A stretch of 34,515 nucleotides of DNA from a virus (Duplodnaviria; Caudoviricetes), in IMG/VR virus record IMGVR_UViG_3300005512_000153, positions 1-34,515 of that record; one strand, given 5' to 3'. How positions within the stretch are numbered: the stretch's first letter is position 1; each line of letters starts with the position of its first letter. The notes beneath the pieces were generated by a model. It was not told where the DNA came from, made no database searches, and saw nothing but the letters and a program-made list of their open reading frames with translations. Of this stretch, positions 1 through 34,515 are shown one piece after another. A program made the position numbers and the translations under genes.

Positions 1-1
1 T

Positions 2-406
2 GAGTTATGGTGGAATATTGAGAATGATAGACTTGTAAATACTGGATCAAAAGTAGCAAATCTTGGAGTAAGAGCCACAAGAAGCACAAAACCAAGGGCT
101 GTATTGCTTATGAAGAAGCTTATTGAGGATTATTCACTAGAGTTGGTAGATGAAAACACTATAGCTCAATTGACATCCTTTATAGAGAAGGGTAATAAGT
201 TTTATGGTGAAAATATGCCAGATGATTTGGTATCTGGTCTATACTGGGCTTGTTATATATTAGAAATGGGTATACTTGATGAGTCATTTGAATTCAGTGA
301 TGATAAAAAGATGAAAGAAGATGATGGATGGGGTATATTGACTGATGCTGATATGAATATAGAAGATGATTGGTCTTGGATGAATAATAATACATTTTCA
401 AATTAA
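2..406 (+). CDS. gp17: Terminase large subunit, C-terminal nuclease domain (5'-partial)
   Basis: The frame is open from base 2 (ELWWNIENDRLVNTGSKVANLGVRATRSTKPRAVLLMKKLIED...). LGVRATRSTK, D..TIAQLTSF and DDLV match the T4 gp17-like RNase H-fold end. Confidence 0.85.
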   Translation, partial: ELWWNIENDRLVNTGSKVANLGVRATRSTKPRAVLLMKKLIEDYSLELVDENTIAQLTSFIEKGNKFYGENMPDDLVSGLYWACYILEMGILDESFEFSDDKKMKEDDGWGILTDADMNIEDDWSWMNNNTFSN

Positions 407-407
407 A

Positions 408-415
408 TATAAATA
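408..415 (+). promoter_or_regulatory. T4-type late promoter TATAAATA
   Basis: Exact TATAAATA in the intergenic gap after the terminase. A gp55 late sigma factor is encoded in this window. Confidence 0.6.
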
Positions 416-421
416 GTAATA

Positions 422-507
422 TGGGAGGACAGCATCGACGGATGTTGGCTAGGTGCCTCAATCACTTAACCTTACTCCTAACTAATAAACCTATTGAGGG
501 GGTTAGT
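422..507 (+). ncRNA. Structured 5' leader (three-way junction plus pseudoknot) upstream of the HNH endonuclease, copy 1
   Basis: P1 422-427/475-480, P2 431-436/441-446, P3 447-455/463-471. Loop CCTCAAT (456-462) is complementary to ATTGAGG (493-499). A homologous copy lies at 3249-3332. Confidence 0.65.
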
Positions 508-510
508 ATT

Positions 511-1548
511 ATGAAATTATGTTGGGATAATATTGAGAATATAAGACTTAGTAAATATGGTAATTTTAGGGATATTGTAAAGAATGTTACATATTATTTG
601 AAGGTATGTGAAGAGTGTGGGGATGAGTTTTTATCATTAATTCAAAGTATTGGTAAATTTTGTAGTACATCATGTGGAAAAGATGGTAGTAATAATCCAA
701 TGTATGGTAAATATCATACAGAAGAGACAAAAAGAAAATTGAGTGAAAATAAAAAAAATAGTTATAAAGATCCAAATAGTATATACAATACTGATGGATA
801 TAGAAATAAATTGAAAGGTAAAAAAAGATCAAACAAGTTTAAGAAGAATCAATCTGAGATTATTAAAAAATTATGGAAAGATCCAAATAGCAAGTATAAC
901 AGCATAGAATATAGAGAATCGTTGTCCGAAAGATTGAAAATTCAATGGATGGATGAAGATTTCAAAAATGAAATATCACAAAAAATATCTTTATCAAGAT
1001 CAGGATATGCATCAAAAGGCTTACCACTATATGATACATACGCACCACAAATAGAATGGTGTGAAGAGGTTAGACGGAATAAGAATGATCCCAATGTGTT
1101 AGAAGTTAGATGCTTCAAGTGTGATAAATGGTTTATTCCAAGTTTGGTAAATGCACATAATAGATCCCAATATATAAAGGGTAATTATAATAATGAAAAT
1201 AGATTCTATTGTTCTAACTCATGTAAGAACTCATGTTCTATATTCAATAAATCACCAGAACAGATTGAAAGAGAGGATGCAATACGAGCAGGTAGACTAC
1301 AATGGTTAGAACTTCAACGTGAAGTTCAACCAGAATTAAGGCAGATGGTTCTTGAGCGTGATGAATATGAGTGTGTTAAATGTGGTAGTACTAATAAATT
1401 ACAATGTCACCATATACAACCCGTAAGTATTGAACCACTACTAAGTGCAGATATAGACAATTGTATTACATTATGTTCAGACTGTCATAAAGAAACACAT
1501 CAACAAGATGGATGTAGATATGGACAATTAAGAATAGAGGAGTGTTAA
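511..1548 (+). CDS. Free-standing HNH homing endonuclease with NUMOD3-like and Zn-ribbon motifs
   Basis: NNPMYGKYHTEETKRKLSE is NUMOD3-like. The C-terminus has RDEYECVKCG...CHHI...NCITLCSDCH (HNH). ATG 511 follows a GAGGGGG SD, so it is preferred to 421. Confidence 0.88.
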   Translation: MKLCWDNIENIRLSKYGNFRDIVKNVTYYLKVCEECGDEFLSLIQSIGKFCSTSCGKDGSNNPMYGKYHTEETKRKLSENKKNSYKDPNSIYNTDGYRNKLKGKKRSNKFKKNQSEIIKKLWKDPNSKYNSIEYRESLSERLKIQWMDEDFKNEISQKISLSRSGYASKGLPLYDTYAPQIEWCEEVRRNKNDPNVLEVRCFKCDKWFIPSLVNAHNRSQYIKGNYNNENRFYCSNSCKNSCSIFNKSPEQIEREDAIRAGRLQWLELQREVQPELRQMVLERDEYECVKCGSTNKLQCHHIQPVSIEPLLSADIDNCITLCSDCHKETHQQDGCRYGQLRIEEC

Positions 1549-1550
1549 TT

Positions 1551-2402
1551 TTGACAACTAAGACACAACTAGCAGAGAAGATAAAGCGTAGATTGGGATA
1601 CCCTATGGTAAAAATTGAATTGGATTATTCTCAATTGACAGATTCAATAGATTACGCAAGAGATAAATGGATTAAGTGGAGTGCAGGAAACGCGACGTCT
1701 GAAGTTTTCTTCACGACACCATTATCTGCTGGTCAATATCTATATGATATGCCAACTGGATGTGTAGAAGTATTGTCATATGATGCTATGGGTATAAGTA
1801 GTGGTATCAATACACTATTTACAGTAGAGAATTATCTATATTCTAATGGAATGTTTGAATCTTTACTAAATACAAGTGCGGCTGGTTATTCACTTGTATC
1901 ATATCATGCTGCAAGAGACTTTCTTGATACATTGAAAAGATATACACCCGATGCATATAACTTTAAATATCATAGATATACTAACCAGTTAGAGATACAA
2001 CCACCACCCCCTTCTGGTGGTAGTTTAACATATACACCTAAGTACTTGAATGCACAAGGGGAAGAGGTGGTAGGGCAGGAAATCACAATAGATTCACCAG
2101 GATTTATGTTAATAAGGGCATATATGGTAGAAGGTTCGACACTTGACCCAGATTATGCTAACGGTGATACAGATCCACATTTTCTTACATCATCTTGGAT
2201 ATTTGATTATGCTACAGCATATGCTACTAGAGTCTTGGGGCTTGTAAGAAGAAAGTTTGGTCAATTTAGTTCATTAGGTAATCAAGGTATAAGTATGGAT
2301 GGTGATTCACTCATAAGTGAGGCTAATGACCAGATGGAAAGATTAATGGAGGATTTGTATCTAAGGGAAGTTTATGAGGGTTACGGCATCGAGATAGGTT
2401 GA
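1551..2402 (+). CDS. gp13: Neck protein (T4 gp13-like)
   Basis: RRLGYPMVKIELD..QL.DSID at the N-terminus and RRKF...GISMDGDSL..EA at the C-terminus. The TTG start at 1551 follows GAGGAG (the ORF track starts at 1542). Confidence 0.85.
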   Translation: MTTKTQLAEKIKRRLGYPMVKIELDYSQLTDSIDYARDKWIKWSAGNATSEVFFTTPLSAGQYLYDMPTGCVEVLSYDAMGISSGINTLFTVENYLYSNGMFESLLNTSAAGYSLVSYHAARDFLDTLKRYTPDAYNFKYHRYTNQLEIQPPPPSGGSLTYTPKYLNAQGEEVVGQEITIDSPGFMLIRAYMVEGSTLDPDYANGDTDPHFLTSSWIFDYATAYATRVLGLVRRKFGQFSSLGNQGISMDGDSLISEANDQMERLMEDLYLREVYEGYGIEIG

Positions 2403-2432
2403 TGCAAAACTAATACAGTAAAGGAGAGTAAA

Positions 2433-2576
2433 ATGGATAAGTTACAAAAAGTTTATGAAGAAATGTTGAATGAAAACAAGAAGAAAGTGGAGAAGGAAAA
2501 CCCAAGTATTCTTGATAAGATGAATGAAAGAATCTCAGTCTTAGAAGAGGAAATTAAGAAACTGAAAGGTGAATAA
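2433..2576 (+). CDS. Small charged coiled-coil hypothetical protein (47 aa)
   Basis: AAGGAG SD, then MDKLQKVYEEMLNENKKKVEKENPSILDKMNERISVLEEEIKKLKGE*. It fills the gap between gp13 and gp14. Confidence 0.65.
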   Translation: MDKLQKVYEEMLNENKKKVEKENPSILDKMNERISVLEEEIKKLKGE

Positions 2577-2578
2577 TA

Positions 2579-3205
2579 ATGGCCCATAATCGTCTTGAGA
2601 AACCAAAATGGGAATTATATAATATTAGTGATTCTAATATTGAACATGATCTGTTTGATAGTGCAATAGTAGAATATAATGACATTTCTGGTGCAAAGAT
2701 AAATTACTATATACGAAATGAAGATATAGAGATGGATCAACTGTATGGTGAAAGTACCAATACAGCATATCTTGATGCCAGAGAAAGCAAGATGGTATAT
2801 GATGTTACAGAAGAAACTACTATGACTGACCCATTTGGTATAGTTTCCATTGACCAGATACAATATGCATGGATGCCTAAATCTACATTCATAAGGGACA
2901 TCAGTGCAACATATCAACCAAAGCCTGGTGATGTTATACAGACCGTATGGAATCAGAAATCATATGAAATGGTTGATGTGCCAGCTGAAGGCAGTATATT
3001 TCAATTGAAGAAGATGGTATGGGAGTTCTTATTGAAACCATATAGATTCAGTGATCAATCATCTTCTGCTGAAGACATATCATATGATTTAGATAATACA
3101 TTATCAGAACCTTTGACTGCATTTGGTGAGAATCAGTGGATAGATGATGCTTCAGATGATATTGACGCATATTCAGATGTGGATTCATCAATTTATGGGT
3201 TCTGA
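2579..3205 (+). CDS. gp14: Neck/head-completion protein (T4 gp14-like)
   Basis: G.KINYY.R, D.LYGE, FGI and PKPGDVI motifs. Located after gp13. Confidence 0.8.
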   Translation: MAHNRLEKPKWELYNISDSNIEHDLFDSAIVEYNDISGAKINYYIRNEDIEMDQLYGESTNTAYLDARESKMVYDVTEETTMTDPFGIVSIDQIQYAWMPKSTFIRDISATYQPKPGDVIQTVWNQKSYEMVDVPAEGSIFQLKKMVWEFLLKPYRFSDQSSSAEDISYDLDNTLSEPLTAFGENQWIDDASDDIDAYSDVDSSIYGF

Positions 3206-3248
3206 GTGTAGATAAGGATTACATCAATATCTATAGATTTTGAGATAT

Positions 3249-3332
3249 GGAGGACAGAGGGTAGCTCCCTTGGTTGAATGCCTTCAACATTCAACCTTAC
3301 TCCTATAACAACAAACCTTTGAAGGGGGTAAG
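3249..3332 (+). ncRNA. Structured 5' leader (three-way junction plus pseudoknot) upstream of the GIY-YIG endonuclease, copy 2
   Basis: P1 3249-3252/3300-3303, P2 AGGG/CCCT 3258-3270, P3 a perfect 9 bp stem 3272-3280/3288-3296. Loop CCTTCAA (3281-3287) is complementary to TTGAAGG (3319-3325). Confidence 0.65.
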
Positions 3333-3334
3333 TA

Positions 3335-4063
3335 ATGATTATATATAAGGCTACAAACAAAATAAACGGTAAATGTTATATAGGACAAACTACAGGAAAA
3401 TTGAAAAATAGAAGAAAACAACATTTATATAAATCAAAAAACATGTCTAATTTTTATTTTCATAATGCACTAAGAACGTACGGTAAAGATAGTTTTGAAT
3501 GGGAAGTGTTATGTGAATGTGATACAAAGGATGAATTGAACGAGATGGAGTTTCACTATATAAAACAGTATGATACATATGAGAACGGATACAATATGAC
3601 ATTTGGTGGTGATGGTATAATTAGAATAAATATATCAGAAGACCACAAACAAAAGATATCAGATGCATTAAGAGGTGAAAATCATCCTATGTATGGTAAA
3701 CATTTATCAGAAGACCACAAACAAAAGATATCGAATGCATTAAAAGGTAAAAAGGTGAGTATATCAACTAGAAAGAAAATGAGTGAATCATCAATAGGTA
3801 AAAAGATGTCAGAAGAAGCCAAATTAAAATTAAGCCTAGCTGGAAAGGGTCGTGTTTCTCATATGAAAGGCAAAACTCACACAAAGGAAACAAGAAAAAT
3901 ATTATCCGAAAAATCAAAAGGCAATGAAAGCCACGCCAAAATTTGGTGTTTTCATCATAAAGGCAAAAACATTGAAATTAAAAATTTACAAAAGTTTTGT
4001 ATAGATAATAATTATAAATATTCTAAGATATATTATAGATTAAAGAATGGGATTTCAATATAA
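3335..4063 (+). CDS. Free-standing GIY-YIG homing endonuclease (Seg/I-TevI-like) with NUMOD3 repeats
   Basis: IIYKATNKINGKCYIGQT...R...H, E..YI and NGYN.T.GG. Repeated HLSEDHKQKIS / HTKETRKILS DNA-binding motifs. Confidence 0.92.
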   Translation: MIIYKATNKINGKCYIGQTTGKLKNRRKQHLYKSKNMSNFYFHNALRTYGKDSFEWEVLCECDTKDELNEMEFHYIKQYDTYENGYNMTFGGDGIIRINISEDHKQKISDALRGENHPMYGKHLSEDHKQKISNALKGKKVSISTRKKMSESSIGKKMSEEAKLKLSLAGKGRVSHMKGKTHTKETRKILSEKSKGNESHAKIWCFHHKGKNIEIKNLQKFCIDNNYKYSKIYYRLKNGISI

Positions 4064-5028
4064 TGGCAAAAACCTACTATTACTACTCATCAATAAGAAA
4101 AACTATCATACAGTTTTTGGATATTTTCAAGAACGTAAAAATCGCTAGACATGACTCTAATGGTGATGTTTCTGGATATATAAAGGTTCCCATAAAATTT
4201 GGTCTGAAAGAAAAATGTTGGTATTGGTTAAATGAGCGTAAAGATGATGAAATGTTGCCGATTATGTCCGTAGTAATGGATGGTGTTGAATATGACTCTC
4301 AAAGACAGACCAGTAAAGTAAGAAATGTTATAAAATCAAAAACAATCTCTACCGCAGAATTAAGCAGATTTCTTAATCCAGTTCCATATAATCTTAATTT
4401 TACTGTCACATTATGGTCATTGCATATGGTAGATGTTGATCAGATACTTGAACAAATTTTACCATACTTTTTACCAAACATCTTTATAAGAATGAATATA
4501 CCAGAGTTAGACTCTACATTAGATTTGAAGGTGATGTTTAATGGATGTTCACCAGAAGTAACAGATCAGATGTCAGATGAAGAGATAAGAATATTGAAAT
4601 GGAATCTAACATTTACGGTTCATAGTTATCTATTTCAACCATTACAAACCACCAGCCTTATTAGGAAGGTTATTGATAAGTTTTATGTTGATAAGGCATC
4701 TTGGGGTCATAGATTTACAGAATCAGAATATACATCTGGTGCAGATGGTCATGAATTAGAGTCTATATTCACTAAAGGTATATATCCATATTATGATGAA
4801 GATGATTGGGCTGCTAGTACATATTATGAAATTGGTGATTATGTTAAACCGACGACCACCAATGGATATTTGTATCAAGTTCAAAGCATAGAATTGCCTG
4901 GAAAATCAGGCACTACCGAACCAACATGGCCTACAAACAAAGGGGTTCCTGTTATTGATAATGATATAATATGGGAAAGGTATCAAAAAGATGAATCAAA
5001 AAGGTTAGTAGAATTTGAGGTATTTTAA
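4063..5028 (+). CDS. gp15: Tail sheath stabiliser/terminator (T4 gp15-like) with a C-terminal CBM-like extension
   Basis: YYY.SIRK.I..F, KVPI.FG.KEK, LP.MS, YDSQR, PVPYNL.F and QILEQILPYF.P motifs. Confidence 0.9.
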   Translation: MAKTYYYYSSIRKTIIQFLDIFKNVKIARHDSNGDVSGYIKVPIKFGLKEKCWYWLNERKDDEMLPIMSVVMDGVEYDSQRQTSKVRNVIKSKTISTAELSRFLNPVPYNLNFTVTLWSLHMVDVDQILEQILPYFLPNIFIRMNIPELDSTLDLKVMFNGCSPEVTDQMSDEEIRILKWNLTFTVHSYLFQPLQTTSLIRKVIDKFYVDKASWGHRFTESEYTSGADGHELESIFTKGIYPYYDEDDWAASTYYEIGDYVKPTTTNGYLYQVQSIELPGKSGTTEPTWPTNKGVPVIDNDIIWERYQKDESKRLVEFEVF

Positions 5029-5031
5029 AAA

Positions 5032-5547
5032 TTGGACACACAACTAAACAAAGCATCCCCCTTTTCGTTTGAACTGGTATTTCCTGTAATACCAACACAG
5101 AGAGACTTGAGGACTAATGAAGAGTTTACTTTAAATATATATGAGACTGTAGTGCCAGGGGTATCTTTGGATATTACGGAAAATAGATGGCAAGGTGGAA
5201 AAACTAATATGGCTAGTGGTGAATTGACGTTTGAACCTTGGAATGTAAATTTTTCAATAGACTCTGAATTCTTAAACTGGAAATTAATGTTTGAGTGGTT
5301 CATGTTTATCAACAATAATAAAGATAAATATATAGATACTCGAAAGAATTATGCTGTAGATGCTACATTGAAGTTTTTTAGTAACTTTAGAGAACATAGA
5401 TTCTCATTGTTTTTTGTTGATGTATGGCCTAACAGTATGGGAGAAATCCAACTTACATACAGAGAAGGGGAACCAAACTTAGAAGGACAAGTATCTTTCG
5501 TATATGATAGATATGAACTACGAGAATACTCATCAATAACAACATAA
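5032..5547 (+). CDS. gp3: Tail completion protein (T4 gp3-like, tail-tube fold)
   Basis: PGVSL, LTFEP..V.F.IDSEF.NW..MFEW, DATL and F.DVWP.S.GEI motifs. TTG start. Confidence 0.75.
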   Translation: MDTQLNKASPFSFELVFPVIPTQRDLRTNEEFTLNIYETVVPGVSLDITENRWQGGKTNMASGELTFEPWNVNFSIDSEFLNWKLMFEWFMFINNNKDKYIDTRKNYAVDATLKFFSNFREHRFSLFFVDVWPNSMGEIQLTYREGEPNLEGQVSFVYDRYELREYSSITT

Positions 5548-5561
5548 AAATATGATAAATA

Positions 5562-5569
5562 TATAAATA
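5562..5569 (+). promoter_or_regulatory. T4-type late promoter TATAAATA
   Basis: Exact consensus in the intergenic region upstream of the tail sheath gene. Confidence 0.55.
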
Positions 5570-5786
5570 GATATGAAAAGAAAATAGGAAAACGATATAA
5601 TAATAAGTGTCAAAATCCTTATTGTAATCATATTCAGAAAGAATATGTATTCATCATATAGACTATGATAAGAAAAATTGTAGGCCTAGTAATTTGATAA
5701 CATTGTGTTTTTCATGTAATGCTAGAGCTAATTTTAATAGAGATTCATGGAAAGTATTATATGAGGATATAATAGAAAATAGATAG
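5570..5786 (+). pseudogene. Frameshifted HNH endonuclease remnant
   Basis: One frame reads KRYNNKCQNPYC. After a shift near 5640 it reads RICIHHIDYDKKNCRPSNLITLCFSCNARANFNRDSW...ENR*. There is no start codon or N-terminal domain. Confidence 0.8.
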
Positions 5787-5806
5787 ATAAATGGAGGAAT
5801 AAAATT

Positions 5807-7603
5807 ATGGCTTTCTACCTTAGCCCATTAGTCGATGTAAATGAAATTGACTTAACAACTACTGTTCCAGCTGTTGCTACATCAATAGCATGTTGTGTAT
5901 TAAGACGCACATTCAAAGGACCAGAAAAGAAGAGAACTTTGGTAACAAATATTGATGAGCTTACCACAATGTTTGGTTATCCAACAGATAATAGTTATAA
6001 AGATATGTTATCTGCTACAGGATATCTAAAATATGGTAATAAATTATGGTGTACACGAACCATGCCAGTAGATGCAAAATTTGCTGGGTGTTTTGGACCA
6101 GCTACATCAGCATCAACACTTACTGGATACGGAACATCAGCATATCAATTGAATGATTTTAGCAGCGAAGATCCAGATGTGATTCAGGATGAATCATTAT
6201 TTTCTACAGCACCATTGAGTGCTGATAGTGATAATGCTATTACATTTATTGCATCATCAAGAGGAGCATGGGGTAATAAGATTAAAGTTGCTGTTATTGA
6301 TGGGACCACATATTCAGCAGTAACATCTGCTGCTGCGGGTAACCCATCCACAGAGTATTCTAGTACTAATGTTAATTTAGAGCTTTATAGGGATATTGTA
6401 GATCTTGATTATCCAGTTGAATCAGCAAGAGAGTTTATTGTTCTAGTAAGAGCTGCTGACCAGGATGATTTTAATAAAGCTACTATTCCATATACTTTGA
6501 AAGAGGTATTTTATGTATCATCTGATGAAAATAAACTAGATGATGAAGGTGATAACATCTATTGTGAAAATGTTATCAACACAAAATCAAAATACATAAG
6601 AATAGCAGTAGATCCAGCAAACTTTAAGAACAGTGATATTACTATCAATACTGGACAATATTATGCTATGACAGGTGGTACTGATTCGTCATTTGCTGAT
6701 AATGATGCTGAAGATACAGCAGGTATTGCTGCATTTGAATTATATGAAGATCCAGATGTCATTGATGTTAATATCTTTATTGATTCAGATAGCAATGTCA
6801 CAGTAAAGAGAGAGATAATTGATATTTGTGAAACTAGAAAAGATGCAATGGCTGTCCTTGATGTTCTCAAGGCTGATGTTGTTAATAATGATGGTAATGA
6901 GGTTACTGACCTTAGAGACTATAGACTATCAACTCTAAATGAAAATACAAGTTATGCCTCTCTTTATGGTAATTGGCTTGATGTGTTTGATACATGGAAT
7001 TCAAAATATCGTTGGATTCCGGCATCCGGTCATATGGCAGGCATTTATGCAAGAACAGATGATTTAGCTGATCCATGGTTCGCTCCTGCTGGTCTAAATA
7101 GAAGTATTCTTACTAACATAAGAAAACTTGCATTTAACCCAACTTTGGGTGAAAGAGACATTCTTTATAAGAATGGTATCAATCCTATTGCAGCGTTTGC
7201 TGGTCAGGGCAAGGTAGTTTGGGGTCAAAAAACAATGTTGGATAAATCTTCAGCATTTAATAGAATCAATGTAAGAAGATTGTTTATGGTAATGGAAAAA
7301 GCAATCTCTACAGCTTCCAAATACTTCTTGTTTGAACCTAATGATGAGTTTACAAGATTGTCAATTATCAATATGGTCGAACCTTTCCTTAGAGATGTTA
7401 GAGGGAGAAGGGGTATTTATGACTTCATGGTTGTATGTGATGAAAGAAACAATACAGCTGAACGTATTGATAGACAAGAACTTTGGGTTGATATTTATAT
7501 CAAACCTGTTAGAGCTGCTGAGTTTATTGTACTTAACTTTGTTGCTACCAAAACAGGAGCTTCATTTACTGAATTGGTTGCTCAAACAACATCAGGACTG
7601 TAA
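5807..7603 (+). CDS. gp18: Contractile tail sheath protein
   Basis: LSP.V.V.EIDLT, PWFAPAGLNR, RD.LYKNGINPI, WGQKT, FNRINVRRLF, FEPNDEFTR and IKP.RA.EFI.LNF motifs. GGAGG SD. Confidence 0.96.
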   Translation: MAFYLSPLVDVNEIDLTTTVPAVATSIACCVLRRTFKGPEKKRTLVTNIDELTTMFGYPTDNSYKDMLSATGYLKYGNKLWCTRTMPVDAKFAGCFGPATSASTLTGYGTSAYQLNDFSSEDPDVIQDESLFSTAPLSADSDNAITFIASSRGAWGNKIKVAVIDGTTYSAVTSAAAGNPSTEYSSTNVNLELYRDIVDLDYPVESAREFIVLVRAADQDDFNKATIPYTLKEVFYVSSDENKLDDEGDNIYCENVINTKSKYIRIAVDPANFKNSDITINTGQYYAMTGGTDSSFADNDAEDTAGIAAFELYEDPDVIDVNIFIDSDSNVTVKREIIDICETRKDAMAVLDVLKADVVNNDGNEVTDLRDYRLSTLNENTSYASLYGNWLDVFDTWNSKYRWIPASGHMAGIYARTDDLADPWFAPAGLNRSILTNIRKLAFNPTLGERDILYKNGINPIAAFAGQGKVVWGQKTMLDKSSAFNRINVRRLFMVMEKAISTASKYFLFEPNDEFTRLSIINMVEPFLRDVRGRRGIYDFMVVCDERNNTAERIDRQELWVDIYIKPVRAAEFIVLNFVATKTGASFTELVAQTTSGL

Positions 7604-7604
7604 A

Positions 7605-7638
7605 ATATTGTGGGGGTAGTAAAATACCCCCACAATAT
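7605..7638 (+). terminator. Perfect 14-bp hairpin between the sheath and tube genes (terminator or mRNA-stabilising/processing stem)
   Basis: ATATTGTGGGGGTA-gtaaaa-TACCCCCACAATAT. There is no U-tract on the + strand. Confidence 0.55.
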
Positions 7639-7651
7639 AAAGTGATAAGAA

Positions 7652-8203
7652 ATGAGCATTGATATAGATGAAATGATAAGTGAAACTGGTGGTGATAGAG
7701 CCAGGTCATATCTGTTTGAATGGATATTACCAGCTATACCAGAATTAAATATACCACTTATAGCAAATACAAAATATTATGTGAAAGCATCTAGTTTTCC
7801 AGAATCAGCTGTAGAAGAACTTACAACTTATTGGCAAGGGCAACAATATAAAGCTGGTGGATCAAGAAGATTTGGTGATTGGACAGTTACAGTCCAGAGT
7901 GATTCAGAGGGATATCTGAGATTTTTTTGTGATGTATGGATGCATGAAATACATACTGTTATACCTAATTTTACAAGATATGGAAAAGCATCTGGGCTTA
8001 CAAGTTTTGGGTATTTTAGAGATCAAGCATTTGTTCTGAATGATAATGAAGGAGACACTTCACTTGGGCTATATTTACATAACTCTTGGCCTAAAAATAT
8101 AGGAGCCATGAACCTTGATTATGATTCAAATGATATTGCTACATTTGATATTACATTTGCTTATGAATATCATGTAATAGTACCAACTTTTGGTTTGTTT
8201 TAA
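7652..8203 (+). CDS. Tail tube family protein (gp19-like), paralogue 1
   Basis: ARSYLF, VKASSFP, G.R.F.DWTVT, WPKNIG...LDYDS and FDITFAYEY motifs. Confidence 0.85.
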   Translation: MSIDIDEMISETGGDRARSYLFEWILPAIPELNIPLIANTKYYVKASSFPESAVEELTTYWQGQQYKAGGSRRFGDWTVTVQSDSEGYLRFFCDVWMHEIHTVIPNFTRYGKASGLTSFGYFRDQAFVLNDNEGDTSLGLYLHNSWPKNIGAMNLDYDSNDIATFDITFAYEYHVIVPTFGLF

Positions 8204-8214
8204 AAGGGATTATT

Positions 8215-8817
8215 ATGATTGGAATAGAAGAACTAAAGGGAAAGATAGAGGGTCTTATAAAACAGTATGCACCATTTATCACAAGTAGTTTTGATTCCTT
8301 TAGTGTTGATAAGTTTAGTACATATTTTGAAGGTGGGGCTAGAGCATATCTTTTCAAATGGAAGCCTGGAAGCCCAACAAGTGGTATAGTAAATATATCA
8401 GATGATTATATATATCTAGTAAAAGCATCATCCATACCACAATCGTCAGTTGAGGAAATAGTTACAGAATATCAACATCTCAATTTCAAAATGGGTGGTA
8501 AAAGGGTTTTTGATGATTGGACATTATCGTTTCTTGTAGATATAAAATCAAAAATAAGAGGTGATTTTGAGAAGTGGATGAATGGTATAACACAAGTGGG
8601 TAAGGATAATATTTTTATACAACATTATCTAAGTGAGTATACATCGACACAAGACTTTTATATGTTAGATGGTGATGGATTGGATATACTTCATGTAACA
8701 CTTTTTGATGCATGGCCTAAAACTATAGGGCCAGTAACAATGGATTATAGTTCCCAAGATTTTGCACAATTTGATGTAACATTTTCATATCTTTATCACG
8801 AAATAAAGAATGTTTAA
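8215..8817 (+). CDS. Tail tube family protein (gp19-like), paralogue 2
   Basis: GGARAYLF, GGKRVFDDWT, FEKWMN, DAWPK.IG and FDVTFSY motifs. Confidence 0.85.
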   Translation: MIGIEELKGKIEGLIKQYAPFITSSFDSFSVDKFSTYFEGGARAYLFKWKPGSPTSGIVNISDDYIYLVKASSIPQSSVEEIVTEYQHLNFKMGGKRVFDDWTLSFLVDIKSKIRGDFEKWMNGITQVGKDNIFIQHYLSEYTSTQDFYMLDGDGLDILHVTLFDAWPKTIGPVTMDYSSQDFAQFDVTFSYLYHEIKNV

Positions 8818-8835
8818 TAGATAGGAGGAGTAATA

Positions 8836-9393
8836 ATGGCAACAGAAGGATTTGATATTAATAAATTTAAAGCTAACTTTGATGGTGGGGCTAGAGCATA
8901 TTTGTTCAAATGGACCCCAACATTTCCTGGTGGTATTGAATTTAACAAGGGCAGTGCCGCTTCATACTTAGTAAAGTCATCAACATTTCCTGGTGATGAA
9001 GTAGAGGAAATAATTGTTAACTGGCAAGGTGTTGATTATAAGATGGCTGGAAAAAGAACCTTTCCAGATTGGACTCTATCATTCAATGTAGATAGAAAAT
9101 CCACAATTAGAAAGGATTTTGGTAATTGGATTGATGCAATTCATACAGTCAATGGTACAGAATCACATAAATATGGTACTCCTGGTAGTCCAGAAAGTAA
9201 TGATGATGATTTAGGTAGTTATTTCTCTCAACAGACATTATACATGTTGGACTATAATGGTGATCCTGTATCAACATTAACATTGCATGGTTCATGGCCC
9301 AAATCAATTGGTGAGATTAGTCTTGACTATTCATCAATGGAAGTAGCAACATTTGATGTTACGTTTACATATCAATACCATACTATAGAGTAA
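8836..9393 (+). CDS. gp19: Tail tube protein (gp19-like), paralogue 3; possibly the major tube subunit
   Basis: FDINKFKANFDGGARAYLF, KMAGKRTFPDWT, WPKSIGEI.LDY and FDVTFTYQY motifs. It has the strongest SD (AGGAGGAG) of the four. Confidence 0.85.
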   Translation: MATEGFDINKFKANFDGGARAYLFKWTPTFPGGIEFNKGSAASYLVKSSTFPGDEVEEIIVNWQGVDYKMAGKRTFPDWTLSFNVDRKSTIRKDFGNWIDAIHTVNGTESHKYGTPGSPESNDDDLGSYFSQQTLYMLDYNGDPVSTLTLHGSWPKSIGEISLDYSSMEVATFDVTFTYQYHTIE

Positions 9394-9401
9394 TAAGTAT
9401 T

Positions 9402-9893
9402 ATGGCTTTCGATTTAAACAGTTTTTCCGCTGTATTTGATGGGGGTGCTAGATCATACTTGTTTGAGTATACCCCATCATTCCCAAATACAACGTATAAT
9501 GCCACATATTTTGTGAAATCGACTTCTTATCCAGATTCTACAGTAGAAGAGATACAACTTGCTTGGAAAGGATTGAAGTATAAAATCGGTGGTACTAGAA
9601 CTTATAATGATTGGACTGTATCGTTTCATATGGATAAAAATTATAATATTAGAGAATATTATGATGATTGGATGAAAGATATAGCTGGCCAGGATAAATA
9701 TGGTAAACCAGAAGATTATGTAATGAGTCAGACACTATACGCATTAGGTTATGATGGTACAAAGAAATCAACCATAAAGCTATTTGATGCTTGGCCCAAA
9801 TCAGTTGGTGAAATAAGTTTTGATAACTCAGCGATAGAAGTAGCAACATTTGATGTTACGTTTGCATATCAATATTATACTATAACTAAATAA
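9402..9893 (+). CDS. Tail tube family protein (gp19-like), paralogue 4
   Basis: GGARSYLF, GGTRTYNDWT, DAWPKSVGEI and FDVTFAYQY motifs. Confidence 0.85.
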   Translation: MAFDLNSFSAVFDGGARSYLFEYTPSFPNTTYNATYFVKSTSYPDSTVEEIQLAWKGLKYKIGGTRTYNDWTVSFHMDKNYNIREYYDDWMKDIAGQDKYGKPEDYVMSQTLYALGYDGTKKSTIKLFDAWPKSVGEISFDNSAIEVATFDVTFAYQYYTITK

Positions 9894-9915
9894 AATGTAA
9901 GTAGGAGGAAACAAA

Positions 9916-10692
9916 ATGTCAGAAGAACAAGTGAAGAAAGAACAACCTGTAAAATTGGATTTTAGAAATTATCTTAATGTTTATGAGTTTGATACTACAT
10001 TGCCGGGTAGTGGTGAAGTAGTAAAGTTCAGACCTATAACTACAGGACAACTAAAGAGATTATTGGTATATGAGAATGAAACCGATCCTATGGTTATAGA
10101 AGGAGCACTTGATGAACTCATATCATCTTCTGTAATATCAGAAGAGTTCAATATCAATAAGTTATATCTTCAAGATAGATTCTTTCTACTGGTTGAATTG
10201 AGAAGAAAATCAAAGGGTGATAATTATAAGTTTCAATATGATTGTCCAAAATGTAATTCACAAACAATGCAGGTTATCAAATTGTCAGATTTACCAGTTA
10301 AAAAGATGCCTGAAGATATAGATAATGTTATTAAGATAGATAATAATCTATCAGTGAAATTGTCCCATGTTACAAGAGGGATGCAAAAAAATGCTATAAA
10401 GAGTATTAAGAATATGAAACAAATGAACAATACTCAAAGAGCAACAGAAATGGCATTAGCCACACATGCATCAGCAGTCATATCAATTGTAACACCAGAA
10501 GGTGAAATTACAGAACCGAGTATAGAGGATTCAAGATATTTGTTGGATAATATATCAACCGAATCATATACTGATATTAGAGATTGGTTCGATAAATATG
10601 ATTTTGGTATGGACTTCACATTTGAAATCAAATGTTCTAGTTGTGATAAGAGTGAGAGAGTGGATGTACCAGTAGAGAATTTTTTTTTCTAA
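9916..10692 (+). CDS. gp26: Baseplate hub assembly protein (T4 gp26-like)
   Basis: LPGSGEVVKFRP, D.FFLLVELRRKSKG and two CxxC motifs (CPKC, CSSC). Ends in NFFF. Confidence 0.8.
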   Translation: MSEEQVKKEQPVKLDFRNYLNVYEFDTTLPGSGEVVKFRPITTGQLKRLLVYENETDPMVIEGALDELISSSVISEEFNINKLYLQDRFFLLVELRRKSKGDNYKFQYDCPKCNSQTMQVIKLSDLPVKKMPEDIDNVIKIDNNLSVKLSHVTRGMQKNAIKSIKNMKQMNNTQRATEMALATHASAVISIVTPEGEITEPSIEDSRYLLDNISTESYTDIRDWFDKYDFGMDFTFEIKCSSCDKSERVDVPVENFFF

Positions 10693-10871
10693 TGAAAATT
10701 ATCATTGATAATACTCTACAGAACATTATAACAGAGCAATATCATATATCTAAGTATGCTAATATAAGTATAACAGAGTCATCTATGATGGCAGATTTTG
10801 AACGAGAAGCCTATGTGAATCTAGTATTGAAAGATATGAAAAATGAAGAACAAATGGCTAAATTTAAGTGA
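10692..10871 (+). CDS. Baseplate hub assembly catalyst (gp51-like, 59 aa)
   Basis: MKIIIDNTLQNIITEQYHISKYANISITESSMMADFEREAYVNLVLKDMKNEEQMAKFK*. Contains an M..FERE.Y..L motif, overlaps the gp26 stop and lies in the -1 frame. Confidence 0.7.
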   Translation: MKIIIDNTLQNIITEQYHISKYANISITESSMMADFEREAYVNLVLKDMKNEEQMAKFK

Positions 10872-10881
10872 GGTTAATATA

Positions 10882-11133
10882 ATGGATTCAATTATTGATA
10901 AATATTTAGAGAATGATGATAGTGTTGATGATATTGAGTACTTTGATGAAAGTAAGAAGTCTAACTTTGTTGGTAAGCTTATAGGTCTTGGTGTACTAAA
11001 GAGAGAAGGTGATAAGCTTGTCAAGAACAAAGATTGGGATAATGAAAAGGTCAAAAAACAACTGAAGAAGAAAGTAACACCAAGAAAGGTAGTACATAAA
11101 GTCAAAAAGAAAATAAAGAAAATAAAGAATTAG
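10882..11133 (+). CDS. Small Lys-rich hypothetical protein
   Basis: ATG after GAGG (the ORF track starts at 10843). MDSIIDKYLEND..., with a very basic C-terminus. Confidence 0.6.
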   Translation: MDSIIDKYLENDDSVDDIEYFDESKKSNFVGKLIGLGVLKREGDKLVKNKDWDNEKVKKQLKKKVTPRKVVHKVKKKIKKIKN

Positions 11134-11144
11134 AGGGAATTCAA

Positions 11145-11498
11145 ATGAATAATGACATTGATACTAAAATTGATTTATATTTGATTGATGAGGGGTGGAA
11201 AGCTCAGTTAGCAAAAGATGCTGCTGCAGGTAGTGTACATGGTATAGGTTATATATTCAATTCTTTATCAAGAAGGATAAGTGATGCTTTAGAAACATCT
11301 GCATTTAGAACTAGCACCGAAAAAATATCTAAACTCAAAAATAAACAGAAACAATTGAAACTATTAGAAAAGAAAGCATCATTATACAAAGAAAATTTTG
11401 TAAGGATAATTGTGAAAATTGAAGAGTTGGTAGAAGAAATTCAAGAAGAAAAAGAAGCTGCAGAATCATCAGAAAAAGAAGAAAGAAAAAGATATTAG
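11145..11498 (+). CDS. Hypothetical coiled-coil protein
   Basis: 117 aa ORF with a GAGGG SD and an N-terminal IDTKIDLYLIDE motif. Confidence 0.65.
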   Translation: MNNDIDTKIDLYLIDEGWKAQLAKDAAAGSVHGIGYIFNSLSRRISDALETSAFRTSTEKISKLKNKQKQLKLLEKKASLYKENFVRIIVKIEELVEEIQEEKEAAESSEKEERKRY

Positions 11499-11547
11499 AA
11501 AATAAGCTCGCTTAGATTGAAAATTCTAATGGATTCTTATTTTAATG

Positions 11548-11614
11548 AAAGAGTCTCAAGAGTATACTGAACTAGATGTATTGGTCCAAGTATATTTTGT
11601 AGACTCTTTTTTTT
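11548..11614 (+). terminator. Long imperfect hairpin followed by T8, immediately upstream of the tape measure gene
   Basis: AAAGAGTCT-CAAGAGTATACT...AGTATATTTTG-T-AGACTCTTT, then a T-run (11607-11614). Confidence 0.55.
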
Positions 11615-11620
11615 GAGGAT

Positions 11621-14600
11621 TTGAAAATGAGAACTAATGGTACTAGAGATGATATAGAAATCAACATTGAAAAATATATTGATGAATATAGAAAAGAAAA
11701 TCAAAAAAATATTAAAATTCAAGAGAAGATTAGTAAAGACACAAGTTCTTATATAAAATCTAGTGTTGATAGTGCAAAAAACTTGAGGAGTAATGCATAT
11801 ATAAAGGCTAGTACTGATGTTATCAAAAATAGTTTGAAAGATGTTTCTGGTAATATAAGTGGAGAGCTGCGAGATGTTCTAGGGCCAGAAACGACCAAAT
11901 ACTTAGACTTCTCAAAGACTATATTTAAAAATATAAGCAGTGGTGTAGTAGATGCTTATAAAGAAAGAAAGGAACAAAAGAAGGCAAATTCCGATATAGG
12001 TAAATTTACTGATGCTGCACTTAAAAAGGGTAGTATTTATACACATGATGTTGTGGCTGAAGATTTACTAAAAACTACTCAGGATGGTATAGGTGCTCTT
12101 AATTTTATATCAGAAAAATCTCTTGGCGAAACAGAAAAAACCCAAAAAATAGTTCAAAATGCTTTAGATGAATTATCTGATGCTACCAATAAAAGATTAG
12201 AAGAACTTAATGATAAAGACGTAACAGTTCCAGAATTAATAGGTATTATAAGTACTGATGTCAAAGGAATGGCTGAGGATATCAATATAATGCGTGTCGA
12301 ACAGGCTAAACAATTAGGTATACTTCAAAAGTTATTTTTACCTTTAAGAAATTTCTGGGAAACATATGTTAGAACGAAAGATAGAGGTGCTGAGCAAACT
12401 AACAATAGATTAGTGGAAATTCGTGAAGGAATTTTTGATTTACATGATATAGAATATAAAAATTATAGAGTAAAAGATAAACATTATAAAGGATTGACAA
12501 AATGGTTAGGTTTTGCACTTTTGCCTGGCATCAAAATATTAAAGGGAATATATTCAAATTTTGATAAAAGTTATAATAATGAAAAAATTGCATTGAAAGA
12601 TAGTGAGGTACAGAAAAATCTTCTTTTTGATATCTTTTCTTCTATGAAAAAAATTGAAAACAAAATGCATAAAAGTAATGAAGAAATGATTGATATGAAT
12701 GAATATTTTGATAACTTGGAGAAGGAAAAAGCAAGAAAATCAAAGAAGGATAAGGATATATGGCCCCTTCTTCTCAAACTTGGATCTTTTATAGTATATG
12801 GTATTGGTGGTTATATTGGATATTATCTAAAACCATTGACCATATTTGCTAAACCGTTCTTACTTGTTGGTAAAGCATTATCCTTCTTTTTCACTACCAT
12901 TACAACATCAGGATTGAAAGGATTGATAACATCTTTGAAATTGGTGGAAAAGTTTGTTAAAAGTACTCAAGTACTAACAAATAAAGGATTAGAGAAGTTT
13001 AGTAGATGGTTGAAAACATTTAAAACCATTGAAACTGACCCTTTCAATAAATGGTATATGGACAGATCAACAAAATATCCAAGTTTTGTAAGAGGATTTA
13101 ATAGATTCAAACGATGGTTGGATAGTCTACTTGAAGGGTTTAAAAGCATGCCTACTATCAAAGGTATGACTACAGACTTTAAGAAATTGATGTCTAGTGA
13201 AAAATTCTTTTCAAAAGAAGGAAGATTCAATAAGTATATTATCAAACCACTTGAAAAATTAGAGGGTTTTGTTAAATTTATTGGTACAAAATTTGAATTG
13301 ATTAGTACAAAAATAACCAGCGCTAAATCTCTTATTACAAGTTCACCAATATGGAATAGTAAATGGCTAAAAATGATTGGATCGGGGTTCAAAAAGTTAG
13401 CATGGCCTCTTACCATATTCTTTGGTATATTTGACTTTTTAGAAGGTTGGGATGAAGAGAAGTTAAAAAATGCTGATGCAACATGGATTGACAAATTCAA
13501 TAAGGGTATTAAAAAGGCTGTATTAAAATTCTTTGAATTGCCTATAAAGTTATTGGGATGGGCAATTGATAACATTTATGTATTATTATTTGGTAAAGAA
13601 GAGGCTGATAAAATGACAGGTGGACAGGGTGCAGCTAAAGCTTTAACAGATACTCTATCATTTCTATGGGACGACATAACCAAAGGATTCGTAAAAGTTC
13701 TAAATGAAATATGGGCAATCTTCTTGACAGCTTATGATGATGAAACCATTGCTGCTGTAGACAGAATATTAGAAATTGGTCTTATAGATTGGGCAGCAGA
13801 AATAGCACAGGGTTGGGTAGATGATATGAAGTTTTTCTTTACTGATATATTCGATAAGGTTAGTTCACCTGTCAAAAATTTCTGGTCTTGGTTAACTGGT
13901 GCTGAACCTGATGTTAAACAACAACAAAAGAAAGTGGCAGATTTAGATGAAAAAATGTATCAATTGACTAGAAAGGGTGGACTTGGATTAAAAAAACTAA
14001 GTAAAGAAGATAAAGAGTTGTATGATGACACCAAAGAACAATTGAAGTTAGAAAAAGAAAAGTTACGTCATATGTTAAAGAAGGGTAGTATTTATACACA
14101 TGATATTCATACAGAAAAATTGTTAAAAAAAATGATGGGTATTGATGAAGATGTAGCAGAGGCAAATTATGGTGTATTAGATTCAGTAAGAAATGTATTC
14201 TCAAGTATCAAAGATTCTGTATCATCTATAATATCACCAACAAAAGCAAGTGTCGGTACTAAAGGAATGTTAGGTGGTGGTACAAAAGAACAACAAGCTA
14301 TGGATTGGTTTATGTCACCAGAAGGTGGTGGGTATACTAAAGCACAAGCGGCTGGTATTGTTGGTAATCTCATGGCTGAAAGTAACTTAAAAACCACAGC
14401 ATTTAATAAAGCAGGTGGTGGAAGAGGTGCTCAAGGTATTCAACAATGGAGAGGGCCAAGATTAGATGAGTTTAGAAAAGTAATTGGTAAAGATCCACTT
14501 GAAGCTTCATTTGCCGAACAATTAAGATTCTCGTCATGGGAAATGGACAATCACAAATATCTCGGTAAAGAAGCTTTAAAAAGAGCCACAACACCAGAAG

Positions 14601-14965
14601 AAGCGGCCAGAATATTTGAAGCAAAAAATGAAAGGTCTGGTGGTAGTCATTTAGATAGGAGAATGTTATATGCAAAAAAAGCCTCTGGGAGATTTGATGA
14701 GGCTCAAGCTGGACTAAATAAAGCTGCGAGAGAAAGAGCAGAACAAAAAGCAGCACAGGCAGAAATTGACAGACAAACAAGTAAAAGTGTAGAGAATACT
14801 CTAAAGATGTCAAGCGCTCAACAGAGACAATCAGCAATGAGTAAGGGTAATCAAAACAATATTATGGTAAATAGTAGTAGTGGTGGTGGAGGTGATAATG
14901 TTGATATACCAGAAGATCCTCATAACTATTTACTTGGAATGATGGCAACAGGCGTATTAACATAA
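11621..14965 (+). CDS. Tape measure protein with a C-terminal phage tail lysozyme domain
   Basis: 1114 aa, helical with amphipathic Trp/Phe-rich segments. The C-terminus has QAAGIVGNLMAES...GIQQW.G.R...QL.F...E...TPEEAA..F....ER (Phage_lysozyme2-like). The start may be ATG 11627. Confidence 0.82.
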   Translation: MKMRTNGTRDDIEINIEKYIDEYRKENQKNIKIQEKISKDTSSYIKSSVDSAKNLRSNAYIKASTDVIKNSLKDVSGNISGELRDVLGPETTKYLDFSKTIFKNISSGVVDAYKERKEQKKANSDIGKFTDAALKKGSIYTHDVVAEDLLKTTQDGIGALNFISEKSLGETEKTQKIVQNALDELSDATNKRLEELNDKDVTVPELIGIISTDVKGMAEDINIMRVEQAKQLGILQKLFLPLRNFWETYVRTKDRGAEQTNNRLVEIREGIFDLHDIEYKNYRVKDKHYKGLTKWLGFALLPGIKILKGIYSNFDKSYNNEKIALKDSEVQKNLLFDIFSSMKKIENKMHKSNEEMIDMNEYFDNLEKEKARKSKKDKDIWPLLLKLGSFIVYGIGGYIGYYLKPLTIFAKPFLLVGKALSFFFTTITTSGLKGLITSLKLVEKFVKSTQVLTNKGLEKFSRWLKTFKTIETDPFNKWYMDRSTKYPSFVRGFNRFKRWLDSLLEGFKSMPTIKGMTTDFKKLMSSEKFFSKEGRFNKYIIKPLEKLEGFVKFIGTKFELISTKITSAKSLITSSPIWNSKWLKMIGSGFKKLAWPLTIFFGIFDFLEGWDEEKLKNADATWIDKFNKGIKKAVLKFFELPIKLLGWAIDNIYVLLFGKEEADKMTGGQGAAKALTDTLSFLWDDITKGFVKVLNEIWAIFLTAYDDETIAAVDRILEIGLIDWAAEIAQGWVDDMKFFFTDIFDKVSSPVKNFWSWLTGAEPDVKQQQKKVADLDEKMYQLTRKGGLGLKKLSKEDKELYDDTKEQLKLEKEKLRHMLKKGSIYTHDIHTEKLLKKMMGIDEDVAEANYGVLDSVRNVFSSIKDSVSSIISPTKASVGTKGMLGGGTKEQQAMDWFMSPEGGGYTKAQAAGIVGNLMAESNLKTTAFNKAGGGRGAQGIQQWRGPRLDEFRKVIGKDPLEASFAEQLRFSSWEMDNHKYLGKEALKRATTPEEAARIFEAKNERSGGSHLDRRMLYAKKASGRFDEAQAGLNKAARERAEQKAAQAEIDRQTSKSVENTLKMSSAQQRQSAMSKGNQNNIMVNSSSGGGGDNVDIPEDPHNYLLGMMATGVLT

Positions 14966-14977
14966 GGAGTATACAGA

Positions 14978-15757
14978 ATGCCATATAATACAACTTATAC
15001 GAACCCAGATTATGAACCTTTTAATGTTTCTGGTAGTTTTTCAGGATCATGGATAAGAATAGGAGCATATGAAGCAAAATATTTCACTGCATATGGCAGT
15101 GATAATGATAATGGTGGATTGGTAGTTGATGATAATGAAGGGGAGTCATGGAAGTTCTTATCCCCACCTCAAATACTAGAAACAGTAAATCATGAATGGG
15201 AGCCTTGGGAAACAATATCATCAAGACTAGCTGGCAAAGCAAAAGATTTTAAACAGTTTACAGAAGATGTTGCGGGTATTACACGTGCTTTGATGTCACA
15301 AACTAAAGGAGTATCAGTTGATAAATTGTTTACAAATCTTGGAAGTATAGAAAAAGCTAAACAAAAAATAGATACACCATTGGTGTATAGTGACTCCCCA
15401 AGAAGAGAGTATACATTTCAGTTTAATCTGACAGCAAAGACAGAAGAACAATCAAAAAAAATGCTTTTAAGTGTTAGAATGTTAGAAATGTGGTCATCAC
15501 CAGTAAAGGATGGAGTTATAAGTATAGAATTACCGTATGTTTTTAAAGTTCAAAGCTTACCATTAACCGATCCTGATATGGATGTAGCTGAGGGTGTTTT
15601 GGTAAATTTAGAATATGCAGCATTAACATCCATACAACCAACTTATATGGCTCCGTATGATAAAAATGGATATCCAATGAAAATAGAACTTACACTTACA
15701 TTTAAGGAAATTTCACCATTGTATGTTGATTCTTTCACAGTTCCAAACCCATTATAA
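14978..15757 (+). CDS. gp48: Baseplate tail-tube cap (T4 gp48-like)
   Basis: RREYTFQFNL.AK..E, P.VF.V and AALTSI...Y....GYP...ELTLTFKE motifs. Confidence 0.7.
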   Translation: MPYNTTYTNPDYEPFNVSGSFSGSWIRIGAYEAKYFTAYGSDNDNGGLVVDDNEGESWKFLSPPQILETVNHEWEPWETISSRLAGKAKDFKQFTEDVAGITRALMSQTKGVSVDKLFTNLGSIEKAKQKIDTPLVYSDSPRREYTFQFNLTAKTEEQSKKMLLSVRMLEMWSSPVKDGVISIELPYVFKVQSLPLTDPDMDVAEGVLVNLEYAALTSIQPTYMAPYDKNGYPMKIELTLTFKEISPLYVDSFTVPNPL

Positions 15758-15760
15758 ATA
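15753..15760 (+). promoter_or_regulatory. T4-type late promoter TATAAATA
   Basis: Exact consensus overlapping the gp48 stop, 17 nt before the next ATG. Confidence 0.45.
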
Positions 15761-15777
15761 TAATAGGATAAAATAAT

Positions 15778-16161
15778 ATGGCAATAACAAAATCAACAGA
15801 AACATTTAGGAAGTTGACAAACCATCAACTTAGTGATCAAAGTTTCATAAGAATGTTCAATATTCTTGTAGATCATGATAGGATAACGAACTTCTTGAAT
15901 ATCTTTAAATCATACACATATAACAAAGACCTTGACCAAGATGTTTCATATTTTTATACACATAACGTTGGTTATGATGAATGGTGGGATAACATTTCAT
16001 ATAAATATTATAAGACACCAGATTATTGGTGGGTAATAACATCTTTTAATGATATAGTTAACCCATTTGAAGGACTAGAAGTAGGCATGAGCCTGAGAAT
16101 ACTTAAACCACAATACCTTTATTCTCTACTAAGAGATTTAGATACAATCTCAACAATGTAA
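15778..16161 (+). CDS. gp53: Baseplate wedge protein (T4 gp53-like, LysM-type)
   Basis: WDNISYKYY.TPDYWWVI...NDIVNPF motif. Confidence 0.8.
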   Translation: MAITKSTETFRKLTNHQLSDQSFIRMFNILVDHDRITNFLNIFKSYTYNKDLDQDVSYFYTHNVGYDEWWDNISYKYYKTPDYWWVITSFNDIVNPFEGLEVGMSLRILKPQYLYSLLRDLDTISTM

Positions 16162-16162
16162 T

Positions 16163-17533
16163 ATGGCAAGCACACAAGACACAGACCCAGGATTTTCGGT
16201 AGCACTTGGTTTATCTAAAGGTGTAGCTGGATTGGACCCAGGCGATATACAACAGTTCTATTTTATTGAGGATATCTTTAGCTTCTGTATGGTGGGTAAA
16301 ATGATATTCAAGGATAGTTATGGTATAATAGAAAAGGGTCCAATGACAGGTAATGAAAGACTTGTATTATCATATGGTGACAAATTAAGCAGAAGACTAC
16401 TCTTTGATATAATAAAGATTGACAAAATTACAAGCTCATCTGGAACACTAAACAGTAAAGATACACAGATTGCCATACACTTTGTTGATACCACATTCAA
16501 ATACTTTACCAAGAAGAAGTTTAGTAAATCATGGAAGGATGAAAATACTCTTGATATACTAAAAGATGTACTCAAGAAATGTGAAGGACATGAGAACGAG
16601 AAGATATTACTAAAAAGATATGATACACCCGATACAGAATTAAACTTTGTAAGTCCATATTGGACACCTATAGAGATAATGAAATGGTTGAACAAGAGAT
16701 CAATACCTAAAAATATAGATGTTGGTAAAACTCTTGGGGGTTATCTATATTACAATAATACATATTGGGATAGTGGGGAATCATCAAATCAAGATAACAA
16801 CTTTACAGCGGCTTGGAAGGGTATAAATAATCTATTTGCTTATCCATCAAGTAGCACAGACGAAAAATGGATAGATATTCTACAATATGTATTCTCAGGC
16901 GGACCAGAAGATTCCACAGGTGATAATATGACATATGTAAATAAAGTGTTAGATTGGAATTATGGTGGTATAGATTTTGTTAATACTAGAAGATTGCAAG
17001 GTGGGCATTTTTTGAGTTATAAGTTTAAGGGAAAGGAACTTATAGATAAGACATATAAATACACTAAAGAGAATGATGAAGAATTAGTTGATTATGGTAT
17101 GATTGATGATATTACAGCACTTGGTTCTAAATCCTTATTTGTAGACATAAGTGAGAGAGATGCTGACATTACACTGGATGCTGAAACTAACGGTCATGTT
17201 ATCAAAAATATGATTTTTAACGATTGGATGAGAAATTATAGTAAACAACAATCTTTTAGTATCATAGTAAGAGGATGGGAAGAACGATTTGCTGGTAAAA
17301 TGATAAAGGACTTATACTGGCCTAGTATGGAAAGTAATGATTATGGTGGTAATAAGAACATGATAGGATCATTTCTTATAAAGTCTGTTACACATAACTT
17401 TGGTACTAAGGAAGGATATAAACAGAGATTGGTGTTATTAAAGAATGCTTATTATCAATCAGACAATGACTCACTTATAATACCCTCAAATATAAATACT
17501 TCAAGTGGACAAAAAATATTAACGAGCGTATAA
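16163..17533 (+). CDS. Baseplate hub protein (gp27-like)
   Basis: EDIFS....GKM.FKD..G.IEKGP.TGNE, P.WTP...M.WL and G.FLIKSVTHNF motifs. Sits between gp53 and gp5. Confidence 0.65.
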   Translation: MASTQDTDPGFSVALGLSKGVAGLDPGDIQQFYFIEDIFSFCMVGKMIFKDSYGIIEKGPMTGNERLVLSYGDKLSRRLLFDIIKIDKITSSSGTLNSKDTQIAIHFVDTTFKYFTKKKFSKSWKDENTLDILKDVLKKCEGHENEKILLKRYDTPDTELNFVSPYWTPIEIMKWLNKRSIPKNIDVGKTLGGYLYYNNTYWDSGESSNQDNNFTAAWKGINNLFAYPSSSTDEKWIDILQYVFSGGPEDSTGDNMTYVNKVLDWNYGGIDFVNTRRLQGGHFLSYKFKGKELIDKTYKYTKENDEELVDYGMIDDITALGSKSLFVDISERDADITLDAETNGHVIKNMIFNDWMRNYSKQQSFSIIVRGWEERFAGKMIKDLYWPSMESNDYGGNKNMIGSFLIKSVTHNFGTKEGYKQRLVLLKNAYYQSDNDSLIIPSNINTSSGQKILTSV

Positions 17534-17536
17534 ACA

Positions 17537-17845
17537 ATGATAAAGAATGAAGTATCTGAATTAAGAAAATCTGATGAGAAACTTTATGGTATATATCGTG
17601 GGGTTGTAGAAGAAGATCATCCATTAAACCCAGATCCTTTAGTTAAAGCTGGTGCTCGTGTATATGATGGTAGAATACAAGTAAGAGTGTGGGGTTTACA
17701 TACAAAAGACAAGAAAGAGATTCCAACTGAACATCTTCCATTAGCTGAACCTGCATATCCAGCTATGTTAGGTAGTATAAGTGGTAAAGGATGTTGGTCT
17801 GTCCCAGTTCAAGGCTTAGTGATTATCCACATGGACTTGTTATAG
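17537..17845 (+). CDS. gp5: Baseplate central spike gp5, N-terminal OB-fold fragment (truncated)
   Basis: YRGVVE...P...GRIQVRVWGLH...LP.A.P...G..SVPVQG. Similarity stops abruptly near 17815. Confidence 0.75.
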   Translation: MIKNEVSELRKSDEKLYGIYRGVVEEDHPLNPDPLVKAGARVYDGRIQVRVWGLHTKDKKEIPTEHLPLAEPAYPAMLGSISGKGCWSVPVQGLVIIHMDLL

Positions 17846-18249
17846 AAACTCAAAACATGCAGACGCTTGAACTCAATACAAATCAAAACTTATTATTTCA
17901 TTCAGCCCATTCATATATATTTATGAATGATGATGGTCTTAAAATAGATGGTGATATAGATCATATGGGGGATATAACTACTGGTAGTGTTAGTATGTAT
18001 GGGGATTTACTAGCAAGTGGTACTACACATAATATATTAGGTACTACTGTTAATGCAGGATGTTGTTCACCTCCATATTTTGAGTTGTTGTTATATACAT
18101 TTGCAGTTGCTATGGTTTCTATATATAATAGTCATACACATCCTGGTGATAGTGGTGGTACTACAGGATCACCAAATGAACAATTTTCTGGTGGGGATGA
18201 AGCTGGAATAAAATCAACATATTCAACCGTATGTTTAAAAGGAAACTAA
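17791..18249 (+). CDS. Baseplate central spike, C-terminal fragment (beta-helix and HxH tip)
   Basis: YPHGLVIET (gp5 YP...V.ET-like) and a YNSHTHPGDSGGTTGSP spike-tip motif. It is in the -1 frame relative to the upstream fragment, and its start is uncertain. Confidence 0.65.
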   Translation: MLVCPSSRLSDYPHGLVIETQNMQTLELNTNQNLLFHSAHSYIFMNDDGLKIDGDIDHMGDITTGSVSMYGDLLASGTTHNILGTTVNAGCCSPPYFELLLYTFAVAMVSIYNSHTHPGDSGGTTGSPNEQFSGGDEAGIKSTYSTVCLKGN

Positions 18250-18253
18250 CAAA

Positions 18254-18646
18254 ATGGCAAGCAGACAAGCAGTATATTCAGATATAGATATAGAACTGAC
18301 AAGAGCGACTGATGGTGATATATTGAGAGATACAGAAGAGGATGCTGTAATCAATTCTCTTATAAATATTATAAATACTCTACAAGGTAGCAGAAGAATG
18401 TTACCAACTTTTGCTTCTAGTATGCAAAAGATTCTATTTGAACCTATCGACACAGTTACAACAAATACAATCAAATCGAAGTTGATTAGTAGTATTAGAA
18501 AATGGGATGATAGAGTAATAATTGAAAATATTATAGTAGATAAAGATGAAGATATGGCCCTTTATAAATGCACAATGAAATTTAGAATTAAGGGGTTTAG
18601 GGAAGAAAACATAACAACCATAGATTTTGTTCTAAGAGCCTTCTAG
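18254..18646 (+). CDS. gp25: Baseplate wedge/sheath initiator (gp25-like)
   Basis: YSDID, AVINSL.NII.T..G.R.M.PTF, LFEP and I.KWDDRV motifs. Confidence 0.9.
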   Translation: MASRQAVYSDIDIELTRATDGDILRDTEEDAVINSLINIINTLQGSRRMLPTFASSMQKILFEPIDTVTTNTIKSKLISSIRKWDDRVIIENIIVDKDEDMALYKCTMKFRIKGFREENITTIDFVLRAF

Positions 18647-18659
18647 GAGAATTTATAAT

Positions 18660-20423
18660 ATGGCTAACAATTTAATACCAAAGTACTTAGATATTGATTA
18701 TAATACAATTATACAATCAATAAAAGACGAACTTGCTACAAATATTACATTCAGAGATTATAATTATGAAGGATCTAATATTGCTATACTCATAGAGTTA
18801 GTAGCGTATATTGGGGAACTTTATACATACTATCTTAACAAGGTAGCTAAAAATGTCTATATTGAAACTGCTGATGTATATGAGAATGTCAATATCCTTG
18901 CACATCAAGAAGGATATGAGGTAAAGGGATATACTTCATCAAAAGTTACATTATCATTAACTGTTTCTGGTGATGGTATTAATGATGGTGATATATTATA
19001 TGTATATCCATGGCATGAGTTAGACACTGGTATATCAACAGATGATGGTGATGATATAAAGTTTTCAACAACCTCATCAAGAAGTATAGAAGTGTCTTCT
19101 GTAGGTGGTGTAGTTTATGGTTCAGACAGGATTCCTGTTGTCCAAGGTACAGTAAAATATTTCACATATGATGGTTCTGATATTATAGCAAATGAGATTA
19201 TCCTGCCCACATTCAATTATGCACATGATGATGATGTTGATGATACTATCAATACAGTAGAGTTGAAAGTAAACGGTCTTACATGGACAAGAGTTAGTGA
19301 CTTTTATGATGAACTATCAGCATTAGAATTAGCAGATAACCCAGATTACTATGATAATGTCTATATGGTTATTTATGATAAGTATCGAAGAACCAAAGTG
19401 GTGTTCAATTCATCAAGGAACGTACCTATATCAACTGATACTATAACCATAAACATGTTAGTAAGTTTAGGTATTGATGGTAATATAGGTGCAATTACAA
19501 ACACATCTGCTGATGGAGCATGGACGCCGGATACTCATTGGATAAAGAACTTAACTACTGATGAGTGGGTGGCAAGCTCACTTATGACTATCGAAACATC
19601 AGCTGCATCTACTGGTGGTACTGATCCAGAGGAAATTGAAGATATAAGAGAACAAACAAAGGCTATACATAATTCACAATATAGAGATGTAACGGCTACA
19701 GATTATAAGGCCCATTTAGAACAACATTCAGAGATCGGTGGAGCATATGTATGGGGTGAAAAAGATGTTTCACCATCTGGTAATGTATTAGAGTATAACA
19801 AAGTTCATATAACTGTTGTTCCTGTTGATACACCCGATGAGTGGAATACGGGTACTTTGAATACATCAGCTTCAGTATGGGTTCCTACTGGAAATGCAGC
19901 ATCTGCATCAGCTAGTATATATGTACCAACAACATTTGTAAGTCAATGGACCGATAAACTAGAAAGTTACCTGGAACCAAGAATGATGTTAAGTGCTTAT
20001 GAAGAGTGGGAAGTGCCTGAGCTTGTGTACTTCAAATTTGATATAGGAGTGAGATTATATAGACTCTATTCCATTGATGATATTGATAACAACATTCTTG
20101 ATAAATTGGAATATTACTTTAGACAGAGTAACAGAAAGTTCTATGATCTTATAAACTTTATGGATATATCTGAATACTTGTTAGACCAAACGGAAATATC
20201 ACCAACTAACAATTTTGATTATATTAAAGGTATAAGAAACTTGAATATAAGGGATGTGGATTGTAGTGCTACTATATATGAACCTAACAACATAGGCAAT
20301 TATCCTCAATATACAACAGATGCTTATGTTTCTGATGTTGAAAATCAACTAAGATCAATTAGGCTAGGAAGAAACCAGTTTCCTATATATTCTAAAACAC
20401 TTACTACAGTAACAGAGGAATAA
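18660..20423 (+). CDS. gp6: Baseplate wedge protein (gp6-like)
   Basis: DYN.I...I, F.DYNYEGSN...LIELVAY, GG.DPE.IE.IR, Q.R.VTA.DY and VWGE motifs. Confidence 0.9.
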   Translation: MANNLIPKYLDIDYNTIIQSIKDELATNITFRDYNYEGSNIAILIELVAYIGELYTYYLNKVAKNVYIETADVYENVNILAHQEGYEVKGYTSSKVTLSLTVSGDGINDGDILYVYPWHELDTGISTDDGDDIKFSTTSSRSIEVSSVGGVVYGSDRIPVVQGTVKYFTYDGSDIIANEIILPTFNYAHDDDVDDTINTVELKVNGLTWTRVSDFYDELSALELADNPDYYDNVYMVIYDKYRRTKVVFNSSRNVPISTDTITINMLVSLGIDGNIGAITNTSADGAWTPDTHWIKNLTTDEWVASSLMTIETSAASTGGTDPEEIEDIREQTKAIHNSQYRDVTATDYKAHLEQHSEIGGAYVWGEKDVSPSGNVLEYNKVHITVVPVDTPDEWNTGTLNTSASVWVPTGNAASASASIYVPTTFVSQWTDKLESYLEPRMMLSAYEEWEVPELVYFKFDIGVRLYRLYSIDDIDNNILDKLEYYFRQSNRKFYDLINFMDISEYLLDQTEISPTNNFDYIKGIRNLNIRDVDCSATIYEPNNIGNYPQYTTDAYVSDVENQLRSIRLGRNQFPIYSKTLTTVTEE

Positions 20424-20425
20424 CA

Positions 20426-23400
20426 ATGGGTAAGTTTTCAGACGCACCATATCATTTACTACAGAATTATTATAATGCTTTAATGAGCACTAAAAGTGGT
20501 AGCCAAATAAATCCTACTATAGTTGGTTCCTATTTAAGAGGGCATAGATCATCAATAATCAGTACTGGTGGGTATTGGGAAAGATTTTATGTGAAATTTA
20601 ATAAAATTACTGATGATAATGGTGTTGAACAGGATGCTGAATGGCCTGGTTTTGTTGAGTTCAAATTCAAACCAACAGACACAAATTATATAAATGGTGA
20701 TAAGTTTAGTTTCACTGGTGGTATATTATTAACATTAGAAGCTTCGGCAAACGGCGTAGTATTGAGTGTCACTGAATCTGGTGATGATATAACCTCATCA
20801 AGTAGTTGGAATTCTTATACTCAAGTGTATCATGTACCTAGTAAAACTGATATATATGGTACTATAGAACCTGGATCAGAGGTATATTTTAGAAGAAACA
20901 GTTATCTTCATAAATGGATAGAGAATGAAACCAATCTAACATTATATGAGGATATGACTAATGTTAAGCGTCCATTCTTATATTTTGGTAAAATCTATCC
21001 TAGCACTGGTGTTACAAATGGTTATCATATTATGTTTGATGGTATGAAGAATTTTGTAATGAATGCTCTACCTAGACATAACCGTACAGAAAGACTTACA
21101 GAGTTCATGAAGATATATTTCGATAAGATATACCATAAGATATATAATCTAAGCAAAAACATACCAACATTGTTAGATGCACAAGAATCTGATATAGATT
21201 ATCTAAAATATATGGCATTAAACTATAATATAGATCTTGATGATACATTTTCTTCTACTGATTTGATAACTAGAGAGGATGAAGCAAGAGATTGGGTTGA
21301 TAATCTTGTATACTTATTGAAACGTAAAGGCACATATACATCATTATATATTATATGGAAGACGTTATTACAAAATACACCAAACAGACTTAATATATAT
21401 GATAGATATCATTTATCACAACCAGTATCAGGTTGGTCTGTGCCCAATGTACCATTACCACATTTTACAAATGTTATGCATGAAGTAAATTATGGTATAG
21501 ACCCTGTGAGCTGTTCTGGTAAGTATTGGTATACGCAAGCCATAACAATAACGGATGCTGCTTTTCATACACAAGGCTTTGTTTCCACTACATGGGATGT
21601 ATATCATAAAATGTATACAAAGAATGTTATAGTTCAATGTTATGATGGGTTTTATAACAGGATATGGCCCGTATCCATAGAAGCTTTAACCTCTGGTCAT
21701 ATAAGATTGACATTTGCTACTAATGTTATTGGGTATGCGTATCTATTAAGAAGAGACTTTCTTAAAATTAATGATGAAGAACTTACGGCATGGATAATTA
21801 ACCATCTCAAAAATAACCAAAAAATCCTTTCTCAATATCAGAATACTGATTATGATATAATAATGCCAAAGAATGTTGAATTGACAAATCAAAATGTTAC
21901 TAATGCAGCATTTGAGACAGCTCAAAAAGGTTATGCGATGATTGAGAATACCGATGTTCATGTATTCAATCAAGTGGCATCAAAAAAGACATGGAATATA
22001 AATCATGCTTTAAGTAATCGTGATATCCTAATACAAGTATTTAACACCGATGATGAAGAAATAGAACCAAAGACAATTGTATTAACTGATAATGATAATT
22101 GTACATTAACATTTGAAGCATCTGCAAGTGGTTATGTTGTTATAAAAGAGTCTTCTGCTGGTACTGGTATAATACCAGATAATATGATACGATCACCACA
22201 TTATAGAGTGGAAACTGATCTATCATGTGAACCACTTGATAATGATGAAGGTAAAATCTTATCAGAATCCACAATAGATAGATTGATAACAAATTGGGAA
22301 TTAATGAGGCCTGTAACAAGATTCTCACATTATCATGAACTTATATCTCCAATATCAGACTTCTCTGGTAATGATATTTCTCTTTATGGTAGTGAATTTG
22401 ATAACTCATTTTTAATGACTAAATTTACTCCATCTGCTGGTGAAACATTACCAGCATCAGATCCCGATGTTATGGTTTATCATCAATTTTCTAATAGTGA
22501 TACATGGAATATTGCACATGATATGAACTCTACTGATTTTGTAATACAATGTTATAACAGTGAGAAGGAAGCAATATTCCCCAAATCAATAAGACCAATA
22601 GGAACTAATGTTATTAGTATTACATTTGAATATTCATCAAATGGACATGCAGTTATAACAGAAGCAGTATCTCCTAGTGGTGAGGTTTTTGACCAAGCAT
22701 CCCCAAGCTTACAGTGGTTGGTGACTCATGCATTAGGAACAAAAGAGATCATACATCAATACAATGATGATATATATCAACAATTTTTACCAGAGGAATC
22801 AACACTCACAGGTACAGGAGCATTAACTGGTGACCTTATTGAAAGTATGGCAGGTCATGTTATGATATCATCATTTGATTATTTTCATACACAAACACAA
22901 TCAACATCGGGCACTATATGGTATATTCCACATGGATTAGATAAAGAATGGGTTGTTGTCCAGGTATATAATAGTGATTGGGAACAAACACAACCAGAAA
23001 ACATAACAATTATAAGTAATAATGTCTGTAAGTTGGAGTTTGGTACTGCTATACATGGTTATGCTGTTGTTAGGGGTGTTAGTGATGTCATAACAACAGA
23101 TGATATATATGATTCAATTGTCAATGGTGGTACATGGATGATAGGACAAGGTACAAGTGGATCTGATTATGATCCATTAACAACTGGCAATGTAGAAAGT
23201 ATGCTTGTTAGTGGATCAACTTGGTTGGATACATATGAGGGTGATGATTATTTTTATATAACATTTGAAGCACATAATAGATATGATGCAGATTGGAATA
23301 TAACAGAACTCTTACTAAGGGATAACAATGGTATACCGAGATTCTATACTTATTGTTCACCAATACATAAACCAAAAGATGTTTGGTTTGATGCACATTT

Positions 23401-23428
23401 TAGATTGAAGAAGACTTATATAGGATAA
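20426..23428 (+). CDS. Large baseplate wedge protein (gp7-like) with six ~60-aa beta-repeat domains
   Basis: LLD....D..YL.Y.A and LLKRKGT..S (P2 gpI/gp7-like) motifs; follows gp6. Six W.I.H.L...V.Q.Y...I.P...L.F....G.A.I repeats. Confidence 0.65.
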   Translation: MGKFSDAPYHLLQNYYNALMSTKSGSQINPTIVGSYLRGHRSSIISTGGYWERFYVKFNKITDDNGVEQDAEWPGFVEFKFKPTDTNYINGDKFSFTGGILLTLEASANGVVLSVTESGDDITSSSSWNSYTQVYHVPSKTDIYGTIEPGSEVYFRRNSYLHKWIENETNLTLYEDMTNVKRPFLYFGKIYPSTGVTNGYHIMFDGMKNFVMNALPRHNRTERLTEFMKIYFDKIYHKIYNLSKNIPTLLDAQESDIDYLKYMALNYNIDLDDTFSSTDLITREDEARDWVDNLVYLLKRKGTYTSLYIIWKTLLQNTPNRLNIYDRYHLSQPVSGWSVPNVPLPHFTNVMHEVNYGIDPVSCSGKYWYTQAITITDAAFHTQGFVSTTWDVYHKMYTKNVIVQCYDGFYNRIWPVSIEALTSGHIRLTFATNVIGYAYLLRRDFLKINDEELTAWIINHLKNNQKILSQYQNTDYDIIMPKNVELTNQNVTNAAFETAQKGYAMIENTDVHVFNQVASKKTWNINHALSNRDILIQVFNTDDEEIEPKTIVLTDNDNCTLTFEASASGYVVIKESSAGTGIIPDNMIRSPHYRVETDLSCEPLDNDEGKILSESTIDRLITNWELMRPVTRFSHYHELISPISDFSGNDISLYGSEFDNSFLMTKFTPSAGETLPASDPDVMVYHQFSNSDTWNIAHDMNSTDFVIQCYNSEKEAIFPKSIRPIGTNVISITFEYSSNGHAVITEAVSPSGEVFDQASPSLQWLVTHALGTKEIIHQYNDDIYQQFLPEESTLTGTGALTGDLIESMAGHVMISSFDYFHTQTQSTSGTIWYIPHGLDKEWVVVQVYNSDWEQTQPENITIISNNVCKLEFGTAIHGYAVVRGVSDVITTDDIYDSIVNGGTWMIGQGTSGSDYDPLTTGNVESMLVSGSTWLDTYEGDDYFYITFEAHNRYDADWNITELLLRDNNGIPRFYTYCSPIHKPKDVWFDAHFRLKKTYIG

Positions 23429-23438
23429 GGAGAATGTA

Positions 23439-25100
23439 ATGGCCGCTAATGAAAATAGAGTTCATTTTTGGGATTTTTTGTTAAATGAAGAAGGACAACC
23501 TATAGCTAATGCTGAGATATGGGTATATCTTGCTGGGTCTACAACACCAGCAGATTTATATGATTCAGAGAACGGAAACTATATTTCCAGTGATATTCCT
23601 ACATTTCAAAGTTATGAGGGAGCAAATGAAGCTCTTTCTGGTAAGGAAATAATACGAACTGATAATACTGGATATTTTGAATTTTGGATAGGTAAAGAAT
23701 CTGAGCTTAATGGATATTTACCAACACAAAAATTCAAACTAAAATGGTATAAAGCTGGTATAGCAGAAGGTACTATTGATTTTATCAATATCATTAATTA
23801 TGCTACTGGTACTGATGGTGATGGGTTAGCATGGGAAGGTGATTGGACAGATGCAACACAATATGAAGAACGTGATCTTGTTTCGTTTACTTTAAGCCCA
23901 TCAGCTGTCTCTGTGTATATATGTACAGCGGCTCACTTATCTAGTTCTTTAACAGCACCTAGTAGTGGTGCTAACTGGGCTACTGTTTGGGATTTATATA
24001 GTCAAGGGCGTTCTGGTACATCTGGTACATCTGGTTATTCATTTGATTGGAAGGGAACATGGATAACAGCAACAGCATATGAGATATCAGATTCAGTAAG
24101 TAATACAACAAGTGCCAATATTTTAAGCTCATTTGTGTGTACAGCTGATCATACATCTGGTGCTACTGATGAACCAGGAGTAGGTGCAACGTGGAAAACT
24201 AAATGGGATTATATCAGTGCTGGTCGTGTAAATGGGGATTTTACTAGCTTAATAACCAATTCATTACAAATTACTGGACTTACAGCTTCTAAACCTGTAT
24301 TTACAGATGCTTCTAAGAATATTGTATCAACTGGTACATTACCCATAGACCAAGGTGGCACTGGATCAACAACTGCAAGCAATGCATTTGATGCACTTAA
24401 ACAGAATGCCACTGAATCTTATACGGGTGTATTAGAAACGGCTACAGATGCAGAAGCAGTTGCACATACTGCTACTGATAAAATAGTAGTACCATCAAAC
24501 CTTGATAATGTATTTGCTACTCCTCCATCATTAGGAAGTACAACACCATCAAGTGGTGCATTTACTACAATCACAACCACAAGTACTGCTACAATCGGTG
24601 CCGCAGGAACTTTGGAAGGTGGGCAATCAAGTCCCACTGGTACGACTGTTTTGGGTTATAATGGATATTTTTACGCTACAAAAGTTTTCAATAACGTATT
24701 TAATGATATTGCTGACTTTATAAATATAAGTGATGGTGAGAATATTGTATATGGTAAGTGTTATTACTATACACCAGAAGGTATTAAGATTTGTAACAAG
24801 AAGTGTCAGAAATCAGTAATAGGTATAACAACTGATACATTTGGATATGGTTTGGGTCAAGATGATTCCAAAGCACCTATTGCTATTGGTGGATGGGTAT
24901 TAGCATATACTGATAAAGAGTATGAACCAGGCACACCATTGACAAACGATGCAAATGGTAATCTTACTGAAATGAGTAAGCGTCAAAAGAGAAACTATCC
25001 AGAAAGATTAGTTGCTATATTTATGAGAAAGGAAGAAGAGAATAAGGTTTTCAATAATCATATTTCTGTAAATGGTAGAAATTGGGTTAGAGTTTATTAG
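23439..25100 (+). CDS. Tail fibre / receptor-binding protein
   Basis: N-terminal GQPIANA..WVYLAG...TD..GYF domain and two W.G.W.....Y...D.V CBM-like modules. These are followed by a Thr/Ser/Gly-rich shaft and a C-terminal ND.AD chaperone-like domain shared with 32951-34003. Confidence 0.75.
   Translation: MAANENRVHFWDFLLNEEGQPIANAEIWVYLAGSTTPADLYDSENGNYISSDIPTFQSYEGANEALSGKEIIRTDNTGYFEFWIGKESELNGYLPTQKFKLKWYKAGIAEGTIDFINIINYATGTDGDGLAWEGDWTDATQYEERDLVSFTLSPSAVSVYICTAAHLSSSLTAPSSGANWATVWDLYSQGRSGTSGTSGYSFDWKGTWITATAYEISDSVSNTTSANILSSFVCTADHTSGATDEPGVGATWKTKWDYISAGRVNGDFTSLITNSLQITGLTASKPVFTDASKNIVSTGTLPIDQGGTGSTTASNAFDALKQNATESYTGVLETATDAEAVAHTATDKIVVPSNLDNVFATPPSLGSTTPSSGAFTTITTTSTATIGAAGTLEGGQSSPTGTTVLGYNGYFYATKVFNNVFNDIADFINISDGENIVYGKCYYYTPEGIKICNKKCQKSVIGITTDTFGYGLGQDDSKAPIAIGGWVLAYTDKEYEPGTPLTNDANGNLTEMSKRQKRNYPERLVAIFMRKEEENKVFNNHISVNGRNWVRVY
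24891..24975 (+). repeat. Direct repeat copy 1 (85 nt, 3 mismatches versus 33800-33884)
   Basis: 24911-24970 is identical to 33820-33879 (tgataaagagtatgaaccaggcacaccattgacaaacgatgcaaatggtaatcttactga). Confidence 0.9.
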
Positions 25101-25109
25101 GAGATAGTT

Positions 25110-25883
25110 ATGGGATATGCTTGGAGTACAATATTACAGTATGAAGAGGTTACAGATGATTCATTTGATGAAGTTATAACAAATCTTAATTCTCTATATT
25201 TGGATTTAGAATCAACACAACCAATATGGACTAATAACCCTGAAGCTGGTAATATTATTGATGAGGATTATCTTAAAGAGGTTTTAACTAGAACTAATAC
25301 TGCATATGATCTAAATTACTGTAGGACTCATAATGCTACAGAAAATGCTACTCATCAAGGGGCTAAGTATCTTGGTGCTCTTGCATCTAATGATGATACA
25401 TTTAATGTTACTCATAACGTAACATACCAGAATGACTTACATTCTACATACCAGAATGACTTACATTCTACATACAAAAATGACCATAACACATTGGAAG
25501 ACAGTTCTCATTATACTGGATGGTTGAATGATCATAATACAGGAGAGGATTCTGCTTATAATGTAGGCTATCTAAATGATCATAATACAGGATATGATTC
25601 TGCTTATAATCTAGGTTATCTAAATGATCATAATACAGGAGATTCAACATTACATTCTACTTACCAAAGTGACTTGCATTCGGGATGGGATTCAACACAT
25701 TATGGTACTCATTATACAGTACATGATACAACAGAGCTATCTCCAAATGATGTTGGAGCAGCAGCATATGAATATGGTTCCGTATTAGATTCAGCTGATA
25801 CAGGATATGACGCTGGGGATCGGTCTGGGTATTGTTCTACTGAATATTCACCTGTTTATGGATCGTATTATAGTCCAACTTAA
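25110..25883 (+). CDS. His/Tyr/Asp/Asn-rich tetrad-repeat protein, type A1 (candidate rSAM substrate)
   Basis: GGAG SD. A doubled N-terminal motif ends in NYCRTHN (shared with 31762), followed by 8-aa (TYQNDLHS) and 16-aa (NDHNTG.DSAYN.GYL) repeats. Confidence 0.8.
   Translation: MGYAWSTILQYEEVTDDSFDEVITNLNSLYLDLESTQPIWTNNPEAGNIIDEDYLKEVLTRTNTAYDLNYCRTHNATENATHQGAKYLGALASNDDTFNVTHNVTYQNDLHSTYQNDLHSTYKNDHNTLEDSSHYTGWLNDHNTGEDSAYNVGYLNDHNTGYDSAYNLGYLNDHNTGDSTLHSTYQSDLHSGWDSTHYGTHYTVHDTTELSPNDVGAAAYEYGSVLDSADTGYDAGDRSGYCSTEYSPVYGSYYSPT
25422..25640 (+). repeat. In-frame 24-nt and 48-nt tandem repeats
   Basis: acataccagaatgacttacattct x2 from 25422. aatgatcataatacagga recurs at 25527, 25575 and 25623. 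Confidence 0.85.
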
Positions 25884-25897
25884 TAAGAGGTAATTTT

Positions 25898-26620
25898 ATG
25901 GCTTTAACATGGAGTGAAGATATATCAACAGGAGATAGAATAGATCTTTCTGATATTACAGAGTTTCGTACTAATATTGATCTAATAAAAGATAATCTTG
26001 ATAATATAACACATGATGCTACATTTCAATCTGATTATAATAGTATAAATGACCCAGGTGCCAATATATCACATAATAATATAGAATATACAACTTTATG
26101 TGCTTCTAACTATGTTGGACATGATACATCATATGATAATGGTCATGATGTAACATATTATTCTGGTCATGATAACGATTTGCATTCTGGTCATAACAAT
26201 GTTTTATATTCTGGTCATGATAACGATTTGCATTCAACATATCTATCTGGATGGTATAATGGTCATGATAACGATTTGCATTTAACATATAATGCAACCA
26301 ATTATCCGGGACATGATAACGATTTGCATTCAACATATCTATCTGGATGGTATAATGGTCATGATAACGATTTGCATTTAACATATAATGCAACCAATTA
26401 TCCGGGACATGATAACGATTTGCATTCAACACATAATGCAACCCAATATACCTCAAGAGATAGTAGTGTACATTCCTCTGAATGTTCATCATACTACTTT
26501 ACTAATCTAAACACACTCTGTCGATCTGATCATGTATTTCATGATTCTGGTGCATATGATGGACGAAATATTAGTATTTATTCAGGTCAATGTACTGGGC
26601 ATGAAAATCCATATGGATAA
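25898..26620 (+). CDS. His/Tyr/Asp/Asn-rich repeat protein, type B1 (candidate rSAM substrate)
   Basis: GAGG SD. N-terminus W..D...GD.I.L.DITE.R.NIDLI....ITHD is shared with 31071. Six GHDNDLH-led 16-aa units. Confidence 0.8.
   Translation: MALTWSEDISTGDRIDLSDITEFRTNIDLIKDNLDNITHDATFQSDYNSINDPGANISHNNIEYTTLCASNYVGHDTSYDNGHDVTYYSGHDNDLHSGHNNVLYSGHDNDLHSTYLSGWYNGHDNDLHLTYNATNYPGHDNDLHSTYLSGWYNGHDNDLHLTYNATNYPGHDNDLHSTHNATQYTSRDSSVHSSECSSYYFTNLNTLCRSDHVFHDSGAYDGRNISIYSGQCTGHENPYG
26165..26452 (+). repeat. Six 48-nt in-frame tandem units including a 96-nt duplication
   Basis: catgataacgatttgcatt recurs every 48 nt. GHDNDLHSTYLSGWYN-GHDNDLHLTYNATNYP occurs twice. Confidence 0.9.
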
Positions 26621-26630
26621 AATATAATAT

Positions 26631-26660
26631 GTTTACAATTATATAAACATAAGTTACAAT
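26631..26660 (+). promoter_or_regulatory. Sigma70/T4-early-type promoter driving the radical SAM cassette
   Basis: GTTTACA-17 nt-TACAAT in the intergenic gap. The same architecture occurs at 34179-34208. Confidence 0.65.
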
Positions 26661-26693
26661 AAGTTAAACTAAATTTTGGAGGAAATAAATTGT

Positions 26694-27065
26694 ATGGAAA
26701 ATTTTAAACAAGATTTTGAAAATATTTGTAAAGAAGATATGAAGGACGCGTGTTTGATAGGATTATCCGCTCTTGTACTAAAAAATATATCAGAAATTGA
26801 ATCTAAAAAATTGGGCATCATAAAGGAAGTATTTTGCACTCTTGACCATGAATTACCAGAAATTAAAAAAATTACTGGAATGTTTAATATTGTTGAAGAG
26901 TATGATAAGAGATTGATTGATATTCTTGTTACTATTGAAAGGGATATCTCTATAGCCTTATTTGATAAGAATGAAGGTGATAAATGTTGTAATAACAAAC
27001 AGCAAGATGATAAACTCTGTAATATTGATAGAGATGCCAAAATCAAGAAATGGTGGGAGGTATAA
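26694..27065 (+). CDS. Hypothetical Cys-containing helical protein (rSAM cassette accessory)
   Basis: ATG at 26694 after GGAGG (the ORF track starts at TTG 26676). First gene after the promoter. Confidence 0.65.
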   Translation: MENFKQDFENICKEDMKDACLIGLSALVLKNISEIESKKLGIIKEVFCTLDHELPEIKKITGMFNIVEEYDKRLIDILVTIERDISIALFDKNEGDKCCNNKQQDDKLCNIDRDAKIKKWWEV

Positions 27066-27066
27066 A

Positions 27067-27246
27067 ATGAAAATATATCAAATAATAGGTATGAGAGAAC
27101 AATATGGTGAAGAGTTTCATAAACTTAAAGAAGAAGGAAACAGAGAAGCCATTGAGATTAGTAATGGGTATAAGAATCCATTGATAGTAGCCAATATTTT
27201 AAGATGTAGGGTAAATTGCCTATTGGATAAGATGAGAGGTAAATGA
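27067..27246 (+). CDS. Small hypothetical protein (59 aa, rSAM cassette accessory)
   Basis: GGAGG SD, MKIYQIIGMREQYGEEF...KMRGK*. It abuts both neighbours (the ORF track starts at 26962). Confidence 0.6.
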   Translation: MKIYQIIGMREQYGEEFHKLKEEGNREAIEISNGYKNPLIVANILRCRVNCLLDKMRGK

Positions 27247-27247
27247 T

Positions 27248-28471
27248 ATGTCAAAAGAAGAAAAAATGGGTGATTTTGAAAAGAAGATACTTGAAAATAA
27301 GGTATTGAATAGGTGTAAGTCTATAGAGATTGTTTCTTCAGAAAAATGCCAAAATGCTTGTAAGTATTGTTATAGAGTAAAGAAACATAGTAAATCACCA
27401 GTATATTCTTTAAAAGGACACCATGTAAAGACTTTAGTTGATGCTCTGCTGAATCAAATAGAACAGGACACAAGTTTTACCAAAGTAAGAGACTTTGAAC
27501 TATTTGGTGGTGATAGTCTTATAGATTATGCTGATGCTCTTGATATATTAAGGACTATTAATAGAGAGTATAAACCCCAAAGAATCACTATTCCTACCAA
27601 TGCTCGTATGTTACAAGAACTTACCATAAATGATATTAGAAGACTGGTGGATATGGAAACGCCAGTCGGTTTTAGTTTATCAGTTGATGGGATAAGTGAT
27701 GGTAATAGAAGATTATCCAAAATTGGTAAAATGTTAGCTTATAATGAAGAAGTTAATTACCCAAAACTATTAAAAATTGCAAAAGAGTTTGGATGTGGTT
27801 TCCATCCAATGTTATCATTTACAGATTTCACGAATTGGTTACCCACCATTAAACATTTTTTTGAAAATATGGGTGTAATTCCATATCTACTGGAAGTTAG
27901 ACATTCATTATCTCATGGACAATCTTTAGGTGCAGTAAAAGAACTTGTAAAGGTGAGGAAATATCTTGAAAGCAAGAACCTTCCTAAAGAATCCTTGAAA
28001 AATGCTAATACAACTAGTGGAAGTATAACACCTAGAGGATTGGGATGTTCTGCTTTGACAACATTATGTATTATGCCTAATGGTGATATACCATTTTGTC
28101 ATAGATTGATTGATGAACCTTGGTTAATAGGTAATGTTTTTCATGGTATTGATATATCTAAAGCTGTACAATATACAAGTACAATGGATCATAGGAACTT
28201 TCCTGATTGTATAATCTGTCCTATAAGAAGGTTTTGTAATGGTTTATGTGTTGGTGCTTGTTATGAATATTGGGGTGATCCTTGGATTCCTATTACTACT
28301 ATATGTGATTATATGAGATTGAAATATTATATTTTTGGTGAAGTTTTTGAGGATTGGAAAAACATGTTGTATAATGCAGGTGGTAGAATAAAGAGAGATA
28401 TTTTATTACATCATGTATCAGAAACCTTTGGGGGTGATAATATTAATAAGATTTTAGAAGAGGTATCTTAA
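27248..28471 (+). CDS. Radical SAM/SPASM-domain enzyme 1 (peptide/protein maturase-like)
   Basis: CQNACKYC (CxxxCxxC), FGGD, PTN and LSVDG. SPASM cysteines: GCSA...I.PNGD..FCH...IGN...CIICPIRRFCNGLC...C. Confidence 0.92.
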   Translation: MSKEEKMGDFEKKILENKVLNRCKSIEIVSSEKCQNACKYCYRVKKHSKSPVYSLKGHHVKTLVDALLNQIEQDTSFTKVRDFELFGGDSLIDYADALDILRTINREYKPQRITIPTNARMLQELTINDIRRLVDMETPVGFSLSVDGISDGNRRLSKIGKMLAYNEEVNYPKLLKIAKEFGCGFHPMLSFTDFTNWLPTIKHFFENMGVIPYLLEVRHSLSHGQSLGAVKELVKVRKYLESKNLPKESLKNANTTSGSITPRGLGCSALTTLCIMPNGDIPFCHRLIDEPWLIGNVFHGIDISKAVQYTSTMDHRNFPDCIICPIRRFCNGLCVGACYEYWGDPWIPITTICDYMRLKYYIFGEVFEDWKNMLYNAGGRIKRDILLHHVSETFGGDNINKILEEVS

Positions 28472-28472
28472 A

Positions 28473-29492
28473 ATGAATATACTCTTAATAAATCAAAATA
28501 AAGGTGCTGGGGTTGAATTTGAGGGTAATCTATTTCTTGAGATACTTAAAAAGATTGATGGTATTACAAGTGTAGAGACATCAAGAACACAAGATACTAA
28601 CTATCTGAAAAAGAATTTGGATTTTAGTAAATATGACCTTATATTACTCAATGATATAAGTAATATAGAGGATAGATATGTTGATCTACTGCCAGATGAT
28701 AAACCAATCATAAACATAAATTTTGGTGGTGGTGATGCTCATGGTAAATATCCCGTAGATTTGGTACTTGATATTAATCATCCATACACTATGTATAGAT
28801 CTGTTGAGGTTAGGAATGTTTTTCCATTATCATTCATATCAGGTAATATATGGAAAAACATAAAACCTTGGAATGAAAGATCAGATGACCTATTATATGT
28901 TAGCAGATTAGCAAAAACAAAAATAGAGAAAGTTTTCTTAGAACTGTTGAGAAAGAATAAAAAAACTGTAGACTTCTATGGTCCAATTATGGACAATGAT
29001 TATTATGAGGAGTATAAAGATGTTATTAATTATAAAGGATTTATAGATCATAAAGAACTATTGAATGTCTACAACAGTTACAAGAAGATATATTTATTTT
29101 CTACAACCGAATGTCTATCTATGACATTAAGGGAAGCTATATTATGTGGAACTGTACCTATTATACTAGATATTAACGGATATTCAAAGGTTGTATCTGA
29201 TTATGTTATTAAGTTTAGGATAAATGATGAAAATATATTTGATGTTGATAATGATATAAATAAAAAGAAACAAAGAATTAAGAATGATATTATTTATCTA
29301 AATAACTTATTTTCATTCGATAAACTAATACTGGACTTCATTACAGCATTAAGAAGTCTATTATTAAAGGATTTTAGGTTTAATAAAAATGCTAATGTGG
29401 TGTGTAGAGTAATAAATGACTTGGATGATCAAAAAATAACAGGCCATTTATATAAATCTGATACTATTGAATGGGATAAAGTAAACCTGTAA
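28473..29492 (+). CDS. Glycosyltransferase, GT-B fold (GT4-like)
   Basis: LLYVSRL...K, DFYG, YKGFIDH.EL...Y and the Ex7E motif ECLSMTLREAILCG. Confidence 0.8.
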   Translation: MNILLINQNKGAGVEFEGNLFLEILKKIDGITSVETSRTQDTNYLKKNLDFSKYDLILLNDISNIEDRYVDLLPDDKPIININFGGGDAHGKYPVDLVLDINHPYTMYRSVEVRNVFPLSFISGNIWKNIKPWNERSDDLLYVSRLAKTKIEKVFLELLRKNKKTVDFYGPIMDNDYYEEYKDVINYKGFIDHKELLNVYNSYKKIYLFSTTECLSMTLREAILCGTVPIILDINGYSKVVSDYVIKFRINDENIFDVDNDINKKKQRIKNDIIYLNNLFSFDKLILDFITALRSLLLKDFRFNKNANVVCRVINDLDDQKITGHLYKSDTIEWDKVNL

Positions 29493-29505
29493 GGAGGGTT
29501 GTGTA

Positions 29506-31074
29506 ATGTTAAAATATGGATTAGAAGATTTGGGATATTTCAATAAAGGGCCTGGAAGTGTTAAAATGATAGAAATGGATATAGGCCCATGGCATATTAT
29601 AGATGTCCCTATAGATATCCCAGAAGAGAAGGTAAAGAAACAGATCTTATCGTTTATCAATGAAGTTATTGCAATAGAAATACCGACATCACTACAATGT
29701 AACCTAAGATGTAAATATTGTTATATTAGTGATCCAAGAATGAAGAATAAGATTGTTGATCCACAATCAGTTACGGATATTCTTATGAAAGTTAAAGATA
29801 TGTTTCCAAAAATGAAGCCTGATAAGAATAGAAAAGATAAGGTATGTTTTTCACCTTGGGGTGCTGAACCAATGATGAATGTTGATACTCTTAATGCCAT
29901 GTATGAGTTTGGTCATGAATATTATGGTAAAGATGGTTATTCTATTCATACATCTACAAATGGTACTATATGGTCTAAAAAGATAGAACAGTTGCTTATC
30001 AATCTTTTTAAGGATAACTCTTTTCAAGATCTTCAAATTTCATTAGATGGACCACCAGAAGTTCAAGATAAATATAGACCATATACAGATGGTCATGGTT
30101 CATTTAAAGATATTGAAAAATTCACTTTAAATCTTTTCAAGTTTTTTGATTCTGTTGGTATTAAGGATAAGAAACATCACTTCTGTTCAACTATTCATAT
30201 GGATGAGAACTTTGAACAATCATGGTTAGGTGCTGCTGAGTTTTTCTCGACGCCTGGTAAGTGGTGGACATCATTACCCAATTTACCAATGAGAATAGCA
30301 GATCATAATATGAAAAATGAGGATGAGATTAGAAGGTTTATTGATGTACAAAAGAAGGTTATGGAATTATCCAAGAAAAGATATAATGAAGGTATCTTTA
30401 TGGTTGATTTTTATACCAGTAAACTATTTGGTAATATTCAATGTAAATCAAGAAATGCTTTTCCATTCTGTTCTGCAATGAATACTCAAATTGGTGTTGA
30501 TGTTGATGGTAGCATGTATCCATGTCATGGGGCAATAACCTCACCAAGACAAAAACCTTTTTTATGGTTTGGTAACTTATTTGAAGGTATTTTATCATAC
30601 CAAAAGGTGATTAAAAATATTTCTTATCAGTTTGGTAGCATTTGGAGTAGAGCAAAATGCACAAGTTGCCCATTGCATCATTATACAACGGGTAATGTCT
30701 GTTGGGATTGTGCTCCACATAATCTTGAACTTACAGGTGAACCATCTACAGACGGGATTATGAAATGTATAGCATTTTCTGAAAGTTTACCATATTGGAC
30801 TGAGATTGCAAAAATGGTATATAATAATCCTATATTAAAAGAAATCCCTGATAAATATAAATATAGTAAAGAAGAGTATTCTAAACTAAAAAAACTTAAT
30901 ATTATGCCAGAAAACATGCATTATGATAGAGACTATGATGGGATTTTAGATAGAGCAGTTAGAAAAGTATGTTGTCTTGATAATAAAGAGGATTATGGTT
31001 ATACACAATATGCTGATGCTTGGTGGAAATTTGATGATTTTTTTAATCTTGTAGAAAAGGAGAAATGTAAATGA
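29506..31074 (+). CDS. Radical SAM/SPASM-domain enzyme 2 (peptide/protein maturase-like)
   Basis: CNLRCKYC, WGAEP, TSTNGT and ISLDGP...D.YR....G.GSF. SPASM: CSA.......DGSMYPCH...FGNL...CTSC...C..C...C. Confidence 0.93.
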   Translation: MLKYGLEDLGYFNKGPGSVKMIEMDIGPWHIIDVPIDIPEEKVKKQILSFINEVIAIEIPTSLQCNLRCKYCYISDPRMKNKIVDPQSVTDILMKVKDMFPKMKPDKNRKDKVCFSPWGAEPMMNVDTLNAMYEFGHEYYGKDGYSIHTSTNGTIWSKKIEQLLINLFKDNSFQDLQISLDGPPEVQDKYRPYTDGHGSFKDIEKFTLNLFKFFDSVGIKDKKHHFCSTIHMDENFEQSWLGAAEFFSTPGKWWTSLPNLPMRIADHNMKNEDEIRRFIDVQKKVMELSKKRYNEGIFMVDFYTSKLFGNIQCKSRNAFPFCSAMNTQIGVDVDGSMYPCHGAITSPRQKPFLWFGNLFEGILSYQKVIKNISYQFGSIWSRAKCTSCPLHHYTTGNVCWDCAPHNLELTGEPSTDGIMKCIAFSESLPYWTEIAKMVYNNPILKEIPDKYKYSKEEYSKLKKLNIMPENMHYDRDYDGILDRAVRKVCCLDNKEDYGYTQYADAWWKFDDFFNLVEKEKCK

Positions 31075-31745
31075 GTGATTTGGATAATAGAATTAATTTC
31101 ATATGGGGTGGTGATGTATTAGATGGTGATAAAATAGAACTTACTGATATTACTGAAATACGATCTAATATAGATCTGATAGTTGCCGCTGATATTACTC
31201 ATGATTCTACATTCTATGAAACCCATTATACAGATTTAAAGACAGATTTGAACAATCCATATGATTCTACAAAGGAGTCTGGCAAACAAACTGGATATGA
31301 AAGTAATAGATATGCTATACATTTCACAGGTCATGATTCTACAAAATATGTAACACATGAAAATGGTGATGAGACTGACTTTAGAACTGGGCATTTTAGT
31401 ATACATGATAGTGCACGATATGACAGTGAAGATACTAATGATGATACTGTCGATGAGGCTGCTGATTATACTACACATCAATCAGTAAACAACATAACAC
31501 ATTTTGATAATGCTAATACTGCTGATGATAGTTCTAATGAAGGATATTATAAAGCAGTTAAAGATAGTTCTTATTGTTATGCTGTACAATCTGGTAGGTA
31601 TGATGATCATAATACATCGGATAGGAGTAATCAAAATGTTGGTAGAAATTTGCTTGATTATAAAGGTGCATTAATTTCACATCAGCAGTATGATCAAGTA
31701 AGCTATCTTGATGCCCACAATCCAGGTAATAATATTATAGCATAA
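31071..31745 (+). CDS. His-periodic tetrad-repeat protein, type B2 (candidate rSAM substrate)
   Basis: AAGGAG SD; overlaps the rSAM2 stop. The N-terminus matches 25898, and all 12 His fall in one 4-residue register over ~180 aa. Confidence 0.8.
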   Translation: MSDLDNRINFIWGGDVLDGDKIELTDITEIRSNIDLIVAADITHDSTFYETHYTDLKTDLNNPYDSTKESGKQTGYESNRYAIHFTGHDSTKYVTHENGDETDFRTGHFSIHDSARYDSEDTNDDTVDEAADYTTHQSVNNITHFDNANTADDSSNEGYYKAVKDSSYCYAVQSGRYDDHNTSDRSNQNVGRNLLDYKGALISHQQYDQVSYLDAHNPGNNIIA

Positions 31746-31761
31746 TAGGAGAATTTTTGAT

Positions 31762-32532
31762 ATGGCGTATAGTTGGATACCAATAATAGCAGGTCAGAAA
31801 ATTAGTGTTCCAGAATATACAGAACTACAAAATAATCTTGATGATTTGTTAACGAATTTTTTAGAGCTTACGGATTATGATTGGGGATATACTGCAGTAC
31901 AAAATGAACCAATTCAGGGTGAGTTAGTAAGAGAAATAAGAACTGCTGTTGATTATGCAGATGATATGAATTATTGTAGAACACATAATTCATCAGAAAA
32001 GACTACTTATAATAATGCTTTAAAGACAGATCATGATGCTGGTCTATGTCCATTAGAAAAATCTTCTTTAAATACTGGACATTTGAATATACATTATATA
32101 ACAGACTATGGAATACATGACACATTGCATTATGAAACAGATGATACAGACCATTTGAATGCTGAGTATTCTAGTGTATTGGGTAGTCACAACTCAATAA
32201 ACATACCCGGTCATAATAGCAGTCACCATACATCAAAATATTATTCCAAGGAAGTAACACACAATGCCTCAGAACGTAGTAGTGTAAATAATGAACGTAA
32301 TCAATCCGCTAATACAAGTGATTATAGTACACATTTAACAGCTAATGATGATGCTGATTATGCTGGTAATAAATCTACTCAATATACTGGACATGAAACC
32401 TCTGAGTATAGTGGATTGCGTACTGGTCATCTGACTGCTGATTATACAAATGAATACACTTATGATAAGAGTTCATATGATGGTACAGAAAAAGGCGGAG
32501 AAAATACCTCTGTAAATGCGGTAAACCAATAA
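31762..32532 (+). CDS. His-periodic tetrad-repeat protein, type A2 (candidate rSAM substrate)
   Basis: AGGAG SD. The N-terminus matches 25110 (NYCRTHN), and 14 of 15 His fall in one 4-residue register. Confidence 0.8.
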   Translation: MAYSWIPIIAGQKISVPEYTELQNNLDDLLTNFLELTDYDWGYTAVQNEPIQGELVREIRTAVDYADDMNYCRTHNSSEKTTYNNALKTDHDAGLCPLEKSSLNTGHLNIHYITDYGIHDTLHYETDDTDHLNAEYSSVLGSHNSINIPGHNSSHHTSKYYSKEVTHNASERSSVNNERNQSANTSDYSTHLTANDDADYAGNKSTQYTGHETSEYSGLRTGHLTADYTNEYTYDKSSYDGTEKGGENTSVNAVNQ

Positions 32533-32546
32533 AGGGAGAATAAAAT

Positions 32547-32933
32547 TTGTCAAATTATTACATAACTAATAAAGAATTATCAGTAGAACTTGTGAATTAT
32601 AGAGAAGAGGGTGTTATATCAGAAGAGTTAGGTGAAATGATTATATCTATTGCTACAAACTATTCCAATAAGGGTAGTTTCTCTTCATACTCATGGAAAC
32701 GAGATATGATATCAGAAGCAGTATTTACATGTGTCAAATATATACACAACATTGATCCAGAGAAAAATCCATTTTCTTATATAACAACAGTCTGTCATAA
32801 TGCATTTGTAAACTATATAAGGAAACAGAAGAAGCATAGTAAGATTAAAGATTCTTGTTATAATAATATTGATAAATTGACAGATAAAGAAAATTATATG
32901 GAAAAGTCTATAAATTACGAGGACTTAAAGTAG
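32547..32933 (+). CDS. gp55: Late transcription sigma factor (T4 gp55-like)
   Basis: Y..NKEL, LGEMI..IA, F..YSW..DMISEA...C.KY..N.DPEK.NPFSY.T....NAF...I.K.KK. TTG start after GGGAG. Confidence 0.9.
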   Translation: MSNYYITNKELSVELVNYREEGVISEELGEMIISIATNYSNKGSFSSYSWKRDMISEAVFTCVKYIHNIDPEKNPFSYITTVCHNAFVNYIRKQKKHSKIKDSCYNNIDKLTDKENYMEKSINYEDLK

Positions 32934-32950
32934 TTTTATAGGAGGAAAAT

Positions 32951-34003
32951 ATGGAGTATCATGGTATAACTATGTTAGGTGACCTTAACACTGATAATGT
33001 TAAGGCTAAAGATACAACAGGACTGTTATTATACAACAGTGTACCAACAGCTATAATGACTCTCGGAGATGCGGCAAGTGGTGCTACATATATTAGAGCT
33101 TATACTGGTACTGCAATCAATGAGTTTAGTACTGATACAAGTATGGCCGGTGATAGTAATGACGCATTACCAACTGAAAGAGCTGTAAAACGATATGTTG
33201 ATAATAACTTTCAACCATTGGATAGTGATCTAACAACATTAGCTGGTCTTACACCTACTGATGGTAACTTTATAGTTGGTAACGGCTCAGCTTGGATTGT
33301 TGAAAGTGGATTAACTGCTATTGCCAGTTTAGGAATGGCAACATATCTTACTGCACCAGATCCAATAGGTTCTGGTACACCTTCAACTGGTAAATTTACA
33401 ACACTTGAAACTACAGGAGCAACTACACTTGGTTCAACTGCCACTGTAGGAACAAGTGTAACAGTCGCAACTAATACAGTATTAACAGGTACAACATTGA
33501 AACTTGGTAGTTCTGGAACATTACAATATAACCAATCAAGTCCTACTGGTACTGCTATATTGGGTTATAATGGTTATCTTTATGCTACTAAGGTCTATAA
33601 TACAGTATATAATGATATAGCTGATTGGCAAGACCTAAATGATGAACTTATGTATGGTAAGTGTTATGTAGATACAAAGAGAGGTGCAAGAATTGCTACT
33701 GTAAGGTGTCAGAAAGGATTAATTGGTATTGCTTCTGATACATATGGTCAGTCATGTGGTATAGATACTGATAAAATTCAAGTACCTGTATCAATAGCAG
33801 GATGGGTATTAGCATATGTTGATAAAGAGTATGAACCAGGCACACCATTGACAAACGATGCAAATGGTAATCTTACTGAGATGAGAATGGATGAGAAGAC
33901 CATGTATCCAGAACGACTTGTGGCTACATACAAGAAACCAGAAGATAAAGAATATTGGAATAATATAGTAGTAAATGGTAGACATTGGGTAAAAGTGAGA
34001 TAA
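32951..34003 (+). CDS. Second tail fibre-like protein, paralogous C-terminus to 23439-25100
   Basis: Thr/Gly-rich shaft (QPLDSDLT.LAGL) and shared QSSPTGT..LGYNGY.YATKV.N.V.NDIAD...GWVLAY.DKEYEPGTPLTND...V.V. Confidence 0.75.
   Translation: MEYHGITMLGDLNTDNVKAKDTTGLLLYNSVPTAIMTLGDAASGATYIRAYTGTAINEFSTDTSMAGDSNDALPTERAVKRYVDNNFQPLDSDLTTLAGLTPTDGNFIVGNGSAWIVESGLTAIASLGMATYLTAPDPIGSGTPSTGKFTTLETTGATTLGSTATVGTSVTVATNTVLTGTTLKLGSSGTLQYNQSSPTGTAILGYNGYLYATKVYNTVYNDIADWQDLNDELMYGKCYVDTKRGARIATVRCQKGLIGIASDTYGQSCGIDTDKIQVPVSIAGWVLAYVDKEYEPGTPLTNDANGNLTEMRMDEKTMYPERLVATYKKPEDKEYWNNIVVNGRHWVKVR
33800..33884 (+). repeat. Direct repeat copy 2 (matches 24891-24975)
   Basis: 60-nt identical core at 33820-33879. 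Confidence 0.9.
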
Positions 34004-34021
34004 ATTAAGGAGGAGTATGTT

Positions 34022-34177
34022 ATGGAAGAAGAACAAATTGTGGATTATAGGGAACTTTATTTACAAGAAAGGATTTCAAGAATTAAAGCTGAAATGATGA
34101 TACTTCAATCAAATTATACAAGGGCACAACAAGATTTAGAAGCAATATCATTAGAACTTGAAGAATACAAAAAATAA
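34022..34177 (+). CDS. Small coiled-coil protein (51 aa), possibly fibre-associated
   Basis: AGGAGGAG SD, MEEEQIVDYRELYLQERISRIKAEMMILQSNYTRAQQDLEAISLELEEYKK*. Confidence 0.65.
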   Translation: MEEEQIVDYRELYLQERISRIKAEMMILQSNYTRAQQDLEAISLELEEYKK

Positions 34178-34178
34178 T

Positions 34179-34208
34179 GTTTACATTCTAACTAAAGTAA
34201 GTTATAAT
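34179..34208 (+). promoter_or_regulatory. Sigma70/T4-early-type promoter for gp47
   Basis: GTTTACA-17 nt-TATAAT upstream of the recombination nuclease gene. Confidence 0.7.
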
Positions 34209-34240
34209 ATCTCTTATTGACTCTACAATAGGAGATATTA
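34205..34240 (+). promoter_or_regulatory. 15-bp hairpin sequestering the gp47 Shine-Dalgarno
   Basis: TAATATCTCTTATTG-actcta-CAATAGGAGATATTA (one G-U pair). The 3' arm contains AGGAG and the A of the ATG. Confidence 0.7.
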
Positions 34241-34515
34241 TGATAGCACTTGTTTCAGACACTCATCTTGGATTACAAAAGTCCTCAGACTTATGGCATG
34301 ATGTCACTCTGAACCTCTTTCAAGAGATGCGGGATTTCTGTGTCCGTAACAACATTGACACCATATTACATCTTGGTGATTTCTTTCATGAACGTAAGTC
34401 CACAAACACCAAATCACTGGATATGGCATATGAGATAGTGAGTATGTTAGATCCAATCAAAATGGTCATTATCACTGGCAATCATGACTCATTCTATAAA
34501 GACAAAGTTAAACCT
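34240..34515 (+). CDS. gp47: Recombination endonuclease subunit (gp47, Mre11/SbcD-like), 3'-partial
   Basis: Metallophosphoesterase motifs SDTHLG, HLGDFF and GNHD, located downstream of gp55. Confidence 0.9.
   Translation, partial: MIALVSDTHLGLQKSSDLWHDVTLNLFQEMRDFCVRNNIDTILHLGDFFHERKSTNTKSLDMAYEIVSMLDPIKMVIITGNHDSFYKDKVKP

Follow-up and report, generated by a model that had tools for sequence, protein, structure and literature searches.

In the class II cobalamin riboswitch, a kissing loop covers the Shine-Dalgarno sequence (SD) and the receptor is a four-way domain with a B12 box. The C4 antisense RNA of phages P1 and P7 and the antisense RNAs of plasmid copy control are cloverleaf-like and present their loops for pairing; C4 is processed by RNase P and pairs through two loops with duplicated a/b sites. 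Restraint of free-standing and intron-encoded nucleases is, to our knowledge, documented almost only for the hairpins of T-even phages. These sequester the ribosome-binding site (RBS) of homing endonuclease genes (I-TevI/II/III, segB and Aeh1 mobE) and are described there as simple, gene-specific and relieved by a late promoter whose transcripts omit the 5' arm (PMC2988022). Retroviral dimer-linkage loops include GUGCAC of the HIV-1 DIS and the GACG tetraloops of Moloney SL-C/SL-D, and models for HIV-1 link the dimer state to translation (PMC7357161, PMC5874298). Viral candidate RNAs, e.g. DNAVirus_8080, 8377, 187 and 4653, were reported by Fremin et al. 2023 (PMC10690425).

The stretch of Caudoviricetes DNA analysed here (the window, 34,515 nucleotides) comes from a T4-like phage and contains two copies of a structured leader, one upstream of an HNH and one upstream of a GIY-YIG endonuclease gene (Table 1). 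The pattern GGAGGACAG-N(25-55)-CCTTACTCC has exactly two matches in the window, at 424-478 and 3249-3303, and none of 100 shuffles contains two, in agreement with an earlier note that had described a shared leader before these genes. A covariance-model scan of the window returned the same two copies and no others. In both, the junction is ordered P1, GACA, P2, U, P3, UUA, and L3 is complementary to the 7-nt loop of a hairpin, P4, that overlaps the SD. Since the 3' partner of L3 is itself a hairpin loop, the pseudoknot is a loop-loop kiss. The folding energy of the two copies by itself is unremarkable (z -1.8 and -1.1); the evidence for the predicted fold is covariation across homologues, not folding energy. 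An HNH frame of 375 aa, starting at the in-frame ATG at 421, was rejected since the corresponding frame of copy 2 contains a stop; nor is this ATG conserved there. The window contains no tRNA or tmRNA.

Table 1. Features of the two leader loci (window coordinates).
Feature	Position	Strand	Details	Basis
Presumed T4-type late promoter box TATAAATA	408..415	+	resident neck-operon promoter	sequence; relatives
Leader copy 1	422..504	+	three-way junction and P4 SD hairpin	pattern, fold, covariance model
Copy 1 P1	422-427/475-480	+		
Copy 1 GACA	428-431			
Copy 1 P2	432-436/441-445	+	GACG loop	
Copy 1 L2	437..440	+	GACG tetraloop, self-kissing type described for gammaretroviruses	fold; PMC7357161, PMC5874298
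Copy 1 P3	447-455/463-471	+	one C.A mismatch, one G.U	
Copy 1 L3	456..462	+	complement of 493-499	sequence; family covariation
Copy 1 UUA	472-474	+		
Copy 1 P4	488..504	+	stem 488-492/500-504; loop 493-499 and 3' strand contain SD	
HNH endonuclease with NUMOD3	511..1548	+	free-standing, 345 aa, ATG 511	Pfam PF01844, PF07460
Mobile cassette	3246..4071	+	leader 2, GIY-YIG gene, new gp15 start; replaces 17 nt of empty allele	L510 comparison
Leader copy 2	3246..3329	+	three-way junction and P4 SD hairpin	pattern, fold, covariance model
Copy 2 P1	3249-3252/3300-3303	+		
Copy 2 P2	3257-3261/3267-3271	+	UAGCU loop	
Copy 2 L2	3262..3266	+	UAGCU with palindromic AGCU	fold; loop-type count
Copy 2 P3	3272-3280/3288-3296	+		
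Copy 2 L3	3281..3287	+	complement of 3319-3325	sequence; family covariation
Copy 2 P4	3315..3329	+	contains SD; stem 3315-3318/3326-3329, loop 3319-3325	
GIY-YIG endonuclease with NUMOD3 repeats	3335..4063	+	free-standing, 242 aa, ATG 3335	Pfam PF01541, PF07460

As in the published T-even hairpins, the SD of a homing endonuclease gene in a phage would be covered by structure, probably to the same end. Unlike those hairpins, the leader is one conserved three-way-junction family that has a kiss of 6-7 bp and serves at least five nuclease families. The position of the late promoter also differs. The box TATAAATA at 408-415, which we take to be a T4-type late box from the consensus as we know it, lies upstream of the whole fold, and a search for it within both leader copies found none. 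Transcription from this box would start at about P1 of leader 1. The same late box lies between the flanking genes in relatives that do not have the nuclease. In the family, promoter boxes end 10-17 nt before GACA, the leader often sits just 3' of a -10 or late-promoter box and P1 often starts at the predicted transcript start. There is no enrichment of sigma-70 promoters or terminators in window positions 300-4200. Only 29/97 copies have a U4 run after P1, so the leader is not a general terminator.

The phage L510 is 99.97% identical over window positions 1-3245, and the match resumes at 4072. Both leader 2 and its GIY-YIG gene are missing from this near-identical phage; thus the leader travels with the cassette, and the suggestion that the element accompanies mobile endonucleases of different families holds. 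Among related HNH loci, 2 of 23 carry the leader (~2/9 of the full-length matches); the remaining loci are without it.

As the earlier note had proposed, homologues were sought and the element was compared with Rfam. The search found 146 distinct copies, with more in later blind scans, and both the stems and the kiss covary. The fold P1-GACA-P2-U-P3-UHA is conserved across the family. In an alignment of 88 sequences fitted to the covariance model, 93.8% of cells are paired and double changes occur at 17/17 pairs, so that stems which differ yet pair, first seen in two copies, are a property of the family. A plain MAFFT alignment of 38 copies gives 93.3% and 11/17 pairs. In the interior of P3, G.U outnumbers A.C (29 vs 4), a bias that, on sequence grounds, marks a single strand. 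GACAG is found at the junction in 140/146 copies, a count to which the search patterns themselves contributed.

The leader family is absent from Rfam. Rfam 15 families (riboswitches, small ribozymes, C4, RAGATH, IS605-orfB) have 0 matches in the window, and neither leader copy has a match at E up to 10. In sets of 20, 20 and 16 diverged loci there is no significant match on the element; one FsrA match (E 0.74) is far below the FsrA cut-off. The three-way junction, the loop-loop contact and the conserved junction nucleotides would suit a small self-cleaving ribozyme or a processing element releasing the nuclease mRNA, as the earlier note had considered, but no positive evidence for it was found. 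With no ribozyme family matching either copy at that threshold, a kiss that follows each gene's SD, leaders that also lie within group I introns and a P1 so often at the predicted transcript start that there is little to cut off, this reading is very unlikely.

The loop/SD covariation claimed from two copies is pronounced in the family. A Watson-Crick run of at least 6 in the leader's own tail is found for 60/70 distinct central L3 heptamers, compared with 3.5% of swapped pairs, and in 75/80 copies the kissing strand overlaps the best predicted anti-SD match. P4 has at least 4 bp in 76% of copies vs 34% with arms swapped; the median energy of this hairpin alone is -1.1 kcal/mol. By a crude reach estimate, L3 could kiss in cis in 64/68 copies; its reach is too short in 4/68 if a straight rod is assumed and in 20/68 with P1 pointing away, and the negative correlation in this estimate is partly an artefact. 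Because L3 complements the hairpin loop at the RBS, the leader very probably represses translation of its gene. A two-conformation switch by alternative pairing of CUUACUCC with the SD, on the other hand, is not supported: this pairing is not conserved and, in the 88-sequence alignment, P1 is free to vary in copies outside the T4-like clade. The alternative pairing comprises 8 bp in copy 2, but in copy 1 its longest unbroken run is 5 bp; runs of at least 6 bp occur in 7/40 GGAG-type copies and 7/57 others, and the pairing would likewise cover the SD.

In the class II cobalamin riboswitch, too, a loop of the junction domain kisses a 3' hairpin loop containing the SD. The leader, however, is three-way, has no B12 box, Rfam match or known ligand, and its gene context is unrelated. 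With this riboswitch-like architecture and nearly invariant junction letters (in part, again, owing to the search patterns), the GACA/U/UHA junction could bind a metabolite, an ion or a protein of the host or phage, which would control the kiss. Such a switch is improbable. Its conserved core comprises only ~8 nt, which persist in antisense copies lacking an L3/SD kiss, no Rfam riboswitch matches, and the palindromic L2 would be left unexplained.

The apical loop of P2 is mostly self-complementary. Palindromes of at least 4 nt are present in 42/52 P2 types (shuffles: mean 17.8, maximum 29 in 5000) and have 8 different central tetramers. GACG loops are 6 of the 10 non-palindromic types, giving 48/52 for both kinds combined; among control L3 loops, 6/70 have a palindrome. 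With the pattern-seeded AGCU class removed, the count is 27/31 types vs ~20% in 2,845 control hairpins. In P2-blind scans, only 8/15 types are palindromic (17 rows; whether L679 and L704 are true copies is doubtful). Among the remaining 7 types, two loops resemble an anti-SD and two differ from UAGCU by one letter. The loops UUGCU (7 copies) and UCAUU (4 copies) have a core of at most 2 bp. Palindromes are exchanged between sister copies, and on a poorly resolved tree at least 6 origins of GAUC, 5 of GGCC and 4 of GACG are forced. A loop that changes often and yet stays mostly self-complementary needs a second molecule as partner; L2 thus probably pairs between molecules.

All kiss covariation would also fit a static element, in which the kiss merely lowers initiation and the L2 palindromes arise incidentally, through template-switch mutation or through module shuffling, or serve RNA stability only. 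Non-palindromic L2 loops are tolerated, and the T-even nuclease genes described in PMC2988022 use static RBS-sequestering structures. Nevertheless, eight palindromes plus GACG, which is no DNA palindrome, greatly exceed what control hairpins of these loci show, and L2 of the antisense variant would act by pairing. Static damping is therefore rather unlikely.

The central L2 tetramers are typical 4-bp methylase sites and the leader often adjoins a -10 box, as expected if the palindromes were methylase or protein sites in DNA beside the promoter. Several different palindromes within one genome (G002, G005 and G033), the GACG loops and the G.U over A.C bias of a single strand argue against such DNA sites, which are highly improbable. 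A rule of orthogonal palindromes in each genome was rejected because several copies share AGCU in G005 and G033.

As in the published retroviral kissing signals, the apical loops are palindromic hexamers (GUGCAC in L053) or GACG tetraloops (PMC7357161, PMC5874298). The retroviral loops serve genome packaging in eukaryotic RNA viruses, whereas the leader dimer is predicted, and no homology is implied.

In copies oriented antisense to a neighboring gene, L2 is complementary over 8-9 bp to the opposite-strand gene's SD in 6/6 cases; four of these ORFs were scanned and all encode GIY-YIG proteins. The junction core is kept. This variant would work in the manner of C4 and copy-control RNAs, and some leader copies head replication proteins. 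Most leaders, in contrast, would target the SD of their own gene and have a self-complementary loop, and Rfam C4 matches neither the window, the two copies nor the diverged loci. The antisense L2 loops also pair 7-9 bp (G.U allowed) with the SDs of some other copies, so specificity is only partial.

The leader is best explained, albeit tentatively, as a portable translational brake tightened by RNA-RNA self-pairing, i.e. a sensor of transcript concentration. The brake would build on the conserved fold and the covarying L3/P4-loop complementarity over the SD, and on a place in a mobile cassette, often right behind a -10 or late box. Weak P4 alone would admit ribosomes and the 6-7 bp kiss would exclude them. 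The self-complementary L2 loops may then pair two transcripts. In the least certain step, the dimer would put two L3 loops in reach of each SD hairpin, so that output would saturate. The brake would tighten as the message becomes abundant and limit the dose of nuclease (or replication protein) whatever host promoter lies upstream of the cassette.

Cofolding predicts a dimer gain of -5.2 and -8.9 kcal/mol for the leaders, although it is unable to model kissing. The predicted dimer swaps P2 (or P1) strands only and leaves P3 and L3 intact. This offers no base-pair route to SD release and speaks against the opposite polarity, in which the monomer is OFF through the cis kiss and L2-L2 pairing distorts the junction and exposes the SD. 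The SD would then be freed at high transcript level and nuclease made only late, with many genome copies as repair templates. The L2 statistics would be the same, the reach estimate permits the cis kiss in most copies, a late promoter 5' of the entire structure cannot relieve it, and delayed translation is a need described for T-even endonucleases (PMC2988022). Other targets of L2, where present, are SDs, however, which points to repression, and a dimer that switches translation on is unlikely. Given pairing, the dimer is more plausibly the more OFF state, a direction that the sequences do not fix. Taken without direction, an RNA self-counting switch, with loop-loop homodimerisation via a fast-changing palindromic identity tag that opens or closes the RBS, has slightly less than an even chance.

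If L2 dimerises transcripts, the leader would be a riboregulator that takes a second copy of itself as its ligand; a literature search turned up no precedent from bacteria or phages. For dose-compensated expression it would then offer a compact part, its natural loop variants serving as orthogonal channels. As one portable RNA family across unrelated phages, it would be a ready-made test system for the restraint of nucleases that could harm their own phage.

Leader copies occur free-standing or within group I introns, and the genes 3' of them encode HNH, GIY-YIG, LAGLIDADG, PD-(D/E)XK-like and TnpB nucleases and some phage replication proteins. In the cultured Enterocloster phage CB457P1 (OP172753), the leader lies inside a group I intron. 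Four homing-endonuclease superfamilies, TnpB and phage replication proteins may have recruited the scaffold, which may also have been flipped into an antisense RNA. The TnpB and replication-gene contexts, the self-complementary P2 loop and the antisense variant are new beyond the earlier note. In L061, RecA follows the leader, a nuclease gene is absent and the kiss does not cover the SD. Supplement file 5 of the Fremin study places its candidates before HNH plus GIY-YIG genes or before DUF1376 genes, and the table gives no mechanism (PMC10690425). A literal motif search of papers returned only primer and miRNA noise among the matches listed. A relaxed pattern scan of viruses gave no further P1 variants, and plasmids gave no match. 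The single match of a GTDB pattern scan was judged to be chance, as was a BLAST match in Variovorax VBv52, which lies within a coding region. Among cultured phages, BLAST recovered the leader only in the Enterocloster CB457/CB473 phages.

The leaders of the HNH gene (copy 1) and the GIY-YIG gene (copy 2) belong to an RNA family that is real, widespread and uncatalogued. Its elements follow in the order P1, GACA, P2 closed by a G·U pair, U, P3 (4–9 bp, loop mostly 6–7 nt), UUA, UAA or UCA, the return strand of P1, a linker and the P4 hairpin, which holds the Shine-Dalgarno sequence (SD). The conserved, covarying RNA proposed in the earlier note is borne out by further homologues (146 distinct copies analysed in total) and by double changes in the stems. 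In an alignment of 38 copies that was not fitted to the model, 93.3% of the cells are paired and double changes occur at 11 of 17 pairs; the fitted alignment (88 sequences) yields 93.8% and all 17 pairs. G·U exceeds A·C in P3 (29 vs 4) and thus the sense strand is the RNA. Rfam, to which the earlier note had pointed, contains no match to the element. Neither the leader family nor a dimer-sensing phage leader is described in the titles and abstract openings of the published literature searched. The motif may be an unnamed candidate RNA of earlier surveys (PMC10690425, PMC8040213); supplement table 5 of PMC10690425 includes candidates that precede HNH/GIY-YIG genes and DUF1376 genes.

Positions of the two leaders and their genes in the window
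Feature	Position	Location
Leader copy 1	422–504	before the HNH gene
HNH gene	511–1548	between terminase/gp13/gp14-type genes, behind one element copy
Leader copy 2	3246–3329	before the GIY-YIG gene
GIY-YIG gene	3335–4063	between the gp14-type gene and gp15, behind one element copy

Scans with a core pattern and a stricter pattern returned 55 viral and 46 metagenome loci, respectively. The first alignment comprises the 38 distinct true copies; the remaining pattern loci are duplicates or chance. A copy with wholly different stems, reached via a short BLAST match, is present in the cultured Enterocloster phage CB457P1, within a group I intron and before a GIY-YIG gene. Scans with P2 words (73 and 122 loci) enlarged the set to 97 parsed copies. 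The covariance model derived from T4-like copies alone gave 88 matches in 97 sources, diverged copies among them. With the rebuilt model, a single phage genome contained as many as 9 copies (40 records, picked for holding a copy). Two P2-blind scans gave 109 and 110 distinct matches, of which 11 and 6, respectively, pass the structure filter; these add 17 rows, some already known. That GACAG and UU are invariant is in part a product of the search patterns; model-found copies include GACAA (3), GACAU (2) and GAAAG (1).

With loop bounds set from P3 alone, the P3 loop (L3) is complementary to its own tail over a Watson-Crick run of at least 6 in 60 of 70 distinct loops, compared with 3.5% of swapped pairs. 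The partner strand usually ends 7–12 nt upstream of the start codon, and in 75 of 80 copies it shares positions with the best anti-SD match. It is closed by a P4 hairpin of at least 4 bp in 76% of cases vs 34% of arm-swapped controls; this hairpin is weak (predicted median −1.1 kcal/mol). The alternative pairing with the SD region, which had suggested two conformations, is good in copy 2 only and not general across the family. The L3 kiss over the SD would act as a translational brake on the downstream gene. Repression is likely, given this geometry and the precedent of the T-even endonuclease genes (excerpts of PMC2988022).

The 140 non-antisense copies represent 52 P2 types, and the P2 loop (L2) contains a palindrome of at least 4 nt in 42 of these. 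The central tetramers are AGCU (21 types), GAUC (7), GGCC (5), UGCA (3), GUAC and AAUU (2 each), and CAUG and UCGA (1 each). Of the ten non-palindromic types, six have a GACG tetraloop, as does window copy 1. GACG loops of Moloney virus form kissing homodimers of 2 bp and the HIV-1 DIS palindrome is GUGCAC (excerpts of PMC7357161, PMC5874298). The AGCU class was left out of the control comparison because two search patterns seeded AGCU. Without it, L2 is of a self-pairing kind in 27 of 31 types, which are not independent, vs ~20% among 2,845 control hairpins taken from these loci. In a poorly resolved tree built without P2, near-sister copies carry unlike palindromes, and the tree forces more than one origin on several of the classes. 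The P2-blind scans weigh against general self-complementarity, with palindromic loops in just 8 of 15 types by manual reading; in this tally the L2 of locus L767 counts as non-palindromic despite a stem-edge TATA flagged by the script.

Adjacent complementary bases cannot pair inside one loop, yet self-complementarity is conserved. Thus, the partner of L2 is presumably a second molecule. We adopt the reading that transcripts would pair via L2 and tighten the brake, which would place a ceiling on the nuclease dose; both dimerisation and its direction are inferred. Two alternatives are less favoured, a timer in which L2 dimerisation would have the opposite effect and turn expression on, and a purely constitutive damper without dimer effect. 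The family is a variant form of endonuclease translational control, and would be categorically new if dimer sensing by the braking leader is true.

Antisense-oriented copies (five in phage genome G006 and one in G002; loci L497–L501 / L502–L506 and L492 / L507) have no L3/SD kiss. Each sits between opposed late-promoter boxes and is antiparallel to the gene whose SD and ATG it precedes. L2 is longer in these copies and is predicted to pair over 8–9 bp with this SD on the opposite strand; some cross-pairs also reach 7–9 bp once G·U is allowed. The opposite-strand ORFs are GIY-YIG in 4 of 4 scanned. At L767:299–410 the pyrimidine-rich L2 shows complementarity to the SD of the gene that it precedes, and L3 kisses a separate upstream hairpin. 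From the antisense copies and L767, the scaffold appears to present L2 for pairing, with itself in most copies and with an SD in some. The L2 at L589:699–790 is likewise pyrimidine-rich and complementary to the SD region of its own gene, which looks DnaB-like. At L493:1301–1382 (G002) a leader core is present and no ORF or kissing partner was found nearby downstream; this copy would be an orphan or trans-acting.

The 35 ORFs behind T4-like-type copies, some matched under the Pfam cut-off, comprise 15 HNH, 5 GIY-YIG, 5 NUMOD3 only, 4 PD-(D/E)XK-like (CapR, DUF7487), 1 His-Me, 1 RecA and 4 without family. Behind diverged copies there are 39 ORFs, many cut off by the flank end: 9 LAGLIDADG, 4 GIY-YIG, 2 HNH_3, 3 CapR/DUF7487, 2 TnpB, 3 DUF1376, 1 HTH_36, 5 other and 10 none. 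Three more TnpB genes follow the leader in a further set of loci. The TnpB (IS605 OrfB-type) loci are L316, L294, L339, L373, L484, L487 and L488, partly behind a group I intron (IStron-like); in L339, RAGATH-18 (1011–1071) lies just downstream. Group I introns are located upstream of the leader in 3 of 20 loci in each of two scanned sets. GC-rich phage copies precede DUF1376 or HTH_36 proteins, presumably replication initiators, in L292, L312, L338, L617 and L356, several directly behind good sigma-70 -10 boxes. Here, copy-number control is a possible role.

Strong -10 or late boxes end 10–17 nt before GACA in 44 cases over these 8 positions (152 upstream regions; background further up 0.8 per position). 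Given this placement, P1 would be the transcript 5' end in about one quarter to one third of copies. The sequence TATAAATA upstream of copy 1 is also found in nuclease-free relatives, so the HNH cassette inserted downstream of a late promoter already in place. Such nuclease genes do not always come with the leader: of 23 loci with a gene related to the window HNH gene, 2 have it. The near-identical phage L510 matches window 1–3245 with 99.97% identity and carries 17 nt where the window has 3246–4071; as the divergence falls exactly there, leader 2 begins at the cassette edge. Another GIY-YIG gene, with 76% DNA identity to the start of the one in the window, is located at L510:141–478, upstream of terminase. 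Locus L061 (1795–1923) has the leader and the upstream 99 nt in common with L091. L091 carries a GIY-YIG-like gene before recA and L061 a short remnant only, and thus the leader either stayed on after the nuclease was lost or was there before it arrived.

The 34.5 kb window is a T4-like phage contig in which Pfam recognises genes for the tail sheath and its stabiliser, the tube and the baseplate. No Pfam family was found for the genes at 2–406, 1551–2402 and 2579–3205, and their labels (terminase, gp13 and gp14, respectively) are taken from T4 gene order. At the gp15 start (4063–4071) the GIY-YIG cassette brings a new start and takes away the old gp15 SD. Translation of gp15 may therefore be coupled to the stop codon of the GIY-YIG gene, with which the new start overlaps (TAATG). 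Four gp19-like tail tube paralogues are arranged in tandem at 7652–9893 (weak matches to PF06841). The region after the tail genes (27248–32933) encodes two radical SAM proteins, a glycosyltransferase and a short sigma-70 region 2 protein, and is possibly a modification module.

Follow-up and report, generated by a model that had tools for sequence, protein, structure and literature searches.

The DNA analysed here, a stretch of 34,515 nucleotides from a T4-like tailed phage (the window), carries a set of genes that likely makes an enzyme-stapled virion fibre. This gene set, here called the kit, combines two radical SAM/SPASM enzymes with four repeat proteins, the ladders R1–R4, and comparison with other loci supports it as a dedicated, conserved system that recurs in other uncultured phages.

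Organization of the locus

Every ORF of the block lies on the plus strand at the coordinates given here. The ladder genes R1 (25110..25883, 257 aa) and R2 (25898..26620, 240 aa), the latter with recent tandem duplications of 24/48/96 bp, are followed by accessory ORF 1 (26676..27065, 123–129 aa, likely start ATG 26694), accessory ORF 2 (27067..27246, 59 aa), the radical SAM/SPASM enzyme rSAM1 (27248..28471, 407 aa), the GT-B glycosyltransferase GT (28473..29492, 339 aa), the second radical SAM/SPASM enzyme rSAM2 (29506..31074, 522 aa), and the ladder genes R3 (31071..31745, 224 aa) and R4 (31762..32532, 256 aa). R1 and R4 have heads of two modules (A-type), R2 and R3 heads of one module (B-type). 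The earlier note had reported two CxxxCxxC plus SPASM enzymes, a glycosyltransferase and an N-terminal motif common to the four repeat proteins, and all three observations hold.

The same note described the block as bracketed by two tail-fibre genes. Fibre genes indeed lie on both sides, but a late sigma gene separates R4 from the downstream one. Immediately upstream of R1, tail-fibre-type protein A (23439..25100, plus strand, 553 aa) matches PHROGs tail collar/fibre families with E 2e-5 to 4e-5. Downstream of R4 follow a T4 gp55-like late sigma factor (32547..32933, plus strand; phrog_234, E 1e-29), which is outside the system, and tail-fibre-type protein B (32951..34003, plus strand, 350 aa; phrog_9851, E 1e-8 over a short stretch). 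The C-terminal domains of fibre proteins A and B are 50% identical. The T4 late promoter TATAAATA is found at 24719 and 30856, upstream of each ladder pair; with 16 sites, it shows no excess over chance (9/100 shuffles).

The ladders repeat every four residues

Period 4, with 8 as its harmonic, was significant in each of R1–R4 (p<=0.001 each, three residue classes), whereas period 3 was not significant in any of them. The repeat is a tetrad a-b-c-d in which slot a holds an unbranched beta-CH2 residue, slots b and c are small (S/T/G/A) and slot d is large. Each ladder consists of a helical head and 45–50 tetrads, i.e., about 46 from Cys71 in R1, which has one single-residue register slip, and 50, 45, and 46 in-register tetrads in R2, R3, and R4, respectively. 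Aromatic-x-(S/T/N/D) triads, which had been taken for the repeating unit in the earlier note, do exceed shuffles modestly (p 0.003–0.043) but represent slots d-a-b of the tetrad, the true repeat.

Slot a follows the beta-CH2 rule in 185/187 window tetrads, mostly with Asp/Asn/Tyr/His, and all nine ladder Cys (9/9, for 187 tetrads) sit in it. Family-wide, the rule holds for 98% of 744 slot-a positions, counted with the phase set solely by the invariant Cys. The family slot a almost never contains Ser/Thr (1.5%), Gly (0.3%), or Ala (0.1%); Cys makes up 3% of it and Leu/Phe/Met about 7%. Only 1764 of 2521 tetrads have Ser or Thr in slot b or c, and slot d is aromatic in 85/187 tetrads of the window and in only 35% across the family. 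Cys72, which R4 carries, is invariant in 124/124 A-type chains, with mostly Asn/Tyr/Asp at +4; this first Cys is missing from many B-type chains, R2 and R3 among them.

A ladder of this kind could fold unmodified, as a beta-solenoid or a metal-filled needle, with the enzymes using another substrate or adding no more than a single link, at the invariant first Cys. Asx, aromatic, and Cys stacks are also typical of unmodified beta-solenoids, side chains stacked every n residues are a common motif in proteins without any modification, and the invariance of Cys72 would suit a single link. We nevertheless regard this as unlikely, because the many B-type chains without that Cys are found where two enzymes are kept and the cysteine homologues of the ladders adjoin a TIGR04115 maturase. 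AlphaFold, provided with 124 sequences, likewise returned no confident ladder fold, its model being uninformative on the fold at a pLDDT of about 50.

Two SPASM enzymes in clades of their own

With Pfam Radical_SAM (PF04055, cut-off 29.5), rSAM1 and rSAM2 scored 31.9 and 35.0 bits, and the CxxxCxxC motif is present in 55/57 and 42/45 members of their families, respectively. The SPASM cysteines are spaced CX2CX5CX3C in 57/57 members of the rSAM1 family and in a variant form, CX2CX8-12CX2C, in 44/45 members of the rSAM2 family. rSAM1 exceeds the cut-off of the SPASM model TIGR04085 (33.6 bits, cut-off 27) and rSAM2 falls slightly below that of PF13186 (19.5 bits, cut-off 21.5). Only about 30 and 60 residues lie N-terminal of the cluster motif, and neither enzyme gave an RRE/PqqD match in Pfam.

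The two enzymes form separate clades of their own that branch alike (support 0.995 and 0.69), and no NCBIfam family reached its equivalog cut-off with either. Their nearest library and PDB relatives are the peptide/protein maturases PapB, DynA, CteB, anSME, and ChlB. A role in nucleotide or cofactor modification was rejected since no such family is among the best matches of either enzyme. For rSAM2, the best NCBIfam match was PapB (3e-30, under the cut-off), ChlB was among five PDB matches, and the best PDB match of the profile was 5WGG, which we take to be CteB. The accessible text of PMC13692751 gives the name CteB to its sister entry 5WHY.

Every slot-a residue might also be modified without a crosslink, for example by C-alpha epimerisation or alpha,beta-desaturation, which would give the backbone of a virion fibre an exact repeat of four residues. 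This chemistry makes a nucleophile unnecessary and would fit a mixed slot a that includes Leu, and radical SAM epimerases are described as installing serial, patterned D-residues (PMC8326336, accessible part). However, the epimerase targets named there are Val and Ile, which are excluded from slot a, and the proteusin epimerases described there have only the radical SAM cluster, whereas rSAM1 and rSAM2 keep the SPASM cysteines. Because the top 25 NCBIfam matches of each enzyme include no epimerase model, and because the exclusion of Ala and Ser from slot a would go unexplained, we find this reading improbable.

The kit is related to the CXXX-repeat system

Judged from sequence, the kit is a cysteine-poor sister of the TIGR04115 CXXX-repeat system with its own enzymes, because the ladder head is homologous to the heads of phage CXXX-repeat targets (HHalign 93.8%, E 1.8e-7); an HMM of the single-module head gave at most 7 bits on cysteine-type heads. 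The CXXX system consists of the TIGR04115 maturase, the TIGR04116 helper, and the Pfam 38 target PF27846, and its phage form occurs, e.g., in Salmonella phage SPN3US. It likewise has period 4 and resembles the kit in S/T/G at slots b and c, a homologous helical head, an adjacent SPASM enzyme, and a position among phage tail genes; the b/c make-up of cysteine-type phage targets is the same as that of the ladders. In contrast, the kit has Asp/Asn/Tyr/His/Leu/Lys instead of Cys in slot a, a large instead of a small slot d, two enzymes in separate clades, a head split over two chains, and an optional GT. In the ESM Atlas, R4 gave a lead, and only a lead, toward PF27846 clusters (0.81, 153 features).

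Membership in TIGR04115 itself was rejected. The window enzymes reach 36.2 and 62.2 bits (cut-off 350), far below the 499 and 444 bits of the cysteine-type enzymes at loci L001 and L031, Cys is not found at every fourth residue, and neither accessory ORF has an NCBIfam match at E<=0.1, so there is no TIGR04116-type helper. Our literature search found no paper characterising the CXXX-repeat system.

A biochemical precedent is CrpC/CrpA of Methanococcus voltae (TIGR04463), where, according to the accessible text of PMC13692751, a SPASM enzyme introduces repeated -2 Da links into a 28.8 kDa repeat protein whose folded N-terminal domain aids recognition and which has a paralogue with the same N-terminus. 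That archaeal system differs from the kit in its thioether on Cys and its 17-residue repeat, its enzyme is described as having an RRE, and the window enzymes score just 16 and 33 bits with TIGR04463 (cut-off 525). PapB, CteB, and QhpD are also among the closest known systems, and PapB joins residue i to residue i+4 within repeated CXXXD motifs (PMC12373016). The window enzymes are below the cut-offs of such ranthipeptide maturases (PapB model NF047865, cut-off 340: 59.8 and 105.5 bits; TIGR03974, cut-off 425: 43 and 59 bits), and their putative substrates are nearly Cys-free. A slot-a Cys is followed by D/E at +4 in 24/197 cases, below the 28% seen for other residues; since Cys-x3-Asp/Glu is thus rarer than background, the PapB motif is not favoured, and we rejected membership in the PapB family.

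The analogy drawn in the earlier note, to the His-Xaa-Ser and triceptide systems, was not supported as drawn. These systems resemble the kit in their His/Tyr-rich repeat, aromatic-x-Ser/Asn triads, and, for Hxs, two radical SAM genes. However, the kit has period 4 instead of 3, H-x-S occurs 0, 2, 5, and 4 times in R1, R2, R3, and R4, and the models are far under their cut-offs (HxsB TIGR03978, cut-off 370: 33.7 and 40.5 bits; YhhB NF041707, cut-off 445: 22.9 and 42.7 bits). Membership in either family was rejected, and the CXXX system is closer. The HxsC model (TIGR03977) was not among the 25 best families listed for either enzyme.

Triceptide-type cyclophanes, in which the ring of a slot-d His/Tyr/Trp is joined to the C-beta of slot b two residues further on, in a virion protein with about one third to one half of its tetrads so linked, would suit the aromatic slot d of many window tetrads and the presence of ChlB among the PDB matches. 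Known links include His-Ala, Tyr-Asp, and Phe-Ser (PMC11002830, accessible part), and slot b holds S/A/N/D/R in 477/814 cases (59%) behind an aromatic d and in 802/1583 (51%) otherwise, an odds ratio of 1.38 whose p value is inflated by related sequences. We hold such rings to be rather unlikely, since slot d is aromatic in just 35% of family tetrads, b = S/T/N/D is equally frequent after aromatic and non-aromatic d in the first six tetrads (0.53 vs 0.53), Gly/Pro still make up 11% after aromatic d, and the YhhB scores are low. Moreover, cyclophanes leave the most constrained slot, a, unexplained, as well as the cysteine homologues, in which slot d is S/G/T.

Recurrence in other phages

Both enzyme types, a two-module (A) ladder, and a one-module (B) ladder are present in 10/10 informative independent phage loci, including the present one. 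Three of these, L163, L173, and L174, were retrieved via the fibre domain or the ladder motif, i.e., blind to the enzymes, in a sample that is small (three new loci, one re-found, two truncated); the C-terminal domain of fibre protein B alone retrieved L163 carrying the whole kit. Among rSAM2 homologues on contigs of at least 5 kb, 20/30 match the contig of an rSAM1 homologue in exact size. The co-occurrence of ladders and radical SAM enzymes, for which the earlier note had suggested a search, was found, and its dedicated system stands for enzymes and ladders, but the glycosyltransferase that it included is an optional part, present in 3/10 loci, and was rejected as a core part.

GT passes PF00534 (41 bits, cut-off 26.4), and its ECLSMTLRE stretch carries what we take to be the E-x7-E motif of a GT4-type enzyme. 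Orthologues are 37% identical in L174 and 26% in L080; none was found in the examined stretch of the seven other loci, and a search with the GT alignment re-found the contig of L174 and nothing else. In mycobacteriophages Che8 and Rita, a phage glycosyltransferase glycosylates the virion, with the major capsid protein as reported target (PMC11256854, accessible part). No radical SAM enzyme figures there, and the kit GT may similarly decorate a structural protein as its putative target.

Accessory ORF 1, for which no family scored above cut-off and the ESM Atlas gave no lead, is possibly a helper akin to the ORFs of 140–190 aa located behind the enzymes at related loci. A fusion of the two accessory ORFs in L162, a locus with a short ladder pair of 149 and 113 aa, was not supported for ORF 1, whose similarity to the L162 accessory ORF was not significant (E 0.65), and was weakly supported for ORF 2, which resembles L162:8778-9251 in its C-terminal half at E 0.003.

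Enzyme profile scans covered 24/64 viral and 3/64 metagenome parts, and the matches listed were mostly distant enzymes. Viral contigs scanned with rSAM2 alone gave no match, and cultured phages yielded neither a match to the ladder head nor a close one to the enzymes. Two motif scans produced 0 matches, another one chance match (L161), and a genome motif scan four matches (L165–L168), none with a matching ORF; the ladder-head alignment was nowhere conserved well enough to support a locus scan. A literature search found no description of this gene set.

The neighbourhood points to a virion appendage

Tail-fibre or baseplate genes adjoin the kit in unrelated phages, a neighbourhood that points to a virion appendage, as the earlier note had proposed. 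The S74 chaperone start motif SDx(R/K)LK forms the C-terminal end of 6/150 head matches, and in L016 the rest of the Peptidase_S74 chaperone is encoded by an ORF of its own behind the second ladder (E 1e-7). In L015, a cysteine ladder is fused behind a discoidin-like domain. R1–R4 themselves contain no known fibre domain, fibre chaperone, or S74 start motif.

The ladders might instead be enzyme-modified but intracellular or released RiPP-like products, acting in metal binding or counter-defence. Their His/Asp/Tyr-rich composition would agree with this, and CrpA has been suggested to bind metals (PMC13692751, accessible text). We give this little credence, as the kit is constantly placed beside tail genes across unrelated phages, S74 start motifs and the discoidin-like fusion mark some ladders, and the window block contains no transporter, RiPP protease, export, or processing gene.

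The heads may pair

A triple repeat of the head module is found in bacterial secreted proteins without a ladder and, as far as tested, without an enzyme link. For the heads R4(1-104) and R3(6-77), structure prediction yielded a heterodimer with a score of 0.40 versus 0.02 for the best control; runs agreed in at least 79% of contacts and partner pLDDT was at least 51. The score mark was reached by 116/157 solved complexes and 2/215 mismatches, and at scores <=0.60 by only 18/157 solved complexes plus both mismatches. The prediction thus weakly supports pairing of the R4 and R3 heads. With the three-module head as query, fold searches found nothing clear in the PDB (Foldseek best E 1.6; VIA-align best Z 7.5, rmsd 2.8, 104 aligned, the range of common helical arrangements) or in BFVD (best E 0.035), and a PDB sequence search with the head gave no match.

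Proposed mechanism

We tentatively propose, with somewhat less than even confidence, that heterodimeric heads and one C-beta crosslink per tetrad yield a stiff virion fibre. Pairing via the heads is predicted between one A-type chain (R1 or R4) and one B-type chain (R2 or R3), and would rebuild the three-module domain that bacterial proteins hold in one chain. The head would serve as a folded leader, possibly with one enzyme per chain type and with help from the small ORFs, and the two enzymes would oxidise the two ladder pairs, likely once per tetrad, into a stapled rod, likely carried by the virion tail as a thin fibre. The 5'-deoxyadenosyl radical would take a hydrogen from the C-beta of slot a, and a side chain one turn away, either slot a of the preceding tetrad or a neighbouring large slot d, would close the ring, with a change of -2 Da for each tetrad; sulfur would take the role of closing atom in the cysteine-type members of the family. 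In some phages only, GT likely adds sugar to the Ser/Thr-rich b/c face. The resulting appendage would be stiff, resist proteases, and serve in contact with the host.

The C-beta of Asp, Asn, and Tyr is a known acceptor of radical SAM crosslinks (accessible parts of PMC13692751 and PMC11002830), and CrpC/CrpA provides a precedent in which an entire protein bearing a folded N-terminal domain is crosslinked serially (PMC13692751, accessible text). Against one crosslink per tetrad, no slot supplies a universal nucleophile, and the Leu/Phe/Met residues of slot a would be unable to donate to a crosslink. That the two enzymes crosslink every fourth residue of tracts of 180–200 residues without cysteine, with Asp/Asn/Tyr/His/Lys/Gln interchangeable, in a heterodimeric and optionally glycosylated tail appendage, is less likely than not. 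If true, SPASM enzymes would be capable of a sequence-tolerant stapling that has not been described for them.

The rule that emerges, with an unbranched C-beta in slot a, one A plus one B chain, and two enzyme clades, makes the question testable, and since the cultured phage SPN3US carries the cysteine form, with two enzymes and with cysteine-ladder ORFs at 7088-7480 and 7491-7895 of locus L160, the virion question is approachable there at once. As slot a accepts many residues, the enzymes would need unusual tolerance, which, if real, bears on mechanism and on peptide-stapling tools. The modification load could reach up to about 50 per chain. If the proposal is correct, the ladder polymer would be a post-translationally made class of virion structure, and RiPP-type radical chemistry would reach beyond small natural products to a structural component of a virus.

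Organisation of the enzyme and ladder block

The window is an entire 34.5 kb contig of a T4-like myovirus and encodes neck, tail sheath, tube-like and baseplate-type proteins (labelled by eye from the translations), a tape-measure-like protein bearing a tail lysozyme domain, the late sigma factor gp55 and an SbcD-like nuclease. On the plus strand, positions 25110-32532 carry two radical SAM genes (rSAM1, 27248-28471; rSAM2, 29506-31074), a glycosyltransferase (GT, 28473-29492), two small accessory ORFs (26676-27065 and 27067-27246) and four repeat or "ladder" proteins (R1, 25110-25883; R2, 25898-26620; R3, 31071-31745; R4, 31762-32532). All nine ORFs that an earlier note had described here are present, and the GC content of the block resembles that of the remainder of the contig. 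The note had also placed the block between two fibre genes. This holds upstream, where a fibre-type gene lies at 23439-25100 (+), but downstream the gp55 gene borders the block and intervenes before the second fibre-type gene (32951-34003); the two fibre-type genes have a C-terminal domain in common (50% identity). Elsewhere in the window, four tail-tube-like paralogues (183, 200, 185 and 163 aa; label by eye) follow the sheath gene in tandem (7652-9893), and the neck region contains free-standing homing endonuclease genes of the HNH-NUMOD3 and GIY-YIG-NUMOD3 types (421-1548 and 3335-4063).

The ladders are built from tetrads

At period 4, Fourier power exceeded that of all 1000 shuffles in each of R1-R4, whichever of three residue classes was scored, and period 3 was never significant. 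The HDS, HNT and YDS triads that the earlier note took as the repeat unit do exist, as slots d-a-b of a tetrad a-b-c-d, but the period is that of the tetrad. R2, R3 and R4 contain 50, 45 and 46 in-register tetrads, respectively, and the R1 ladder has one register slip. Of the 187 window tetrads, 185 have an unbranched beta-CH2 residue at slot a, and all 9 ladder cysteines fall in this slot. Recent tandem duplications of 24, 48 and 96 bp, up to 100% identical (25422-25642 and 26116-26443), lengthen the R1 and R2 ladders by multiples of two tetrads.

For the family, 124 aligned chains with a two-module head (A-type) were phased by their invariant Cys and the next six tetrads were counted. Slot a held N (29%), D (26%), Y (14%), L (5%), K, H and Q (4% each), R and C (3% each), while S/T (1.5%), G (0.3%) and A (0.1%) were scarce; slots b and c were mainly S/T/G/A. 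Serial epimerisation or desaturation along such a ladder seems improbable to us. Slot d held Y, H, V, D and N and was aromatic in 35%. Coupling of d to b was absent from these first six tetrads (0.53 vs 0.53) and weak when the 2521 in-register tetrads were taken together (59% vs 51%), where related sequences inflate the p-values. In the latter set, with the same inflation, Asp/Glu followed Cys in 12% of cases, less often than it followed other residues (28%). We give aromatic cyclophanes little credence.

Repeats of other kinds were also seen. Cys-rich repeats with another spacing (CxC...RT units) occur in L003 (18-5809) and L053 (17002-18867), in L053 inside a 621-aa protein among tail-type genes and several radical SAM enzymes. 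A 202-aa protein of L164 (6715-7323, minus strand) with short C-terminal His-x-Ser triads lies among four radical SAM genes and adjoins an S74-bearing protein; L164 is a separate triad-type system.

The ladder heads are homologous to those of CXXX targets

Each ladder follows a head built from the module W-x(8)-G-xx-I...E-(L/I)-R-xx-(I/D)-D, present twice in R1 and R4 and once in R2 and R3. AlphaFold predicted a helical R4 head (pLDDT 93-97) and gave the ladder about 50. A profile of eight two-module heads matched 1840 representatives at E<=0.001. Among the best 150, 113 had a ladder and 37 had none by the rule applied, which missed short ladders and so counted some of them among the 37. These 37 include diverse bacterial secreted proteins (FN3, LamG, M23, RHS; P0187, P0242, P0270, P0276, P0287, P0304 and others) ending in three tandem modules (HHalign 98.8%). 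The three-module domain gave a confident model (pLDDT 88), and a search for a library family or clear structural match returned neither. Heads of phage cysteine (CXXX) ladders, the related form with Cys in slot a, matched the A-type head (HHalign 93.8%, E 1.8e-7), the bacterial triple repeat at 26.8% only and the single-module HMM weakly.

Every cysteine-poor locus encodes a two-module chain and a one-module chain (those of L080 were assigned by eye); together they suggest a heterodimer that would restore three modules. Complex prediction lends this weak support, with a score of 0.40 against 0.02 for the best control, contacts agreeing to at least 79% and partner pLDDT of at least 51. In calibration, 116 of 157 solved complexes reached the mark, as did 2 of 215 mismatches; among those that did, 18 of the 157 complexes and both mismatches scored 0.60 or less.

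Enzymes and their co-occurrence with ladders

Both rSAM1 and rSAM2 are radical SAM/SPASM proteins, as the earlier note held, and its glycosyltransferase passes PF00534. HMM placement gave peptide or protein maturases as best matches (PapB, DynA, QhpD-type, SCIFF), and neither enzyme reached the cut-off of a named maturase family. Against the PDB, a profile of 45 rSAM2 sequences matched five sequences, with 5WGG, anSME and ChlB ranking first. The enzymes form tight families of 57 (rSAM1) and 45 (rSAM2) proteins. When 92 enzymes, dereplicated beforehand, were placed in a tree, the rSAM1-type and rSAM2-type proteins formed two clades (support 0.995 and 0.69) whose branching matches, separate from the clade of TIGR04115, the CXXX maturase; L173 and L174 were left out and their enzymes assigned by tblastn. 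For 23 of 45 rSAM2 homologues (20 of 30 on contigs of at least 5 kb), the longest contig equals exactly that of an rSAM1 homologue, an indirect sign of linkage.

The co-occurrence of enzymes and repeat proteins anticipated in the earlier note was found in every informative locus: both enzyme types and ladders are present in 10 of 10 loci, the window and nine others. These were reached through the rSAM2 profile, among the matches listed (L080, L005, L016, L018, L022/L025), the rSAM1 motif (L162), the fibre C-terminal domain (L163) and the ladder-head motif (L173, L174). Of the six viral matches to the latter, two were the L022 phage again with its enzymes, and L170 and L172 end about 1 kb or less from the match and say nothing on enzymes; L164, the second match of the fibre-domain search, stands outside the ten as a different system. 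Among the matches listed, a ladder of one kind or another, usually cysteine-type, was present in 58 of 79 viral loci chosen because they resemble rSAM2 (dereplicated, 30 of 47), compared with 7 of 80 metagenome loci. The enzymes very probably act on the ladders, and an unmodified ladder is quite unlikely.

The glycosyltransferase is a less constant member of the set: L174 has a 37% orthologue and L080 a 26% relative, followed by further GT-like ORFs and a sugar epimerase, and the stretches retrieved for the seven remaining loci contain none. Where it was not found, HxGH-motif nucleotidyltransferase-like ORFs repeatedly adjoin the enzyme pair (L016, 11689-12606, with a weak PF01467 match; L163, 14928-15839; L005, 7032-7919 and 9064-9963; L053, 12548-13354), possibly as an alternative tailoring enzyme. 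L022, L025, L169, L171 and L172 represent a T4-like phage in which the genes have open frames only if TGA encodes Trp (table 4). In this phage TGA aligns with conserved Trp of the ladder head, and the baseplate-type protein shares 26% identity with window 20426-23428.

Association with virion genes

In cysteine-poor loci the ladders adjoin fibre or baseplate genes: DUF2793 proteins (L016, L163), a Peptidase_G2-like protein (L162) and a gp5-like gene (L080). Six of the best 150 head matches end in SDx(R/K)LK, which we take to be where the S74 fibre chaperone begins; after its ladders, L016 encodes the remainder of an S74 domain. One head homologue has a weak Hint match behind the head, and in L015 a cysteine ladder follows a discoidin-like domain. 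These links are indirect throughout. The ladder product is probably located on the virion; a non-virion product appears a poor candidate. In L031, a CXXX-ladder protein (3142-3978) and a YadA/Peptidase_G2 fibre protein (7636-9528) have nearly identical first 14 residues, hinting at a shared tail docking site or a swap by recombination.

A possible stapled fibre and its cultured relative

The observations of the earlier note were thus borne out and its interpretation in part. If the ladders are modified, a crosslink is the somewhat favoured type. We tentatively propose that serial C-beta chemistry at slot a and ring closure would give a stapled two-chain fibre; the weak point of this slot-a reading is the missing universal donor. 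That the stapling of a virion fibre is sequence-tolerant and cysteine-free is more doubtful. The set would work like the CXXX-repeat system and like CrpC/CrpA (PMC13692751). The block is a member of neither family, nor of the His-Xaa-Ser, triceptide or PapB families. The literature searched, in which subscription papers are sparsely covered, yielded nothing that describes repeat or tail proteins as substrates of phage radical SAM enzymes, and the words "cysteine" and "thioether" are absent from the text of the Goslar preprint (10.64898/2026.04.21.720040).

Upstream of its two radical SAM genes, Salmonella phage SPN3US (NC_027402) has two ORFs for CXXX ladders (130 and 134 aa; L160, 7088-7895). 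No annotation covers the first, and that of the second is in a different frame, so virion proteomics would have missed both. The cysteine form can be tested in this cultured phage.
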